Source: a virus. Taken from it: a DNA stretch of 64,000 nucleotides. This document shows, piece by piece, positions 1-64,000 of this stretch. How positions within the stretch are numbered: the stretch's first letter is position 1; each line of letters opens with the position of its first letter. The DNA is taken from the IMG/VR virus record IMGVR_UViG_3300035698_008372, positions 76,004 through 140,003 of that record; one strand, given 5' to 3'. The notes below the pieces were generated by a model, which did not search any database, was not told where the DNA came from, and worked only from the letters and a program-made list of their open reading frames with translations. The position numbers were made by a program, and so were the translations under genes.

Positions 1-534
1 AAACAAATGGAAATTCAGAATATTATACCCGACCTAATTGTGGTTGATTATGCCGATATTCTGAGAGATTCATCTGGAGCCGTAGAAAAACGATTCCAGC
101 TGAGTAATATTTATGAGGACTTGAGAGGTCTGGCCGGTGAATTCAGTTTACCAGTATGGACGGCATCTCAAGCGAATCGTAGTGCATTGGAAGAGGAAAT
201 TATTGATGCTTCCAAAGTTGCAGAGGATTATTCTAAGATAATGACAGCTGACTTTGTAATGTCTATTAGTCGTCAAGTATCTGATAAGATAGCGAATACG
301 GCTAGATGTCACATTATCAAAAACAGATTTGGTCAGGATGGTATTACCTTGCCGATGAATATGAATACGAATATAGGTAAAATAGAAATCTTTGAGGGTC
401 AAAGTTTTAGTGGAAAAGAACAACAGAAAAAGATGAATAACGGTGATGAGTATGTCCGCAAGGAATTGAAGAACCGATTCAAAGATTTGATGGTGGATAA
501 TAAGGCCGAGAAAAAGGTCGATGGATATGAATAG
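1..534 (+). CDS. Replicative DNA helicase, DnaB/T4 gp41-like (C-terminal part; probably starts upstream of the window)
   Basis: SF4 helicase motifs DLIVVDYAD, VWTASQANR, AEDYSK, IIKNRFG. Confidence 0.9.
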   Translation, partial: KQMEIQNIIPDLIVVDYADILRDSSGAVEKRFQLSNIYEDLRGLAGEFSLPVWTASQANRSALEEEIIDASKVAEDYSKIMTADFVMSISRQVSDKIANTARCHIIKNRFGQDGITLPMNMNTNIGKIEIFEGQSFSGKEQQKKMNNGDEYVRKELKNRFKDLMVDNKAEKKVDGYE

Positions 535-544
535 GAGAGAATAA

Positions 545-1642
545 ATGGTAACTTTTAAATTATCGGATAAATTTATAGATGGGTTCAAGCGCAAGCGGGC
601 ACCCTTCGGTTTCAATGGGTTAGGGGCCCTAGTATATATGAGGACATATTCCAGAATAAAGGAAGATGGTTCAAATGAACAATGGTGGGAAACAGTACAG
701 CGTGTAGTTGAAGGTACATATAGCATGCAGAAAAACTGGATAGACGAACAAGGTCTTGGATGGAACCCATGGCAGGCACAGAGGTCTGCACAGGAAATGT
801 ATGAGCGTATTTTTGAAATGAAATTTCTACCACCCGGACGGGGTCTGTGGGCAATGGGCACTGCTATCACTGAAGAAAAGGGATTGTATGCGGCATTGAA
901 TAACTGTGCATTCGTATCCACCGAAAATTTGAAAGACGATTTGGCCAAACCATTCACGTTTCTAATGGACGCTTCCATGTTGGGAGTCGGTGTTGGATTT
1001 GATACAAAGGGGGCAGGGCAACTTATTGTCAAAGGCCCTAATGTGGATAGACCACCAGAAAAGTTTGTAATCCCAGATTCCCGTGAGGGTTGGGTTGATG
1101 CCATGAAATTATTGATCGAGAGCTATTTTCTTGGTACTTCACCTATGGATTATGATTATGATACAATCAGGCCAGAGGGAGCACCAATAAAGGGGTTCGG
1201 CGGCACTTCAAGTGGGTACAAACCACTTAAAGCTGCTATGGATGAAATATCCAAAACACTAGATAAAAATGTTGGGGCACCTATTACAATAACCACAATA
1301 GTTGATATTATGAATCATATTGGTAAATGTGTGGTGGCCGGAAATGTCAGACGCTGTTTACCAAATCACTATGAAGTTCAAACGGAAAATGGTTTCAAAT
1401 GTATGAGTGAACTTACATCGGGAGATATGATAAATACAGCAGGAGGTTTGCGAGAGGTTAATGATGTCATAGATAGCGGAAAACAGAAAGTGTTGAAAAT
1501 TAAAACGATGAACAATACTGAATATGAAGCTACTGAAAAACATACATTATTGGTATATAATCAGAAACTAGGCTTTAAGTGGAAAATGGTAAAGGATATT
1601 GATTCGGAGTTAGATTTTTTAGTTAAACCCAAAAATAAATAA
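545..1642 (+). CDS. nrdJ: Class II ribonucleotide reductase NrdJ, fragment 1, ending in split-intein N half (1355-1639)
   Basis: RTYSR, FLPPGRGLWAMG, NNCAF, GVGVGFD, CVVAGNVRR, then CLPNHYEV (block A) and ATEKH (block B TxxH). Confidence 0.92.
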   Translation: MVTFKLSDKFIDGFKRKRAPFGFNGLGALVYMRTYSRIKEDGSNEQWWETVQRVVEGTYSMQKNWIDEQGLGWNPWQAQRSAQEMYERIFEMKFLPPGRGLWAMGTAITEEKGLYAALNNCAFVSTENLKDDLAKPFTFLMDASMLGVGVGFDTKGAGQLIVKGPNVDRPPEKFVIPDSREGWVDAMKLLIESYFLGTSPMDYDYDTIRPEGAPIKGFGGTSSGYKPLKAAMDEISKTLDKNVGAPITITTIVDIMNHIGKCVVAGNVRRCLPNHYEVQTENGFKCMSELTSGDMINTAGGLREVNDVIDSGKQKVLKIKTMNNTEYEATEKHTLLVYNQKLGFKWKMVKDIDSELDFLVKPKNK

Positions 1643-1708
1643 AATATGAAGCGGTTAAGAATAATGGATACCGATTTAAATTAGATGTATATTAATAGGA
1701 GAATGATT

Positions 1709-2455
1709 ATGTATGGGATAGAAGATTTCAATTTGGAAGATTTCAATTTAATTTCGATTATGGAAATAGTCGATGAAAATAAATATGTTCAAACGATGGA
1801 CATAGAGGTTGCGGACAAGCATCATTTCTTTGTACGAAATCCTGAATACTCGGATGAATGTATTGTATCACACAATACAGCCGAAATTGTATTTGGTGAT
1901 CCTGAGAATCAGGAATATTTGGACTTAAAGGATTACGACGTGAATCCATATAGGGAAGAATTTGGGTGGACATCGAACAATTCTATATTTGCCGAATTGG
2001 GCATGGATTATACTGATGCTTGTAAACGTGTTGTGAAAAATGGTGAACCGGGATTTGCATGGCTTGAGAATATGCAGGGTTACTCACGTATGAAGAGCGG
2101 TAAAGACTACAAAGATAGACGTGTAAAAGGTGGAAATCCATGTGTTGTTGGTGATTCAATTATTACTACTGATAGAGGTAGACTTAGAATGGATGAATTA
2201 GTTGAACGTGTAAATTCAGGTGAAACCATAAAAGTTATGTCTTTTAATGAACAAACATTAACAACTGAATTTAATGTTATTACAAAAGCGTGGATGAGTA
2301 AAAAGGATGCTACTGTATTGACATTGGAAATTGAGGAAAATGACCAAATGTTTAAATTGACATGTACCCCCGACCATAAAATATATACAACTAATCGAGG
2401 ATATGTTGAGGCTAATGATTTAACTGGGGAGGATGATATAAAAATAATTACATAA
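1709..2455 (+). CDS. nrdJ: NrdJ fragment 2: intein-1 C half (to 1876), RNR extein, intein-2 N half (2141-2452)
   Basis: MDIEVADKHHFF...IVSHN|TAEIVFG; SNNS, GEPG; GGNP|CVVGDS...CTPDHKIYT...NDLTGEDDI; RBS AGGAG before ATG 1709. Confidence 0.9.
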   Translation: MYGIEDFNLEDFNLISIMEIVDENKYVQTMDIEVADKHHFFVRNPEYSDECIVSHNTAEIVFGDPENQEYLDLKDYDVNPYREEFGWTSNNSIFAELGMDYTDACKRVVKNGEPGFAWLENMQGYSRMKSGKDYKDRRVKGGNPCVVGDSIITTDRGRLRMDELVERVNSGETIKVMSFNEQTLTTEFNVITKAWMSKKDATVLTLEIEENDQMFKLTCTPDHKIYTTNRGYVEANDLTGEDDIKIIT

Positions 2456-2523
2456 TTCGTTTGTATATGGTATTTATTTTTGATATTTATAATAAAGAAA
2501 CACTCTATATAAAGGAATGAACT

Positions 2524-3579
2524 GTGAAAACATATTGTGAAAAAAAGAACGGAAAAATTAAATTTGGAGATACTAATCATATTAGTTACGTGGGTCACTA
2601 TACAAACAATAACAATAAAACATATTATTTGCGTAGCAAGATTGAATTCGTGGTGGCTAGATGATTAGATATAAAAAATCTTAAATTTTTATATGAATGC
2701 AAAATATATATAATAAATTCAAAAAATTATAAACCCGATTTTTTCCACACTGTAAATGATAAAATCAGAACTATTATAGAAGTAAAACCAGATAAACAAA
2801 CGGCTCTGGAATATTATTCTAAATATAACGAGTATTTTAAGAATATAGGAATTCGGTATGTAGTTTTATGAGAAAAACACATACATCAATTAATACGTAA
2901 AAATAATTTACAAGATGAGGTACTAAATTGAATAGACTATAGCATCACGAATTATAAAGTTCCCGATATGAGAGGGAAAAATAATCCTAGATATGGAATG
3001 AAAACATCAGCAACTACTAAAAAGAAGATAGGTGATAAGACCAGAGAAAGATGTAAGGATAATGAGTATATTGATAAATTGAGTACCTCTATTTCTAAGT
3101 TCTATAATACGGACATGGGACTAAAACGAAGAAATGAAATTTCAGAGTTAAGAAAACGTGAAAACGTAGAATTCTGGAAACGGAAAAATCATGATGACCC
3201 ACTTACTACTGCTATATGTAAAATATGTGGTGATTTATTTAGATATAGAGGTATTAGTGAAAGTGGTCGTGTAACTTGTAGAAAAAATGGATGTACTACA
3301 AAATATAATAATAGTATTGGAATTCCTCGAAAACCATTATCTAAAAAATCAAGTATTAGCTCATATAAAACAAGACTGTTAAACGGTGGTAATAAAATGA
3401 AATTAACTGAAAACTATAAAGATTGAAACGAGAAAATTAACATGTTAAAGAAAACGTATAATATTCCAATGACGTTTGGTATGAATGAAAATACCATTGT
3501 CAAATATTTTGGAAATATAAACACCTATATAAAGGAGATAAAAAAATATGGGAAAACTAATAAGAACGATTTTACATAA
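2524..3579 (+). CDS. Free-standing homing endonuclease (PD-(D/E)XK, NUMOD3-like and Zn-ribbon parts) with 4 in-frame TGA
   Basis: Frame is open from GTG 2524 to TAA 3579 if TGA (2662, 2869, 2929, 3424) is sense; RSKIEFVVAR*LD, YKPDFF, IIEVK, GKNNPRYG, CKIC. Confidence 0.8.
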
Positions 3580-3660
3580 AACTGTGGAGGATGTATTCGA
3601 TTTAACCGTCGATGCTGTCCATAATTTTATAGCCAATGGTATATTGGTACATAACTGCCT
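3548..3660 (+). CDS. nrdJ: NrdJ fragment 3, exon 1: intein-2 C half plus extein Cys-Leu
   Basis: MGKLIRTILHKTVEDVFDLTVDAVHNFIANGILVHN|C-L; canonical blocks F/G; too short for the ORF track. Confidence 0.88.
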
Positions 3661-3833
3661 TAACTACTAAGTCTCGGGGCAGTATAAATTTCTCCTGATT
3701 GACTTGGAAGGTGAGTATACACCGACAGGGCGCAAGGGTAAAGCCAGCGTGAGAGACTGAGCGGAGAAACTTCAAAATGAAGATGCGACAGTCCACCTTA
3801 TGAATCGAAACTTCTGATACGATTTGTAAACAG
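3661..3833 (+). ncRNA. Group I self-splicing intron (173 nt, no ORF) in nrdJ
   Basis: 5' exon ends in U (TGCCT) and intron ends in G (AACAG); removal gives TGC CTC GAA CAA = C-L-E-Q-S-L-E-S-Y-E-L-C-C-L; P7-like GAGACTG and GATGCGACAGTCC elements. Confidence 0.85.
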
Positions 3834-4764
3834 CGAACAAAGTTTAGAATCCTATGAATTGTGTTGTCTAGTTGAAACATTTCCAGACAATCATACGAGC
3901 AAAGAAGATTATTTGCGAACATTGAAATATGCTTATCTTTATGCAAAGACAGTGACACTTGGAAAAACTCATTGGCCAGACACAAATAGGGTTATGCTGA
4001 GAAATCGTAGAATTGGTACATCGGTATCTGGTATTGCCCAATTCATTACCAATCGAGGTCTGGGTGTACTCAGGGATTGGTTGGAAAGTGGGTACGATGA
4101 GATTAAGAAATGGGATGAGATGTATTCAGATTGGTTATGTATTCAGCCCAGTATAAAAATTACAAGTGTGAAACCTAGTGGGACAGTATCACTACTGGCC
4201 GGATCAACTCCAGGATTACATTATCCAGAGAGTAGGTTCTACATCAGGCGTGTACGACTGGCAAAAAGTAGTAAACTGATTACACCACTTGAAAACGCTG
4301 GATACAAAATAGAACCGGCTTATGGTTCTGAAGAAAGCACAGTTGTGGTGGAAATTCCCATTGATGAGGGTGATGGAATTAGGACAAAGAAGGACTTAAC
4401 GATGTGGGAACAATTGGCCCTTGCGGCGTTTATGCAACGGCATTGGGCTGACAATGCTGTTAGTGCCACGATCACGTTTGATCCGGAAACCGAATCGGAT
4501 CAACTCCCATTCGCTTTGAACTATTTTCAGTATCAATTAAAAGGCATTTCATTTCTACCTAGAGTGGAAAAGGGGGCCTATAGACAAATGCCGTATGAGG
4601 AAATCACTGAAAGTGAATATGATAATATGAAAACTAATCTAAAATATTTGAGTTTAATTCACATTGAAGGGGAAATGGCAAACCCAGAAAAATATTGTGG
4701 GAATGATACGTGTGAAATTGATGCCGAGTGGGCACAAGTTGAAGATGAACAGGATGAAAAATAA
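3834..4764 (+). CDS. nrdJ: NrdJ fragment 3, exon 2 (C-terminal catalytic part)
   Basis: EQSLESYELCCLVE, NRRIG, TSVKPSGTVS, YRQMPYEEI, C-terminal CGNDTC. Confidence 0.92.
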
Positions 4765-4910
4765 TCTAATCTCATAGTGAGATTGATATAGACAGATAAA
4801 CAAGGAGAAAGACAATGTTAGTAAAGTTAAAAAGTTGGACAAGAGAGAAAGTTATTGAATGTGACAGTTACCATATTGAAAAAGTGGAGCATGGACATAG
4901 ATGACAAATA

Positions 4911-5255
4911 ATGAGAAACGCCACACAAGGAGATGTTAATGGTCTCGTCCTTGACCAAGTAATGGAACATTGGTCAAATGGGGAAGATGTGCGGGTGTTT
5001 GTAACTGACAATGGTAAAAATGTGGAGTCATACAGATATACATGGACTAAGCCACCATGCGGTCCGCCGCAGGAAGGCTATGGTTCACGGGACATTGGGA
5101 CGGTTGAGCCACGGTTTGACCACGATTTATCCAAGGACACATTGGCTTTTATAATCGGTGCAGTTGAAAAGTATGGAAATGATGCATCATATAGTGAGTC
5201 GCTTGTAGTGTATTTACAAGAGCGTCTTTTTGGTAAGGATGAAATAGCTAAATAA
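4911..5255 (+). CDS. Hypothetical protein
   Basis: 114-aa ORF co-oriented with its neighbours. Confidence 0.6.
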   Translation: MRNATQGDVNGLVLDQVMEHWSNGEDVRVFVTDNGKNVESYRYTWTKPPCGPPQEGYGSRDIGTVEPRFDHDLSKDTLAFIIGAVEKYGNDASYSESLVVYLQERLFGKDEIAK

Positions 5256-5311
5256 AACAAAAACTGGTGGGGTGGGCTTCTCGGTCTGCCCCTAAGTAAA
5301 CGGAGAAATAA

Positions 5312-5767
5312 ATGTACACATTAAAATTAAACGCATTTAGCGATGATATGATTGAACGGTATGCAAACCATACACATTATCATGAAGGAGATTCGGGGAT
5401 AGATTTGTTCTTCCCAGACCCAGTAACAATACCAGCTGGAACTTTGGGTAAGAAAATCGGTCTCGGATTTTCGTGTGAAATGATATATGGGATGTCTGAA
5501 AACGTGTCATTCAATATATACCCACGATCCAGTATTTCCAAAACACCATTGAGATTGTCAAATTCGGTTGGTCTAGTGGATGCTGGTTATAGAGGTGAGA
5601 TCATGGCATTATTTGATAATCACAGTGATAGGGATTACCATATTAGTGCGGGAGACAGGCTGCTACAGATCGTAGGACCCAACCTCCAGCCCATTGATTT
5701 GGAATATGCTGAAGAATTATCTGGTTCCGATAGGGATGAAGATGGTGTTGGAAGCACGGGAAAATAG
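5312..5767 (+). CDS. dut: Trimeric dUTPase
   Basis: GIDLF, PRSS, GLVDAGYRGEI, LLQIV, RDEDGVGSTG. Confidence 0.93.
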   Translation: MYTLKLNAFSDDMIERYANHTHYHEGDSGIDLFFPDPVTIPAGTLGKKIGLGFSCEMIYGMSENVSFNIYPRSSISKTPLRLSNSVGLVDAGYRGEIMALFDNHSDRDYHISAGDRLLQIVGPNLQPIDLEYAEELSGSDRDEDGVGSTGK

Positions 5768-5785
5768 TTGAAAATAAATCGTGTC

Positions 5786-5812
5786 TTTGGGAAATAAAAC
5801 ACTATTTATATA
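5786..5812 (+). promoter_or_regulatory. Putative phage middle/late promoter TTTGGG(C/A)A...TAT(T/A)TATA
   Basis: Same bipartite motif recurs at 10994, 33623 and 53690, each just upstream of a gene start. Confidence 0.55.
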
Positions 5813-5813
5813 C

Positions 5814-5886
5814 GCGGTTGAGGTGTAAGGGGATTTGCATGTCGGCTTTCCAGCCGGAGGAGTTGGTTCAAAACCTTCCAACCGCT
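5814..5886 (+). tRNA. Atypical or degenerate tRNA-Gly-like gene (6-nt anticodon loop TTTCCA, mismatched T stem)
   Basis: Acceptor GCGGTTG/CAACCGC with discriminator T; anticodon stem TCGGC/GCCGG; GGTTCAAAACC; 84-nt periodicity with the next two. Confidence 0.7.
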
Positions 5887-5897
5887 CTATTACAAAT

Positions 5898-5970
5898 GCG
5901 ATTGAGGTGTTCAAGGGGAGCACGTCGGTATTCCATATCGAAGGAGTGGGTTCGAATCCTGCCGATCGCT
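5898..5970 (+). tRNA. tRNA-Gly(TCC), atypical (A8, A32-U38)
   Basis: Acceptor GCGATTG/CGATCGC, U73, anticodon arm TCGGT-ATTCCAT-ATCGA, T loop TTCGAAT. Confidence 0.85.
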
Positions 5971-5981
5971 CTATTAAAAAT

Positions 5982-6054
5982 GCGATTGAAGTGTAACAGG
6001 TAAGCACGCCGACATACCATGTCGGAAGAGTGGGTTCGAGTCCTACTGATCGCT
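5982..6054 (+). tRNA. tRNA-Gly(ACC), atypical (A8, A32-U38, rare A34 anticodon)
   Basis: Acceptor GCGATTG/TGATCGC, U73, anticodon arm CCGAC-ATACCAT-GTCGG, T loop TTCGAGT. Confidence 0.85.
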
Positions 6055-6081
6055 CTATTAATGCAAGGAAAAAAATGTTAT

Positions 6082-7239
6082 ATGAACTTCTCAAGTAAAT
6101 TTTTCGATATCAAACCATTTGATATAGAAGAAGAAAAACAAAATCTAATCAATAATTTGGACTTTTTACATTCTATGACAGTGGAAGAACAAACCCTGTA
6201 TAAGAAATGGCAGGAGTTCAATAAGAACGAACATAAGATCAGGGGGAAAGCCCACCTGTTTGATGTGTTTGAAAAAAGGTTATGGGCACCAACCGATATC
6301 TATGATGAGGATTTAACCATTAAGGAAATTAATGCGTTGGAGCCAGTTGTAGAATATGCAGGAAGCGATGAAGCTGCTGATTGGTCATTGTATAGGATGT
6401 TAATTCACACAATGGATTGGTCTGCGAACCCCGGTAGAAATATGAAATTCTATGTAAAGGATGCTGTCACTCGTAAGGTGTTGGGTCTAATATCAATGGG
6501 TTCAGATGTTACCAGTATCAAGGTCAGAGATGATTATATTGGTTGGAAAAAAGAAGATAAATTTGTAAATCACAAGTTGAATAATACGGCTATAGCCAGC
6601 ACAATTGTGTCGGTTCAACCATTGGGTTATAACATGCTTGGTGGAAAATTGATAGCCGCGTTGGCAACAGTGTCAACAATTAGGGACAAGTGGGAAAAGG
6701 AATATGGTGATGTTCTAGCTGGGGTTACAACCACTTCATTATATGGCATCCATTCACAATATAACGGAATTCCACATTGGAAAACGATGGGTGAATCTGC
6801 TGGCAAGATTAGGATCAAGCCAGATGATAGTGAATATTTGAAATGGAATAAGTGGCTCAAAGAGAATTATCCAGATGAGTTTGAAAAAGCCATTACTGGA
6901 ACGGGTCCCAAACAGAATGTATTAAGCAAGGTATTCAGCCATTTGAAAATTAGAGGTTATGAGCATGGATTTCATAGAGGTGTCTATTTTGCGTCAATCT
7001 ATGATAATACAGTGCCATTCTTAAAGGGTGAAATTGAACAATCTGAGCTCAAAATGAAACTGAAATATGAACAGGATTATGAATATATCGACAGGTGGTG
7101 GAAAAAGAAAGCCATAAGACGATATCAGAACATGATTGCACAGGATAGGATTAAACCAGAGAAATTATTCTATGGTGATATCGTGGGTGTATCTTGGGAA
7201 GAATGCCAAGAAATGTATTTAAAAGAAGTGGGGAGATAA
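6082..7239 (+). CDS. DUF4338 / DruA-like protein (putative GNAT-fold DNA-modifying enzyme)
   Basis: PGRNMKF, RDDYIGW, QPLGYNMLGGKLIA, TTTSLYG..SQYN, GES.G; start moved downstream of the tRNA. Confidence 0.75.
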   Translation: MNFSSKFFDIKPFDIEEEKQNLINNLDFLHSMTVEEQTLYKKWQEFNKNEHKIRGKAHLFDVFEKRLWAPTDIYDEDLTIKEINALEPVVEYAGSDEAADWSLYRMLIHTMDWSANPGRNMKFYVKDAVTRKVLGLISMGSDVTSIKVRDDYIGWKKEDKFVNHKLNNTAIASTIVSVQPLGYNMLGGKLIAALATVSTIRDKWEKEYGDVLAGVTTTSLYGIHSQYNGIPHWKTMGESAGKIRIKPDDSEYLKWNKWLKENYPDEFEKAITGTGPKQNVLSKVFSHLKIRGYEHGFHRGVYFASIYDNTVPFLKGEIEQSELKMKLKYEQDYEYIDRWWKKKAIRRYQNMIAQDRIKPEKLFYGDIVGVSWEECQEMYLKEVGR

Positions 7240-7412
7240 TGAGTAAAACACTAGTTGAGAAGATCGAAGAATTGGGTACTGATTGGAGCAAGGTGAATAC
7301 CGCTTTGCATCACTTATGGTCAAAAAATGTCGGAACTGATAATTATGACAAAGAAGAATGGAAATTGTTAGAAAAATATATATATAAAATTATATTGAAA
7401 GACAGGGGATAA
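7239..7412 (+). CDS. Small hypothetical protein
   Basis: ATG overlaps the upstream stop (TAATG). Confidence 0.55.
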   Translation: MSKTLVEKIEELGTDWSKVNTALHHLWSKNVGTDNYDKEEWKLLEKYIYKIILKDRG

Positions 7413-7416
7413 GCTT

Positions 7417-9177
7417 ATTTATAAGTCAATTTATTTCGAAGCGGAAAAACAGAAGATTCATTTGTGGGATGATGACCGCGGCTATTTCACAATACCATAT
7501 AGACGTTATGGGTATATAAAAGATAGGGGCGGCACATATACTTCATTATATGGGGACAGGCTTAAGAAAATCCACAAGTGGGGCAAAGATTCCACTGGAT
7601 TATTTGAGAGTGATGTACACCCTGAAACAAGAACATTAATTGATCTGTACACCAATGACGATGAACCATCAAAAGGTAACAAAACGATTATTATTGATAT
7701 TGAAGTCGAGGTCACAGATGGATTCCCAACTGCTACTTTGGCCGAGAATAAGGTTACGGCTATATCAATTTACGATTTTACGGATAAGAAATATTATGGT
7801 TTGGTATTGGAAAATGGCAAGGGTATTATCAAGCCATCCACAACTCCAGAGCTTGACATTGAAGTGTTTGATATGGAAGTTGATTTGTTGAATAGATTCA
7901 TGCAGATATACCTACGCATAAAACCAACTATTATTACTGGTTGGAATGTGGATAGATTTGATGTAACATACCTATACAATAGAATGGCCGATCAGCTGGA
8001 TGAAGATGTAGCCAATTGCTTGTCTCCAATCGGTGTGGTACATTGGAGTGATTTCAGGGGTAGCTACAGAATCGCTGGGGTTGCAACAATGGATTACTTA
8101 CAGTTGTATAAGAAATTTACATTTACGCAACAGGCTTCATACAGATTGGATGCGATTGCTGATTTCGAATTGGGTGAACGCAAAATTGAATATGATGGTA
8201 CACTAAACGAATTATATGAAAATGACATTGAAAAATTTGTCCAATACAACATCCATGATGTTCGACTAATTGAGATGTTGGACAAGAAATTGAATTTTAT
8301 AGAAATCGCTCGTGGTATTTGTCACTTGGGGCATGTTCCGTATGAAGATATTTACTATGACAGTAGATACCTAGAGGCTGCTATTCTTGTTTATCTGAAA
8401 AAATTGAACATCATCGCTCCGAATAAGCCCGAGCGTGAGGGTTGGAAGGATGAAATTGGCTTTGAGGGTGCTCACGTTCAAAAGCCCAAGAAGGGTCGTC
8501 ATAATTGGGTATATGATTTGGATTTAACATCAATGTATCCAAGCATCATTATGTCGTTGAACATTTCTCCAGAGACAAAAATAGGTAAAATAGATGGGTG
8601 GGATTCCAATAAATTTGTGAAAAAAACCCCAAAAACCTATACTGTCAAATATGGTACAACCGCACTCCAATCCATGGATCAGGATGAACTACAGGTATTT
8701 TTTGATACCAATCATGTGTCGGTATCGGCCAATGGGATATTGTACAAAACTGATAGGGATGGCCTAATCGCGTCACTCCTGAAAAAGTGGTTCGACGAAC
8801 GTGTTGAATTCAGAAAATTGGCTAAGAAGTTTGCCGACGCGGGTGATAACGAGAAATATGATTATTTCAATAGACGACAACATATCCAGAAGATTCTCCT
8901 TAACTCACTTTTTGGGGCACTCGGTTTGCAGGGTTGGAGATTCCATGACGTAGACAACGCCCTTGCAGTTACATCGACGGGGGTAGAATTAATTCGATTT
9001 TCCAAAACCATTGCAAACCATTATTACAATACTGAGCTTGGTAAAGAAATTGAACTTGAAATGGAAGATGGGTCTATCAGAAAATTATATGAAAATTGGC
9101 CAATCCATGTAAAAAGGGGTGGTAAAAAAGTTCAAATTTTAGCCAAAAATCTCAAAATAAATGATGATATTCTCTAA
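7417..9177 (+). CDS. polB: Family B DNA polymerase, N-terminal fragment (exonuclease + motifs A/B); probable ATT start
   Basis: DIEV, TGWNVDRFD, YNIHDV, DLTSMYPSII, KILLNSLFG; frame is open from ATT 7417 behind AGGGGA. Confidence 0.92.
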   Translation: MYKSIYFEAEKQKIHLWDDDRGYFTIPYRRYGYIKDRGGTYTSLYGDRLKKIHKWGKDSTGLFESDVHPETRTLIDLYTNDDEPSKGNKTIIIDIEVEVTDGFPTATLAENKVTAISIYDFTDKKYYGLVLENGKGIIKPSTTPELDIEVFDMEVDLLNRFMQIYLRIKPTIITGWNVDRFDVTYLYNRMADQLDEDVANCLSPIGVVHWSDFRGSYRIAGVATMDYLQLYKKFTFTQQASYRLDAIADFELGERKIEYDGTLNELYENDIEKFVQYNIHDVRLIEMLDKKLNFIEIARGICHLGHVPYEDIYYDSRYLEAAILVYLKKLNIIAPNKPEREGWKDEIGFEGAHVQKPKKGRHNWVYDLDLTSMYPSIIMSLNISPETKIGKIDGWDSNKFVKKTPKTYTVKYGTTALQSMDQDELQVFFDTNHVSVSANGILYKTDRDGLIASLLKKWFDERVEFRKLAKKFADAGDNEKYDYFNRRQHIQKILLNSLFGALGLQGWRFHDVDNALAVTSTGVELIRFSKTIANHYYNTELGKEIELEMEDGSIRKLYENWPIHVKRGGKKVQILAKNLKINDDIL

Positions 9178-9239
9178 GTTTATACTATTTATATACAGAC
9201 ACAATGTATCAATGTATAAAATATAAATTGGAGAGTAAG

Positions 9240-10079
9240 ATGAAAAAGGGGTCAGCGAGAACATTACAATATTGATTGGATAAAGGGTATAAAGGGGAAG
9301 AAGCAGAAAAAATGCGTATGAGCAGAATTCCAGGTACTATAGAATATTTTACTATATTTAAGGGGCTCCCATTGAATGAGGCCGAAATTGCGAAAGAAAA
9401 TTATAACAAAAGGTCCGTTCCGACATTGGAAAATATGATACGCAAGTATGGGGAAACTGAAGGTGAAATTAGGTGGGGTGCATATCGTGAAAAACAGGCA
9501 AAATCCAATACATTTGAATATAAGCGTGATAAGTATGGTTGGACATTGGAACAATTCGATGCTTATAACAAATCAAGGGGATTGTCTGGTAAAGACAATG
9601 GCAATTATGGGTCGAGCTATTATGAAGCTTGGGTTAAAAAGTATGGAAAAATAAAGGCCGATGAAATGAATAATGCTTTAGGTGAATTGAAAGCCAAAGG
9701 GGGGAAATCTCAAAAAGGTGTACCCAAATCATTTGTGGCTAGAAAAAATATGAGTATAGCTGCAAAGAAAAGGATAATGGATCAGGGTACTTACATTTCA
9801 TATAATCCAAATTCAATTCCGATAATTGAAAAATATGGAAAAGAAAATGGATATAAATTTCAACATGCTGAAAATGGCGGCGAATATTTGGTTAGGGAAG
9901 TTTACTATTGGGTAGATGGGTATGATCATGAAAATAATGTGGTGGTTGAATATGATGAAAAATACCATGAAATGCAAACGGAAAAAGATAAAATTAGGCA
10001 ACAACATATAATGGATGTGTTGGGGTGCAAATTTATAAGAATTAAAGAATCTGGAGAAATTAAGATTTATGAAAATTAA
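9240..10079 (+). CDS. Free-standing endonuclease (Vsr/DUF559-like C-terminus) between PolB fragments; 1 in-frame TGA
   Basis: GGAG RBS, then MKKGSARTLQY*LDKGY (TGA 9273); KYG repeats; YWVDGYD...VVEYDEKYH...D.IRQ..I...LGCKFIRI. Confidence 0.8.
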
Positions 10080-10990
10080 AAATATAAGGGAATCAAAAGG
10101 TGTCGATGTGGATCATGTTATCTACATCGACACGTAGTGCGGATTCACTATTTATTTCGTCAACCGCGATGGTGAGCAAACGATATGGAAACAAGAAATT
10201 CAGTGATGTCATGCTGTCACAGTACATCTTGACAATAGCTGGTGACACCCAAAAATTCATAAATAACTCGTATGACTATTTTGCCAAGAAATTCTGTAAT
10301 CTTCCCGGTGCACACCGGTTTGAGATTAAACAGGAATTGATTGCAAAGTCAGCTGTATTTGTCAATGCTAAGAAAAATTATGGGTTGCGTGTTATCAATG
10401 ACAATGGTGTGAAAGTGGATAAAAATGTGTACAAAGGCTTGGCCGTAGTTCGCAGTGATTTCCCACAATCATACAGAAAATTGTTAGGTGAGGTGCTAGG
10501 TGATGTTCTAGCGGATGTTCCAAAAGATAAGATCGACGATCGTATTATTGAATACAAAAACAACATGAGATACTTGAATGTCGAAGATATCGCCAAACCA
10601 ACTGGGGTTAAGAATATCAAAAAATATTTGGTTCCACCTGGAGCGGGTGGGGGATTTTCTACTTGGAAGTCTCGTTGTCCTATCCATGTCAAATCATCTA
10701 TCATATACAATGATTTGATTAAGCATTTTGACAAACAAAAGAAGTACGCATTGATAGGGGCCGGCGACAAGGTCAAATGGGTGTACTTAAAGAAAAATAA
10801 TTTAGGATTAGAAAGTGTGGCTTATACAGGTCACGAAGACCCAAAGGAAATTATGGATTTCATATATAATTTTGTGGATAGGGATAAGATGTACGATAGT
10901 ATATTTTTGAACAAAATCACATCAATATATTCTGCCATGGACTGGTCGTTGCCCATAGATAAAAAGTTCTCGATGGACAGATTTTTTTAA
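10069..10990 (+). CDS. polB: Family B DNA polymerase, C-terminal fragment, interrupted by 7 nt (10135-10141) within motif C
   Basis: MKIKNIRESKGVDVDHVIYIDT-[TAGTGCG]-DSLFIS; KKNYG, KGLAVVRSD, PIHVK; C-terminal SMDRFF. Confidence 0.88.
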
Positions 10991-10993
10991 TCG

Positions 10994-11023
10994 TTTGGGC
11001 ACATTAATGTATATGTATATATA
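10994..11023 (+). promoter_or_regulatory. Putative phage middle/late promoter
   Basis: TTTGGGCA...TATATGTATATATA upstream of the clamp gene. Confidence 0.55.
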
Positions 11024-11041
11024 AAGAAACAAGGAGTTACA

Positions 11042-11761
11042 ATGGAAAAAGGAAAATTAGTACGGTTTATTCAAAAATATCATTTGAATGGCAACGTACA
11101 ATCGGTTTCAATGAATAGTGACGGTGAGACGTTAAAGGCGGAGTTTGTAACTTCGGACAGAGGGTTGCTCGGAACTATTAAAATGAAGAATTGGGGATTT
11201 GAAAAATCCAAAATTGGTATCTTGGATACTGAGAAGTTCTTAAAATTATTGGCAGTATTGGATAATGATGTTAAATTGTCATTGTTAAAAGCTGGCGATA
11301 CGGCAATCACATTAAAGGTCGCGGACAATAGTTCTACAGTCAATCTGATGTTATCAGACTTGTCGGTAATTCCAGCTGTACCGCCTTTGAAGTATGTGCC
11401 GCCAATGAATCTCAAGTTGAACTTGGATTCAAATTTCATTAAGAAGTTTATCGCTGGTAAGGGTGCTCTATCCGATGTGGATAATTTCACAGTGGTCACA
11501 GATAACGATTCTGTTAATTTGGTGATCGGTTATGCATCAATTAATACGGACAGGGTTATTGTTCCAGTTGATACTGAAGTATTCGAAAAGATTGACAAGG
11601 TATCATTCAACGCAAATATCTTCAAAGATATCCTGCAATGTAACCGTGAATGTAAAAGTGGAGTAATGGAAATCAGCTCAGAGGGTCTTTCAAAACTGAC
11701 CTTTAATGTTGATGACTATGAAGTTGTGTATTTCTTAGCCGCATCTGAAAACGTAGGATAA
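11042..11761 (+). CDS. Sliding clamp (T4 gp45/PCNA-like)
   Basis: 239 aa, two-domain beta-rich pattern, ends ISSEGLSKLTF..YFLA; lies between PolB and the clamp loader. Confidence 0.75.
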   Translation: MEKGKLVRFIQKYHLNGNVQSVSMNSDGETLKAEFVTSDRGLLGTIKMKNWGFEKSKIGILDTEKFLKLLAVLDNDVKLSLLKAGDTAITLKVADNSSTVNLMLSDLSVIPAVPPLKYVPPMNLKLNLDSNFIKKFIAGKGALSDVDNFTVVTDNDSVNLVIGYASINTDRVIVPVDTEVFEKIDKVSFNANIFKDILQCNRECKSGVMEISSEGLSKLTFNVDDYEVVYFLAASENVG

Positions 11762-11767
11762 ACAACA

Positions 11768-12694
11768 ATGGTTAGAAAAACATCTCATTCGATATGGTGT
11801 GAATTATATCGACCAACATCAATGGAAACATTCGTAGGAAATGATCATCTCAAGGATAAAATTGATATGTACATTGAAACCAATGATCCGCCCCACCTGT
11901 TATTTCATGGTAAGGCGGGCACTGGTAAAACTACATTGGCCAAGGTCATACATAATAGTATAGACTGTGACCACTTGTACATCAATGCTTCAGACAAAGG
12001 TGGTGTGGATTACATTAGGACTGATATCATTCCATTTGCCAGTAGTGTTGGATTTAGGGAGTTGAAATTGGTTATCCTCGATGAGGCCGACTTTTTGACT
12101 CCACAATTCCAAGCATCACTACGCAACGCTATGGAAACGTACGCGATGAATACTCGGTTCATATTGACTTGCAATTACCCCGAACGGATAATCGAACCAA
12201 TACAGAGCCGGTGCCAAATGTTTGAAGTTTATCCTCCAAGCAAAAAGGAAATCGCCGTACATGTCAGTGCAATATTGGCAAAAGAGGGTGTGAACCATAC
12301 CGCGAGTGACATCGGATTGATTGTCAATAGTAAATATCCAGACATTAGAAGTATTATCAATACATTGCAGAAACAATCAATTAATGGTGAGCTGAGATTG
12401 GACAAGCGTTCGGTTGTGGAAAGTGACTATAAATTGAAGATATTGGATGTACTGAAAAAGCAGGATAAGAAAAACTCATTTGCTAGTATTAGACAAATGG
12501 TGGCGGACAATTCAATCAGAGATTTCGCTGAGATTTATTCAATGTTATTTTCTGAGGTGGATGATTACGCTAAGGGTCATATCGCTCAAACGATATTGAT
12601 TCTGGCCAGATACCAATTGAGTGATTCTCAAAGTGTCGATAAAGAAATAAATTTTATGGCATGCGTAATAGAATTGTTAGATTGTATTAAGTAA
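11768..12694 (+). CDS. Clamp loader AAA+ subunit (RFC/gp44-like)
   Basis: W.E.YRP, GKAGTGKTT, INASD, ILDEAD, IQSRC, PDIRSIIN. Confidence 0.93.
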   Translation: MVRKTSHSIWCELYRPTSMETFVGNDHLKDKIDMYIETNDPPHLLFHGKAGTGKTTLAKVIHNSIDCDHLYINASDKGGVDYIRTDIIPFASSVGFRELKLVILDEADFLTPQFQASLRNAMETYAMNTRFILTCNYPERIIEPIQSRCQMFEVYPPSKKEIAVHVSAILAKEGVNHTASDIGLIVNSKYPDIRSIINTLQKQSINGELRLDKRSVVESDYKLKILDVLKKQDKKNSFASIRQMVADNSIRDFAEIYSMLFSEVDDYAKGHIAQTILILARYQLSDSQSVDKEINFMACVIELLDCIK

Positions 12695-13498
12695 ATGGAA
12701 GAACAATTTGTAGACACGTCGAGGGTAGAACTTAGGATTATTACTACCGCTATAGCAAAAAGGATGATTGTAAAATACCATTACAGTCACGCATGGCCCG
12801 CATCAACTCAAGCTCCATTAGGGGTATTCTATAAGACAGGCAAGAAACATAAGTTTCTTGATGAGGATGATGAAAAATTGATTGGTTGTATTGTCTATGG
12901 CAATCCAGTTGGTCGTAGAGCGGCCGCATCTATAGTGGATAGTGATGAGATTAACGCTCATGAAAGTGTTTATGAATTGACAAGGTTATTCATCCATGAT
13001 GGATACGGCAAGAATATTGAGAGTTATGTTATAGGTCAATCGTTCAAATGGTTGAAAGAGAATAGGCCTAAAATCAAAATGTTGATCAGTTATGCCGACC
13101 CAGCACAGGGTCATGTTGGAGGAATCTATAAGGCCACCAACTGGGGATACCAAAGTGCGGATGATATGAAGTTGATGTTCAATTACCCAATTTCATTAAC
13201 AAACGATCCTTATGATTGGATTCATAGCCGTACTGTATTTTCAAGGTACGGAGTGACTCCATATCCAACGGATGATGCAGTAGCCAAAATGAAGAAAGCG
13301 GTGGGCCAGACATTCTGGATGAAACGAGAATGTGTGAAGCATCGCTATATTCAATTCTTAGTGGACAAGAGGGAAAAACGGAAATTGATAAAATTGCTGA
13401 AGCACCCATTTCGAGACTATCCTACAACGGCCGACGACGATAGTGAAATTATTGAAGTGATAGTTGACGGGAGTGGAAAATTTGGGAAGTTCATGTAA
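12695..13498 (+). CDS. Mom-like adenine-modifying GNAT protein, paralog 1
   Basis: KYHYSH, ELTRLFIHDGYGKNIES, ISYADPAQGHVGGIYKATNW. Confidence 0.82.
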   Translation: MEEQFVDTSRVELRIITTAIAKRMIVKYHYSHAWPASTQAPLGVFYKTGKKHKFLDEDDEKLIGCIVYGNPVGRRAAASIVDSDEINAHESVYELTRLFIHDGYGKNIESYVIGQSFKWLKENRPKIKMLISYADPAQGHVGGIYKATNWGYQSADDMKLMFNYPISLTNDPYDWIHSRTVFSRYGVTPYPTDDAVAKMKKAVGQTFWMKRECVKHRYIQFLVDKREKRKLIKLLKHPFRDYPTTADDDSEIIEVIVDGSGKFGKFM

Positions 13499-14265
13499 TG
13501 GAGAAATATACAGACATATCTAGAGTAAGTGTTCGACCAATAGATCGGACTACTGCTAAAGGTATCATTGAAAAATACCATTATAGTCATTTGATTCCAG
13601 CTACTTTACAGCTGTCATTGGGTGTATTTTATGAATCTGATGACACAGGTAAATTTTTTGATGACAATGAAAAATTGATAGGGTGCATAATGTATGGGCA
13701 TCCATCTGGCAGAATGGTAGTGGATTCCATAACCGAAGGTGATTTGCTCGATCGGGAAAATATAATGGAACTTTTGAGGTTGTTTATCCATGATGGTTAT
13801 GGCAAGAATATTGAGAGTTATGTAATCGGACAATCGTTCAAATGGCTCAAAATCAACAGACCAAAAGTAAAGGTGTTAATCAGCTTTTCCGACCCAGCAG
13901 AAGGTCATTTGGGTATCATATACCAATCGACCAACTGGTTGTTTCAAATGATTCCATCATCTGGTAAGTGGCAATTTTCAATGGAAAAAAACCCGTATCA
14001 TTGGGTACACCCCAGAACAATATTTGGAAGATATGGATTTTGTGGTGTGGAAGATATGAAAAAGTCATTTGATAAGAACTTCTATGCCAAGCGCCTGACA
14101 AACAAATTTCGATATTTGTACATACTGACCAATAAATCGGAAGCTAGGAAAATCAAGAAAAATCTAATCCACGAACTACTGCCATACCCAAAGTCAATTG
14201 ATTATATGGAAGAAATAGTGGAAGTCGAAGTGAGCGGAAATTCGAAGCTCGGAAAGTTCATATAA
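13498..14265 (+). CDS. Mom-like adenine-modifying GNAT protein, paralog 2
   Basis: KYHYSH, ELLRLFIHDGYGKNIES, ISFSDPAEGHLGIIYQSTNW. Confidence 0.82.
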   Translation: MEKYTDISRVSVRPIDRTTAKGIIEKYHYSHLIPATLQLSLGVFYESDDTGKFFDDNEKLIGCIMYGHPSGRMVVDSITEGDLLDRENIMELLRLFIHDGYGKNIESYVIGQSFKWLKINRPKVKVLISFSDPAEGHLGIIYQSTNWLFQMIPSSGKWQFSMEKNPYHWVHPRTIFGRYGFCGVEDMKKSFDKNFYAKRLTNKFRYLYILTNKSEARKIKKNLIHELLPYPKSIDYMEEIVEVEVSGNSKLGKFI

Positions 14266-15032
14266 TGGAAAAATATACGGATACTTCTAGGGTCACTATA
14301 AGGCCGATAGACAAAAAGACTGGTATTAATATGATTAAAAAATACCATTACACTCACAAAGCACCTGGTACTACTCAGGATGTGTTGGGTGTGTTTTATA
14401 AGGGTGAAGAAGCCAACAAGTTTTTCGATGATGATGAAGTATTGATCGGGTGCATGTTATATGGTCATCCAGTTGGTAGGTGGACAATAAAATCCATTAT
14501 CGAAGATGAAAATATCAAATCCTATAATGTGTATGAATTACTGAGGTTATTTGTACACGATGGGTATGGCAAGAATATCGAAAGCTTTGTCATAGGTCAA
14601 TCATTTAAGTGGCTGAAAGAGAACCGACCAGAGGTGAAAATATTGGTGAGTTATGCCGATCCTGAAGCCGGTCATGTGGGCATCATATACCAATCAACTA
14701 ACTGGATGTTCCAGATTCCAGAACCAGGTGGAGCAATGATGACTTCACTAACCAAAGACCCGTATGTATGGGTTCACCCAAGGTCAATGCACGCAAAGTT
14801 TGGTGCTTGTGGGGTGGATGGTCTCAAAGAGGCATTGGACAAACCATTCTACATGAAAAAATCACCTCCAAAATTTAGATATGTATATCTATTGACGGAC
14901 AAAAGGGAGAGCAAGATATTGAAATCGAAATTCGTATATCAACAATCTCCATATCCAAAAGAGCACGATTATGTTGAAAAAGTTATTGAAATGGTGCCCA
15001 ATGAAGAGAAAAAATTTAGTAAATTTATTTAA
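14265..15032 (+). CDS. Mom-like adenine-modifying GNAT protein, paralog 3
   Basis: KYHYTH, ELLRLFVHDGYGKNIES, VSYADPEAGHVGIIYQSTNW. Confidence 0.82.
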   Translation: MEKYTDTSRVTIRPIDKKTGINMIKKYHYTHKAPGTTQDVLGVFYKGEEANKFFDDDEVLIGCMLYGHPVGRWTIKSIIEDENIKSYNVYELLRLFVHDGYGKNIESFVIGQSFKWLKENRPEVKILVSYADPEAGHVGIIYQSTNWMFQIPEPGGAMMTSLTKDPYVWVHPRSMHAKFGACGVDGLKEALDKPFYMKKSPPKFRYVYLLTDKRESKILKSKFVYQQSPYPKEHDYVEKVIEMVPNEEKKFSKFI

Positions 15033-15064
15033 ATGGTATATATTTATACCTGAAAGGAAATGTT

Positions 15065-15328
15065 ATGAGTCAATTAAATCCAAGAAAACCATTACCAAAA
15101 TCACCACCAAAACTAGACCTAGCGAAGGCAGAAACCATCGTATGTGAACAAGAGGGGTGTGGTAATATGTTATTTCTTCAGTCATTCGTGATGAAAAGAG
15201 TATCGGCCATTTTGAGCCCAAGCGGTAAAGAAGAATTACTACAAATTCCAGTTATGAGTTGCGGAGCATGTGGTGGGGTCAATAAGGAATTCATGGCCGC
15301 ATTCGGAGAACCCGACAGCGATGGTTAA
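15065..15328 (+). CDS. Small Zn-ribbon protein
   Basis: CEQEGC...CGAC. Confidence 0.65.
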   Translation: MSQLNPRKPLPKSPPKLDLAKAETIVCEQEGCGNMLFLQSFVMKRVSAILSPSGKEELLQIPVMSCGACGGVNKEFMAAFGEPDSDG

Positions 15329-15770
15329 TACCAAGATCAAAAAGGCCAAAACCTTATTTGAACATGTAAACCATGTCAATGAAAAACAAACCAAAAATTA
15401 CTGGGAAACCTTATCTGAAGCCGATAAGAAAAATTGGTCCAATTATATGATCCACAGGTTTTTGTCGATGGAACCAGCATTTATTGAGATAGTGAATGAG
15501 GTTCAAAAATATAATCTCACTCCGGATATGGTGTATAAATTCTACATAGATGTTCTGCCAAAGGGTAAGCGGTGGTTGAAATATGTAAAAAAAACGGCCA
15601 AACAGAAATTCGAGAGTGGATTGGTGGAATTGTTTGCAAAGCATTTTGAGGCTAGTATTCTTGAATCGACTGAATACATTGAATTATTGAGCCGATCTGA
15701 AATTGAAGAGATTTTGGACAAATATGGTCTGGATGCAAAAACAAAACGAAAATATCTGAAAGGAATTTAG
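15321..15770 (+). CDS. Clamp loader small subunit (T4 gp62-like)
   Basis: NYMIHRFLSM...Y.FY...LPKGKRWLKY pattern; replication context. Confidence 0.7.
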   Translation: MVNTKIKKAKTLFEHVNHVNEKQTKNYWETLSEADKKNWSNYMIHRFLSMEPAFIEIVNEVQKYNLTPDMVYKFYIDVLPKGKRWLKYVKKTAKQKFESGLVELFAKHFEASILESTEYIELLSRSEIEEILDKYGLDAKTKRKYLKGI

Positions 15771-15771
15771 A

Positions 15772-15951
15772 ATGTCATTACACAAGAGATGGTTAATAGA
15801 AGAAATCCAGAAATACTGGAATGTAACACAAGAGGAAGCATTAAGGTATGCAGATACATACGATGCGACTGAGCAAGGTAGAGTTGAATTGAAAGCCATA
15901 TTGATCAAATGTGGAGTTTCCAGAGAAAAATTAAGAGAATTGAGATTATAG
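15772..15951 (+). CDS. Small protein resembling the C-terminal helices of the preceding gp62-like protein
   Basis: WLIEEIQKYW...EA..Y...ELKAILIKCG versus LVELFAKHF...ES..Y...EIEEILDKYG. Confidence 0.5.
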   Translation: MSLHKRWLIEEIQKYWNVTQEEALRYADTYDATEQGRVELKAILIKCGVSREKLRELRL

Positions 15952-15959
15952 GAGCTAGT

Positions 15960-16577
15960 ATGGAAGAAAATGTAGATTTAGAAGAGGGTGTAAAAGAACC
16001 CGGAGAAATAGAAGAAGTATCGGTGGCGTTTGATTTGGGGTCATTCCAATTGGATAATGGTATTGATTTGATCAATAACGCTCTCCATTTTGTGGGAGAA
16101 TTCAATTCAGAATCAATCGCTGATATTATTAATAGGATGACATTTATGTATAATGTCAACTCCGAGAGGGATATCAATTTAATGGTGACTTCTCAAGGTG
16201 GTGATGTGTACGCATTATTCGGCCTGCTCGATTTTATACATGGCCTAAAGGTAAAGGTAAATGTGTATGTAATTGGTAGTGCATTGTCTTCAGGGGGTAT
16301 CCTGCTTGCATGTACGACGGGTGAACGAGTGGTCGGCCCACATTCAGTGGTTTTATTCCATGATGGTGAAATATCAATGGGTGGCAAATTGGATGATGTA
16401 AAGGGTCAAAGTAAGCACATGGAAATGTTAGCCGATAAAATTCTCGATATGTTGGAAGAAAAAACTTCAATGAATCGCAAGTTTTGGCTTGACAATACCA
16501 AAAATGACTTGTATCTTGAAGCTGACGATTGTGTAACTTATGGGATAGCTGATAGAATTGGAGGAATGCATGACTAA
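15960..16577 (+). CDS. clpP: ClpP-like protease subunit
   Basis: INLMVTSQGGDV, GSALSSG, VLFH, DLYLEADDCVTYGIAD. Confidence 0.8.
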   Translation: MEENVDLEEGVKEPGEIEEVSVAFDLGSFQLDNGIDLINNALHFVGEFNSESIADIINRMTFMYNVNSERDINLMVTSQGGDVYALFGLLDFIHGLKVKVNVYVIGSALSSGGILLACTTGERVVGPHSVVLFHDGEISMGGKLDDVKGQSKHMEMLADKILDMLEEKTSMNRKFWLDNTKNDLYLEADDCVTYGIADRIGGMHD

Positions 16578-17451
16578 TCACGTTTCCAATTCACAGGTAG
16601 TGAAGTATTCAAAATGCCCATTACATTGGAAATTGGAGTATATTGATGAGATAGGGGACTATGAAACGAATATCTACTTGATATTTGGTACATCCGCTCA
16701 TACTGTTATACAATCGTATATCAAGACATTGTATAACGAAAGTGTTAAGAAAGCCAATGAAATGGATTTGGATCAAATGCTCATAGATGAAATGAAATCG
16801 GAGTATGCTAAGGCACAGGAAAAGGGCGATCCGAATCCTTGTACCAAAGCAGAGATGATTGAATTTTATTATGATGGTATCAAAATATTCAGATATTTGA
16901 TAGCACATCAGAAGGAATATTTCCCTAAGAGAAACCACAAATTACTCGGAATAGAAACTGGGTTGGGTGTGGAATATGGCCCAGTAGAATTCGCTGGGTA
17001 TCTGGATGTGGTTATTCTGAATGATACCACTAAAAAGATCAAGATAATTGACTTGAAAACGTCTACCAATGGGTGGAACAAGTGGCAGAAAATGGACAAA
17101 TCCAAATCCAATCAACTGTTATTCTATAAGAAATTCTATGGAGAAAAGTTTAATATCCAGATGAATGACATTATGGTGGAATTTTTGATACTCAAGCGCA
17201 AGTTATATGAGAATATGGATTTCCCACAAAAGCGAATACAAAGGTTTGTGCCCGCAAGTGGTACACCTTCTATAAACAAAGCGATGAATGATTTGGAAAC
17301 CTTTGTAAATGAGGCTTTCACTGAAACAGGAGAAAAGAATACGGAACGGAAATATCCGGCAAGGTCTGGCAAAAACAATAGAAATTGTACATACTGCCCC
17401 TTCAAAGATCATCCAAAGTATTGTGATCCAAAAGATAGGATAAGGGGTTAA
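16570..17451 (+). CDS. PD-(D/E)XK nuclease (RecB/Cas4-like)
   Basis: S.SQ...Y..CP, FGTSAH, GYLDVV, IIDLKTS, QL.FY, CTYCPF. Confidence 0.85.
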   Translation: MTNHVSNSQVVKYSKCPLHWKLEYIDEIGDYETNIYLIFGTSAHTVIQSYIKTLYNESVKKANEMDLDQMLIDEMKSEYAKAQEKGDPNPCTKAEMIEFYYDGIKIFRYLIAHQKEYFPKRNHKLLGIETGLGVEYGPVEFAGYLDVVILNDTTKKIKIIDLKTSTNGWNKWQKMDKSKSNQLLFYKKFYGEKFNIQMNDIMVEFLILKRKLYENMDFPQKRIQRFVPASGTPSINKAMNDLETFVNEAFTETGEKNTERKYPARSGKNNRNCTYCPFKDHPKYCDPKDRIRG

Positions 17452-17453
17452 TT

Positions 17454-17897
17454 ATGACCATACTTTTAAGAATATTATTAACGGATATGCTGGATAATCC
17501 AATGGAGAACATAGTTCTGCACAGAATTGAGAAGGCCACAAAAGAACTGAAAACTGGTTTTGCGGTTGAATTTTGGTATATCAAGGGGGAAGTGGGAGTT
17601 CCCAGAGTACAGAAATTTATTGATAAAATTTCAACGATGTTCCACTGCCAAATGTCGGTAAAAATGGTAGAATCTGATGCAGACCAACCACATGGATTTG
17701 TACTCCCGCCACATGAAAAGCATGTGTGGTTCAATGTCACTCCAATGAGGTACAAGAATTTGCACATAAGTTATAGGTTTGAATATGTGTACGATGGAAT
17801 AGAAGATATGGGTAACGCTGTATCCGATTTTATCAAAACAGTTAAATTCTATGAAAAACCAAAACAAGATAATAGACGACAAAAAAGGAACGATTAA
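17454..17897 (+). CDS. Hypothetical protein
   Basis: 147-aa ORF, translationally coupled. Confidence 0.6.
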   Translation: MTILLRILLTDMLDNPMENIVLHRIEKATKELKTGFAVEFWYIKGEVGVPRVQKFIDKISTMFHCQMSVKMVESDADQPHGFVLPPHEKHVWFNVTPMRYKNLHISYRFEYVYDGIEDMGNAVSDFIKTVKFYEKPKQDNRRQKRND

Positions 17898-18304
17898 TGA
17901 ATGTGAAAATCGGTATTGTGGGCAGTCGCAAATATGCCAATAATAGGAAAATGAAGGATATCATATTCAAGCTGAAAGAACGGTTTGGTGACGATGTTGA
18001 AATAGTAAGTGGTGAACAGAAGCAAGGTGCCGATGGAATGGCTAAGAAAATAGCATTGGAAATGGGCATGAAATATGTGTCATTCCCGCCAAAGCATTAT
18101 CCTTACAATAGTTATTGTATTATGGAATCATCCGATTATGGCAAGCCATACAGGGTGTGGTATTATAATGAACGGAATACTCAAATAGCCGAATATTCCG
18201 ATTATGTGTTCGCATTCATTCCAGAGGGTGTGGATTCTAGGGGCACAATGGACACCGTAAAAAAAGCTCGTAAATTGGAAAAAAAAGTCGTCATTTTTAA
18301 CTAG
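17897..18304 (+). CDS. SLOG-fold (DprA/YspA-like) protein
   Basis: IGIVGSR, IVSG...GAD, RNTQIA..SD, SRGT. Confidence 0.8.
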   Translation: MNVKIGIVGSRKYANNRKMKDIIFKLKERFGDDVEIVSGEQKQGADGMAKKIALEMGMKYVSFPPKHYPYNSYCIMESSDYGKPYRVWYYNERNTQIAEYSDYVFAFIPEGVDSRGTMDTVKKARKLEKKVVIFN

Positions 18305-18338
18305 TTCATTGATATATATAAATATACAGGAGATAGAA

Positions 18339-18536
18339 ATGGATAAAGACAACACAAAATTAACAACGGTAAAGCTGATCGACGATTGATATAGGCAGTT
18401 CAAATTGCATGCTATCAATGACGATTTCACTTTGCAAAAACTTGTAAATCGAACCATACATAGATATGTAAATGACGATGTATATAGAAATGATATGTTA
18501 AATTATGATATGCCATTGAGTGGCAGTAAATATTAA
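18339..18536 (+). CDS. Small ribbon-helix-helix-like protein; 1 in-frame TGA (18387)
   Basis: AGGAG RBS; LTTVKLIDD*YRQFK...TLQKLVNRTIHRYV. Confidence 0.65.
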
Positions 18537-18549
18537 TCGGAGGTTATAA

Positions 18550-20145
18550 ATGGCTGACAAAGTTATAAAGAATTGAAATGTCGGAGACATAAGAAACGGG
18601 ACAGAGGTTTTAGCACCAGAACAGAGAAAAACACTATTAATATTATCGGATGATCTGAGAATGTCGTCTGGGGTAGGGACAATGACTAGAGAAATAACTA
18701 TGGGTATTTGCCATAGATTTAATATCGTTCAAGTTGGTGGAGCTATAAACCATCCAGATAAAAATAAAGTGATTGATTTAAATCAAAGCTTTCAAGACGG
18801 AACGGGTGTCCCAGAGGCACATTGCAAGGTGTATCCAGTTGATGGATATGGAAATTCGGATGTCGTTAGACAAATAATGAATACTGACAAACCCGATGCC
18901 ATACTACACTTCACAGACCCTAGATTTTGGGGTTGGTTGTATCAAATGGAACATGAGATTCGTCAGAATATTCCAATTTTTTACTACGCTTTGTGGGATG
19001 ATTTGCCAGTACCAATGTACAATAAAAGATTTTATGAATCATGTGACTTGATTATGTCAATTTCAAAACAATCACATTACATCCATAGATCGGCATTAAT
19101 GGAAACTGACACCAAAATAATTGACATGACCATAAATGAGGTACTAAATGAATATCCAGACGGAAACAATATGGAGACCAGAGTTAGTTATGTTCCGCAT
19201 GGTATCAATGAAAATGAATTCTATCCCATAGAAGAGGGTCATCCGGAATGGGATGATATGAGGAAATTTAGGAGTGAAGTCACTACAGGGACTCTTGGAA
19301 ATATCGAATTTATATTCCTATACAATAGTAGAAATATTAGAAGAAAAATGACAACCGATTTGATATATGCATTTAAAGTATTTTGTGACGCTCTGCCCCA
19401 AGGTGAAGCCGACAAATGCTTATTGTTATTACATACACAGCCGGTTGACGAAAACGGAACGGATTTGCCAGCTGTAATCAGTGAATTGGTCGATAACTAT
19501 AATATCGTTTTTTCACATCAAAAATTAGATACTAAGCACATGAACTACCTATATAATATATCGGATGTCACTGCACTAATTTCTTCAAATGAAGGATTTG
19601 GATTGGGCACAGCTGAATCATTAATGGCGGGTACTCCAATTCTGGTTAATACCACTGGAGGACTTCAAGATCAAGTTGGGTTCAAAAGAGAAGATGGTGA
19701 ATATGTCGGAGTAGAAGATTATAGAGATGGTTGGGGTTCCAATCATGATGGTCGATATACTGAGCACGCGGAATGGTGTAAACCAGTCTGGCCTGTTAGT
19801 AGGGCTATAGTGGGTTCGGTTCCAACTCCATATATTGCAGACGACCGATGTGATTGGCAAGATGTGGCAATCAGAATGTTGGAATGGTATGGCACACCAA
19901 TAGACGACCGCAAAGCTTCTGGGAAGTCTGGTCGTGAGTGGTTACTTTCAGAAAAGACGGGGATGTCTGCTTCAGAAATGGCTCGACGATTTGTGGTTCA
20001 CATGGATGAAACTTTTGAAAATTGGATGCCGAGAAAGAGGTTTTCAATGATTAAAGTTGAAATGCCGGAAAAAGTTATGAAGGAAAATGGCTTGAAACTC
20101 ACCAAAAAAATTGAACATGGAAATGTTTACATACCAAATAAATAG
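18550..20145 (+). CDS. GT4-family glycosyltransferase; in-frame TGA at 18574
   Basis: GGAGG RBS before ATG 18550; LLILSDDLRMSSGVG, DPRFW, VPHG, RNIRRK, EGFGLGTAES. Confidence 0.85.
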
Positions 20146-20159
20146 GAATAGGAAAAATT

Positions 20160-21515
20160 ATGCCAATACCAGAAAATAAAGTAATGTTAGTTTTTATGGC
20201 CCCAGTGGCCACAAGATCAGGTTATGGTTCCCATTCTAGGGATATTATCAGGTCTATTATCAAAATGGACAAATTCGATGTTAGAATTCTGCCCACCAGA
20301 TGGGGTGAAACTCCACAGGATGCGTTGGATTATCTCAATCCGGATGACAGGATAATCATAGATAGGTTGCTCCCTGAGCCCAAATTGGACAGACAACCAG
20401 AGATATTCATGCAGTGTACAGTGCCAAATGAATTTCAGGCACCCGGTAAATATAATATCGGTATCACGGCTGGTGTCGAAACTACCATTTGTCCTCCAGA
20501 ATGGATAGATGGAATGAATAGAATGGATATGAATATTGTACCTTCAAAATTCGTTAAGGATATGTTTGAGAGCCTGAAATTTACGGAGAAGAATGAACAG
20601 GGTCAACCAGTAAGAGAAATCAAAATGGAAAAACCCATTGAAGTATTGTTCGAAGGAGCAGATACTAAAATCTATAAAAAGACCAGTGATTTCAGCAGTG
20701 AATTAAAAGAGGAAATGTCTCTTGTAAAAGAATCATTTGCATTTTTATTTGTGGGGCATTGGTTGCAGGGTGGACTTGGCAAGGATCGAAAGGATGTTGG
20801 AATGTTAGTTAGGATGTTTCTTGAGACATTCAAAAATAAGGCTAAATCGCCCGCACTTATAATGAAAACCAGTGGGTCTAGTTTTTCGGTGTTGGATAGG
20901 GAAAACATGCTGGCCATGATTAATCAAATCAAACAATCATTGGGTAACCATAAATGGCCAAATATCTATGTGATGCATGGAGATTTGACTGACAATGAAA
21001 TGAATGAATTGTATAATCATCCGAAGGTTAAGGCTCACGTAACATTCACTCATGGTGAAGGATTCGGCCGACCATTACTTGAAGCGGTGTTTAGTGAAAA
21101 GCCAATTATCGCTCCGAAATGGTCTGGGCACTTGGATTTCTTGAATCCAAAATATGTTACATTGTTACCAGGTGGACTTACTGCCGTGGATAAAAACTCA
21201 CTACAAAAGGGGTTGGTTGTCGATGGTGCAAAATGGTTCACAGTGGATTATGGTCACGCTGGCAAGGTATTGAAGGATGTGTTTGATAGTTATAAGAAAT
21301 ATACCCAAAATACAAAAATATTGGCGATGGCAAATAAAACCAAATTTTCTATAGAAGCGATGGATGCGGAGTTTTTGAAAATTTTGGATACACATCTTCC
21401 AGAATTCCCAAAATTGGTGGACAATCTCAAGCTCCCCAAATTGAAGAAAACGGGTGGCACTGTACCTAAAATGAAATTCCCCACATTAAAAAAATCAAGT
21501 AAACTTACTAAATAG
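20160..21515 (+). CDS. GT4-like glycosyltransferase
   Basis: TRSGYG.HSRD, PNEF, GITAGVET, FVGHWL, GEGFGRPLLEA. Confidence 0.85.
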   Translation: MPIPENKVMLVFMAPVATRSGYGSHSRDIIRSIIKMDKFDVRILPTRWGETPQDALDYLNPDDRIIIDRLLPEPKLDRQPEIFMQCTVPNEFQAPGKYNIGITAGVETTICPPEWIDGMNRMDMNIVPSKFVKDMFESLKFTEKNEQGQPVREIKMEKPIEVLFEGADTKIYKKTSDFSSELKEEMSLVKESFAFLFVGHWLQGGLGKDRKDVGMLVRMFLETFKNKAKSPALIMKTSGSSFSVLDRENMLAMINQIKQSLGNHKWPNIYVMHGDLTDNEMNELYNHPKVKAHVTFTHGEGFGRPLLEAVFSEKPIIAPKWSGHLDFLNPKYVTLLPGGLTAVDKNSLQKGLVVDGAKWFTVDYGHAGKVLKDVFDSYKKYTQNTKILAMANKTKFSIEAMDAEFLKILDTHLPEFPKLVDNLKLPKLKKTGGTVPKMKFPTLKKSSKLTK

Positions 21516-21693
21516 AAAAGGGGTAAATCATGAAAAATGATTGGCTGGTTGTAAAAAATGAAAAGGGTGAATTGGTAAAAATCAATGTCGAACCCGAAAT
21601 ATACAAATATGTTACACAATTGGAATACGCAATTAAATTCCCGATTAGGAGCAAGATTGCGGAATTGTATCCCGATAGATTTGGAGGGGAATA

Positions 21694-21990
21694 GTGTCCG
21701 ATGTAATGACTGGAACATACGAAGAACTGAGGCATTGGTGATACGACGTAATGAAAATTATACCAAGAAATCAGAATATGGATTATGATAAATATCCATA
21801 TAGGGAATTGACTGACAAAATGACATTCAAAGATCAGGTCGACGCTGGAATAGGCGCGTGTAGGAAACTTGATCAAGACCCCGAATTTGCGTTGTACTAT
21901 ATGAAATATGATAGGCGGTCAAAAAAGAATGCAGATGAAATTGATGAGATAGAACTGATAGTTATAAACCAACGTGTAAAAATAATATAG
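21694..21990 (+). CDS. Hypothetical protein; in-frame TGA at 21739
   Basis: GGAGGGG RBS before GTG 21694; frame runs into the annotated 21751 ORF. Confidence 0.5.
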
Positions 21991-22046
21991 GAAAAAATAA
22001 TATCTTTTTTTATCTTTTTTGATACTTATTATAAAAGGAGATTACA

Positions 22047-22196
22047 ATGGATAAGAAAAATTTAAAAATTGATTCGAATGTGCACAATAAATTAAAAGAA
22101 TATTGTGATAATAATTTTTTGAAAATGAGTGAATGGGCGTCTAATATTATTTTAAATCATATATTGGAATTGGAAAAAAATGATGGGAAAAACTAA
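22047..22196 (+). CDS. Small ribbon-helix-helix-like protein
   Basis: AAGGAG RBS; KNLKIDSNVHNKLKEYC...KMSEWAS. Confidence 0.6.
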   Translation: MDKKNLKIDSNVHNKLKEYCDNNFLKMSEWASNIILNHILELEKNDGKN

Positions 22197-22213
22197 GAAT
22201 AAAGGAGTTATGA

Positions 22214-22696
22214 ATGAGTAAAAATGAAAATTATGAAGGTGAAAGGGTCATTACCTGCCCCATCTGTTTTAATGATGAAAAATGTTTTGAGGATATGCAT
22301 GGTGATTTTTCATCGTATTTGTGCTTCAGATGTGGATACACAAGCAATTCACACTACACCAAAGATTCTGCCGAGAGAGCCAAACACATAGGTAACACCC
22401 CCGAACTTATAAAGGGTCTGGAATTTTTTGATAACGAGCGAGAGCTCTATTGGTATCCTAGTGTACTTAATATGGGCACTAAGGGTATCATATTTCCGGA
22501 GGGAAAAGAAGATAATTGGGTATGGAAATATGCCAAAGTAATTGATATTCCAGAAGATGAGAAAAAGGATTACCCTGTCCCTGGAAAAGATGGTGAATTT
22601 TATGACACCAAATTGGATGTAGATGGAGCCGAATCGTTTGACAAATATGATTTCTTGTCAGCGGTTAAAGGCATGGGCATCACTGTGGACTTATAA
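22214..22696 (+). CDS. Zn-finger hypothetical protein
   Basis: CPIC, CFRCGY. Confidence 0.65.
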   Translation: MSKNENYEGERVITCPICFNDEKCFEDMHGDFSSYLCFRCGYTSNSHYTKDSAERAKHIGNTPELIKGLEFFDNERELYWYPSVLNMGTKGIIFPEGKEDNWVWKYAKVIDIPEDEKKDYPVPGKDGEFYDTKLDVDGAESFDKYDFLSAVKGMGITVDL

Positions 22697-22697
22697 G

Positions 22698-23153
22698 ATG
22701 GCTGAAGAGAGAATCAAAATAAGCTGGAATGAAATCGAACCGGGGATGATTTTATCATTCGTATATGGTGAGGGTGCCAGAAAGAAATGGCGTACTTGTA
22801 TGGTACTAACCGACCCATTAGATTCTAGGGCTTGGCTCACGCGCAAGGATGGATCAAAAAACAAAGTGGTACATACGCTCCAGCTAAGAAAACAACAAAA
22901 ATTACAATTACGTGGGACCAAGCTCAGAAGAGTATTGAATCATTTTGGCGGTGTTATCCGTGAGGAAATGGAAGGATTCAGACACAACCGCATGATTATT
23001 GGTGACATCAAAAACTCATACCCAATGCTCAGTCCGATGCTCAAAGGTACTGATGTATATAGGATATTGGAAGTAGATAAACTAAAGACTACAGCGTTGT
23101 ATCTTATAGATTATAAATTTCCAAGAGACATTAAAATACAAAGGAGATACTAA
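22698..23153 (+). CDS. Hypothetical protein
   Basis: ORF directly after the previous stop. Confidence 0.55.
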   Translation: MAEERIKISWNEIEPGMILSFVYGEGARKKWRTCMVLTDPLDSRAWLTRKDGSKNKVVHTLQLRKQQKLQLRGTKLRRVLNHFGGVIREEMEGFRHNRMIIGDIKNSYPMLSPMLKGTDVYRILEVDKLKTTALYLIDYKFPRDIKIQRRY

Positions 23154-23776
23154 TGATATCATTTTCAATTTTATCACATAATGAAGGTGAAGATTTAGGT
23201 AAATTATTACATCAGATTGCCACCAAAAGTGATTTGGATTATGAGTTTGAAATTGTCATAGTGGATGATTTTAGCACAGATAGTAGGACAATGGAAATAT
23301 TAGAAGAATATGGTAATGTGGATAATGTGCATGTATTCCAAAGGAAATTGGATATGGATTTTGCCGGACAGAAGAATTTTGCCAATTCAAAATGTGTGGG
23401 AGAATACATATTTTCAGTCGATGCCGATGAATATTTCCCTGACAATCTTATTGCAAATCTGTATGAATTGGTTAAAATGAATGGTGATATTGATTTAATG
23501 TGAGTCCCCAGGATTAATCTTGTGGGGGGTATTACAAAAGAACATATTGCCAAATGGGGTTGGAATGTGAATGCACAGGGTTGAATAAATTTTCCCGATT
23601 ATCAGGCCCGCCTTTTTAAGAATTCTCCAGACATAAAATGGAAAAATAAGGTTCACGAAGTTATCGAGGGCGCGATGACTATAAGCCGACTACCAACGGA
23701 ACAAGATTGGTGTTTGGTACATAACAAACATATAGATAAACAAGAAAAACAGAATGAATTTTATGAGACCATTTAA
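23153..23776 (+). CDS. GT2-family glycosyltransferase; in-frame TGA at 23501 and 23582
   Basis: VDDFSTD, DFAGQKN, DADE, then DLM*VPRIN, G*INFPDYQARL, KVHE. Confidence 0.85.
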
Positions 23777-23910
23777 TGAAAATTGTTATAATAGCTCCGA
23801 AAATACAAGAATGGGTGGACATGGATACAGTGGCAGCGGCAAATTGGTTAATTGAAAATAATAAACAAAATGAAGATTATAAAAATTTTACATTGGAAAA
23901 GAGTTAAAAT

Positions 23911-25059
23911 ATGGATATTAGAAAATGCCCATTAAAAGTATTAGGACCTCATGGTGATGAGTCGGATGTTCAAGCTTTAAGGGAAGTTATTGAAAGTGGT
24001 TGGTGGGGTAAAGGCCCCAAGGTTGAAGAATTTGAACACGATTTTGCAAAAATGGTTGGGTCAAAACACGCCATAGCGGTTACTAGTAATTCACATGGTC
24101 AAGACTTAATTATGAAAGCCATGGGATTCAATGGCATTGATGTTATCAATCCAACGATTTCATTTGTAGCTACAGCCGAAATACCATTATGGAATAATTG
24201 TACATCGAATATAGTCGATGTTGATCCAATTAATATGAATATAACGGCCGAAGAGGTTGACAAATGGAAAACCCAAGATACCGAATTGGTGATTGCCGTA
24301 AATATGGCCGGAGTTCCAGCTCCCATAGAGGAAATTAGGAAGGTGTATGGTGGATTCATCATTGAAGATTGTGCCCATAGTTGTTATACTCCAGGTGCTG
24401 GAATGTTGGGTGATGTGGCCGTTTGGTCATTTCAGGCTGTTAAGACAATGCCTATAGGTGATGGTGGCATGATAACATTAAACGATGATGCATTGGCCAA
24501 AAAAATGAGAGAAATGTTGTGGTTCGGTGTTACGTCGACGTGGAGTAGATCAGCCGATTCTACAGGGACAAGACCTGGTTATGCTTGGGATTACAATGTT
24601 GATAAATTGGGATATAAATATTATATGACTGATTTGTATGCGGCACTTGGATTATCACAAATGAAAAAGCTTCCCAGATTTTTAGATACTAGGAGACACA
24701 TCCAAGAGAGATACAATTCAGAATTAAATTCCACAATTCAAAAGCCCCCATATAGTGACACAGTTCAATATTATTGTATGAAATTGGAAGATAAAAGAAA
24801 TTATGCTCCAGATGCATCGGGATATTCTGGTAAAAGCCGCGACGATTTAATAGGTTATTTGGCGGATAAAAAAATCCATACATCTGTGCACTTCAAACCA
24901 TTGCACCAATACGATTTGTTAAAAATGGATAGGGAATTCCCAGTAGCTGATGCTGAATGGGTTAAATTAATTTCACTGCCATGCCATAATGGGATGACTG
25001 ACGATGATATTGATTATGTCATATATTGGGTAAATAAATTTATCGAAGAGGAATATTAA
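23911..25059 (+). CDS. DegT/DnrJ/EryC1/StrS sugar aminotransferase
   Basis: IEDCAH, SFQAVK.MPIGDGGM, LGYKYYM, ISLPCH. Confidence 0.92.
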   Translation: MDIRKCPLKVLGPHGDESDVQALREVIESGWWGKGPKVEEFEHDFAKMVGSKHAIAVTSNSHGQDLIMKAMGFNGIDVINPTISFVATAEIPLWNNCTSNIVDVDPINMNITAEEVDKWKTQDTELVIAVNMAGVPAPIEEIRKVYGGFIIEDCAHSCYTPGAGMLGDVAVWSFQAVKTMPIGDGGMITLNDDALAKKMREMLWFGVTSTWSRSADSTGTRPGYAWDYNVDKLGYKYYMTDLYAALGLSQMKKLPRFLDTRRHIQERYNSELNSTIQKPPYSDTVQYYCMKLEDKRNYAPDASGYSGKSRDDLIGYLADKKIHTSVHFKPLHQYDLLKMDREFPVADAEWVKLISLPCHNGMTDDDIDYVIYWVNKFIEEEY

Positions 25060-25060
25060 A

Positions 25061-25840
25061 ATGAAGCGATTAATATTGGGAGATGGATTACTTGGTTCTG
25101 AAATCGCGAAACTCACTGGGTGGGATTATATTAGTAGAAAAAAGGATGGACTTGATTTTGCAGATATTAATACTTATTCTGAAATTTTAAATGGGTATGA
25201 CGATGTAATAAATTGTATAGCTCATTGCAATACTTATGATGAAAATATTGATATTCATTGGAATGTCAATTATAAGGGTGTTGTGAACTTGGTTGATTAT
25301 ATTATGAATAAGGGGATTAAATTGGTACACATATCCACAGATTATATTTATTCAAATTCACAATCAAATGCATCCGAAACAAGTGTTCCAGTACATTGTG
25401 AAAATTGGTATGGTTATACCAAATTGTTATCAGACGCGTATGTGCAACTTAAAATGCCCAACTATCTATTAATTAGGGGGACACATAAAGAAACTCCATT
25501 TGAATATAATGGGGCGTATATAAATCAAATAGGCAATTTTGATTATATTGATGTTGTAGCTAAGATGATAGTGGATTTGATAACAGCTGAAGAAACTGGC
25601 ATTTACAACGTGGGAACGGAATTGAAAACCATGTATGATTTGGCTAAAAAAACGAAATCGAATGTAATGCCAATAAATGAGAAATTTCATCATACCATGC
25701 CATCCGATGTTAGCATGGATTTAACTAAATTGAATAATTTTTTGGACGACAATAAAAAACTAACAATTCTACTAAGTGTTGTCATGTTATATCATTCTGA
25801 GGCGGATGAAGGAGAAAATCAACGGGCGGGTGACTTTTAG
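25061..25840 (+). CDS. rmlD: RmlD-like dTDP-4-dehydrorhamnose reductase
   Basis: LILGDGLLG, VHISTDYIY, YGYTK, GIYNVG. Confidence 0.8.
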   Translation: MKRLILGDGLLGSEIAKLTGWDYISRKKDGLDFADINTYSEILNGYDDVINCIAHCNTYDENIDIHWNVNYKGVVNLVDYIMNKGIKLVHISTDYIYSNSQSNASETSVPVHCENWYGYTKLLSDAYVQLKMPNYLLIRGTHKETPFEYNGAYINQIGNFDYIDVVAKMIVDLITAEETGIYNVGTELKTMYDLAKKTKSNVMPINEKFHHTMPSDVSMDLTKLNNFLDDNKKLTILLSVVMLYHSEADEGENQRAGDF

Positions 25841-26526
25841 AATCACTTAAATTATTAAAATATATTGATAAAATCCATAAATCAGTCGATGGGGGAATTA
25901 ATTTTGATATTATTATAGTTAATAATATTTCTGAAAATACTCTTACAAATGATCTTTTGTCTGAAATGGATAATCAATCCACTAAAAATGGCAAAATTAT
26001 AGTTGTTTCCAGAGAAAATATTGGAATTTCGTTTGGTGGATTTAATTACGCGTTTCAAAAATTTAAAGATGATTATGATTACTGATTTTTCACGGAAGAT
26101 GATATTATTTTGAATAAGCCCATGTGGTATAAAGACGCTTATGATGAATTAAATAAAAATATGGATTCTGATAATAATATTGCATATATTACTCCCAATG
26201 GCATTAATAGGGATCACAGTAGTAACCATGTGCTTAACGGGTGTGGTTTGACTCATAAAAAATTTTTAGATGAAATTTGTTTGATTAATAATGGGGAGTT
26301 GCCGCATGGGAAATTCAAGGGGAAGGACGGGTTTGTCCCAGATAAATGGGTTGCTATTAATACCGAAATAGAATTTACCAACATATTGATTAGAATGGGA
26401 TATGACTTTAAGGATATTTTATATGACAATGAGAAAAAAACCAGATATTCAGATTCTTGGTACACTGCTGTAAATAAAATTGGAATACGTGGAGGAAACC
26501 ATGGGCAAAAAGATAATTATAAATAA
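25756..26526 (+). CDS. GT-A-like protein; 4 in-frame TGA (25798, 25807, 25831, 26083); start codon unclear
   Basis: KCCHVISF*GG*RR...DIIIVNN...RENIGISFGGFNYAF...YDY*FFTEDD. Confidence 0.65.
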
Positions 26527-27205
26527 TAAAATTGGATTTGTGTGCACTATTCATCAGAGTGATGCCCATAGACCAAATGGGTTTGAATTATTTAACAATT
26601 TTGTGGAATCATTGTATCAATCTTGTGAATACCCATTCATGCTATATGTATTTGACAATGGGTCTACAGATAAATTTGAAATTGAAAATGATGTTGATAA
26701 TATGAAAATTATTAGGGTTGATGATCAATATGCTAGGGGGGTAACTGGAACTTGGAATGATGGTATTAAATTGGGACTGGCCGATGGATGTGATGTGATG
26801 ATAATAACGGAAGATGATGAAATTATAGATAATTCTATCAATAATTTAATTAGTGTTGTATTGTCTCACCCACTTAATGATAATGCAATGTATGGTCCTG
26901 TTAGTAATGCACCAAATAATGGTCACCAATCAGCGTCCGAACCAACTGGAAAAATCTTTGAGATTGATGGTACTCCCACAAAAGAATTGAACGGATTTTG
27001 CATGGCCATGACCCGCAAAACTATCGAAGCCAATTATTATGATACCGACAACTTTTTTAGCACCGATTTTGAAAATGCGTGGGGTGGTCAGGACGTTGAA
27101 GTTCAATCGAGAGTTGGTCATTCAATTGTGGTGGGAACTTGTTATGTTCATCATATCAAACAAGGTGGTTGGAGAAAAATCAGGGATGGAAATTATGAAA
27201 AATAA
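26501..27205 (+). CDS. GT2-like glycosyltransferase
   Basis: VFDNGS, G...TWNDGI, TEDD, GPVSN, LNGFC, WGGQD. Confidence 0.75.
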   Translation: MGKKIIINNKIGFVCTIHQSDAHRPNGFELFNNFVESLYQSCEYPFMLYVFDNGSTDKFEIENDVDNMKIIRVDDQYARGVTGTWNDGIKLGLADGCDVMIITEDDEIIDNSINNLISVVLSHPLNDNAMYGPVSNAPNNGHQSASEPTGKIFEIDGTPTKELNGFCMAMTRKTIEANYYDTDNFFSTDFENAWGGQDVEVQSRVGHSIVVGTCYVHHIKQGGWRKIRDGNYEK

Positions 27206-27911
27206 TAAAGTTATATATACGGCCATCATCGGCGGGTATGATAAGTTGATAGAGCCCAAATTTAAACCCAATGGTTGGGATTTCGTGTGTTTCACTGACA
27301 GGGAATTGGAATCTGATACTTGGGAAATACGCAATACCTTGCCATTATATACAGACAATACTCGGACTGCGAGAAAACATAAATTATTAACACACAGGTA
27401 TTTGCCGGAATATGATTTCAGCTTGTGGGTTGATGGTAATATAAATATTGTTGGCGATCCCATTGAACTATTGCCATATATAGATAATTGCAATTATGCC
27501 ACATACGATCATAATCAAAATATTCTCGATCCTAGAAAATGTATTTATGAAGAAGCTAGGGTGATATTGAATTTTGGTGATATCAATATGAAAAGAAATC
27601 CTGAAAAAGGCATGGGCAATTACAAGGATAACCCCGATGCCATTAAAAAGCAAATGATAAAATTTAAGGAAGATGGATATCCAGAAAATAATGGTTTGGT
27701 GGTTCAAATGGAAGTCTTGAGGCGGCATAATGAAATGGATGTCATAGAAGCAATGGAATCTCAATGGGATATATTGAAATATTATAGTAAACGTGAACAG
27801 TTGAGCTTTAACTATATAGCGTGGAAAAATCATTTGAGATTTGAATATATAGAAGGGGATTCCAGACTTAATAAATATTTTGTACATACTGGAAAGCATG
27901 GTGGCAAATAA
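27195..27911 (+). CDS. DUF616 (TOD1/MUCI70-like) glycosyltransferase
   Basis: VIYTAIIGGYD, FVCFTD, SLWVDGN, R.CIYEEA, REQLSFNY. Confidence 0.85.
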   Translation: MKNNKVIYTAIIGGYDKLIEPKFKPNGWDFVCFTDRELESDTWEIRNTLPLYTDNTRTARKHKLLTHRYLPEYDFSLWVDGNINIVGDPIELLPYIDNCNYATYDHNQNILDPRKCIYEEARVILNFGDINMKRNPEKGMGNYKDNPDAIKKQMIKFKEDGYPENNGLVVQMEVLRRHNEMDVIEAMESQWDILKYYSKREQLSFNYIAWKNHLRFEYIEGDSRLNKYFVHTGKHGGK

Positions 27912-28786
27912 TGATATTTTGGAGAATTATTGGAGATAAATTATATTCGACGGGTGAAGTGGAACAACTCGGATTTAATGAAAATGATGCATCTTACATA
28001 CCAGATGAGTATCTGGAAAATGGTGAATTTGTAATATGTCGAACCGCCTTTGGTTTTGGTGATTGGTCAATAATATCGGCCATGCCGAGATTGTTAAAAG
28101 AAAAATACCCAAATTGTAAAGTGAATATCCCAACGGTGGAATGGTTTGAAAATACATTTGGTGATTTGAAATATAATTGGTCAAGTTGGTCAAATCCATA
28201 TCAAATGGCACACGCTGTGTTTGATAATAATCCCTATGTGGATGGATTTGTATATCCAAAAGATGGTGATATATTTCACGATCATTATAGAATTTACAAT
28301 GGGGAAGACACACCGCTAGTTAAACAGATATTGAAATTCTGGCAGTTTTCGGAAAATGAAATGATTGATAATCAACCAGAACTATATTGGAGTGATAAAG
28401 AACGGGAATTTGGAGATCGTATAATAGCAGAAAAGGTGGGCGATCTTCCCTTTGGGGGATTGCTGGTATCGGATAGATGTGATGAAACTGATATTGAATT
28501 ACTAAATGGGGCACTGCGTGATAATGTGTATCCATATTTTTATCTTACTCCCGAACCATTAAAAGGCGGGCATTTCAGTTATGTGAACCCGGCTATGGAT
28601 TTGAGACACATGGATATCAGGATTCAATTATATATAAGGTCTAGAGCTAAATTGAATGTGGGCAATCAATGCGGGGTGTTGGACACACTACCTAGATACG
28701 CCGATGTATATTCAGTGCAACGCCAGTATCCTCTTGGCGGAAATTTTGTAGAGGGTGAAATTTATTTAAAAAAGGATAATCAATAA
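27911..28786 (+). CDS. GT9/heptosyltransferase-like protein
   Basis: GFGDW.IISAMPRLLKEKYP, NNPYVD. Confidence 0.6.
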   Translation: MIFWRIIGDKLYSTGEVEQLGFNENDASYIPDEYLENGEFVICRTAFGFGDWSIISAMPRLLKEKYPNCKVNIPTVEWFENTFGDLKYNWSSWSNPYQMAHAVFDNNPYVDGFVYPKDGDIFHDHYRIYNGEDTPLVKQILKFWQFSENEMIDNQPELYWSDKEREFGDRIIAEKVGDLPFGGLLVSDRCDETDIELLNGALRDNVYPYFYLTPEPLKGGHFSYVNPAMDLRHMDIRIQLYIRSRAKLNVGNQCGVLDTLPRYADVYSVQRQYPLGGNFVEGEIYLKKDNQ

Positions 28787-29346
28787 TGGAAATTTTGGAT
28801 TCAATACCAGACAAGAGAGAATATACAAATACAACTTCATTGAAATTTAAAGAAGATTTGATTGGATATTTTACAGAAAATAAAATGCATACCATTTTAG
28901 AAGTTGGGGCCGATCGCGGATATACGACAAGAATTCTCAGCTTTTTATTTGATAAGGTTATCTCATTTGAATTCAATGAAGAAAAACTTGAATTTGCAAG
29001 GAAATTAAATTCCGATAGGGATAACATACAATTTATTAATAAGGATGTGTATCGCAATGATTGGGAAGTGGGCCAATATGATGTGGTTTTTATAGATTGT
29101 GATCATCAATATGATAGTGTGATTGCCGATACAATAAATGCTATCAAATGGGCGGACAGGGAATTGTTAATAATTTATGATGATTATGGTCACCCTACCA
29201 CTGGAGTTAAAAGGGCCGTGGATGATTTGTTGGAAAAAAATGATGGATTGTCATTGGTGAAATACATGGGTGAGGCTGAAGGGTCTGATTGCCGACCCGG
29301 ATTGATATTAAAAGATTATGAAGGGGTCATGTGCAAATATGTCTAA
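28786..29346 (+). CDS. Class I SAM methyltransferase (Methyltransf_24-like)
   Basis: ILEVGADRGY, VVFIDCDH, IIYDDYG. Confidence 0.85.
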   Translation: MEILDSIPDKREYTNTTSLKFKEDLIGYFTENKMHTILEVGADRGYTTRILSFLFDKVISFEFNEEKLEFARKLNSDRDNIQFINKDVYRNDWEVGQYDVVFIDCDHQYDSVIADTINAIKWADRELLIIYDDYGHPTTGVKRAVDDLLEKNDGLSLVKYMGEAEGSDCRPGLILKDYEGVMCKYV

Positions 29347-30124
29347 TATAGTATTTATTCCAAATATAGATGTTGGTGATAATAGGAGCAACCCATACTC
29401 CTATTCCATCAAAAGCTGGGAAAAGTGGTGTGCCAAACATGATTGTGAATTGGTTATTTTGGATCAGTTATTATTCCCCGTTGAAGAAATTAAAATTACA
29501 TGGCAGCGATGGTATGTGTTTGATATTCTTGAGGCCAATAATATGAAATTGGGTAAGGATGATCAGGTGGCACTAGTTGACGCTGATATGGTGGTACATC
29601 CAGATTGCCCCAACTTTTTTGAATATACGGATATGAAATGGGCTGGGGTATTGAACAACGGCTCTTATGAATGGGTTGTTAGGAGCATCAATGGGTATGG
29701 TGATTTGATGTTTGACAATGACCGTATTCATCCTTGGGAATATATAAACAACGGGTTGGTCATATTCAATAATAAACACAAGAAATTCGTCAAATCCATT
29801 ACAGATTATTACTGGGATAATCAACCAGAAATTATTGCCAGTTATGATAAAATCAAGTGTAGCACTGACCAAACCATTATAAATTATTTGCGGGTTTTGG
29901 GTGGGATTGAAACTACTTATTTACAAGACAGATTCAACTTGCAGGATTTACATAGCAAGCAGTTATTGTACCATGACCCATCAAATTGGTGGGGTGATTC
30001 AATAAGTAATTTATTACAATCTGGATATGTATTTCATATAAACGCTATACCTTCAAATAGATTGAATAGGACAGCCGGATACTGGATTAAACGGTTATAC
30101 AAGGAGATGTACCCCAATGATTAA
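29339..30124 (+). CDS. GT-A glycosyltransferase (GT8/GT34-like)
   Basis: VDAD, YINNG, DQTIINY. Confidence 0.75.
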   Translation: MSNIVFIPNIDVGDNRSNPYSYSIKSWEKWCAKHDCELVILDQLLFPVEEIKITWQRWYVFDILEANNMKLGKDDQVALVDADMVVHPDCPNFFEYTDMKWAGVLNNGSYEWVVRSINGYGDLMFDNDRIHPWEYINNGLVIFNNKHKKFVKSITDYYWDNQPEIIASYDKIKCSTDQTIINYLRVLGGIETTYLQDRFNLQDLHSKQLLYHDPSNWWGDSISNLLQSGYVFHINAIPSNRLNRTAGYWIKRLYKEMYPND

Positions 30125-31061
30125 TGTGGCATTTTTCACAGAAAACGGATTCGTAGGAGAAGTTCCTAGAAATCACAGTAACATGCGAACGGAATATTCA
30201 TGAATGGTTGCCACTAGAGCAACACATTACAACATTCACGGGCCGTATGATCCAATTGCAACCTATGATTTGGGCATAGTAATTGTACCCAAAAACAATC
30301 CACAGGTGGATATGGACAGGATACGGGCAGTATGTGATAAGGTGACCATAATGCAAGAGGGCCCATCAACATTTTGGCAGGATTATTCAGTGCCAAATCA
30401 AATCCATTTCTTCAATACATTGACTGAAGCCGATTTCCTATTATGTCATAACAAACAGGACCAATTATACTACAATGGGTTGACAGGCAAGGATACGTTT
30501 GTCATGAAGTCTCTAATGATACCCGACGCGATTATGACAACGAGCCCGCGGGAACCTACCAATTCGGTCATGTTGGGGGGCAATTGGACAAGTTGGTATT
30601 CGGGTGTGGATTCCTATATACTGGGACAAGTATTCACTCCAGAGTATGAACTGTATGCTCCATCTATGGGTAGGAAAAAAGAAGAAGAAAATGAAATCGA
30701 AGATGTAAATTATTTCGACTATATGATGTGGCAGGAATGGATTGATTCCATAAAAAATATGAAGGTTGGGATTCACATGATGAGAATATTTGCGGCAGGG
30801 ACCTTCGCATTGAATTGCTCATATTGGGGCATACCTTGTATTGGGTATAAGGGGTTGGATACACAAGAAACGTGCCACCCGTTGACATCGGTTGATTTGG
30901 GTGATATGGAAAAGGCTGGGCACATTGCCGAAAAATTGAAAAATGATAAAGGGTTTTATGATCTGTGCTCTATGGCGACTTTAAAGCGATACGAGAAACA
31001 CTATTCAGAAGCCGCATGGTTGAAAGACTGGAAAAGTATAGAGGAGTACACAAATGGATAA
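30117..31061 (+). CDS. GT-B-like protein; in-frame TGA at 30201
   Basis: MINVAFFTE...NMRTEYS*MVA; AAGTFALNCSYWGIPCIG. Confidence 0.7.
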
Positions 31062-31257
31062 AATACCAATATCGGCAGGAAAAGAAATCGCTGAAAAATA
31101 CGGATATGATCAAATTGTCATAATTGGCAGAAGAGTTGGCGACGATGGGTTGGAGAGTGTTACTACATACGGGATTGACAAAGCACATTGTGGTGTTGCC
31201 TCTAGAATGGGTGATTACATTAAATATAGAATAATGAAATGGGAGAAAAATGGATAA
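31054..31257 (+). CDS. Small hypothetical protein
   Basis: 67-aa coupled ORF. Confidence 0.6.
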   Translation: MDKIPISAGKEIAEKYGYDQIVIIGRRVGDDGLESVTTYGIDKAHCGVASRMGDYIKYRIMKWEKNG

Positions 31258-32521
31258 TATCAGTCTCATCGTTCCATCGAGGAACAATTTAAAATACTTA
31301 AAATGGAACTATAATTCGGTTAGGGCATTGTACCCAAATGTGGAGTTTTGTGTTTTTTCAGATTTTTCAACCGATGGTACTGTTGAATGGTGTGAAGAAA
31401 TTACAGAAACGGATACGAATTTTAAGTACATTGTAAATGATGGAACGTGGTTTGGTAAGAATGCTGGCGAGCTAAGTCGCATGGGTCACACTTTGGGTTA
31501 CGATATGTTAATCGAGGACGTGGCCACCAGAGATTTTGTTATGATATGGCATGCGGACATGAGTGCATTACCCAATATGTTAGAGAATATGATGAAATAT
31601 GCCAAGAGTGGTCGGGTGATTTCAGCGACACGTATAGAACCTCCGCTACACCCGCCAGGACCCGAAAAGGAGATTGTTGACTGTGGCATCGAGCCCGAAG
31701 AGTTCAATTTGGAACTGGCACTATCAGAGAATGCCCGTTTACAGAAAAACCACGTGGATGAAACTTCAGATGGTATTTTTGCACCGTGGATAATCACAAG
31801 GGAAAATTTCTTATCTATGAATGGTCATGACCCATTATACGCCCCACAATCAAAAGAGGACAGCGACATTTTTAATAGATTCAAATTGGCCGGATTTCAG
31901 CTGATACAATCCCGTGACGCGTTTTGTTATCACATGACATGCCGTGGTAGCCGTTTTAAGGATGGTGCGAAAAGAAATCCCACTGGTGAGGTGTTTATGA
32001 AAAACCGTGAAACGGATGAATGGTTGGCGCAGAACATACGGAGCACACGCAATTTTATTCGCAAGTGGGGAACGATGGTGAGACATGATAACATGTTACA
32101 TCCGATTGTGCCACATAAATACAACATTGGATTTGTGGTGAAAAACTGTGATGCTCAACTATTAATGGGTTTGGAACCTTGGTGTGACGCCTTGTATTTG
32201 ATGGAAATGGGTGATGGGGATCGTGATATTGTCCGGAATTATATTGAATTGGAACAGAATTTTACATTATATAATTTGTCCAATAAGATTTTTGTAAACA
32301 TAGAGCCCCCTAAATCGAGAGAAGATATATTGGTGACATTTGACGCTAAAGAATTGACTTCAGAAAATATGAACATACTTGCACAGTTGCCGGATATCAT
32401 AACAGATAGCGGCGATGTGGGGGAATTCGATTTGGACCCATTTAAACTAAATATTAGAAATATGTCATATTATGAAGATACACTAATAAAGGCTGACAAG
32501 TCGGGCAAATTAAGGAGATAA
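31250..32521 (+). CDS. GT2-family glycosyltransferase
   Basis: ISLIVPSRNN, SDFSTDGT, HADM, EDSDIFNR. Confidence 0.85.
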   Translation: MDNISLIVPSRNNLKYLKWNYNSVRALYPNVEFCVFSDFSTDGTVEWCEEITETDTNFKYIVNDGTWFGKNAGELSRMGHTLGYDMLIEDVATRDFVMIWHADMSALPNMLENMMKYAKSGRVISATRIEPPLHPPGPEKEIVDCGIEPEEFNLELALSENARLQKNHVDETSDGIFAPWIITRENFLSMNGHDPLYAPQSKEDSDIFNRFKLAGFQLIQSRDAFCYHMTCRGSRFKDGAKRNPTGEVFMKNRETDEWLAQNIRSTRNFIRKWGTMVRHDNMLHPIVPHKYNIGFVVKNCDAQLLMGLEPWCDALYLMEMGDGDRDIVRNYIELEQNFTLYNLSNKIFVNIEPPKSREDILVTFDAKELTSENMNILAQLPDIITDSGDVGEFDLDPFKLNIRNMSYYEDTLIKADKSGKLRR

Positions 32522-32745
32522 TATGGATTGGTTGGAAACTCAACAAAGGGATAGGGAAACTTGCATTGGTACGATTGACGCTTATCAATATGCAAACGGA
32601 CCTTTTCCAGATAGACCGGGTAAATATTGGATATTTGCTACTGGTAGTTTTTCCAAATATTTTGATGGAAATAAATGGGAACATTCCGAATACGGATGGC
32701 ACGGATTTACGGGGTATAAATATGATGGATATGGTAGAAGAATAG

Positions 32746-33615
32746 ATGAATAGGAAAGCTATAGTAACTGGGGGTGCTGGGTTCGTGGGCACCAATCTAA
32801 TTAAGAGGTTGGTAAGCGATAATTGGAAAGTGGTATCATTGGACAACTACTGTATTGGTACTGAATCCAATCATGTAGATGACAAGAGGGTGTCATATTA
32901 TAATGTAGATTTGACTGAAACATCGGATTATGATTTTTTTATGAATGATGCCGATATCCTGTTTCATCTAGCGGCAATACCAAGAATCCAACCATCATTG
33001 AAACGGCCCAAGACCACATTGGACAACAACCATTTATCAACTGTCAATGTTTTGGAATATGCCAGAAAAAATAACATCAAAGTCATATTTTCATCTTCAT
33101 CATCAGTGGTTGGGAATGTGTTTGCAAACCCATATACGGTGTCAAAGCATAATGGTGAAAATCTATGCGGGATGTACAAACATGTTTATGGATTGGAGAT
33201 AGCGATGGCTAGGTTCTATAATGTGTATGGACCTCACATGATAGGAGATTCAGAATTTGGCACTGTGCTTGGAATATGATTGGAGCGGTACAAAAAAGGT
33301 ATGCCGCTACTGGTAACCGGGGATGGTACACAGCGGCGTGATTATACCCATGTGGAAGATATTGTTGATGGGCTGATATTAATGGCGGATAATACAGAAA
33401 TATGTGGTACATATTCTCCAATTGAACTCGGCAGGGGTGAGAATTATTCACTAAACGAATTGGTCAGATTATTTGACTGTGCTGAAGTAGAATATGTGGA
33501 CAGACCAAAGGGAGAAATGGCACATACTTTGCGGTATGATAAAGAGAATGAAATCAATGGTTTGGGTTGGAATCCGCAAAGAAATGTAAAAGATTTTATA
33601 AAAAACATGAAATAA
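32746..33615 (+). CDS. NAD-dependent epimerase/dehydratase; in-frame TGA at 33277
   Basis: GGAGFVG, SSSS, YTVSK, RFYNVYGP, VLGI*LERY, GDGTQRRDYTHVEDIV; the two track ORFs are one in-frame gene. Confidence 0.92.
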
Positions 33616-33622
33616 AGTTGTA

Positions 33623-33652
33623 TTTGGGCAAATTTGCCGATATATATATATA
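33623..33652 (+). promoter_or_regulatory. Putative phage middle/late promoter
   Basis: TTTGGGCA...TATATATATATA upstream of ugd. Confidence 0.55.
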
Positions 33653-33669
33653 AAAAGGGAATCAAGGTT

Positions 33670-34587
33670 ATGGAATACAAAATAGGTGTTATAGGTATGG
33701 GGTTTGTAGGGACCGCCGTGCGAGAAGGATTGGTAAATCATTACCCAATTCATACTTCAGATTTAAATCCAAAAGTAAATGAGTGGAATGGTAATGATAA
33801 CCATTTAGTATGTGCCGATAATATCCATGTATTGAATCGGTCAAATATCATATTTTTATGTGTTAATACTCCGATGAATAAGGATGGTAGCTGCAATACT
33901 GGGATACTTGAGAAAATCATTGGTGAATTTGATAATGTTGGATTTGATGAAAAGAAAATAGTGGTGGTTAAATCTACTGTTTATCCGGGATTTACGGCAA
34001 TGATGAATAAACGATTAACAAACCCGAATTTGAGTATCGTATTTAATCCAGAGTTCTTGACTGAAGCGAATTTTATTGAAGAATTTAAGAATCAAAATAG
34101 GATCGTATTGGGTGGACCCGAAGAATCAGTTAATTTTGTGGTGGATATGTATCAAAAAATATTTCCAGATGTTGATCGTTGGGAAACTGGAATATTTTCA
34201 CCGTGTGCTCATTACTTGTGTACGGATTCCACAACCGCTGAAATGGTGAAATATTCAGCCAATTCGTTTTTAGCGACAAAGGTATCATTTTTTAATGAAA
34301 TAAAACAGATAAGTGACAAATTAGATGTTGACTTTGTCGAATTAATCTCGTATATTGTATATGACAAAAGGATAGGAAAGTCTCATTATAATTCCCCGGG
34401 GCCCGATGGAAAACTCGGTTTCGGTGGGTCGTGTTTCCCCAAAGATTTGAATGGCCTAAAGTTTTTAGGCAAGAAATTGGGGGTGAAAACAACGATGTTA
34501 GATGCGACTTGGGAAAAGAATTTAGAGGTCAGACCCGAAAAGGATTGGGAACAATTAAAGGGTAGGGCGGTAACAAAAGATGAATAG
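33670..34587 (+). CDS. ugd: UDP-glucose 6-dehydrogenase (short form)
   Basis: GMGFVG, CVNTP, KSTV.PG, NPEFL, KYSANSFLATK, GFGGSCFPKD. Confidence 0.92.
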   Translation: MEYKIGVIGMGFVGTAVREGLVNHYPIHTSDLNPKVNEWNGNDNHLVCADNIHVLNRSNIIFLCVNTPMNKDGSCNTGILEKIIGEFDNVGFDEKKIVVVKSTVYPGFTAMMNKRLTNPNLSIVFNPEFLTEANFIEEFKNQNRIVLGGPEESVNFVVDMYQKIFPDVDRWETGIFSPCAHYLCTDSTTAEMVKYSANSFLATKVSFFNEIKQISDKLDVDFVELISYIVYDKRIGKSHYNSPGPDGKLGFGGSCFPKDLNGLKFLGKKLGVKTTMLDATWEKNLEVRPEKDWEQLKGRAVTKDE

Positions 34588-34675
34588 TATAGGGATTGGG
34601 ACAGTAAATTCAAAAGCAAAATTAGTAATAGGATATTCCACAGGGGATACCGAACAAAAATCGAAAAGGAACGCA

Positions 34676-35560
34676 ATGGAAACGCCGGAAATTAAAACGT
34701 GTCAATATGCTGTACTACCAGATGGGGTATTTCAGCCAACGAGTACAACCATTGAAACGATACCTCCAGGTATCTATCAAGGTGATGAGAACAATGGTGC
34801 AATAATCATGCAGCTTAAAGAGCAAAATATCGGGGACTTGATTATTTTTGAGGACAGTATGACCGACATGATCATTCAGGAATTTGATAAATTTTGGGAA
34901 CTTCAGGAAAAATATGAAGAAATGGGTGAAATTCACAAAAGGGGTTATCTGCTTCATGGACCTCCCGGTGGTGGAAAAACTTCATTGATTGAAATTATCA
35001 AGAGCAAGTTCGTCTCAGAAGGTAACATCGTTATCGAATTTAACCACTACACAATGCAACTTGTTAAAGCTATCAAATCCATTGAACCAAACCGTAGGGT
35101 TATGGTAACAATCGAGGATATTGACGCTTGGGCAAAGGGCTCCAATGAAAGTACAATCTTGAACTTTCTCGATGGTGATCAAGATTTTAACAACATCGTA
35201 GTATTGGCAACAACCAACTACATCGAACAACTTCCAGATAGAATCGTAAACAGACCTTCAAGGTTTGACAGGGTTGAATTCGTAGGATTCCCCAACTCAG
35301 ATGAACGTGAAGTGTATCTCCAGAAAAAATCAAAATTCATTTCTGAAGACATGAAACAATGGGTGGACACGACTGAGAACTGGACATTTGCACACATCAA
35401 GGAATTGCTGTTGGCAACTGAAGTCTATGATATCCCTTTTGCGGATACTGTAGCACGAATCAATGTCATGCGTAGAAAAGAAGCTCATTCAGATGACTAT
35501 TTGAATCAACTGCGTGGAGAAAAAGAAAAAGCCGGACTGGGGTTTGGTGGCAATAAATAA
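34676..35560 (+). CDS. AAA+ ATPase
   Basis: RGYLLHGPPGGGKT, IEDID, ATTN, RPSRFD. Confidence 0.88.
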   Translation: METPEIKTCQYAVLPDGVFQPTSTTIETIPPGIYQGDENNGAIIMQLKEQNIGDLIIFEDSMTDMIIQEFDKFWELQEKYEEMGEIHKRGYLLHGPPGGGKTSLIEIIKSKFVSEGNIVIEFNHYTMQLVKAIKSIEPNRRVMVTIEDIDAWAKGSNESTILNFLDGDQDFNNIVVLATTNYIEQLPDRIVNRPSRFDRVEFVGFPNSDEREVYLQKKSKFISEDMKQWVDTTENWTFAHIKELLLATEVYDIPFADTVARINVMRRKEAHSDDYLNQLRGEKEKAGLGFGGNK

Positions 35561-35561
35561 T

Positions 35562-36209
35562 ATGCGTTACGCATTTCTCATCCCAATAGGCGATTCCATA
35601 TCTGGAAAGCTCATCCCCCAACTCCTGAATCTCCAGGATTATACAAAACAGGTGGATGGTAAGATTTTTACAATCGCAAATAGAACACATGTTGACGCAC
35701 GAAACTGGCTGGCAACAGCCGGTGGCGGGTTCAAGAATCCAACTAACCTAATTGATCAATGCGAATGGTTAGTGTGGTTGGATTCAGATCAACAGTTCAA
35801 TCTTGGACAGATTAAGATGTTATTGGACAGACCTGAAAAATTTGTAAGTGGGTGGTATATCAAAGACCACGCTGGGCAAAGAAGTCCCCAAGCTATGGTT
35901 GCCCATTGGGATGAGGAATATTTCAAAAAGAATGGTTCAATGCAATTCTTACATGAAGATGAATTGATTGGGAAAAAAGACCCAATTGAAGTTTCGTATG
36001 TGGGGTTTGGATTCGTGAAAATACATACTTCCATTCTAAAAGAAATGGAATACCCATATTTCAGACAACACGTTCAACACATCGGTGGGTACAAAGATAA
36101 TTCAAGCGAGGATGTATCATTCTGCTTGGATGCATACGAAGCGACTGGTATCAAACCACTTGTCATTCCACAACTAAAAATAGGACATTTAAAGGAGATA
36201 ATAATCTAA
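35562..36209 (+). CDS. GT-A-like protein
   Basis: WLDSD, VSGWY, GFGFV, SEDVSFC, KIGH. Confidence 0.7.
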   Translation: MRYAFLIPIGDSISGKLIPQLLNLQDYTKQVDGKIFTIANRTHVDARNWLATAGGGFKNPTNLIDQCEWLVWLDSDQQFNLGQIKMLLDRPEKFVSGWYIKDHAGQRSPQAMVAHWDEEYFKKNGSMQFLHEDELIGKKDPIEVSYVGFGFVKIHTSILKEMEYPYFRQHVQHIGGYKDNSSEDVSFCLDAYEATGIKPLVIPQLKIGHLKEIII

Positions 36210-36730
36210 TGTCAGAATTATTAATAGGCGCAGGACATCGTAGAAAGAAATTTATGCCAATCGGTTCAACGTGGTCCGAGTTGACAACACTTGACATTAA
36301 TCCACTGTGTAAACCCGATGTAGTGCATGATTTAAACGACTTGCCATATCCATTTGGGAATGAACAATTTGATGAAATACATGCATACGAAGTATTAGAA
36401 CATTGTGGTACTCAAGGCGATTTTAAATTCTTTTTTGGTCAATTTGATGAATTTTACAGAATACTAAAGCCAAATGGGATTATATATGGCAGCGTTCCAA
36501 CATGGAATTCCAGATGGGCATTTGCAGACCCTGGACATACTCGCATAATAACACCGGACACATTAAGTTTTTTATCACAGGATATGTATGTGATAAATCA
36601 AGAACAGCCTACCAGTGATTATAGAGAATGGTATGATAGTAATTTTAAATTAATTTTTAATAAAACGGAAGGTGCAACTTATATATTTGGACTTAGAAAA
36701 ATTGGACACTTGAAGGAGATAATAATCTAA
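36209..36730 (+). CDS. SAM methyltransferase (type 11-like)
   Basis: IGAG, PDVVHDL, EVLEH, RILKPNG, DPGH. Confidence 0.85.
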   Translation: MSELLIGAGHRRKKFMPIGSTWSELTTLDINPLCKPDVVHDLNDLPYPFGNEQFDEIHAYEVLEHCGTQGDFKFFFGQFDEFYRILKPNGIIYGSVPTWNSRWAFADPGHTRIITPDTLSFLSQDMYVINQEQPTSDYREWYDSNFKLIFNKTEGATYIFGLRKIGHLKEIII

Positions 36731-36945
36731 TGGGATTTTTTGATGGAGTTAAGTACGCTGGCTGGAGAGTTGGTCAGTCAATAAAAGAGACATGGGACGA
36801 TATTGGAAAACCGCGTAAGTTCAATGACTATTGTGACGACTGCGGACGTGAAACCGAGCATGTTATTAGCGAGGAATTTTACGGAACTGGGTCGGATACA
36901 TACCAAATATGTCAAAAGTGTGGCAAAAAATCATCAGCTTATTAA
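36730..36945 (+). CDS. Small Zn-ribbon protein
   Basis: CDDC...CQKC. Confidence 0.6.
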   Translation: MGFFDGVKYAGWRVGQSIKETWDDIGKPRKFNDYCDDCGRETEHVISEEFYGTGSDTYQICQKCGKKSSAY

Positions 36946-36961
36946 GATGGGTAGGGGTATA

Positions 36962-37651
36962 ATGAAAACCACATACGAAAATATAATGGCACCCGGACAG
37001 GGTGTTGTATCATTGGTTGATTTTATGGGGAACGATTTGAGTGTGGTTAATGCCGCACGTGTGTCATTCGGCAAACGCGCTGATTTATTGAACAAAAAGG
37101 ACAAGGTACTGATTAAGTATTTGGCCGAAAACAGACATACTTCACCATTTGAACATGTAACATTTACATTCCATATTAAGTGTCCACTATTCATTGCAAG
37201 ACAATGGCACAGACACAGGACATGGTCATATAATGAGGTTAGCCGCCGGTACACATCAGAGAATATTGAATTTTTCGTACCAACTAAGCTCAGACTGCAA
37301 GACAATACGAATAATTTTCAGGGTAGTGCCGGATTATTGTCTGAGGTCGAGGCGGAAATCCTTTCAGTAAGTATGGTAAATAATTGTAAACAATCCGTGG
37401 GATTATATGAAGAAATGTTAGATAGGGGTGTAGCTAGGGAACAGGCTAGAATGATACTCCCACAAAATATGTACACCGAATTCTACGCTACAGTGAATCT
37501 ATGGAATTTGGCACACTTCTTAGAATTGAGAATGGATGAACATGCACAACTAGAAATCCAGCAGTATGCTGGAACATTATATGAAATTGCAAAAGATGTA
37601 GCCCCAATATCGGTTGAAGCCCTATTGGGAAAAACAATAAATAAGGGGTAA
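36962..37651 (+). CDS. thyX: Flavin-dependent thymidylate synthase
   Basis: NAARVS, HTSPFEH, RQWHRHRTWSYNEVSRRY, REQAR, HAQ.EI. Confidence 0.95.
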   Translation: MKTTYENIMAPGQGVVSLVDFMGNDLSVVNAARVSFGKRADLLNKKDKVLIKYLAENRHTSPFEHVTFTFHIKCPLFIARQWHRHRTWSYNEVSRRYTSENIEFFVPTKLRLQDNTNNFQGSAGLLSEVEAEILSVSMVNNCKQSVGLYEEMLDRGVAREQARMILPQNMYTEFYATVNLWNLAHFLELRMDEHAQLEIQQYAGTLYEIAKDVAPISVEALLGKTINKG

Positions 37652-37653
37652 TT

Positions 37654-38286
37654 ATGTACACAAGAGTTGTTACAATGGAACGTGGGAATAAAAAAATTAA
37701 ATTGGTGGGTTGCGTTCACATTGCACCACAGTCATATTTTGACAAATTACAACATGAGTTGGAAGAGGGATTGGTACTATTTGAATCGACTTCTTCAAAA
37801 AATGGTGAGAACGAGCAATTAAGTAATTTGAAAACCGTATATGGTATATTCAGTGAAATTACGGGATTGATGTTCCAAAAGGATGCACTAGATTATTCCA
37901 ATCCAGAATGGGTTAATTCGGACTTATCCATTGAAATATTGGAATCATCCAATGAAAAATTTAAAGTGATGTCCACTGAAAAGGTGAGTGACGCCGTGGA
38001 AATGTTGGAAAATCTGGGTGAAGAGGGCAAGGAACGGATTGCTAGTGTATTCAAGTGGTTCCTAAAATTGATACCAATTATGAGGGGAATTGTTCCATCA
38101 CGTCTGGGTCCAACTATTATCGGCCTGCGCAATGATAAGGTGATTATTGATACATTCGAACAAATGATAGATCACGATTTTATTACAATTGCATACGGTG
38201 AGGGTCACATCAAAGATTTCATCAAAAAATTTAAGAAATTCAAATTTAAAGTGACTGAAGTTCGCAAGATTATGGTGATGGATTAA
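37654..38286 (+). CDS. Hypothetical protein (TraB/Tiki-like motifs)
   Basis: VG.VH, VLFE, RND, YGEGH. Confidence 0.5.
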   Translation: MYTRVVTMERGNKKIKLVGCVHIAPQSYFDKLQHELEEGLVLFESTSSKNGENEQLSNLKTVYGIFSEITGLMFQKDALDYSNPEWVNSDLSIEILESSNEKFKVMSTEKVSDAVEMLENLGEEGKERIASVFKWFLKLIPIMRGIVPSRLGPTIIGLRNDKVIIDTFEQMIDHDFITIAYGEGHIKDFIKKFKKFKFKVTEVRKIMVMD

Positions 38287-38903
38287 TGGCCGAAAGTAAG
38301 GAAAGCATTTTGGAAGACATTCTTCGATTTGGAGAGGGATACCCAGAAACGGTATTCACTATTCCATCCGGATGTCAACACGCATATTCTGAAGAGAAGG
38401 ACGAGAAATTGGTCAAAGTGGGATTCACCAGTCAATATGGCGTGATTAATGAATATGTGTCAGAAGATGGAAAATCATTTAAAATCAACAAAATTGTGTT
38501 TCCGGATGGATTCGAAATTGATGTTGATACATTACTGGAGGGAAAGTAAATGAAACTGTACAGGGTTGAAAACAAAGCTACAACTAATGGTATGTGGACA
38601 GACAAATTTGATGGAAAATTGGTATTGGAGCACCTGTCCGATAAACGGCTGGCTGAAATGCCAATGCCCTATGATTCCATCCACAATACAGATGGTAAGG
38701 ATTGGAAAACGGCTGTAGGTAATATGGCTGATATGAGTTATTGGTTCTCCAAACAGGATGTTGAGGAAATGATGGGTTATGGGTTTGTAATGGTCGAATT
38801 TGATTCAGATGAGACTATTGAAATGGGACATCAGATTCTATACAACGGGGGCACTCGTACAAATGTAGTGGACGTTACAGATAAATTCTTGGCCAGCGTC
38901 TAA
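38286..38903 (+). CDS. Two hypothetical proteins (38286-38549, 38550-38903)
   Basis: Coupled ORFs. Confidence 0.55.
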
Positions 38904-39133
38904 TGATATTCTATTTAATACCTAAAGACCCATTGAAAGCTGACTGAGAATATGTCACAATTGGTGAGGAAAGCTTCGGTACATTCTATGCCGAAAAAGG
39001 ATTGGATGCTCTCGTTAAATCCATTGACAGGGGGTTTGAAGATCAAATTTCCATAAAGGATGAAAAGGGCAAAGTGTGGGATATTCAGAAATTTTTGGAT
39101 ATATTGGAAACTTTAAAAATACGAAAAAATTAA
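38903..39133 (+). CDS. Hypothetical protein; in-frame TGA at 38945
   Basis: TAATG-coupled start; the frame fills the gap exactly if TGA is sense (KAD*EYVTIGEESFG). Confidence 0.6.
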
Positions 39134-39142
39134 AGATTTCGC

Positions 39143-39171
39143 TTGACTTTGTCGTTTTTATCTTGTATCTT
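39143..39171 (+). promoter_or_regulatory. Early sigma70-like promoter (TTGACT-17-TATCTT, extended TG)
   Basis: One of 7 near-identical copies. Confidence 0.85.
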
Positions 39172-39196
39172 GTGATATGAAACGAAAGGAAACGAA

Positions 39197-39496
39197 ATGA
39201 AAATACAAGTTTCGACGGGTAATAACAACACCCAAACGAGCACAGATGAGAACACTACACAAATTCAGTTTGGCAAAACTGTATTATTTTTAGTGTCCGT
39301 CGCATTGACAATTGGAGCAGGGGCCACATTGGGCTTCGCCGCATCCATTCTCTTGCTGACATGGTCCCCAATGGGGCTCTTATTGACATCATTGGTGGCA
39401 TTTTTACATCTCATTATGGTATCGGCAAGTATTGTCACGATTTATTTAGTACCGTACCACTGGGTAGCATGGTACAGATTAATCAGGGGCATTTAA
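39197..39496 (+). CDS. Membrane protein
   Basis: Long hydrophobic segments. Confidence 0.6.
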   Translation: MKIQVSTGNNNTQTSTDENTTQIQFGKTVLFLVSVALTIGAGATLGFAASILLLTWSPMGLLLTSLVAFLHLIMVSASIVTIYLVPYHWVAWYRLIRGI

Positions 39497-39859
39497 TATG
39501 GGATTGATTGTTTTTGTTGTAATATCTCATGCTGGGGGAGAAGACGAGATTATGTCAATCCATTATACCAAACCTGCGGCCAAAAAGAATCTGAAAAAGA
39601 TTAAGAAATGGCCCATTTTTACGGAAGATGCTGGATTTAGTATTCAGGAGCATGAAGTAACTTAACACATAACCGAAAGGAATGCAATGAAACGCATGAA
39701 CTTTAAATGGCGTATTGAACTACGCCGAACCGAAGCCCTCGAGCGAGAAGAGGACAGAGCTAAGAGGAGCACTGCAAAGCAGATTGCCCTCATCAAAACC
39801 CGTAGGGGCGATTCCACAAAGGAATTGGCACGACTACAGGAGCCCGTGGTCATAGACTA

Positions 39860-40321
39860 ATGGACATCGGCAGTAAATCTAAATGGCCATCGCGCCAATT
39901 ATCTAATTTTGCACTATCCCCATTCATAGTCGATGGGGTTTCGTGTGCTAGTATGGAAGGATTCATACAGGCGTTGAAACGGAAAAGCCACGACATTCAG
40001 ATACATGGGTGTACATTGGTTGGAATAGGTGCAAAGAGATGGGGATCGGGTCCTAAATGGTGGAACCGACCTCCAGAAAAACAATTATGGTGGAAAGGTC
40101 AGGGGTTCCCCGCTCATGGCCGGACCCACCTCGAATTGATTGAATTGGCTCTGAGAGCTAAATTCACACAGCATAGTGGTAGTAAACGGGCTTTACTGGC
40201 CACCGGGGATGCAAAATTAACACATAGTATTGGTAGAAACTCCAATACATCATTAAAAAAATCCGATTTTTGCAGACTACTTATGCAAATTCGGACAGAA
40301 CTGCAAAAAGAGGAGCAGTAG
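39860..40321 (+). CDS. NADAR-family protein (T4 gp30.3-like)
   Basis: LSNFA..PF.VDGV.CASMEGFIQALK, ALLATG..LTHSIG. Confidence 0.8.
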   Translation: MDIGSKSKWPSRQLSNFALSPFIVDGVSCASMEGFIQALKRKSHDIQIHGCTLVGIGAKRWGSGPKWWNRPPEKQLWWKGQGFPAHGRTHLELIELALRAKFTQHSGSKRALLATGDAKLTHSIGRNSNTSLKKSDFCRLLMQIRTELQKEEQ

Positions 40322-40515
40322 AATGCCACAGTATGATTTGGAAGATTTCGAAGATTTGGAAGAAGTATCCACAGAGAAAATTAAACGGAGTGGAGCCAGA
40401 AAACCCAAGAAATCTTGGAAAGAAATCAATAAGGCGAAAGAACGTAAATTGGCTAAAAAGGTACTCACTAAAAAACGTAAAAATAGTGAGAAAATGATGA
40501 ATATTGAGGAAGACT

Positions 40516-41046
40516 ATGAATAAAACTGATACGGGTGAGGCTGCCTTTTGGATACTTTTAATTATTATGGCATTAATAATAGGATTCACTAATAGTTGTG
40601 AAAACCCCATATCGGACAACTACAATATTTCAGTCGATCCTCGATTGGATCAGGATTCAAGTGGATATTTTCATTTGACATTGGATAGGAACAGTTGGCA
40701 AACAATTCACCGATTTACAGGTCAGGTGTACCATGATGGTACTGCCGTAGAAAATGTTCGAGTAGAGTGGGAATCCGATAAGAACTGGATTTTGTCAGAT
40801 ACTATTGGTTATATTTCAACTTATAGTTATACGAGTGACCTAATATATATTGCCATTGATACTAGCTACATATACTTTGGACAGGAACAATTCATTGTGC
40901 CGATTATTAATCCAGTATCGTATTCAAATGCAGACGGTGAATTCAATATCATGTTCGCACCCGTCTTATCACAACGCGGTGATACCGCAACTGTATTCAT
41001 GAATTCACTTGATAATGGGTTACAATTTAAAGTAGTATTGGATTGA
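40516..41046 (+). CDS. Putative lipoprotein, beta-rich
   Basis: Hydrophobic N-terminal segment followed by TNSC. Confidence 0.55.
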   Translation: MNKTDTGEAAFWILLIIMALIIGFTNSCENPISDNYNISVDPRLDQDSSGYFHLTLDRNSWQTIHRFTGQVYHDGTAVENVRVEWESDKNWILSDTIGYISTYSYTSDLIYIAIDTSYIYFGQEQFIVPIINPVSYSNADGEFNIMFAPVLSQRGDTATVFMNSLDNGLQFKVVLD

Positions 41047-41047
41047 A

Positions 41048-41350
41048 ATGAAGCAATACAAACCAAATGGGCACTATTCAATATCAAGCCCAGACGTGGA
41101 CAGACACCTTTCAAACATCTTAAAGGGTCAACTCATAACTGATATTAGTCGCATGATGTCGGGTCAAAAAGATACGGAAATTGACATGCACAATCCATCT
41201 ATAGTGGATGTGATGTTAATTGTATCCAAATTAATCATTGACAGGGATCGGCACGACATTCCAATCCCAGAAGATATGGACCAGACTTATGGTAAATTGT
41301 TATCTAAAATTGTCACAAATACCATAAAAACTCTGGATAAACAAACGTAA
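41048..41350 (+). CDS. Hypothetical protein
   Basis: 100-aa ORF. Confidence 0.55.
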   Translation: MKQYKPNGHYSISSPDVDRHLSNILKGQLITDISRMMSGQKDTEIDMHNPSIVDVMLIVSKLIIDRDRHDIPIPEDMDQTYGKLLSKIVTNTIKTLDKQT

Positions 41351-41425
41351 AATTCTCCAAAATGATATTTATATACGAAAATATGTATATCAACGCAGTA
41401 TAAATTGAGAATTGGAGAACCTTAG

Positions 41426-55159: not shown

Positions 55160-55771
55160 ATGACTAATGGAATAAATCCTTACGGAAATAAGCGAATCCC
55201 TAAAGAGGATGTAGTAGCGGCAATTGCGGCTACTTTGTCTATGCGCCAAGCTGGGCAACATTTGGGTGTATCGTACAAGACATTTCAGAAATATGCGATG
55301 GAATATGGAGTCTGGAAACCACTGGGATCGCCAGCTGGGATACCTCGACCAAATAGGAAAGTGACATATTGGACTGGATGGAAAAGACTGGGTCAGGAAC
55401 AACATCTGAGACTACAGGATAAATTGGTTACGGCTGGCAAATTGATACGAGTATGTAACAAATGCGGGTATGGTAAATATAGAAAATGGGATACTCAGCA
55501 TCCGCTGGTACTTACCTTTAAGGATATGGATGAGAAGAATTTGGATATGGACAATATTGAACTATTGTGTTATAACTGTTATTTCATAACCTATGAAAAG
55601 GGTCAATTCAAAAATAGAAAACCTTTGGGCGACGATAGGAAGCCTGAAACTATAGCGGAAGAACAAGCACAATCCATTATAGATAACGCAGAGGACACCG
55701 AGGAAATCACAGGTGACGATCTAATGGGTGAGCTAGGGGCCAGTATGGCGGAACTATTTAAGAAAACTTAA
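55160..55771 (+). CDS. HTH + degenerate HNH/Zn-finger protein
   Basis: SMRQAGQHLGVSYKTFQKYA; CNKC...NIELLCYNCY, with no HNH histidines. Confidence 0.65.
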   Translation: MTNGINPYGNKRIPKEDVVAAIAATLSMRQAGQHLGVSYKTFQKYAMEYGVWKPLGSPAGIPRPNRKVTYWTGWKRLGQEQHLRLQDKLVTAGKLIRVCNKCGYGKYRKWDTQHPLVLTFKDMDEKNLDMDNIELLCYNCYFITYEKGQFKNRKPLGDDRKPETIAEEQAQSIIDNAEDTEEITGDDLMGELGASMAELFKKT

Positions 55772-55780
55772 AGAAAACGC

Positions 55781-55809
55781 TTGACTTTATGGTTTTTATC
55801 TTGTATCTT
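55781..55809 (+). promoter_or_regulatory. Early sigma70-like promoter
   Basis: TTGACT-17-TATCTT. Confidence 0.85.
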
Positions 55810-56494
55810 GTGGTACGAAAAGAAAAGGAAAAAATGAAATCATTTAAATTTTCACTAAGAATCAAAGGATGTGATGTAATTTTCAAAGAGGGCATGGAAC
55901 CTGGTGAGATATCTTCACAGGTTTTGGATTTCCATACAGTGAATGAAATTACTCGGACTGGGTGAAATCCCAGAGTTTGACGACGGCGGATACGGTCCGG
56001 ATATATTTGTCAAATTGGTAGAAGATACAAATACGGTGGTATTGGATGAGTTTAGAATCACTCAAGTTTAAGATAACAAATATAGAAGAATGCAGAGATA
56101 TCCAGAGTATCCTATTTAAAATGGGGTACGAATGGGCATCGGGTGGCAAGACGGTTCAATATTGTACCAGTGCCCGCGCACTATTTGCCAATGAATCTGC
56201 ATGGGGTGGAGCCATAACATACGGGGCACAAGTCGACGATGATTCATTTCATGAATATGGCGGTAGGGAATGTGTTCTGAGAAGTGGTCATTTATACGAT
56301 AGGGGTTCAGGTTTCCGTGTATCTGGTGATGATATGATGATTGATGAGAGTAAGAGATACTGGAAGAATCAGTATTTCAGGTTGACTGGCAAGGAAGTAT
56401 CTAATAACAAGGAAATGAATTATACCATAGATTATGTGGATTATTTGGAATCCCAACTAAACGAATTTAATGACGCATTGGAACAGGAAGAATA

Positions 56495-59400
56495 ATGAAA
56501 TTGGAACAGAACAAATTGTATAAGGTTGTCTCCGATTGGGATGGTATGTGTGAATATTGCACTTATCACGGGTCATATTGGTGGGACACCGAGGATGATA
56601 CAAAAGTGAACGATGTTACTGATGTTTGGGATGAAACCAATGAAACATGGATTGACATTGAAAGGTGTTGGGATTAGATATGATTAGGATGAAAATTCAT
56701 GTACATGATCCAATCCATTCTGAGAATGTTCAGGATGCTCTATTCAAACTGGGGTATTCATGGTCCATTCATGGGGATCAATTTATGTACACCGATAGAG
56801 AATATCTATTTGGTACGGAGAATGGCGATATCCTACAAAGTAGGGCTCCATACGATTTTGACGATGATGGTAGTGTTGAATATATACTATTTAAGGGTAA
56901 GCTGATTGAAAAGGGTATGGTTGAACAACGCTCGAAATGGGAAATTGAATTCAAAGGGGGAACCAACTTGAATGCCCGCAATAATCTATTGGAATATTCA
57001 GCGTGGTTAGAGGCAAAATTGGATGAATTCGAGGTAATTGATGACAATAGGGATTCGTAGGCTTATGGTAGACCAGAAACGGCATCCACTAAAATGGCAT
57101 TCATATAAAACGGAATCGAATTTGTTAATACCGCATCGTGATTATATTGTGGAATATGTTGATATGGATAAGATGGCTGAAATACAAGGTTATATGTGTT
57201 CGTCTGAATGGGCTGTGTGGTATGGGTCGTATTTCTATTCAACCTACAATGAATCCAGATTAGATAATATAATACGATTCAGGGAATCGTCGGGAACCAA
57301 CTAAATAAAGGAAAAAATAAATGAATGACAATGAACGATTATATGGTGTAGACGTGAGAGAGTGGTTAGAACGATGGGATGCTGGGACAAATGTTTGGAG
57401 CGTTGAATTGGGTGGCCAAGGCCTCGGATATGAACAAGCCATTCAAATCACTGTCGCGGAGTTGTTACGAATCATGCTCGATACCAACAGGGATTCTTCA
57501 AAGTGGGCTGAGAAAGACAGTGGATCGTGGAAAAAGGATAGACCCGAAATAGAGGTTCTCGCGTTGGATAATGATGTAATAAAGAATTTGGGGTCATCGG
57601 GTGCTCAGTTTGGTGCGGCAATGGGGATGGCGGCCAGATTACATATATATGGTCCCACAAAACTATTTGTTGAAGCTGACAATGATAGGTTAATCCAAGT
57701 CAATAGGGAATGGCCACAATCGGTCGGTCCCCTATCAAGTATATTGGATGATGACAATTAATGAGAAAAATACGAAATAAAATATGGTATGAATATCCAA
57801 AGGATAATCACATGCTGGAATCACAAAAACTGTACCATACGATGGACAGTACCCACTCACCATTGAGCATCCCATTGCAATGGTGTGGTTCCTACTGGTA
57901 TTGTGGGCAACTTGATGAGAAGATAACGGGCGTTGATTCGTTCAGGGAGATAGAATAATGATGGAAAATGGAAAACCAATATGGTATGATCCCAAAGAGG
58001 TCGAACCACAGAAACTTACAGAATATACAATATTTAATGGAGCGGGGTATGGCAAGGCCACATATTATGGCTCATACTGGCAATATTCAAACTCAGACCC
58101 ATCAACTGATGGTACAAGAGTGCCGAGGGTTGATGAATATACAGAAGCGTCGATATTCGATCAGATAATGGATATCTTCACCGAGCTTGATAATCGCTCG
58201 GCTAAGGCGGACACAATAGATTTAGGAAAATAAACCCACTGGTCTGTTCATTTATCAAATAGTAGTATTTACTAGAGGGTCAGATGCTTTAGTGGCACAG
58301 GGGCAGGCCGAAAGACTGGGTTACATAAAGATATGCTCATATATAACTAAAGTGGAGTATCGTCGAGGAATAAACTAGACAATAAGGTCAGTCCGATGTA
58401 ACCCGAAGAATTAAGGATAAGACAATGGAAAACCCGTGGATGATCGTAAAAGGGAATGAATGGATGCTTGGAATGCATGCTGATTATATGGTAATAACAC
58501 CAGATTCAATGGTAGTTGAACAAGCTACTTATTATGGCAGTTATTGGTTAAGGGATACTAAGAGATTGGATAATGTGATTGAATTTGCTCTAATGGATGA
58601 TTATGGGCAATACGAATTAATGTACGATACCCAACCAATGCCACACGATTGGTATGGTGAAATATAAATGGAAACTAGATGGCTTAGCCCAAATGAAATA
58701 GAACCAACCCTATTGGAAACGTATGCAATTCAATTTACAGACGTATCTGGATTGGTTTTGATATACAGCCCAGTAACCTATCATGGGTCATATTGGATGC
58801 AGGGTACTGAGAGAATAGATCATCATCGAGTAACCAGTTATAGAGACATTGGGGGCTTTCAGGGAAATATGGTATTTGGCATCCTACCTTCCAAAACGGG
58901 AAATCCGTTCAAATCGCGTCATGGCCGCTATGAGAACAAGCGCCGCTAATATGACTATATATTACATATTATTTGGGATAGCGATATTGAAGGTATTATT
59001 CGATATGCACGAAAAACGCGGATTTGAAGATTGGTGGAAATTTTGGGAATAATTTGGACGGACCCCCATAAGGTAGAACCCCAGTTATACACTACAACGC
59101 ACATACTTGTTGAAGGTGAATCTGGGCAGAAATATGAAATGTTGGGATACTGGAATGGATCGCGATGGGATGACCCATCGACTCAGAACTATCTCGATGA
59201 CTTATTCAAAGTGGTGGGCTGGTGCCACCCGCATGACTACGAACGCAGGAAATCGGATATACCATACAAGCCATATTCAGTAAAGTATGATCCGGATATG
59301 GGAAGAAAAAGGAAGATTGGAATATAAAATGAAATACTATATATTTGTTGGTGAACATAGTTGTACACTATCAGAAGATGAGAATCCGCCACAATACCTG

Positions 59401-61423
59401 ATACATAAGGAAGAACACGCAAAGACAATAGAGGCTAGAGATTGGGATGATGCCAATATTCAATATCATGAGTTTATGGGTTGGGAACCTTACGTGGTGC
59501 CAGATAAATGGCCCGAGGATGATGAATGTTAAATTGGATAGACCCAAAAGCGATAGAACCCAATATGAATTCAGAATATGAAATTAATATTAGGTATAGA
59601 AATGATCCTAATAGTGATTGGGGGGTTATGGGTAGAGGGACATATCATGGTAGTTACTGGTATGTGGGTGGTGATAGACTTGCCCATGAATATGAAGTGG
59701 TTGGGTATAAATTGCCTGAGCCTGCAATATCTGGTTGGAACATAGATTGGGCAAATAATGGATAAAGAATGGCTCGATCCAATTAAGGTAAAACCCGCAA
59801 AGCATAAGCTATATAGGGTACAATGCTTACACATGTATTATGGGGGAGTATTCCTAAGCACGGCCGCAATGTACGATGGACACTGGATCAATGGTAAAAC
59901 TCAAACAAGGTACGTCGGCTTTAAAGTGGTGGGGTATAAGGGATTACATGATAAATAGAGAATTAATAATGCACAAGGAATATACCGTATCCTGCAAGGA
60001 TGTGGTCACTGACTATTTCCCAGCCAACTATTATGGGACATATTGGGTACACGCTCAGACTGATGAAATAATAAGAAGCGTCCAATGGGTGTTCTATCAC
60101 GATGAAGACGGTGGTGGGTGGCATAAATGGTCAGAATTCAAAAAGAATTCGGGAGCTTAATAATAAAATGAATGATAATTGGATAGACCCAAATGAGATA
60201 GAACCTAATATGCTGCAAACTTATATAGTGAAATTGACAGCACCTAATACATTCAGATATAGATCACTAGCAAGGTATCATGGAAATTATTGGTATGATA
60301 CACTGTATAAACATAGGCTAACACATATAGTAACAGGGTATAAGTATATAACTGAAAGTAAAGCTCGATGGTATGAGGACGATCCACTATATAGGGACGT
60401 GGAAGCTAAATAATGAAATCCGAATTGATACTGCATGAGGGGTATATGGTGCGCACTAAGGAAAGTAAGAAATGGTCATGGGTTATATATCATGGTACAT
60501 ACTTCTGGGATGAGGGTAAAAATAAACGACTTGAAAACCCAACTGAATGGTGGTGCCATAATGAAGGAAGATGGATAAAATGGAATTAACTCTTCATAAA
60601 GAATACTATGGTAGATCAAAAACTGAATGGTGGGGTTGGTATATATATCATGGTACATACTGGCAAGCCAAACATGACGGTGTTCTAGTGCATGATATGG
60701 AACTGGTATATTTAGGCTATAGACTATATGAATGGAATGGGACAGAATGGGCCCATCTATTAACTAGTACTGAAAAAGAATTTGGAAGCTTAATAATAAA
60801 ATGAATAGTACATATATAGTAACAAATAACTGGATTGATCCAAATAAAATAGAGCCAGAGCAAAATGTAATCTATTATGTAAGGGTACTACTAGATGAAG
60901 TTGACTCAGATTATCTAATGAATACTAGAGGAATGTATCATGGGACATACTGGTCAAGTGTAAGTAGAGGCAGGCCATTTCCATCAAACTGTAAAGTAAC
61001 AGGATATAAAACTACGGAACCCAAAGCATGATTCAACCCAAGCACATACTACTAAAGCAAAAAGAATTCGGAAGCTTAATAATAAAATGCGATATATTGA
61101 TCCACTTCAGATAGAACCTACACTGCATAAGAGATATGACATACTATGCCTATTTGCAAAAGACTGGGAAATATCAGGTACAGCAACCTATTATGGCAAC
61201 TACTGGTTAAATGATGATAATGATAAACTGCAAGTAAAAGTAATAGGGTATAAGGACATATAAATGGAAAACTTCAGATCACCCCAAGAGCAACAGCCTA
61301 TACAATTACAACTGTACGAACTGTTCGTAAAAGATACCAAAAGGACTATACTACAGGCTATTGGCACGGTACTTACTGGTCAGATTATCATAGTGGCAGA
61401 CCATTTAAAAGCTATGTAGTATA
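56495..61423 (+). other. Paralog family B: about 16 small ORFs sharing W.dP.kieP...Y and (T)Y(H/Y)G(S/T)YW motifs
   Basis: 56495, 57047, 57761, 57958, 58425, 58668, 59031, 59526, 59758, 59951, 60168, 60413, 60571, 60801, 61087, 61264. Confidence 0.85.
60140..61089 (+). repeat. 31-bp repeat AAAAAGAATTYGGRAGCTTAATAATAAAATG, 3 copies (60140, 60773, 61059)
   Basis: Direct reading; each copy ends in the ATG of a family B ORF. Confidence 0.85.
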
Positions 61424-61460
61424 GGTATAATGGGGGATTAACACATACAGGTAGCCGCCA

Positions 61461-61760
61461 GTGGGTAAAAGTGGGGGATAGTGGGTAAAAGTGGGAGGTT
61501 TCTAGGGGGTTTTTTAAAAGCATGGGGGATATAACGCGCAAAGAAAATTTTTCTGGCCAAACTGGGCCGGTCCACAAATATAAAACTCGCTATAATTAAA
61601 ACTATACTACATAAAACTCCCAAAAGAGTACATAAAACTCCCCAAATGAGGTAATCAATGGCAATAGACTTCGACTTAATACTTAAAACTCTAAAACTCA
61701 CAGCGAATAAAGAGGATTGGGACACTAGAATGGAACAGCTTTTGATAAAACTCAAACATA
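61461..61760. repeat. Non-coding G-rich repeats followed by clustered TAAAACTC repeats
   Basis: GTGGGTAAAAGTGGG x2; six TAAAACTC in about 180 bp. Confidence 0.75.
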
Positions 61761-61938
61761 TAACTCTAGTCGTCGAAGCATGTGAGTATGCTGCCCGAGC
61801 GCCCTGTGACTATGATAATTAACTCAGGCCGCTCTAATTGCAACTTCGTGGGACAGGAATAGTCACTAATAGCCGCCAAAATAAATGCATTTCTAGCAGA
61901 TTAATGCAAAAATAAATGCATTTCGCCGCAGAAAACGC

Positions 61939-61967
61939 TTGACTTTGTCATTATTATCTTGTATCTT
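61939..61967 (+). promoter_or_regulatory. Early sigma70-like promoter
   Basis: TTGACT-17-TATCTT. Confidence 0.85.
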
Positions 61968-62322
61968 GTAGTATGAAAGAGATTAGACGAAGGGCACGTG
62001 ATATCAAAAGCCGCGATGCTGCAGCATCGGCTGTATAGCTATACAGAAATCAGTGGTTCTCGTATTACTTGGGATGGTACATGGGCAGAATGGTTTTTTA
62101 ATAACATAGAAGAGGTTAGTGGTAACGCATAAGATAGATTTGGCTGACGCATTGAGCACCGCAGTGGTGACTATTGCAAGCCTGTCAGCGACTGATTACA
62201 CCAAAAGATTGGATTATTTGGTGGGCCCTCGTGAATATGTAGTATATAGGGACAATATCATAGGCCTATGATATGCTAGAAGCAATTGATTTATACAACG
62301 GAATAAACTTAAGGATACACAA

Positions 62323-62611
62323 ATGAGAATAGCGGCAGACTGGGAAACCCTAAGAGTATATGGTGGCGAGCATCATGGCAGGGTATATGACAATGCTTAT
62401 ACAAATAATGGATTTGCCTATGTGGATAATGGTGATGTATTCTGTACAGGACTATGGATGGAGTTACCCAATGACTAGGAACAGTATTAATTTTATCGGT
62501 GGCGCTCTTGGCTTGATCAAGCTAATAGCATTTGTATATGGCTGTTTTCTATGGGGCTGGCCATTCGTTATAGTAGGGTTATTGTTAGCATTGACAGTAG
62601 AACGCGCTTAA
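62323..62611 (+). CDS. Two-gene cassette copy 1 (62323-62478; membrane peptide 62471-62611)
   Basis: Paralogous to 63026-63332. Confidence 0.7.
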
Positions 62612-62692
62612 ACAATTGACGTAGTCAGAGGGCGGCCTTTTTTATGTCCAATAATACGCCGCAATATGATGCTGCTACAGGAACTGTCGCGG

Positions 62693-62798
62693 ACTGCATC
62701 ACTCTAGCTGTTGCGGCTTAGATGATCTGGATAGTGCTAGAGCTCTCCCTTGAGCTGATTGGTGTAAGCGATTATGATTCAGACAGTTGTGGCAATAG
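62693..62798. repeat. 106-bp conserved non-coding element, copy 1
   Basis: Near-identical to 63442-63547. Confidence 0.85.
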
Positions 62799-62833
62799 CC
62801 GCCAAAATACTTGCAAAATCCAGCAGAAAACGC

Positions 62834-62862
62834 TTGACTTTGTCATAAATATCTTGTATCTT
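62834..62862 (+). promoter_or_regulatory. Early sigma70-like promoter
   Basis: TTGACT-17-TATCTT. Confidence 0.85.
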
Positions 62863-63025
62863 GTAGTATGGAAAAGGAAAAGACTATGAAAATATTGGGA
62901 AAGCCCGCAAAGGGTACGTGGAAACGCGTTGAGTTAGTACATGATGAGGTGATCGTTATAGACGAATTGTCCAGAATGACTGTGGCACAAATGAATCAAG
63001 CATTAAAAATGGTGGAAACTGAGTA

Positions 63026-63332
63026 ATGAGAATAGTAATAGCGGCAGACTGGAGTTCATTGAAGAACTATGGTGGTGAGGCATACGCAGACAAGCATCAC
63101 GGGCAGGTATATGAGGCCAGTATAGGTGATGACAACTATGCATATATAGAGGGGGCTAAGTTCCACTTGGCTCTGTACATGAGGTTCCCCAATGACTAAT
63201 AACATATTTAAATATATCGGCGGAGTGCTTGGATTGGTCAAGCTGGGCGCATATGTATATGGCTGTATAACATGGGGTTGGTCCTTTGTTATAGTAGGAG
63301 CATTACTAGCATTGACATTAGAACATAGCTAA
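63026..63332 (+). CDS. Two-gene cassette copy 2 (63026-63199; membrane peptide 63192-63332)
   Basis: IAADW..L..YGGE...HG.VY and IGG.LGL.KL.A.VYGC..WGW.FVIVG.LLALT.E shared with copy 1. Confidence 0.7.
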
Positions 63333-63357
63333 GCTAAAATAAAACTCTTCAGTTTTA

Positions 63358-63382
63358 AAGCTCACTTCGGTGGGCTTTTTTT
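63358..63382 (+). terminator. Rho-independent terminator
   Basis: AGCTCAC-TTCG-GTGGGCT followed by a T run. Confidence 0.8.
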
Positions 63383-63441
63383 ATGTCCCGGAATATAGTT
63401 CCCCCAAGTATGTAATATATATGTTACAGCCTATATGTCAT

Positions 63442-63547
63442 ACTGCATCACTTGAGCTGTTGCGGCTTAGATGATCTGGATAGTGCTAGAGCCAATGCTA
63501 TAGCTGAATGATGTAAGCGATTATGATTCAGACAGTTGTGGCGATAG
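63442..63547. repeat. 106-bp conserved non-coding element, copy 2
   Basis: Near-identical to 62693-62798. Confidence 0.85.
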
Positions 63548-64000
63548 TCCCGATAACAAAGATTATGGGAAGCATGGCAGCTAAATGCTGTAAGCTACTG
63601 TGTGATAGGGAGTTACAGGACTCACCCGAAAAGCGTGGGTCGACTCTATAATAATCAGCTCAAGCACCATCTATTTGGACATCCCACGAGCGACCCCGGC
63701 TATGCGTTGACGCCAATTGAGCTCAGCATGGGGGAACTATGTTCCGGGGGTAATGAAAGGGCTCCTCAACAGGTCGTAATGTGTACAACACATCAAAACG
63801 ATCAGCTGCGTGTAATTCATAGTCATGTGTACTCATTGTATTTAATAACTGCATGACATTGGACATCATTTCAGCATGATACTTCTCAGCTATATAAAAC
63901 TCTATAACAGTTTGGCCTTCGCATCCAAAGTAACCAGTTGTCATAGTAGCTATATATCCAAGAGTTTTATGTAATATAGCATGGCGGCGATTGGCCATAT

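What the first reader, a model, noticed from the sequence alone, without database searches (positions are those of the whole stretch)
5786..15032. Candidate self-contained glycyl-tRNA-fed DNA hypermodification system: 3 non-canonical tRNA-Gly + DUF4338 + 3 Mom paralogs
Seen: the only tRNAs in 64 kb are three Gly-identity tRNAs (G1-C72, C2-G71, G3-C70, U73) at an exact 84-nt period. They sit behind their own promoter-like motif and immediately upstream of a DUF4338 gene. About 6.6 kb downstream of the tRNAs, three Mom-like paralogs follow the clamp and clamp-loader genes. Known: phage Mu Mom makes N6-carbamoylmethyladenine, a glycine-shaped adduct. From memory (to be verified), Mom-like GNATs have been reported to use Gly-tRNA(Gly) as donor. 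Staphylococcal FemXAB use dedicated non-proteinogenic tRNA-Gly. Inference: this phage encodes its own translation-incompetent glycine-carrier tRNAs to supply several DNA glycyl-transferases with different sequence specificities, and DUF4338 may be a fourth such enzyme.
Basis: partly seen in the sequence, partly recalled or inferred. Interest (0 to 1): 0.92.

Follow-up and report, generated by a model that had tools for sequence, protein, structure and literature searches.

The report
Phage glycine tRNAs linked to DNA-modifying enzymes
A marine T4-like phage carries three tandem glycine-tRNA genes next to a Mom-like acyltransferase gene and three Mom DNA-modification genes, and comparison with hundreds of other phages suggests such tRNAs are dedicated glycine donors for modifying DNA, not ordinary translation tRNAs.

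Summary
Three tRNA-Gly-like genes lie at an exact 84-nt period (5814, 5898, 5982). A DruA/DUF4338 gene (6082-7239) follows them, and three Mom-family paralogs (12695-15032) lie inside the clamp-loader operon. The recalled fact is published: Mu Mom transfers glycine from Gly-tRNAGly to adenine in DNA (PMC13219725).

New evidence:
- The DruA-like protein folds confidently as a GNAT, and Mu Mom is its best solved match.
- Every tRNA directly upstream of DruA-like genes is Gly (19 of 80 related loci, three clades).
- In another clade, two Mom genes occupy that upstream position.
- In 160 phage loci chosen only by Mom homology, about 145 of 157 have a tRNA-Gly-like element abutting the Mom 3' end. 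These keep the GlyRS identity set, but many have 6-nt anticodon loops, non-U33, no GG in the D-loop, or no TTC in the T-loop.
- Copy 1 here has a 6-nt loop, conserved in a relative with compensatory changes.

Caveats:
- A8 is not diagnostic; it also occurs in large phage tRNA arrays.
- Copies 2 and 3 look translation-competent and match the most used Gly codons.
- T4-like Mom genes elsewhere lack adjacent tRNAs.
- The record is about 71% complete.

Nothing is shown biochemically. I found no paper on this linkage.

The parts
5814..5887 (+). tRNA-Gly-like copy 1. It has a 6-nt anticodon loop (UUUCCA), A8, U73, T-stem U50-U64 and U51-U63 mismatches, and no encoded CCA.
   Evidence: Rfam tRNA 31.9 bits and model R1 63.2 bits. 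ARAGORN misses it. Loop and stems were read. The ortholog L001:9815-9887 keeps the 6-nt loop, with compensatory changes in the acceptor and anticodon stems.
5898..5971 (+). tRNA-Gly copy 2. Anticodon UCC in a 7-nt loop, A8 with U14, and G-U pairs at 50-64 and 51-63.
   Evidence: ARAGORN; R1 77.4 bits; Rfam 23.8 bits, below the gathering score; anatomy.
5982..6055 (+). tRNA-Gly copy 3. Anticodon ACC in a 7-nt loop, A8, and canonical D and T loops.
   Evidence: ARAGORN; Rfam 47.1 bits; R1 77.5 bits. ACC recurs in DruA-adjacent tRNAs (L043, L196, L223) and in 14 of 93 distinct Mom-adjacent tRNA-like genes.
6082..7239 (+). DruA/DUF4338-family GNAT-fold protein (385 aa). ATG at 6082, with AAGGA 12 nt upstream.
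   Evidence: PF14236 at E 2.4e-22. AlphaFold2 model with pLDDT 95.4. Foldseek hits are all GNATs, including Mu Mom. VIA-align top hit is Mu Mom 8bv8_A: Z 9.6, rmsd 4.4, 185 residues aligned.
11768..12694 (+). gp44-type clamp-loader large subunit (context; the Mom genes are inserted after it).
   Evidence: Pfam AAA, DNA_pol3_delta2 and Gp44_lid.
12695..13498 (+). Mom-family paralog 1 (267 aa).
   Evidence: PF25680 at E 3.9e-43. A profile including it hits Mu Mom 8bv8 at E 2e-17. Equivalents of Mu H58, Y59, R111, S124, D149 and Y159 are invariant.
13498..14265 (+). Mom-family paralog 2 (255 aa), 53% identical to paralog 1.
   Evidence: PF25680 at E 1.9e-42; alignment.
14265..15032 (+). Mom-family paralog 3 (255 aa), 50% identical to paralog 1.
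   Evidence: PF25680 at E 4.7e-41; alignment.
15270..15770 (+). gp62-like clamp-loader small subunit (context; it closes the operon that the Mom genes interrupt).
   Evidence: phrog_225, clamp loader, E 1.2e-20.

Best explanation
The window carries a phage DNA-hypermodification gene set built around glycyl-tRNA.

The three Mom paralogs are Gly-tRNAGly-dependent DNA aminoacyltransferases of the Mu Mom kind. They would glycylate N6 of adenine in double-stranded phage DNA, and the adduct would rearrange to N6-carbamoylmethyl-adenine.

The three tandem tRNA-Gly genes would be transcribed, matured by host RNase P and the host CCA-adding enzyme, and charged by host GlyRS. All three keep the full identity set. 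They would then supply, partly or wholly, the glycyl donor for these enzymes. Copy 1 is probably a pure carrier that the ribosome cannot use. Copies 2 and 3 may serve both translation and modification.

The DruA/DUF4338 protein encoded directly after the tRNAs is a Mom-like GNAT. It most likely is a further aminoacyl-tRNA-dependent nucleic-acid modifier that uses the same donors.

Shown here or published: gene identities, the fold, conservation of the Mom catalytic residues, the tRNA identity elements, and the comparative linkage. Inferred: charging, donor use, the substrate and product of each enzyme, and escape from EF-Tu and the ribosome.
For: 1. Mom uses Gly-tRNAGly (PMC13219725). The three paralogs pass PF25680 and keep equivalents of Mu H58, Y59, R111, S124, D149 and Y159.

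2. Mom-tRNAGly linkage in other phages. 160 viral loci were chosen only by Mom homology. The covariance model finds one tRNA-Gly-like element starting 1-10 nt after, or overlapping, the Mom C-terminus in 80 of 80 and 65 of 77 loci with room. ARAGORN's 55 tRNAs there are 53 Gly or Gly-like, 1 Met and 1 Trp. Covariation is strong: 98.7% of cells paired, and 18 of 21 pairs change on both sides. Of 93 distinct elements, 88 have U73; 38 have 6-nt and 5 have 5-nt anticodon loops; 23 of 50 seven-nt loops lack U33; 39 lack GG in the D-loop; only 39 start the T-loop with TTC; 14 carry ACC. As a specificity control, 78 T4-like Mom loci (1.08 Mb) give hits only in true tRNA arrays.

3. DruA-tRNAGly linkage. 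19 of 80 loci with a DruA-like gene (51-90% identity) have a tRNA-Gly 100-145 nt upstream. No other tRNA identity is found there. These loci fall in three DruA clades and two genomic contexts. Covariation: 98.4% paired, with 13 pairs changed on both sides.

4. DruA-Mom linkage. In L069-L078, two Mom genes sit directly upstream of DruA-like, in the position the tRNAs hold here. Contigs carrying the tRNA-DruA module also hold 2-3 Mom genes.

5. DruA-like is a GNAT with Mu Mom as its top structural match. The domain occurs fused to ParB_N, UDG and LAGLIDADG domains, which points to DNA as its substrate.

6. Copy 1's 6-nt loop and T-stem mismatches are conserved in L001, with compensatory changes elsewhere in the molecule.
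Against: - A8 tRNA-Gly(UCC) also occurs inside 20-30-tRNA arrays of other phages with no Mom or DruA nearby. A8 is therefore not a mark of a special role.
- Copies 2 and 3 have canonical 7-nt loops, GG in the D-loop and a TTCGA T-loop. Their anticodons match the commonest Gly codons of this genome: GGT 43% and GGA 27%.
- In this window the tRNAs are 6.6 kb from the Mom genes.
- Apart from the window's own relatives, T4-like Mom homologs have no adjacent tRNA-Gly.
- Most DruA-like genes have no adjacent tRNA: 61 of 80 and 76 of 80 in a second census.
- Mu Mom works with all three host isoacceptors, so a dedicated tRNA is not required.
- Profile comparison finds no sequence similarity between DruA-like and Mom. 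The Mom catalytic residues are not evident in DruA-like, so its acyl donor could be a CoA thioester.
- The two Mom queries for the census came from loci already known to have a tRNA, so its loci are relatives, not independent events.
- The record is about 71% complete, so further tRNAs may exist.
Confidence: 0.6

Rival explanations
1. These are ordinary phage translation tRNAs. The trio supplements the host pool for the phage's frequent GGA/GGG and GGU codons. Its position next to DruA-like is inherited synteny with no functional meaning.
For: The anticodons UCC and ACC match the commonest Gly codons. Copies 2 and 3 have canonical loops. The same A8 tRNA-Gly type sits in large translational arrays. 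tRNA-Gly(UCC) is a common phage tRNA (T4 has one; own knowledge). The record is incomplete.
Against: Copy 1 has a 6-nt anticodon loop and T-stem mismatches, yet is conserved with compensatory changes. ACC is an odd anticodon for a bacterial system. Only Gly is ever found abutting DruA-like and Mom genes. L044 has a separate canonical U8 tRNA-Gly 1.4 kb from the DruA-adjacent one. The module occurs in two different genomic contexts.
Confidence: 0.2
2. The DruA-like GNAT acts on the tRNA rather than with it. It would acylate or otherwise alter the glycyl moiety or the tRNA-Gly itself, as GNAT toxins such as TacT do with aminoacyl-tRNA. This would make a modified donor for Mom or regulate the pool.
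For: The tRNA and the DruA-like gene are tightly adjacent. The protein has a GNAT fold. GNATs that take aminoacyl-tRNA as their substrate are known, and the Mom paper uses TacT for comparison. A motif like the CoA-binding Q-x-x-G...G-G-K lies after strand 4 (own reading).
Against: Fusions of the domain to ParB_N, UDG and LAGLIDADG domains and its place in Druantia point to DNA. Mom is the best and longest structural match. Most DruA-like genes have no tRNA nearby.
Confidence: 0.1
3. The tRNAs are counter-defence tRNAs. They would be decoys or nuclease-resistant replacements for host tRNA-Gly attacked by host anticodon nucleases or Gly-tRNA-acetylating toxins. The odd loops would reflect escape from those enzymes.
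For: The anticodon loops vary. A PNKP phosphatase gene lies just upstream of the tRNA-DruA module in L012 and L035. Phage tRNAs with altered loops that escape anticodon nucleases have been described (own knowledge, not checked here).
Against: This does not explain why only Gly occurs, or why the elements abut Mom in about 92% of a Mom clade. Six-nt loops, non-U33 and missing T-loop motifs would not restore translation.
Confidence: 0.06
4. These are tRNA-like cis elements. They would act as RNase P processing or stabilising signals for the neighbouring mRNA, or as remnants of tRNA integration sites, and would not be charged.
For: In L174, L187, L205 and L221 the Mom frame runs through the tRNA without a stop codon. 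Some elements are reduced, such as the copy in Psychrobacter phage Y8A that lacks a D arm.
Against: The GlyRS identity set (G1-C72, C2-G71, G3-C70, U73, C35, C36) is kept almost everywhere. About a third lie antisense to Mom. They sit between Mom and the terminase genes, not next to an integrase. Here they are three tandem full cloverleaves upstream of a gene, not downstream.
Confidence: 0.04

Closest known systems
Phage Mu Mom, a Gly-tRNAGly-dependent DNA adenine aminoacyltransferase (Silva et al., Nat Commun 2026, PMC13219725; structure 8bv8)
   Same: The three paralogs belong to the same Pfam family and keep equivalents of H58, Y59, R111, S124, D149 and Y159. The likely chemistry and purpose, protection from restriction, are the same. 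The DruA-like protein shares the fold, with Mom as its best solved match.
   Different: Mu has one mom gene and no tRNA, and uses any host tRNAGly isoacceptor. Here there are three diverged paralogs inside the clamp-loader operon, each with a polymerase-like C-terminal tail. Mu R151 is not conserved. The phage brings its own tRNA-Gly genes and a second GNAT family.
S. aureus non-proteogenic tRNAGly (NP1-3) feeding FmhB/FemA/FemB (PMC7826273)
   Same: The logic is the same: extra tRNA-Gly genes keep the GlyRS identity elements but diverge in ribosome- and EF-Tu-facing parts, and feed a GNAT-fold aminoacyl-transferase outside translation. Many Mom-adjacent phage elements even share the TGC-for-TTC change in the T-loop and the loss of GG in the D-loop.
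   Different: The acceptor is DNA, not a peptidoglycan precursor, and the tRNAs are encoded by a virus. The window's three copies keep TTC and GG; their deviations are A8, a 6-nt loop (copy 1), ACC (copy 3) and weak T-stem pairs.
DruA (DUF4338, PF14236) of type I Druantia; the domain is already called a GNAT in Aravind-lab work (PMC10853773)
   Same: It is the same Pfam domain at 79.9 bits, with a GNAT core.
   Different: Here it is a stand-alone phage gene with no DruB-E. It is linked to tRNA-Gly and Mom genes. No activity is known for either version.
Phage tRNA genes for codon supplementation (T4-type tRNA clusters)
   Same: They are phage-encoded tRNA-Gly(UCC), and related A8-type genes occur in large arrays.
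   Different: All three tRNAs here are Gly. One has a 6-nt loop and one has ACC. They are coupled to a GNAT gene rather than to other tRNAs.

Membership tests
Mom protein family (PF25680; Mu Mom) | Match to the family HMM above the curated cut-off | tested here: met
   147.9, 145.7 and 141.1 bits against a 27.1-bit cut-off. The profile hits 8bv8 at E 2e-17.
Mom protein family (PF25680; Mu Mom) | Residues essential in Mu Mom: R111 and S124 (also D149, H58, Y59, Y159) | tested here: met
   Aligned equivalents R97, S110, D135, H29, Y30 and Y145 (paralog 1 numbering) are invariant in all three paralogs and in 20 relatives.
Mom protein family (PF25680; Mu Mom) | R151, essential in Mu Mom | tested here: not met
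   The aligned position is E or Q. An invariant His lies three residues later. The alignment in this stretch is uncertain.
Mom protein family (PF25680; Mu Mom) | Transfers glycine from Gly-tRNAGly to N6-adenine of dsDNA | not testable with these tools
   Needs a coupled enzyme assay and LC-MS.
DruA / DUF4338 (PF14236) | Match to the family HMM above the cut-off | tested here: met
   79.9 bits against a 27-bit cut-off, covering profile positions 63-297 of 297.
Type I Druantia defence system | DruA encoded together with DruB, DruC, DruD and the DruE helicase | tested here: not met
   The neighbours are tRNAs, dUTPase and a split PolB. No PADLOC scan for DruB-E was run. The gene lies in a phage replication module and has 2,568 mostly viral or metagenomic homologs.
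GNAT superfamily | GNAT core fold | tested here: met
   Model pLDDT is 95.4. All top Foldseek hits are GNATs. VIA Z scores are 8-9.6 over residues 81-330.
tRNA (Rfam RF00005) | Score at or above the 29-bit gathering score, and a cloverleaf with covariation | tested here: met
   Copies 3 and 1 score 47.1 and 31.9 bits. Copy 2 scores 23.8 bits, below the cut-off, but ARAGORN calls it. The cloverleaf is 98.4% paired across 15 relatives, with 13 pairs changed on both sides.
Bacterial tRNA-Gly (GlyRS substrate) | Identity set G1-C72, C2-G71, G3-C70, U73, C35, C36 (as listed for S. aureus in PMC7826273) | tested here: met
   All are present in the three copies. Actual charging is not testable here.
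Non-proteogenic (non-translating) tRNA-Gly of the staphylococcal kind | T-loop TGC or TGT instead of TTC, and an altered D-loop | tested here: not met
   The three window copies keep TTC and GG. Many Mom-adjacent elements in other phages do show these changes.
Non-proteogenic (non-translating) tRNA-Gly of the staphylococcal kind | Weak EF-Tu binding, and use by a transferase outside translation | not testable with these tools
   Only indirect signs: copy 1 has U-U mismatches at 50-64 and 51-63 plus a 6-nt loop, and copy 2 has G-U pairs there.

The most novel reading that the evidence does not exclude
Phages widely encode a so far undescribed class of non-translating tRNA-Gly-like RNAs whose job is to carry glycine to Mom-superfamily enzymes for DNA hypermodification. 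In one large phage group nearly every mom gene has one fused to its 3' end. The DUF4338/DruA family, including the DruA protein of type I Druantia, would then be a second family of Gly-tRNA-dependent nucleic-acid modifiers. That would make Druantia I a modification-based self/non-self system.
Probability: 0.4. Interest if true: 0.92.

Novelty: new variant of a known kind. Interest (0 to 1): 0.85.

Why it matters
Mom's use of charged tRNA to modify DNA was only established in 2023-2026, and there it was described as scavenging host tRNA. If phages carry their own dedicated glycyl carriers, this would be the second known case, after staphylococcal cell-wall tRNAs, of tRNA genes evolved away from the ribosome to feed a transferase. 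It would be the first such case in a virus and the first for DNA chemistry.

It would explain many 'odd' or unannotated phage tRNA-like genes that standard tRNA finders miss. It would give a sequence marker for finding DNA-glycylating phages in metagenomes. It would also give the first concrete, testable biochemical hypothesis for DUF4338/DruA, a defence-system protein of unknown activity.

Orthogonal tRNA-enzyme pairs of this kind could also become tools for site-specific DNA modification.

Tried and rejected
- Megablast of 5300-15100 against cultured phages found no match.
- phmmer and a profile of DruA-like against PDB sequences gave nothing significant.
- hhalign of DruA-like against Mom profiles gave probabilities of 1-3%, so the relationship shows only at fold level.
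- A8 as a signature of a special tRNA was rejected. A pattern scan found 71 A8-type tRNA-Gly loci, and about 42 lie in large tRNA arrays with no Mom or DruA.
- The promoter scan upstream of the tRNAs found nothing above chance.
- Codon usage does not separate the hypotheses.
- No CCA-adding enzyme (PF01743) is encoded in the 140-kb record.
- A second distant DruA query (P0219) found no viral loci. The P0143 census added no new tRNA-linked clade.
- BLASTP of 11042-11761 against the HTVC008M clamp showed no similarity.
- The integration-site explanation for Mom-adjacent tRNAs was rejected. They lie between ParB/Mom and terS/terL, not next to an integrase.
- Literature searches for phage tRNA linked to Mom or DUF4338 found nothing beyond the Mom papers and one sentence calling DUF4338 a GNAT.

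Full report
WHAT IS THERE. The window is the right-hand 64 kb of a 140,003-bp viral contig with 37.6% G+C, rated about 71% complete by CheckV. The closest cultured relatives of its DUF4338 gene are the T4-like Pelagibacter myophages Mosig and HTVC008M, at 33-34% identity.

ARAGORN finds two tRNA-Gly genes: 5898-5971 (UCC) and 5982-6055 (ACC). Rfam adds a third at 5814-5886, and a covariance model I built scores all three at 63-77 bits. Their starts are exactly 84 nt apart. Each has G1-C72, C2-G71, G3-C70, U73, C35 and C36, has A rather than U at position 8, and encodes no CCA. Copy 1 has a 6-nt anticodon loop (UUUCCA) and U-U mismatches at T-stem pairs 50-64 and 51-63. Copies 2 and 3 have normal 7-nt loops, GG in the D-loop and a TTCGA T-loop.

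The next gene (6082-7239) is a PF14236 (DUF4338, now 'DruA') protein. It is followed by a family-B polymerase split by a homing-endonuclease gene, then an unidentified 239-aa ORF where a clamp gene would sit. Next come a gp44-type clamp loader, three tandem PF25680 (Mom) genes at 12695-15032, and a gp62-like gene. The exceptions are the promoter, for which I found no support, and the clamp, which I could not identify.

WHAT IS KNOWN. The recalled biochemistry is published. Mu Mom transfers glycine from Gly-tRNAGly to N6 of adenine in dsDNA, and the adduct rearranges to the carbamoylmethyl form. All three E. coli isoacceptors work. R111 and S124 are essential, and D149, R151, H58, Y59 and Y159 matter (PMC13219725). 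That paper says nothing about phage tRNA genes or gene neighbourhoods.

S. aureus has three non-proteogenic tRNAGly. They are charged normally, bind EF-Tu weakly, have TGC or TGT in place of TTC in the T-loop, and feed Fem transferases (PMC7826273).

DUF4338 has been called a GNAT domain in passing (PMC10853773). I found no paper that links it to Mom or to tRNA.

THE ENZYMES. A profile of the three paralogs plus 20 relatives matches the Mu Mom structure sequence at E 2e-17. The aligned equivalents of H58, Y59, R111, S124, D149 and Y159 are invariant, but R151 is not kept. The paralogs are 50-53% identical. They differ most between residues 150 and 215, the stretch that aligns with Mu Mom's helix-turn-helix-like insertion. 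That fits different DNA specificities but does not show them.

The DruA-like protein gives an AlphaFold2 model with pLDDT 95.4. Its top Foldseek hits in the PDB are all GNATs, with Mu Mom at ranks 3-4. By VIA-align, Mu Mom is first: Z 9.6, rmsd 4.4 Å, 185 residues aligned. Ordinary GNATs reach Z 8.6 or less with about 150 aligned. That margin is about one Z unit, so 'Mom-like GNAT' is fair but 'Mom homolog' is not proven. Profile-profile comparison sees nothing. In other proteins the domain is fused to ParB_N, UDG, DUF3102 and LAGLIDADG domains, which points to DNA as its substrate.

COMPARATIVE TEST 1, DruA-like genes. Eighty viral loci encode a DruA-like protein 51-90% identical to this one. 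In 19 of them a tRNA-Gly (UCC, sometimes ACC) lies 100-145 nt upstream, and no other tRNA identity is found there. The closest relatives (L001-L003) have two copies, including an ortholog of copy 1. It has the same 6-nt loop and T-stem mismatches, with compensatory changes in the acceptor and anticodon stems. So copy 1 is maintained by selection and is not decaying.

Across 15 of these tRNAs the cloverleaf is 98.4% paired, with 13 pairs changed on both sides. On a quick DruA tree the tRNA-linked genes form three clades: window plus L003; L012; and a clade of 13 in which every member has the tRNA. The module lies in two different genomic contexts.

In a fourth clade (L069-L078), two Mom genes sit directly upstream of DruA-like, in the position the tRNAs hold here. 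Contigs with the tRNA-DruA module also carry 2-3 Mom genes elsewhere.

Most DruA-like genes have no tRNA nearby. HTVC008M and Mosig have DruA-like but no Mom.

COMPARATIVE TEST 2, is A8 special? No. A pattern for A8-type tRNA-Gly found 71 viral loci. Of these, 24 were next to DruA-like and 5 were at the 3' end of a Mom gene. About 42 lay inside arrays of up to about 36 tRNAs in other phages, with canonical anticodon loops.

COMPARATIVE TEST 3, Mom genes. The five Mom-linked cases have the layout ParB/methylase, Mom, tRNA-Gly, terS, terL. In four of them the Mom frame runs into the tRNA without a stop codon. I used two of these Mom proteins as queries and fetched 160 loci chosen only by Mom homology, at 39-100% identity.

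ARAGORN found 55 tRNAs there: 53 Gly or Gly-like with abnormal loops, 1 Met and 1 Trp. Of these, 51 abutted the Mom 3' end, on either strand. The covariance model found far more. Every one of the first 80 loci, and 65 of the 77 loci with room in the second set, has one element starting within a few bases of the Mom C-terminus. That is about 92%.

The model is specific. In 78 T4-like Mom loci (1.08 Mb) it hits only true tRNA arrays in five loci. The elements covary as tRNAs: 98.7% paired, and 18 of 21 pairs change on both sides. That alignment was fitted to the model, so the counts lean towards the structure.

An independent rule-based script recovered 93 distinct elements from 123 loci:
- 88 have U73.
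- 77 carry UCC and 14 carry ACC.
- 38 have 6-nt and 5 have 5-nt anticodon loops.
- 23 of the 50 seven-nt loops lack U33.
- 39 lack GG in the D-loop.
- Only 39 begin the T-loop with TTC, and 14 have TGC, as in the staphylococcal carrier tRNAs.

A cultured example exists. Psychrobacter phage vB_PmaS_Y8A has an unannotated element of this kind, lacking a D arm, in the gap between its Mom homolog and terS.

Caveat: the two queries came from tRNA-linked loci and the 160 loci are their relatives. The figure therefore shows long-term retention of a module in one large phage group, not 145 independent events.

INTERPRETATION. Three pairwise links (Mom with tRNAGly, DruA-like with tRNAGly, DruA-like with Mom) appear in different phage lineages. 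The only biochemically known member, Mom, consumes Gly-tRNAGly. The linked tRNAs keep what GlyRS reads and often lose what the ribosome and EF-Tu read.

The simplest reading is that these tRNAs are glycine carriers for Mom-superfamily enzymes and that this window combines all three components. Within the window the case is strongest for copy 1. Copies 2 and 3 could well be dual-purpose or purely translational, because their anticodons match the commonest Gly codons, GGT 43% and GGA 27%.

Whether DruA-like uses Gly-tRNA, an acyl-CoA, or acts on the tRNA itself is open. I put 0.6 on the overall donor-supply explanation, 0.2 on ordinary translation tRNAs, and the rest on the other rivals.

NOVELTY. 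Mom chemistry and dedicated non-ribosomal tRNAGly are both known. A virus-encoded carrier tRNA coupled to DNA-modifying GNATs, and a link from DUF4338/DruA to this chemistry, were not found in the literature held here. I class it as a new variant of a known kind, of high interest because every step can be tested directly with published assays.

Noticed in passing
window 7462-10990: The family-B DNA polymerase is split into two ORFs (7462-9177 and 10100-10990). A free-standing endonuclease-like ORF (9276-10079; weak DUF559, phrog_22677) lies between them.
   Followed up: no
window 13420-13498, 14190-14265, 14957-15032 and 10960-10990: All three Mom paralogs carry a roughly 25-aa extension after the PYPK end of the Mom domain. 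It ends in K-F/L-G/S-K-F-I/M. The polymerase C-terminal fragment ends in KKFSMDRFF. These are the only three ORFs of 80 aa or more in the 140-kb record with that end pattern. It may be a sliding-clamp-binding tail, which would fit their place inside the clamp-loader operon.
   Followed up: partly
outside the window: G000:C1:41677-43374 (L395:334-2031): A 565-aa ORF combines DUF7487, a weak REase-like stretch and a weak Mom-like domain (23 bits in the Pfam scan, 26.5 bits in the genome search; both just under the 27.1-bit cut-off). It lies upstream of an NAD-dependent DNA ligase. It may be a fourth Mom-related enzyme.
   Followed up: partly
L162:13944-14015 (Pelagibacter phage HTVC008M, KC465899.1 91140-91211): An unannotated tRNA-Gly(ACC)-like gene has U8, no GG in the D-loop and AGCG in place of TTCG in the T-loop. 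It is the only hit of the tRNA-Gly model in that genome. The genome has a DruA-like gene 3.9 kb upstream and no Mom.
   Followed up: partly
L476:2662-2727 (Psychrobacter phage vB_PmaS_Y8A, OQ059336.1 about 7786-7851): An unannotated 66-nt tRNA-Gly-like element without a D arm lies directly after the Mom homolog and before terS. It offers a cultured system for testing the idea.
   Followed up: partly
L174, L187, L205, L221 (viral contigs): The Mom reading frame has no stop codon before the tRNA-Gly gene and reads through it, adding 25-40 residues encoded by the tRNA sequence. In other loci the tRNA overlaps the Mom 3' end on the opposite strand.
   Followed up: partly
L163-L230 (about 42 viral loci): A lineage of phage tRNA-Gly(UCC) has A8 paired with U14, a swapped 8-14 pair. 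It sits in arrays of up to about 36 tRNAs and has an encoded CCA.
   Followed up: partly
L012:8283-8340, L042:8461-8518, L044:2879-2936, L055:8366-8434, L056:6178-6235: Weak model hits (15-20 bits) look like an acceptor stem plus T arm only (GCUG...GGUUCGA...CAGCUC). They lie about 1.5 kb upstream of the DruA-like gene in several relatives. They may be mini tRNA-like structures.
   Followed up: no
L012:8823-9332 and L035:8615-9127: A PNKP-type phosphatase gene (PF25109) lies just upstream of the tRNA-Gly plus DruA-like module in the second genomic context.
   Followed up: no
model m5262eea089b9 against BFVD: The DruA-like fold has clear relatives in giant viruses: Faunusvirus at E 2e-19, Yasminevirus and Dasosvirus. 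Several 'endonuclease-like' phage proteins also match.
   Followed up: no
window 545-4764: The ribonucleotide reductase appears to be in pieces upstream of the finding. The ORF at 3859-4764 matches only the C-terminal part of phrog_367. Another first-stage note reads this as split inteins.
   Followed up: no

Follow-up and report, generated by a model that had tools for sequence, protein, structure and literature searches.

In the genome of a marine T4-like phage, three tRNA-Gly-type genes follow one another in tandem at positions 5814-6054 of the window, as we call the whole stretch of 64,000 nucleotides that was analyzed, with starts exactly 84 nt apart (Table 1). Their pattern of covariation marks them as functional, selected tRNA-Gly-type RNAs, and we lean toward the reading that they are phage-supplied glycyl donors for Mom, three paralogs of which are encoded downstream. 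The trio would probably supply Mom besides, or in place of, the ribosome.

Table 1. Features around the three tRNA genes and the three mom genes (window positions)
Feature	Position	Strand	Remarks
dUTPase gene, upstream flank	5312..5767	+	PHROG dUTPase E 4.8e-32; Pfam dUTPase
Intergenic leader, dUTPase stop to copy 1	5768..5813	+	~90% conserved with the sister phage (L003)
Copy 1, tRNA-Gly-like	5814..5886	+	A8, A14, 6-nt loop TTTCCA, full GlyRS identity set
Spacer after copy 1	5887..5897	+	Conserved C74, then trailer TATTACAAAT
Copy 2, tRNA-Gly(UCC)	5898..5970	+	A8, U14, A32-U38, U50.G64 and G51.U63
Copy 3, tRNA-Gly(ACC)	5982..6054	+	A8, A14, A32-U38, G51.U63
DruA/DUF4338-like gene	6082..7239	+	Pfam DruA PF14236 E 2.4e-22; starts 27 nt after copy 3
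Mom paralog 1	12695..13498	+	Pfam Mom PF25680 E 3.9e-43; PDB 8bv8 (Mu Mom) E 5.9e-7
Mom paralog 2	13498..14265	+	Pfam Mom E 1.9e-42
Mom paralog 3	14265..15032	+	PF25680 E 2.2e-42 at G000:90295-90963

All three copies have the cloverleaf of a canonical elongator tRNA but lack its U8, the near-universal tertiary partner of A14 in such tRNAs. The identity set of bacterial GlyRS (G1-C72, C2-G71, G3-C70, U73, C35, and C36) is complete in each of them. The anticodon arm of copy 1 consists of a 5-bp stem and its 6-nt loop, lacks position 38 and cannot be placed in a 7-nt register; its T stem has U.U mismatches at 50-64 and 51-63, and its T-loop reads TTCAAAA. The T-loops of copies 2 and 3 are TTCGAAT and TTCGAGT, respectively. 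Pair 49-65 is G49-C65 in the window copies and is followed by U.G and G.U in copy 2, U-A and G.U in copy 3, and U.U twice in copy 1. In the anticodon loops of copy 2 (ATTCCAT) and copy 3 (ATACCAT), A32-U38 and U33-A37 are pairable, and the MFE fold leaves a loop of 3 nt. Each copy is followed by T73-C-T-A and none encodes CCA; the spacer design seen after copy 1 recurs after copy 2 (5971-5981) and opens the trailer after copy 3 (6055-6065).

A preliminary description of this DNA had read A8 in all three copies, an A32-U38 pair in copies 2 and 3 and G-U pairs in the T stems of these two, and our reading bears out each of these points. The three anticodon types that it listed (TCC, ACC, and a 6-nt loop) are also present, although their order on the DNA is 6-nt loop, TCC, ACC. 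It was right about the U14 of copy 2, but compensation of A8 by U14 is no general rule: position 14 is mostly a pyrimidine (U or C) across A8 tRNAs, but A in copies 1 and 3. The CTA end, which it took as a defect in place of CCA, is there as described but is no defect. Both the marine family and the Mom-abutting class introduced below have an invariant C74, no family member encodes CCA, and the letters beyond C74 belong to the 3' trailer.

Scored with the Rfam tRNA model (RF00005), copy 3 (47.1 bits) and copy 1 (31.9 bits) lie above the gathering score of 29, and copy 2 gives a local match of 23.8 bits, below it. ARAGORN, a check suggested in the preliminary description, called copies 2 (tcc) and 3 (acc) but missed copy 1. 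With R1, a covariance model built on the family, the scores are 62.7, 76.8, and 77 bits for copies 1, 2, and 3. Across 16 relatives, 98% of the stem cells are paired and 14 of 22 pairs have changed on both sides, a result that was equaled in 0 of 500 shuffles. A8 is present in 25/25 distinct family sequences, all from marine T4-like phages, as are U33 and A37, while G18G19 and the T-loop (TTCGA, or TTCAA in copy 1) are kept in 24/25. The GlyRS identity set is invariant in this marine family, and a Watson-Crick 32-38 pair is conserved across it, copy 1 being without position 38. The covariation among homologs, which the preliminary description had proposed as a check, thus shows A8 and the 32-38 pair to be conserved and no random decay. 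The G.U pairs of the T stems, to which it had attached meaning, turned out to be specific to the window and not family-wide; some relatives have A49-U65, U50-A64, and U51-A63.

The sister phage, whose neighboring protein is 90% identical, allows a closer comparison. Its ortholog of copy 1 (L003:5821-5893) has the same 6-nt loop and the same T-stem mismatches, and the two differ by compensatory changes at 5-68 and 29-41 and by a U.G to U-A change at 27-43. Copy 2 differs from copy 2 of the sister phage by compensatory changes at 27-43 and 28-42. This same sister copy (TCC) is the closest relative of copy 3, with a compensatory change at 31-39. From these alignments, the compensatory changes in the anticodon stems of copies 2 and 3 arose after duplication. 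A search with a pattern specific to copy 1 returned sister-phage contigs and one chance match within a coding region, and nothing else, so the copy 1 type rests on two lineages. Among cultured phages, blastn with the whole region gave no match, and a search with the tRNAs only gave generic similarity to tRNAs of actinophage tRNA clusters, without Mom nearby.

The trio lies between the dUTPase gene and the DruA-like gene. The leader contains TATTTATA at 5804-5811, and a scan for sigma-70 promoters and terminators found nothing above the shuffled background. Relatives have their tRNA immediately ahead of the DruA-like gene, a synteny seen at 22 of the first 82 loci. The DruA-like gene is often a neighbor of mom and lies directly beside it in L011/L393, L082, L420, and L450. 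In a structure model of the DruA-like protein, the core (residues 82-307) resembles the GNAT fold with middling scores (FemA Z 6.5, Mu Mom Z 6.2). The DruA-like and Mom families showed no significant similarity when their profiles were compared, and a Foldseek search of the model against the PDB gave nothing at E <= 0.001.

The three Mom paralogs match PF25680 with E values of 1.7e-44 to 2.2e-42. They all keep the equivalents of Mu Mom R111 and S124, and their ELxR and NIES motifs were aligned via 8bv8. The trio is not adjacent to these genes, the first of which starts 6.6 kb downstream. A one-to-one match between tRNAs and Moms (3:3 here, 2:2 in the sister phage) was considered and rejected: it is seen in two genomes only, Mom paralog 2 is no recent duplicate, and other contigs of the family have one tRNA with two or three Moms.

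The connection with Mom was seen in other phages. In one member of the marine family (L109/L114), the A8 tRNA lies about 10 nt upstream of the Mom ORF, and tRNA and mom are also adjacent in L103 and L122. Among the matches listed, Mom adjoins the tRNA at 4 of 57 A8 tRNA-Gly loci and at 0 of 120 U8 control loci. In the L122-type Mom clade, R1 matches were found at 59 of 80 loci. They start -3 to +112 nt after the end of Mom, 49 of them within 6 nt, except for three located some 610-640 nt downstream, and all 19 tRNAs that ARAGORN found at such loci are tRNA-Gly. We analyzed this Mom-abutting class with 34 distinct, well-aligned sequences from the clade. A8, C35, C36, U73, and C74 are each present in 34/34, the positions of the whole GlyRS identity set in 33-34 of 34, and a Watson-Crick 32-38 pair in 32/34, with 98.1% of the stem cells paired. 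U33 (21/34) and U55 (23/34) drift, as does G18G19; position 34 is U in 29 sequences, A in four, and C in one, and a UGC T-loop occurs in 11/34 and in L057b. Judging from alignment and gene order, these tRNAs form a class that is genetically tied to Mom-family enzymes and whose marks are A8, a Watson-Crick 32-38 pair and a U73-C74 end with no encoded CCA. Copies 2 and 3 show all three traits, while copy 1 has A8 and U73-C74 and is without position 38. The literature that we searched yielded no link between Mom and a private tRNA-Gly.

tRNA finders miss or mis-call genes of this class, which share sequence with annotated mom ORFs. An example from a cultured phage is Arthrobacter phage Martha, where an A8 tRNA-Gly-like gene absent from the annotation (46356-46427 of the record) overlaps the Mom-like gp71 at its 3' end. 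Among DruA-family contigs longer than 90 kb, which are fragmentary and related to each other, Mom and the tRNA occur together in five and are both absent from two; Mom occurs without the tRNA in one, and the tRNA without Mom in none. Exceptions are G105 and G111, with Mom and no tRNA, and G047, with a tRNA and no Mom. The 80 Mom loci closest to the Mom of the window have no tRNA within 4 kb, and there is none beside the Mom genes of Polaribacter phage P12002L and Aeromonas phage PX29.

In the role that we propose, the trio would be transcribed either jointly with the DruA-like gene or immediately before it. Host RNase P and a 3' nuclease would release the tRNAs, and the CCA-adding enzyme of the host would finish them; we invoke the host enzyme because the contig (about 71% complete) was found to encode no CCA-adding enzyme, nor a GlyRS alpha subunit. 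Host GlyRS would then glycylate the trio through its conserved identity set, and the resulting Gly-tRNAs would donate glycyl to the three Mom paralogs. Judged by their homology to Mu Mom, the paralogs are predicted to place the glycine on N6 of adenine in double-stranded DNA, blocking restriction. Through this donation the trio would add Gly-tRNA capacity for DNA hypermodification, though a private tRNA is not required for Mom, since Mu Mom works with host tRNAs. Copies 2 (UCC) and 3 (ACC) appear to retain the features needed for decoding, and the ribosome may use them too. The 6-nt loop of copy 1 and the two U.U mismatches in its T stem suggest that this copy is probably a pure donor.

The alternative that survives best, which we regard as unlikely, is that the three are ordinary decoding tRNAs supplementing host tRNA-Gly, the link to Mom being coincidental or reflecting a general demand for Gly-tRNA. 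Copy 2 would read GGA/GGG, copy 3 would read GGU and possibly all GGN codons, and copy 1 would be a tolerated cripple. Glycine codons of the phage are GGT (42%), GGA (27%), GGG (17%), and GGC (14%), the most frequent of which suits the ACC anticodon of copy 3. Decoding by the marine family is possible, since it keeps U33, A37, the T-loop, G18G19, and a loop that can be 7 nt; moreover, a U32-A38 pair, which reportedly tunes binding to the A site, has been described in tRNA-Gly (PMC10853795). A8 is compatible with decoding as well, being the sole form of tRNA-Gly(UCC) matched in four Solirubrobacterales-type bacterial genomes, at none of whose A8 loci Mom is nearby. This rules out A8 by itself as a mark of non-decoding, and with it the earlier claim that A8 breaks a ribosome-facing rule. 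Several observations speak against ordinary decoding. In the L054 and L113 types, whose loci show no other tRNA-Gly, U34 has given way to A34; as far as these sequences tell, the anticodon ACC arose repeatedly in this tRNA class. The non-decoding architecture of copy 1 is actively maintained. In L057 (4188) and L456 (1885), a canonical U8 tRNA-Gly(UCC) lies beside the A8 copy, and their presence side by side suggests distinct roles. Finally, the A8 type abuts mom genes, which U8 tRNA-Gly genes do not, among the matches listed.

The preliminary description had placed selection on charging rather than on decoding. This idea is partly supported: the GlyRS set is kept while U33, U55, and G18G19 drift in the Mom-abutting class, but the marine family has retained U33 and A37 and, in 24/25 sequences, G18G19 and its T-loop. 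Its observation that position 34 varies while C35/C36 are kept extends to the relatives, where position 34 is U, A, or C and C35/C36 are invariant. The charging-centered view thereby gains comparative support and, in glycyl donation to Mom, a candidate mechanism that had not been named.

It is much less probable that the trio serves as decoys or escape variants against anticodon nucleases or against GNAT toxins that acetylate Gly-tRNAGly, with A8, the paired 32-38, and the variable position 34 as recognition-breaking changes. Resistance to host anticodon nucleases had been among the alternatives of the preliminary description. The anticodon loop does vary (U34, A34, and the 6-nt loop) on an otherwise conserved body, and GNAT toxins targeting Gly-tRNAGly are mentioned in the literature (PMC13219725). 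However, A8 is invariant although an escape change should differ from host to host, neither a nuclease nor a toxin was identified as a partner, and the tight tRNA-mom fusion at 59/80 loci is left unexplained. About equally improbable, in our judgment, is a role as tRNA-shaped processing or regulatory elements (RNase P/Z punctuation or mRNA stability) for the dUTPase and DruA-like transcripts. Both the leader and the placement of the tRNA just before the DruA-like gene are conserved, and the Mom ORF of GC-rich phages reads through the tRNA, so that excision of the tRNA would cut the mRNA. Processing has no need, however, of an invariant C35, C36, U73, and G1-G3, which is exactly the GlyRS set, nor of three tandem copies with diverged anticodon arms. 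Simple decay of duplicates of one tRNA-Gly gene, an alternative that the preliminary description had offered, is hardly credible: copy 2 falls below the Rfam gathering score, copy 1 is missed by ARAGORN and the T stems contain mismatches and G.U pairs, but all three copies have acquired compensatory double substitutions since their divergence, the architecture of copy 1 is common to the sister phage and 98% of the stem cells are paired.

Returning to glycyl donation, a more general hypothesis can be put forward tentatively. Mom-type phages might carry their own non-proteinogenic class of tRNA-Gly (A8, paired 32-38, GlyRS identity kept, decoding features optional), which would be partitioned off EF-Tu and the ribosome and would direct glycine to DNA-modifying GNATs. 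Here, the class would have expanded to three specialized species (6-nt loop, UCC, and a natural ACC), which would serve three Moms and possibly the DruA-like GNAT-fold protein. If true, this would be the second natural case of tRNAs that evolved for work outside the ribosome, the other being those of cell-wall synthesis in staphylococci, and the first in which such tRNAs are virus-encoded and serve DNA chemistry; it would also hint at the function of DruA of Druantia. To our knowledge, Mom is the first enzyme using a charged tRNA for DNA modification, which was shown only in 2023-2026. A Mom-linked tRNA class would touch on the question of how Mom competes with EF-Tu for Gly-tRNA, and a natural, recurrent tRNA-Gly(ACC) bears on why this anticodon has been described as universally absent. 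The three tRNAs, the three Mom paralogs and the cultured Arthrobacter phage with the same cassette provide reagents with which these ideas can be tested.

Compared with known systems, the trio shares the cloverleaf, the UCC anticodon (copy 2), the absence of an encoded CCA and the location in an early/replication region with ordinary phage tRNA-Gly(UCC) genes (L057:4188 and L456:1885). The latter have U8, A14, and C32/A38, whereas the trio has A8 and a paired 32-38, varies at position 34 and includes one 6-nt loop (copy 1). Natural tRNA-Gly(ACC) has been described as universally missing, phages included (PMC8007984). Engineered tRNA-Gly(ACC) are GlyRS-chargeable laboratory mutants (PMC4928997; PMC10853795), and in vitro the one derived from M. 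mycoides tRNA-Gly reads every one of the four GGN codons (PMC10853795); the ACC of copy 3, in contrast, is natural and recurrent.

In ssrA genomic islands of Dehalococcoides, a tRNA-Gly-like "pseudo-tRNA" lies inside a mom homolog (McMurdie et al., 2011; PMC3146451), a cassette of the same kind as at 59/80 L122-type Mom loci. It was described as a conserved locus and primer target, without a functional link (PMC3146451). The pseudo-tRNA is located in the first 150 bp of the gene, whereas the tRNA is found at the 3' end of mom in L122-type loci and as separate genes in the window.

The staphylococcal tRNA-Gly NP1-NP3 are donors for FmhB, FemA, and FemB (PMC7826273). GlyRS charges these additional tRNA-Gly(UCC) paralogs, which are then diverted to GNAT-fold aminoacyl-transferases, and they have a 6-bp anticodon stem, a 5-nt loop, a UGC T-loop, and weak pairs at 49-65, 50-64, and 51-63 (PMC7826273). 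Their T stem (A49-U65, U50-A64, and A51-U63) goes with poor binding to EF-Tu and the ribosome. The window copies have G49-C65 and a TTC T-loop. NP tRNAs also keep U8 (as s4U8), are confined to the staphylococcal lineage and serve a peptidoglycan precursor and not DNA as acceptor. The trio is of phage origin, and its resemblance to them is therefore one of analogy, as far as these features go, and not of membership.

Mu Mom takes the glycine of Gly-tRNAGly and attaches it to adenine in DNA (Silva et al., 2026; PMC13219725). It accepts all Gly isoacceptors and rejects Gly-tRNAAla (PMC13219725), reading Gly-tRNAGly largely by its acceptor end and its amino acid, in keeping with what is conserved in the trio. 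The Moms of the window belong to the same Pfam family and have the equivalents of R111 and S124 (PDB 8bv8). Mu has one Mom, compared with three paralogs of predicted activity here. It uses host tRNAs, with no phage tRNA genes mentioned (PMC13219725), whereas in the phages described here a special tRNA-Gly gene travels with mom.

The window covers the final 64 kb of a virus contig of 140,003 bp (37.6% G+C), which CheckV estimates to be about 71% complete. The phage has a T4-type family-B DNA polymerase, whose best named relative is that of Microcystis phage Mel-JY01 (43%), and its relatives come from marine metagenomes. Ribonucleotide reductase and the polymerase each lie in pieces (545-4764 and 7462-10990), and the genes between the pieces give intein/HINT, NUMOD3 and DUF559 endonuclease signals. 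The three tandem tRNA-Gly-type genes c1, c2 and c3 (the trio) start exactly 84 nt apart, and ARAGORN calls only c2 and c3. Our analysis confirmed the unusual features listed in the preliminary description: A at position 8 (A8) in all three genes, U14 in c2 only, T73-C-T-A after each copy, A32/U38 and G.U pairs within the T stem in c2 and c3, and a 6-nt loop (TTTCCA), which belongs to c1. The T stem of c1 also has two U.U mismatches, at 50-64 and 51-63.

Coordinates of the trio, its neighbours and the compared loci (L-numbers denote fetched viral, metagenomic or cellular loci)
Source	Feature	Position	Remarks
Window	dUTPase gene	5312-5767	5' flank of trio
Window	c1	5814-5886	tRNA-like gene; Rfam tRNA model 31.9 bits
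Window	c2	5898-5970	tRNA-like gene; Rfam tRNA model 23.8 bits; ARAGORN tcc
Window	c3	5982-6054	tRNA-like gene; Rfam tRNA model 47.1 bits; ARAGORN acc
Window	DruA/DUF4338-like gene	6082-7239	3' flank of trio; true start 6082
Window	Mom paralog 1	12695-13498	Pfam PF25680; match to Mu Mom structure 8bv8
Window	Mom paralog 2	13498-14265	Pfam PF25680
Window	Mom paralog 3	14265-15032	Pfam PF25680
L122	Mom ORF	4192-4896	
L122	tRNA	4801-4873	
L103	Mom ORF	1893-3107 (-)	
L103	tRNA	1915-1987 (-)	
L629 (Arthrobacter phage Martha)	gp71	1204-1824	
L629 (Arthrobacter phage Martha)	tRNA-like copy	1804-1875	
L011	site where the DruA/DUF4338-like gene adjoins Mom	7170-7766	
L082	site where the DruA/DUF4338-like gene adjoins Mom	4-684	
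L420	site where the DruA/DUF4338-like gene adjoins Mom	2133-2861	
L450	site where the DruA/DUF4338-like gene adjoins Mom	3031-3621	
L057	tRNA-Gly pair	4188-4259 and 5568-5640	
L456	tRNA-Gly pair	1885-1956 and 2001-2073	

Using the DruA-like gene as bait, we collected 80 viral and 80 metagenomic loci (51-90% protein identity), many of which carry a single tRNA-Gly at the equivalent place. All 25 distinct sequences collected from this marine family have A8. In a 16-sequence alignment, 98% of the stem cells are paired and 14 of 22 pairs have changed on both sides; none of 500 shuffles reached the observed covariation, and slid controls were 42-54% paired. Positions 32 and 38 are complementary throughout, as A-U or U-A; U32-A38 pairing is known to tune glycine tRNAs (PMC10853795). 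Two tRNA copies are present in the sister phage (L003-L005, L379-L381), whose neighbouring protein is 90% identical. The first of these copies is the c1 ortholog, with a 6-nt loop and U.U mismatches identical in kind to those of c1. Eight substitutions separate the two orthologs; the five in stems all preserve or improve pairing (5-68 U-A to C-G, 29-41 G-C to A-U and 27-43 U.G to U-A). According to the alignment, c2 and c3 arose by duplication specifically in the window lineage, and both have since acquired compensatory anticodon-stem changes. The preliminary description had made its reading depend on homologs not decaying at random. Because of the stem covariation, the retained oddities of c1 and the compensatory changes, the comparison comes out against decay and indicates that the trio RNAs are under structural selection. 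The leader ATATATATTATT is conserved directly 5' of tRNA position 1 in most family loci (e.g. L047:3045-3056), and TATTTATA takes its place in the window (5804-5811) and the sister phage. Possibly this leader acts as a promoter or marks a processing site, positioned to make the transcript begin at or near the tRNA.

Work published by Silva et al. demonstrates that Mu Mom takes glycine from Gly-tRNAGly and attaches it to adenine N6 in double-stranded DNA; each of the three E. coli isoacceptors can serve as donor, Gly-tRNAAla cannot, and the terminal riboadenosine is required (Silva et al. 2026, PMC13219725). Three window proteins match the Mom family with E-values of 1e-42 to 1e-44, and residues aligning with Mu R111 and S124 are kept in all three, indicating that the phage encodes Mom paralogs with the catalytic residues. 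Paralogs 2 and 3 are 54% identical, so paralog 2 is not a recent duplicate. The window has three tRNAs and three Moms (12695-15032) and the sister phage two of each (L463:4001-5541), in a comparison of two genomes only. Outside the window, the same contig has one further Mom-like match, a weak one (26.5 bits, narrowly under the cut-off) within a 573-aa open frame (G000:C1:42844-43290).

Among the matches listed, Mom abuts the tRNA at 4 of 57 viral A8 tRNA-Gly loci, from three lineages, and at none of 120 U8 control loci (one-sided probability about 0.01, or about 0.03 counted by lineage). One of the four cases belongs to the marine family (L109/L114); there the tRNA precedes the Mom ORF by about 10 nt. 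Whole-contig searches gave strong Mom matches on 6 of 50 A8 contigs versus 0 of 50 U8 contigs. With the Mom of L122 as bait, we retrieved 80 loci. ARAGORN called 19 tRNAs in them, all of which were tRNA-Gly with A8, on the Mom strand and just 3' of Mom. Our family covariance model (R1) matched in 59 of the 80 loci. Measured from where the Mom alignment ends, the match starts between -3 and +112 nt in all but three and within 6 nt in 49. In the GC-rich phages L122 and L103, the Mom frame meets no stop codon ahead of the tRNA and continues through it, and in the cultured Arthrobacter phage Martha an unannotated copy overlaps the 3' end of the Mom-like gp71. Excision of the tRNA from a read-through mom mRNA would remove the 3' end of the message and its stop codon. 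Judged by gene neighbourhood, this tRNA class and mom are linked. Already in 2011, Dehalococcoides islands were described as containing a tRNA-Gly-like locus inside a mom homolog, with no functional reading given (PMC3146451); tRNA genes next to mom are not mentioned in Silva 2026, its preprint or a jumbo-phage review.

We then counted bases by position in 34 distinct, well-aligned Mom-abutting sequences. G1, C2, G3 (33/34), A8, G10, C35, C36, A58, C61, U73 and C74 are invariant or nearly so; the stems covary strongly, with 98.1% paired and 19 of 21 pairs changed on both sides. U33 and the D-loop GG are each present in 21 sequences, and position 55 is U in 23 and G in 11. Most sequences (29) have U at position 34, four have A and one has C; position 37 is A or G. 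A Watson-Crick 32-38 pair, often C-G, is found in 32. We read this pattern as the signature of an RNA selected for glycylation rather than decoding. Reviews term tRNA-Gly(ACC) universally missing, phages included (PMC8007984); A34 reportedly destabilises the tRNA-Gly loop (PMC4928997), and an ACC tRNA-Gly reads all four codons in vitro (PMC10853795). In the sequences collected here, natural ACC recurs in this class: it is carried by c3 (nearest relative TCC), by the L054 type (six or more independent assemblies), by the L113 type (one base from the TCC sequence of L067) and by 4 of the 34 Mom-abutting sequences.

The proposal that the trio is selected for charging and not for decoding was supported in part: the GlyRS identity set is conserved across the sequences compared, but A8 by itself and the CTA end are not translation defects. 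CTA does not represent a failed CCA: CCA is encoded by none of the family members, and C74 is the sole conserved base of this end; no CCA-adding enzyme was found on the phage contig. A8 alone does not preclude translation. In a pattern scan, A8 turned up in at least 120 cellular tRNA-Gly genes, most of them from Solirubrobacterales and related Actinomycetota, with ordinary C32/A38 loops and usually a pyrimidine at position 14; Mom was nearby at 1 of 120 such loci among the matches listed. In four of these genomes the A8 gene is the sole match to a tRNA-Gly(UCC) pattern blind to position 8. The Solirubrobacterales-type tRNA-Gly(UCC) combines A8, R9 and a GUGU/GCAC D stem (L139-L258; L623-L626), and the A8 form of this group gives the impression of a tRNA core rebuilt across the whole lineage. 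A8 alone therefore occurs in apparently ordinary bacterial tRNAs: it is the only feature universal to the Mom-linked class, but is harmless in bacteria whose apparently sole tRNA-Gly(UCC) carries it.

Evidence for the link to Mom is more indirect in the window's own family. The marine-family tRNA sits in front of the DruA-like gene, which directly adjoins Mom in five other lineages. In DruA-family contigs longer than 90 kb, Mom and the tRNA occur together in five and are both absent from two (one of which is 93% complete); one such contig has Mom without the tRNA, and none has the tRNA without Mom. Two loci, L057 and L456, carry a canonical U8 tRNA-Gly(UCC) beside the A8 copy. The A8 copy of L057 has shifted to a UGC T-loop and its D loop lacks GG, the form found in the Mom-abutting class; that of L456 has ACC and a C.U mismatch at 50-64. 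For the DruA-like protein, AlphaFold gave a model of medium confidence (pLDDT 69, pTM 0.70). In VIA-align, its residues 82-307 align to GNAT-fold proteins only (top 50 matches at Z 5.4-6.6, middling by the tool's note), including S. aureus FemA (Z 6.5, 120 residues, rmsd 3.8) and Mu Mom (Z 6.2, 136 residues, rmsd 4.4). The model thus suggests a GNAT-like fold; Foldseek with the same model returned nothing significant, and a sequence-profile comparison of the DruA-like family with Mom was negative. The short motif KWLKEN.P is common to both families but not significant.

On balance, we favour a model in which the trio's tRNAs donate glycyl groups for DNA hypermodification of the Mom type and possibly also decode. 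The RNAs would be matured by host enzymes, glycylated by the host GlyRS and then used as glycyl donors by the Mom paralogs. By a rough estimate, modifying a sizeable fraction of the adenines in some 100 genome copies of roughly 200 kb each would call for a number of glycyl transfers similar to the amount of glycine needed to make virion proteins, and extra tRNA-Gly capacity would therefore make sense. U33, A37, the T-loop and G18G19 are retained in the marine family, so the ribosome may also draw on c2 and c3. Decoding by c1 is very unlikely. Glycine codons of the phage are GGT (42%), GGA (27%), GGG (17%) and GGC (14%). Among known systems, the staphylococcal non-proteogenic tRNA-Gly, with its UGC T-loop and an anticodon arm of 6 bp closed by a 5-nt loop, is similar to the Mom-abutting class (PMC7826273).

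Follow-up and report, generated by a model that had tools for sequence, protein, structure and literature searches.

Several phage enzyme genes are interrupted by a free-standing homing-endonuclease gene, and they differ in how their products come together again. In the 'fractured genes' of Dassa et al. 2009 (PMC2677866), the two gene halves carry split inteins and lie around a free-standing GIY-YIG or Vsr-like homing-endonuclease gene. A T4-like PolB of this type is gp43 of Aeromonas phage Aes123 (JN377899.1; PMC11923092), in which a VSR endonuclease gene separates the halves of a working split intein, Aes123 PolB1. This intein is complete, with Ser1, block B and HN followed by Ser, and it splices at YIDTD/S to ligate the chains. 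In other systems the products remain separate. The two chains of the split gp43 (43A/43B) of Aeromonas phages 44RR and 25 form an active complex (Petrov, Karam and co-workers, cited in PMC2677866 and PMC3045599). In the nrdA-a / mobE / nrdA-b locus of phage Aeh1, the enzyme depends for its assembly on tails that stem from the mobile element; these are needed for the dimer of heterodimers and not for the heterodimer itself, and they were speculated to be degenerate split-intein relics (Crona et al. 2011, PMC3045599). Tail-like extensions also occur on both products of T4 gene 39/60 (PMC3045599). Finally, an intein-less SbcD-like locus has 25 and 9 extra residues at its break that were left unexplained, the portions of PMC2677866 available to us giving no statement of an intein origin.

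Here we describe a split PolB locus of an uncultured T4-like phage, found in a stretch of 64,000 nucleotides (positions 76,004 to 140,003 of IMG/VR record IMGVR_UViG_3300035698_008372), hereafter the window. The locus has the layout of a fractured gene: a conserved enzyme is encoded in two halves on the same strand, and a free-standing homing-endonuclease gene separates them. It also shares with the fractured genes the flanked Vsr-like endonuclease gene, the hairpin upstream of it, and the complementary charges of the interacting strands. Yet, fractured genes as described there splice, whereas the PolB ends in the window cannot do so canonically: they contain no functional split-intein halves, only non-catalytic relics. 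The hosts of Dassa et al. 2009 (PMC2677866) did not include PolB at this site. The window's own nrdJ carries split inteins of the fractured-gene type.

The comparison with Aes123 is the closest. Both loci have an N-intein end, a free-standing Vsr-type endonuclease and a C-intein start; their breaks lie within 11 codons of each other, and the Aes123 intein, the nearest known, is 11 codons downstream. However, all that the window keeps of an intein is the distal N-lobe and one C strand; these follow the ELG motif and have no catalytic residues, and the charge polarity of its interacting strands is the reverse of that in Aes123. Seven extra bases in the window sit at the very site occupied by the Aes123 intein.

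The remaining systems resemble the window in part. Like Aeh1 NrdA, its PolB is an essential replication-related gene cut by a free-standing endonuclease, with unique, oppositely charged C- and N-terminal tails missing from contiguous homologues; but the Aeh1 endonuclease is of the HNH type and the short Aeh1 tails are similar to nothing detectable, whereas the window's endonuclease is Vsr-like and an intein ancestry of its tails can be demonstrated. T4 gene 39 / mobA / gene 60 is another essential gene split by a free-standing endonuclease (bioRxiv 10.1101/2022.08.31.505936), and in gene 60, as in chain B of the window, translation meets a stop codon shortly after the start, which opens a short non-coding insert. 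The T4 cassette differs by its host gene, its endonuclease family and the length of the insert (50 nt, crossed by translational bypass, against 7 nt), and no intein ancestry is known for the gene 39/60 tails. Phage 25, like the window, has a free-standing endonuclease gene between its PolB cistrons, but this is a GIY-YIG endonuclease accompanied by an untranslated spacer and a group I intron. The split gp43 of 44RR is reported to assemble, and the papers citing the work on 44RR and 25 describe no intein-like ends for either.

Results

The phage encodes PolB as two chains, because a mobile endonuclease gene is inserted in its PolB gene (Table 1). The core of chain A matches the Pfam families DNA_pol_B_exo1 (E 1.1e-21) and DNA_pol_B (E 4.2e-24), and chains A and B cover positions 58-569 and 580-844, respectively, of the 856 positions of phrog_262. 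We identified 36 related viral loci in which PolB reads uninterrupted across the split site. Mapped against them, the host sequence ends past the ELG motif, at about 9048, and resumes at 10102. Chain A aligns with these relatives as far as the junction, and the first residues of chain B past its short N-terminal extension (the head) match those following ELG in loci L002 and L003 and in other contiguous PolBs. L002 and L003 are the closest contiguous relatives: their PolB is 84% identical, a value that also holds for the remainder of chain B. The 140-kb record, from which about 29% of the genome is missing, contains this PolB only. A nucleotide search with the locus matched essentially nothing among cultured phages.

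Table 1. Features of the split PolB locus (positions in the window)
Feature	Position	Strand	Description or basis
PolB chain A ORF (N-fragment)	7462-9177	+	ORF including stop 9175-9177
PolB chain A core	7462..9042	+	Exonuclease domain, motifs A and B, palm helix, ELG motif last
Chain A C-terminal tail, 44 residues and stop	9043..9177	+	Splicing-dead N-intein relic, distal (N2) half; residues 9043-9174, stop 9175-9177
Predicted RNA hairpin	9170..9235	+	MFE -14.2 kcal/mol, z -2.3
Free-standing Vsr-like homing-endonuclease gene	9240..10079	+	Homologues, weak Pfam match, similarity to Aes123
Chain B head, 11 residues, basic, starts MKIK	10069..10101	+	Relic of the first strand of a C-intein
PolB host sequence resumed	10102..10137	+	Strand into motif C, ending YIDT, then TAG
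7 extra bases TAGTGCG	10135-10141	+	Frame break inside motif C (YIDT/DS), read from the sequence
PolB chain B remainder	10142..10990	+	Motif C second half, KKxY motif, thumb

The original prediction placed a tail, an endonuclease and a head between the PolB fragments, and all three are found at the positions given in Table 1, the tail consisting of the same 44 residues that it quoted. About 42 of these residues have no counterpart in the 36 contiguous PolBs. The prediction also likened the two termini to an N-intein's distal half and a C-intein's first strand, and three lines of evidence agree with it. First, other loci of our set (L097, L116, L123 and L125) have genuine split inteins, with Cys1, TxxH, and HN followed by Thr, that flank related endonucleases. 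The profile-profile comparison the prediction had called for, made with hhalign between the tails and these N-inteins, gave a probability of 94.6% and an E of 7.3e-8 over 43 columns, with the tail corresponding to positions 54-96 of 101. The score was 40.2, against 9.9 +/- 2.5 (maximum 21.1) in 200 column shuffles. Second, AF2 modelled the tail, from tails alone, as four to five strands with a pLDDT of 92.1. The first 19 matches of this model in a structural search of the whole PDB were inteins or Hint domains (Z 3.1-6.2, rmsd 1.2-2.0 over 39-44 residues), and the best matches in Foldseek were likewise inteins. The same part of the fold was aligned in all these structures, e.g., residues 54-95 of Npu DnaE and 62-105 of NrdJ-1. 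Third, the start of the head is identical to the C-intein starts of L097, L116, L123 and L125, and it aligns with C-inteins over about 10 residues before host sequence takes over. Given the profile homology to genuine split inteins, the confidently predicted fold and the shared head start, the view that tail and head are relics of a split intein of the fractured-gene type is well supported by sequence comparison and structural modelling.

Searches with single sequences found no intein. Pfam had no match to the tail at E up to 10, whether or not 10 residues upstream were included, and phmmer found only chance matches, and no intein, in the PDB. An exhaustive phmmer search of 1.84 billion representative sequences returned 0 matches, probably because split fragments are clustered under contiguous PolBs, and a word-based search of the tail region retrieved only the window's own protein and one relative at 80%. 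When the profile of 10 tails was searched against the PDB, the Pab PolII intein came third with a full-length alignment (E 0.45), which we regard as a lead only. Some weak BLAST alignments of the tail extended onto the motif C region of contiguous PolBs, but a decayed duplicate of this region was rejected as its source, since the two agree at no more than about 5 of 45 residues, in contrast to the strong homology to N-intein profiles.

These relics lack what splicing requires. The tail starts directly past the host ELG, with no block A and no Cys or Ser at position 1 of the junction in any of the 10 aligned tails, and it has no counterpart of the N-terminal lobe of about 55 residues of the genuine inteins. 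The predicted structure accordingly covers only the distal N-lobe of Hint domains; with 44 + 11 residues the whole Hint fold is impossible. In the profile alignment with genuine N-inteins, the Thr and His of block B are replaced by Tyr and Trp in the window, and by other non-catalytic residues in the tails of other lineages. The head region has neither blocks F and G nor a terminal (H)N followed by Cys, Ser or Thr. Hence, every absence listed in the original prediction (block A Cys/Ser, TxxH replaced by YENW, block F, terminal HN) holds. Because the N-terminal lobe with its position-1 nucleophile, the block B Thr/His, block F and the terminal His-Asn are all lost, canonical protein splicing is excluded from the sequence of the two ends. 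No intact split intein was found at the exact PolB site of the window among the 36 contiguous or the cassette-bearing loci.

The gene between the chains is open for 267 codons (9276..10079) and reaches the ATG at 9240 if an in-frame TGA (9273-9275), which is Trp in relatives, is read through; TTG 9276 and ATG 9312 are alternative starts. Its match to Pfam DUF559 is weak (E 0.0013, under the curated cut-off), but we found 521 homologues, many with NUMOD3, and its N-terminal part shares 48% identity with the Aes123 protein annotated as a VSR endonuclease. Related endonucleases in other loci are flanked by genuine split inteins. The 3' arm of the predicted hairpin covers the endonuclease Shine-Dalgarno (GGAGAG), and TATAAAT words resembling late promoters lie within the hairpin; a comparable hairpin is described for fractured-gene endonucleases in the available part of PMC2677866. 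A group I or II intron, or another RNA element in the spacer, was considered and rejected, as no Rfam family, including these introns, matched positions 8500-10800 at E up to 1.

The ATG of the head at 10069 overlaps the endonuclease stop, and the overlap includes the first four head codons, so the conservation of the head may be partly borrowed from the endonuclease gene. The frame starting there is open for 22 codons only and ends at YIDT-TAG, the rest of chain B (10142-10990) being in another frame. Most of the loci with the cassette share this 7-nt break; no contiguous PolB among the 36 has it. From the reading frames, the head is joined to the polymerase body only if the break is decoded through. 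The alternative chain B starts, GTG 10100 or ATG 10106, would both leave out the head. The frame break was not part of the original prediction.

The survey of homologous polB loci that had been suggested showed the same tail, endonuclease and head splitting PolB at the same site in at least 11 diverged viral lineages (L045-L058, L059 and L127-L131), next to the 36 contiguous loci, and such recurrence argues that tail and head are not there by chance. In L127-L131, tail and head are kept around an unrelated ORF of 157 codons instead of the endonuclease. The length of the tail (42-45 residues) and the position of its stop are constant across every lineage. Seven pairs, with dS reaching 1.8, gave dN/dS values of 0.18-0.49 for the tail; such values, well below 1 over the whole tail at dS above 1, indicate that selection acts on the protein, and not on DNA or RNA signals alone. 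The net charge of the first tail strand is -1 to -4 and that of the head +3 to +5 in all lineages, much as in genuine inteins, and complementary charges on the interacting strands of split inteins are described in the available part of PMC2677866. The cassette is patchily distributed, and L002 and L003 are entirely devoid of it. Since the module travels with a patchily present homing-endonuclease cassette, 'domesticated', the term of the original prediction for this Hint sub-domain, is the wrong frame: judging from its distribution, the module is part of a selfish cassette and was not domesticated by the host.

Discussion

The PolB gene is split in the surface loop directly ahead of the motif C strand by a mobile cassette. 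Its parts are the last 43 or so codons of an N-intein, the Vsr-like homing-endonuclease gene, and some 10 codons from the start of a C-intein. Sequence, modelling and analogy with other split enzymes lead us to favour, by a modest margin over doubt, the reading that the splicing-dead half-intein ends dock the two chains non-covalently, instead of joining them. The retained pair would correspond to the elements by which genuine split inteins associate: on the N side a beta-hairpin lobe that is acidic, and on the C side a first strand that is basic. Once both chains have been translated, the tail lobe, already folded, probably captures the head strand electrostatically, and the two then pair as a beta-sheet. 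This would keep chain B's motif C strand within the palm sheet formed by chain A, so that the composite active site can form. The element would thus offset the damage to its host gene by docking, not by splicing. This would apply to chain B with its head, which requires that ribosomes get past the 7-nt break lying 22 codons further on.

Purifying selection on the tail, charge complementarity, and the retention of both ends around a different ORF argue for a function of tail and head. It is nevertheless conceivable, if rather unlikely, that these are true intein relics with no docking role and that the interfaces of the palm domain itself bring the PolB chains together. The relics could then persist because they cap or solubilise the cut ends, make chain A more stable, or couple the translation of endonuclease and chain B, or because the spread of the cassette, which is mobile and patchy, outpaces its decay. 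Split enzymes can assemble unaided, as Aeh1 NrdA heterodimers form without the tails (PMC3045599), and the tails of that enzyme, needed only for higher-order assembly, illustrate that such extensions can matter without being a clasp. Some constraint also lies at the level of nucleic acids, because the head overlaps the endonuclease stop by its first four codons and the last codons of the tail are part of the hairpin masking the ribosome-binding site of the endonuclease gene. Yet, selection on the tail acts at the protein level, the tail is predicted with very high confidence to fold as a compact lobe, every lineage retains opposite charges on the tail strand and the head, and both ends persist where the endonuclease was replaced. 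Structure prediction of the pair was uninformative: in single-chain AlphaFold models of 9043-10134, and of the matching stretches of L049, L051 and L052, where tail and head share a frame and stops were changed to Gly, the two ends were tethered by about 300 filler residues and mean pLDDT was 30, with the head below 50.

A stop codon and a frame break within a catalytic motif, together with an in-frame TGA in the endonuclease gene, might instead be thought to mark a decaying PolB pseudogene, with a tail that is a meaningless read-through of inserted DNA or the decayed motif C duplicate hinted at by the weak BLAST extensions. We consider this very improbable. The record has no other PolB, neither chain shows further damage and both still have 84% identity to contiguous relatives, the architecture is the same in many diverged lineages with the tail under purifying selection, and the tail resembles N-inteins (E 7e-8) while sharing only about 5 of 45 residues with motif C. 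Least probable of all, and barely credible, is that the chains are still covalently joined, by non-canonical splicing of the half-inteins or by RNA or DNA splicing that gives a contiguous PolB: some inteins tolerate the loss of a single conserved residue, such as the PolB16 intein that can do without the block B His (PMC10189870), and a working split intein with a VSR endonuclease is found in the same gene of Aes123, but here whole blocks, and not single residues, are gone in all of the at least 11 lineages (N-terminal lobe, position-1 nucleophile, blocks F/G and terminal Asn), and the region has no match to any Rfam intron family.

If docking does take place, the locus might illustrate a third route by which selfish endonuclease cassettes of phages become harmless to their hosts, next to RNA and protein splicing: a dead half-intein used as a purely portable heterodimerisation module. 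It would have evolved from a working split intein like that of Aes123 gp43, losing the chemistry and keeping the binding, would be paired with a short insert, decoded by ribosomes, that protects the endonuclease target, and would be common in uncultured T4-like and other phages. We hold this broader scenario as tentative, with chances a little short of even. If true, a portable module would explain the previously unexplained 'tails' on genes split by endonucleases. The sequence and predicted-structure evidence given here supports what was so far only a speculation, made for Aeh1 NrdA, that the odd tails of essential genes split by endonucleases are split-intein relics, and it suggests that the association function of split inteins can outlast their splicing chemistry. 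Three known phenomena are linked in a single locus: the fractured gene, assembly mediated by tails, and, close to the endonuclease target, an insert with a stop codon at its beginning. For annotators, PolB genes of this kind are probably functional two-chain enzymes, and not pseudogenes. The tails and heads also make up a family of small natural candidate heterodimerisation modules (about 44 + 10 residues), with possible use as tags in protein engineering.

Results

The IMG/VR virus record containing the window (140 kb, estimated completeness 71%) has a single locus for a family-B polymerase (PolB), which is split between an upstream chain A and a downstream chain B. ORFs read from the sequence, with the junction mapped on relatives, confirmed the original prediction that chain A ends in an additional segment (the tail), followed by an endonuclease gene and then by a short extension that opens chain B (the head). 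No Rfam family matched positions 8500-10800 at E up to 1, and the region thus has no recognisable intron.

Features of the split PolB locus (window positions)
Feature	Position	Remarks
PolB chain A ORF	7462..9177	Pfam: exonuclease domain, polymerase motifs A and B; phrog_262 positions 58-569 of 856
Tail of chain A	9043-9174	44 residues; C-terminal end of the chain A ORF
Predicted hairpin	9170-9235	Between chain A stop and endonuclease start; -14.2 kcal/mol, z -2.3
Endonuclease-like ORF	9276..10079	Between chain A and chain B
Head start codon	10069	ATG; overlaps endonuclease stop
PolB remainder (chain B)	to 10990	phrog_262 positions 580-844

Scanning viral contigs with the C-terminal part of PolB gave 43 related loci. 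Of these, 36 span the junction, and PolB is contiguous in every one, the ELG motif running directly into the strand bearing motif C, and the nearest relatives (L002 and L003, 84% identical to the window PolB) have no trace of an insertion. These contiguous genes place the end of the host sequence just past ELG in chain A (around 9048) and its restart at 10102 in chain B, so that about 42 residues of the tail and 11 of the head are extra. From the sequence and structure of RB69 gp43, we take the break site to be a surface loop between the palm helix after motif B and the beta-strand with the catalytic Asp residues. Under this assumed placement the active site would be composite, chain A contributing motif A and chain B contributing motif C.

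The frame of chain B is itself interrupted 22 codons past its start, where it ends in YIDT-TAG, and the second half of motif C resumes after seven extra bases (10135-10141). Such stop-initiated breaks also occur in L045, L047, L049, L051, L052, L054, L058, L060 and L127, and in none of the 36 contiguous PolB genes. They are confined to genes bearing the cassette (tail codons, endonuclease gene and head codons) and accompany it in most lineages, L059 and L063 having the cassette without the break.

Upstream of the endonuclease ORF, an in-frame ATG (9240) is separated from it by a TGA (9273-9275), which lies opposite Trp (TGG) in the L047 and L049 homologues and is shared by L046. Gene look-up flagged two endonuclease homologues as translatable only with TGA read as Trp. 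Elsewhere in the window TGA acts as a normal stop codon (4 of 45 long ORFs). The pattern points to leaky read-through, to a start farther downstream or to early decay rather than to a changed genetic code. The predicted hairpin sequesters the GGAGAG ribosome-binding site in its 3' arm and contains late-promoter-like TATAAAT words; it is similar to the regulatory hairpins that Dassa et al. (PMC2677866) report upstream of fractured-gene endonucleases.

Endonucleases that are 44-45% identical over the C-terminal half adjoin genuine split inteins on both sides in other genes. The N-inteins of L097, L116, L123 and L125 have Cys1 and TxxH, and the C-inteins end in HN, followed by Thr. On visual comparison, the PolB tails resemble the final ~43 residues of these N-inteins, and the C-inteins start M-K-I-K-x-I-K, as the heads do. 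The original prediction had read the two termini as the distal half of an N-intein and the first strand of a C-intein, and had proposed an HMM comparison to Hint domains. Profile homology, predicted fold and the shared head start bear this reading out. The profile of 10 tails matched that of six genuine N-inteins (two of them from the window's nrdJ) with 94.6% probability (E 7.3e-8, 43 aligned columns), the tail corresponding to N-intein positions 54-96 of 101, with Tyr and Trp opposite the block B Thr and His. The score of 40.2 compares with 9.9 +/- 2.5 (maximum 21.1) for 200 column shuffles of the tail alignment and 12 for its reversal. AlphaFold2, given the tail alignment alone (no intein sequences in the input), predicted a four-to-five-strand lobe with pLDDT 92.1. 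An exhaustive VIA-align search with this model against 48,161 PDB representatives listed 36 matches, with 37 chains reaching a Z of at least 2. The top 19 are all inteins or the hedgehog Hint domain (rmsd 1.2-2.1) at Z 6.2 to 3.1, a size common for small domains, and all 19 share one aligned region (for example PI-PfuI 81-125, Npu DnaE 54-95, NrdJ-1 62-105 and gp41-1 45-85). What counts in this search is that the list is so uniform and that it fits the profile homology. Foldseek also placed inteins at the top, although with a query of only 44 residues its E-values fall short of significance. Single-sequence searches with the tail found no match, which explains why such tails look like orphans.

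The position-1 nucleophile and the whole N-terminal lobe, the block B Thr and His, block F and the terminal His-Asn are absent not only from the window, as originally noted for block A Cys/Ser, TxxH, block F and HN, but from every aligned lineage. Some inteins tolerate single substitutions, and the PolB16 intein can do without the block B His (PMC10189870). What the tail and head lack is entire structural blocks, and they thus cannot splice.

We detected 521 endonuclease homologues, many of which contain NUMOD3 motifs. Their contigs, together with a scan of viral contigs by means of their alignment, revealed the same tail-endonuclease-head layout in L045, L046, L047/48, L049/50, L051, L052/53, L054-57, L058, L059 and L060, whose PolBs are only 40-57% identical to that of the window. 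Tails in these lineages have 42-45 residues and a common acidic-hydrophobic motif right before the stop, and heads all begin M-K/R-I-K. A scan with the tail alignment added L127-L131, where a different ORF of 157 codons (about 2620-3093), without significant similarity to the window endonuclease (blastp E 0.42), lies between tail and head; there, the endonuclease may have been replaced and the half-intein ends retained.

In L059 (1401-3433), the tailed chain A ends near 1790, ~700 bases before the endonuclease. The gap contains an unrelated open frame of 89 residues as well as a second, short fragment resembling an endonuclease (2162-2293), and the cassette looks rearranged or doubly invaded. 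Related endonucleases also split terminase large-subunit genes (L094, L113, L117, L119, L120), in agreement with one atypical terminase case in Dassa et al. 2009 (PMC2677866).

In the window's nrdJ, the second C-intein (ORF from about 3548) ends in HN followed by Cys-Leu-Asn-Tyr-stop (stop 3668-3670), and the C-extein continuation (Cys-Leu-Val-Glu...) begins at 3865 in a different frame. From the splice junction to the remaining extein there are ~209 bases, 'CL' is duplicated, and no Rfam family matches 3548-3870 at E up to 1. Like the 7-nt stretch in PolB, it may be a further insert close to the target of an endonuclease.

Discussion

The intein origin of the tail and head, and their loss of splicing, are well supported, and we hold them to be very probable. 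What the pieces do is approached less directly. Tail codons have dN/dS values (Nei-Gojobori, seven pairs) of 0.27, 0.43, 0.49, 0.38, 0.18, 0.18 and 0.34, at dS 0.12 to 1.8, and three independent pairs pooled give pS of roughly 0.56 versus pN of 0.25. All lineages keep tail length and stop position despite divergence to 22-45% identity. In every lineage the first tail strand has a net charge of -1 to -4 and the head of +3 to +5, the same values as in genuine inteins related to the cassette. According to Dassa et al. (PMC2677866), split-intein halves associate through opposite local charges on two long antiparallel strands, the N part being negative and the C part positive in NrdJ-1, IMPDH-1 and NrdA-2. 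In L133, a contiguous mini-intein of the same kind, four residues join the N-part end to the C-part start, so that the retained pieces are adjacent along the chain in the contiguous form. The basic head strand could zip onto the acidic folded tail lobe, which would hold chain B, by its motif C strand, at the palm of chain A. Such non-covalent docking is plausible and consistent with several indirect lines, and we lean slightly towards it. It would fail if chain B started at 10100 or 10106, which would leave no head. A single-chain AlphaFold model with tail and head tethered by shared-frame read-through of the endonuclease gene (stops as Gly) had pLDDT 30, too low to speak for or against docking.

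The nearest described system is gp43 of Aeromonas phage Aes123, a PolB broken into two halves that carry a working split intein and flank a gene annotated as a VSR endonuclease (JN377899.1; PMC11923092). The two endonucleases are 48% identical over the N-terminal region. The functional Aes123 PolB1 intein lies between YIDTD and S, 11 codons further downstream than the break in the window and where the 7-nt insert stands. An Aes123-like state may have given rise to the window type through deletion and recombination. The beginning of block F in C-inteins aligns with the host strand preceding motif C, a similarity that could have guided such a recombination.

The overall layout is that of the 'fractured genes' in Dassa et al. 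2009 (PMC2677866), where an SbcD-like gene without intein, split by a Vsr-like endonuclease, has 25 + 9 unexplained extra residues at the break. The functional precedent for tail and head is NrdA-a/mobE/NrdA-b of phage Aeh1, which needs its oppositely charged, element-derived tails for activity; that these tails might be relics of a degenerate split intein was raised by its authors as speculation, with no support from sequence (PMC3045599). A full-text literature search for intein relics described as degenerate, inactive or non-splicing turned up, among the papers searched, no report of a natural split-intein module of the window's kind that does not splice. The PolB locus is a variation on two known kinds, the fractured gene and element-derived assembly tails.

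The survey of homologous polB loci, a check suggested with the original prediction, found the same tail and head in many diverged PolB lineages. Their host domestication, also predicted, did not hold: the cassette is scattered among PolB lineages but missing from the window's nearest relatives, and the module is part of a mobile element. We rather regard it as a means by which that element limits its own damage.

Follow-up and report, generated by a model that had tools for sequence, protein, structure and literature searches.

A candidate translational stop-hop in motif C of a phage PolB, carried by a gene-splitting endonuclease cassette

The window analysed here is a 64,000-nt stretch of viral DNA (positions 76,004 to 140,003 of IMG/VR record IMGVR_UViG_3300035698_008372). 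It carries a PolB gene whose reading frame is broken, within the catalytic motif C, by 7 extra nucleotides that begin with a stop codon. We propose, with a probability of roughly 0.7, that these 7 nt act as a coding gap, which ribosomes would skip by a short, programmed bypass during translation (a stop-hop), and which is carried by a mobile endonuclease cassette that splits PolB. The reading is drawn from comparison of sequences and builds on a conserved stop codon, matched Thr codons in most lineages, a covarying hairpin and intact open reading frames on both sides of the insert. Positions below are those of the window, and all features lie on its plus strand.

Read directly, the site is TAC ATC GAC ACG / TAGTGCG / GAT TCA at 10123-10147, and the wider reading around the junction is GAT CAT GTT ATC TAC ATC GAC ACG TAG TGC GGA TTC ACT ATT. 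The YIDT codons occupy 10123-10134 and the 7 extra nucleotides, TAGTGCG, occupy 10135-10141, with the stop TAG at 10135-10137. The GAT that encodes the D of DS starts at 10142, and the 7 nt break the frame within YIDT/DS. Frame A is open from the ATG at 10068, reads MKIKNIRESKGVDVDHVIYIDT and then meets the TAG. Frame B (ORF 10100-10990) reads ...RSADSLFISS..., is homologous to PolB from DS on (phrog_262 positions 580-844) and runs to the natural PolB C-terminus. Since the upstream gene at 7462-9177 matches phrog_262 positions 58-569, the segment missing between the two matches corresponds to the approximately 10 residues encoded in frame A. The motif YIDT/DS (or xxDT/DS) is uninterrupted in 38 of the 38 related viral contigs examined; deleting exactly 7 nt therefore recovers the family motif. 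The window PolB has the exonuclease domain together with motifs A and B, and its motif C is complete only when the 7 nt are skipped. The preliminary description of this DNA had reported a stop-bearing 7-nt insert within YIDT/DS, flanked by coding sequence on both sides and restoring the motif on exact removal, and the direct reading bears this out.

In terms of a hop, the take-off codon would be ACG, the Thr codon of YIDT (10132-10134), followed by the untranslated gap TAGT (10135-10138). The proposed landing codon is GCG (10139-10141), near-cognate to ACG with a G.U pair at codon position 1.

Two other ways of reading the site were considered and set aside. Decoding of TAG as a sense codon was rejected, as frame A past the TAG meets a TGA and has no polymerase homology, which lies in frame B. 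The gene caller predicts an internal frame-B start at GTG 10100; this would lose YIDT and was rejected as a general solution, because the L048/49 lineage has a frame-B stop and no start ahead of DS.

Related polB genes with short inserts at DT/DS, which the preliminary description had suggested looking for, do exist. Searches of protein and contig collections revealed nine further lineages with a frame-breaking insert exactly at this position, and decoding would resume at GAT in all of them. Two share the 7-nt form of the window, with take-off ACG and gap TAGT, and have ACG (L066) or TCG (L046/47) as the landing codon. The insert of L048/49 is 10 nt long, with TAGTTAA between two ACG codons. 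The remaining lineages carry 5 nt. In L060/61 and L062 both codons are ACT, and the gap is TG and TA, respectively. Take-off from ACG is followed by gap TG and landing codon ATG in L063/L075, by TA and ACT in L067 (which also represents the lineage of P0048) and by TG and ACT in L068. In L072-76 take-off ACC and landing ACT are separated by TA.

Several features are constant across this set. A stop codon (TAG, TGA or TAA) stands straight after the Thr codon (ACG, ACT or ACC) in 10 of 10 lineages, and none of the insert lengths (5, 7 or 10 nt) is a multiple of 3. A Thr codon directly precedes GAT in 7 of 10 lineages: ACG in lineages such as L066 and L048, which are sisters of the window, and ACT in 5-nt lineages. 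The other three differ from the take-off codon at one position, namely the window (GCG, the G.U pair), L046 (TCG, a U:U mismatch) and L063 (ATG). Frame A keeps the pattern [VC][IL]Y[IT]DT in the hop lineages. The hop-bearing downstream ORFs (43B) are intact in 9 of 9 checked, with 277-292 codons and 42-89% pairwise identity, and in the tree the hop-bearers fall in at least five places among unsplit relatives. The form of the insert is thus conserved over deep divergence, which argues against a one-off scar; the ten lineages and nine intact ORFs likewise agree with the earlier view that simple pseudogenisation is unlikely. In L048/49 the gap holds a TAA in the +1 frame and no start codon lies ahead of DS, so a simple +1 shift or an internal start is ruled out there.

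At least 23 contigs, taken from assemblies of different samples in ENA, JGI and Logan, encode a protein identical to the downstream protein of the window or differing only in the called start. In 11 of the 11 that were read as DNA, GACACG-TAGTGCG-GATTCA is present. Because the same 7 nt recur across independent assemblies, they cannot be an error of assembly or sequencing confined to this one record. Exact-pattern scans for the window's own junction with a gap of 0-12 nt returned nothing from viral and metagenome contigs once the window's own record was left out. A blastn search of 7400-11100 against the phage collection gave only one 92-nt match at chance level, and that collection therefore contains no cultured close relative. 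One contig, L045 (positions 1-75), has downstream sequence identical to that of the window and the same 7 nt, but its leader (KSIKKVSVDADSSESTKDHVIYIDT) is different and extended, and its hairpin has a larger loop. Members of one phage population therefore differ in their cassettes; the L045 contig ends at this point.

Directly upstream of the gap, the mRNA is predicted to form a hairpin at 10100-10133. The 5' arm GTGTCGATGTGGAT (10100-10113) and the 3' arm ATCTACATCGACAC (10120-10133) form 14 bp closed by a 6-nt loop (10114-10119), and the last two bases of the 3' arm are the first two of the take-off codon. The minimum free energy is -21.9 kcal/mol, and the fold has z = -5.1 relative to shuffles in a 93-nt context. 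Each of the 11 hop-bearing sequences that were folded forms an equivalent hairpin of 12-14 bp, with energies from -13 to -23 kcal/mol and a mean of -18.9. No such hairpin forms in the 24 distinct relatives lacking the insert, which average -3.7 kcal/mol with a best value of -9.0 and include the split, hop-less L064. A search with a DNA pattern describing only the hairpin returned 5 viral contigs, each of which carries a hop. The small CAC-GTA-GTG hairpin noted earlier at the stop codon exists as well, but it comprises just 3 bp and the 5-nt lineages do not conserve it; the structure that matters is the 14-bp stem upstream.

The pairing of the large hairpin is maintained across 8 lineages, in which 92% of the alignment cells can pair, compared with at most 55% when the partners are slid. 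The leader codons GAT, AAT and GGT track ATC, ATT and ACC in the Y-I/T-D codons, and compensatory GC<->AU double changes occur at two pairs. These counts are modest, since both arms also encode protein and the lineages share ancestry, and we regard the covariation as suggestive, not overwhelming. We infer that the hairpin acts as the stimulator of the hop.

The insert is part of a mobile homing-endonuclease cassette that has split PolB, a context that the preliminary description of the insert did not mention. The first part of the polymerase, 43A (7462-9177; Pfam PF03104 and PF00136; phrog_262 58-569), holds the exonuclease domain, motif A (DLDLTSMYPS), motif B (KILLNSLFG) and a C-terminal tail encoded by the cassette. 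Its homology to the unsplit relative L002 stops after ...NTELG at 9042. The C-terminal extension that follows (CTE, 9043-9177; 44 aa, KEIELEMEDGSIRK...NDDIL) is the first part of the cassette, missing from unsplit relatives and conserved in all split ones. Next comes a free-standing, homing-endonuclease-like ORF of 267 aa (9276-10079), which is weakly DUF559/Vsr-like. Its match to Pfam PF04480 (E=0.0013, 19 bits) lies under the cut-off of 20.6; the Pfam search gave no HNH domain, and a PDB sequence search gave no meaningful match. The C-terminus of this ORF, WVDGYD..VVVEYDEKYH...D..R...LGCKFIRI, is Vsr/DUF559-like in look.

The second part of the polymerase, 43B, starts in frame A (10068-10134), and its first 12 nt overlap the endonuclease ORF in a different frame. 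It begins with the leader MKIKNIRESKG, followed by VDVDHVIYIDT, a cassette-encoded replacement of the parental stretch. The same leader is present in 9 other lineages. Its conserved, basic core KIK[NDHT]I[RK]K has a similar counterpart in the hop-less split genes P0016 and L064. From the resume codon GAT (DSLFISS...) to the stop codon, 43B continues in frame B (10142-10990), comprising the rest of the palm and the thumb, and is 85% identical to unsplit L002. The polymerase is split 11 codons upstream of the insert.

The extent of the cassette can be seen by comparing L066, which carries both cassette and hop, with L002, which carries neither. The two are 98.6-98.8% identical on both flanks, and the BLAST limits place 1,093 nt in L066 where L002 has 29 nt (TDKDYVIYID), indicating a cassette of about 1.1 kb. 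The first 30-35 nt or so on either side are more diverged. This fits co-conversion, and the donor tract therefore probably includes the landing codon. L064 has a homologous endonuclease ORF in the same position. In L048, L060, L063 and L068 this ORF has decayed or been deleted, while the split, the hairpin and the hop are kept. The split also occurs with neither hairpin nor hop, in L064/L069 and P0016, and the endonuclease is intact in L064. The insert is therefore not obligatory for the cassette. An intein was rejected as an identity for the element, as the tail begins KEIELE..., without Cys or Ser, and the leader lacks HN. A six-sequence alignment of the tail was too diverged to seed a metagenome scan.

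Related arrangements were observed at other loci. In L062 (1390-4000), approximately 2.6 kb with four ORFs, one of them weakly Eco57I-like, lies between the PolB halves, and the tail, the hairpin and the 5-nt hop are kept. In L070 (3027-4231) a different gene, nucleotidyl-transferase/ligase-like in look, is present as two overlapping ORFs that have no endonuclease in between, of which the first carries a related tail at its end (...IEMEDGSIRKFYEN...) and the second begins MKIKRIK.... The pair of tail and leader therefore seems to be a portable module of several fractured genes. The related PolB C-terminal halves P0063-P0067 start with the C-part of a split intein, ending ...VLVHN/SVFF, which makes motif C a split-intein site as well (DTD/S), one residue from the hop site. 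In L048 (6483-8762) and in the P0048 contig, the clamp-loader gene is divided between two ORFs that match Intein_splicing (PF14890) weakly and flank a nuclease-like ORF, unlike the clamp-loader gene of the window, which is whole (11768-12694). The replication genes of the window are flanked by two adjacent tRNA-Gly genes with TCC and ACC anticodons and a DruA-like gene (5898-6055 and 6019-7239) and, from 12695 onward in near-identical contigs, by three tandem Mom-family genes. These two tRNA-Gly genes are the only tRNA genes carried by the record, in which a phage tRNA-Thr was not found.

The following mechanism would account for the arrangement. Ribosomes would start 43B at ATG 10068, read the frame-A segment and pause when the Thr codon ACG (10132-10134) occupies the P site and TAG the A site. 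At this point the 14-bp hairpin would have been melted by the ribosome, with its 3' arm in the E site and exit channel and the loop and 5' arm already outside. Re-zipping of the hairpin behind the ribosome would pull the mRNA 5'-ward and sequester the first bases of the take-off codon. The peptidyl-tRNA-Thr would then unpair, the mRNA would slide by 7 nt, and re-pairing would occur at GCG (10139-10141; ACG in sister lineages). In the other lineages it would re-pair 5-10 nt downstream. Decoding would resume at GAT and yield ...VIYIDT-DSLFISS... with an intact motif C and the junction ...HVIYIDTDSLFISSTAMVSK. The two products, 43A and 43B, presumably associate non-covalently via the cassette-encoded tail and leader. 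By analogy with T4 MobA/gene 60, the insert probably also destroys the endonuclease target in motif-C DNA and so would protect its carrier. The hop from ACG to GCG that the preliminary description had put forward thus gains support from the conserved stop, the Thr landing codons of most lineages, the hairpin and the intact ORFs.

The strongest competitor, which we nevertheless consider unlikely, is a programmed frameshift without re-pairing, stimulated by the hairpin: the 7-nt forms would shift by +1 at ACG-TAG and the 5-nt forms by +2. It would add one or two residues, giving DT-SA-DS in the window and DT-T-DS elsewhere. The +1 frame is indeed open across the gap of the window (AGT GCG GAT), and +1 shifts are reported to be stimulated by 5' stem-loops (PMC5009743). 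Within the 7-nt group, the codon 5' of GAT varies between Ala, Thr and Ser (GCG, ACG, TCG); all three residues are small, so a +1 shift giving DT-S(A/T/S)-DS would fit this group. However, the +1 frame is closed by TAA in L048/49, and the added length would vary by lineage in a place, the tip of the catalytic DTD turn, where 38 of 38 relatives have no interruption. A frameshift would also leave unexplained why the codon before GAT specifies the take-off amino acid in 7 of 10 lineages.

Termination at the stop followed by reinitiation nearby is improbable. It would produce PolB in three pieces: 43A, a 22-aa peptide containing YIDT, and a 43B' that begins at DS. Overlaps of stop and start in L063 (TGATG) and L060 (TTGA) would allow it there, but no frame-B ATG, GTG or TTG lies between the stop and GAT in the window, L046, L048, L062, L067, L068 or L072. 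We know of no precedent for a free 22-residue peptide that contributes one strand and one active-site Asp to an enzyme.

We give slightly less credence still to the idea that the 5-10 nt are removed or skipped in the RNA, as hairpin-guided processing or a micro-intron would do. The conserved hairpin does adjoin the site. Against this, the conserved stop and the matching Thr codons belong to decoding rather than to splicing, and no splicing system known to us takes out 5-10 nt. Across 8800-10400, Rfam gave no intron match at E<=1; a group I or II intron was rejected on these grounds, and the earlier alternatives of a micro-intron or the scar of a collapsed intron are not supported.

A disabling mutation or artefact, leaving a dead polymerase in a phage that is defective or uses another polymerase, is the least credible explanation: it can appeal to the metagenomic origin and estimated 71% completeness of the record, but the insert occurs in at least 23 independent contigs and ten diverged lineages, its stop, landing codon and hairpin are conserved, the nine downstream ORFs checked are intact, and no second PolB, which the preliminary description would have taken as refutation, was found in the 140-kb record, so that a pseudogene or artefact is effectively excluded.

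In the literature searched, we found no published description of a frame-breaking insert or a bypass in PolB. Efficient programmed bypassing has so far rested on T4 gene 60 with its homologues and on yeast mitochondrial elements, and the gene 60 cassette was called unique in a 2022 preprint (bioRxiv 10.1101/2022.08.31.505936). Shorter natural counterparts with matched codons have long been presumed and not found, according to a 2016 review of recoding (PMC5009743). The present site would be a compact natural case, in which a leader, hairpin, stop, gap and landing codon span about 80 nt within the catalytic motif of an essential enzyme. The natural variation in gap length, stop and landing codon offers a ready-made mutational series. 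If the hop is real, the site would be a natural minimal model of bypassing and evidence that the combination of bypass and homing endonuclease has arisen as a recurrent strategy, not as a T4 oddity. By analogy, the arrangement supports the idea that bypass gaps shield homing-endonuclease cassettes from self-cleavage. On a practical level, automated gene calling will wrongly report such polymerases as truncated or broken.

Among known systems, several share individual features with the window. Synthetic stop-hops and short hops in E. coli (cited in PMC5009743) likewise involve a peptidyl-tRNA moving between matched codons over a few nucleotides and across a stop. They are artificial constructs of low efficiency, whereas the site in the window is natural and conserved, lies in an essential gene and has a hairpin of its own. 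The byps of Magnusiomyces capitatus mitochondria (PMC5009743) are short skipped inserts in essential genes, and their landing tolerates two-out-of-three pairing. They differ from the window in being mitochondrial, in having a rare or unused codon instead of a stop in the A site, in numbering dozens of mobile inserts per genome and in lacking an endonuclease cassette.

Other systems resemble the cassette more than the hop. PolB is split into gp43A and gp43B by a free-standing endonuclease between motifs B and C in T4-related phages (PMC2677866; PMC3045599). In further fractured genes, such as Aeh1 NrdA split by MobE and genes in which Vsr-like endonucleases occur with split inteins, element-encoded tails are presumed to join the halves, as here. 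We found no frame-breaking insert reported for gp43A/43B, for Aeh1 NrdA/MobE or for the split-intein cases (PMC2677866; PMC3045599). Unlike split inteins, the tail and leader of the window have neither the intein nucleophile nor the terminal HN.

The closest parallel is the MobA element, whose architecture carries the bypass of T4 gene 60 (bioRxiv 10.1101/2022.08.31.505936). Both there and in the window, a free-standing endonuclease gene splits an essential replication gene, part 1 receives a tail of about 44 aa and part 2 a leader that overlaps the nuclease ORF out of frame, and a cassette-encoded copy replaces the deleted host stretch. In both, a stop directly follows the take-off codon, a non-coding gap follows, and a stem-loop involves the take-off codon. 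Gene 60 and most PolB hop lineages also have a matching landing codon directly 5' of the resume codon, from which the GCG of the window differs. In both systems the endonuclease has been lost from some lineages that keep the gap, and others keep the split without the gap. For gene 60, a 5' stem-loop 'motor' and a take-off stem-loop have been described, and the re-zipping proposed here for the window hairpin parallels these two elements (PMC5009743).

The differences are equally clear. The host gene is PolB, at motif C, compared with the large subunit of topoisomerase (II) for MobA and gene 60, and the nuclease is weakly DUF559/Vsr-like, compared with the HNH nuclease MobA. The shift totals 5-10 nt, with 2-7 nt between codons, instead of 50 nt. 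Thr codons (ACN) are used instead of the Gly codon GGA, and the leader is shorter, at 22 aa compared with about 46 aa. All of the hairpin is located 5' of the gap, whereas that of gene 60 is formed by the gap sequence. No sequence homology is detectable between the two cassettes. The window cassette works like the MobA element but is not a member of it, given the PolB host gene, the lack of HNH and the gap of 5-10 nt. We consider it fairly probable that it represents a second phage bypass system of independent evolutionary origin: a family of PolB cassettes in uncultured phages with T4-like replication genes, which would use a minimal Thr-to-Thr stop-hop of 5-10 nt driven by a single re-zipping hairpin of 12-14 bp.
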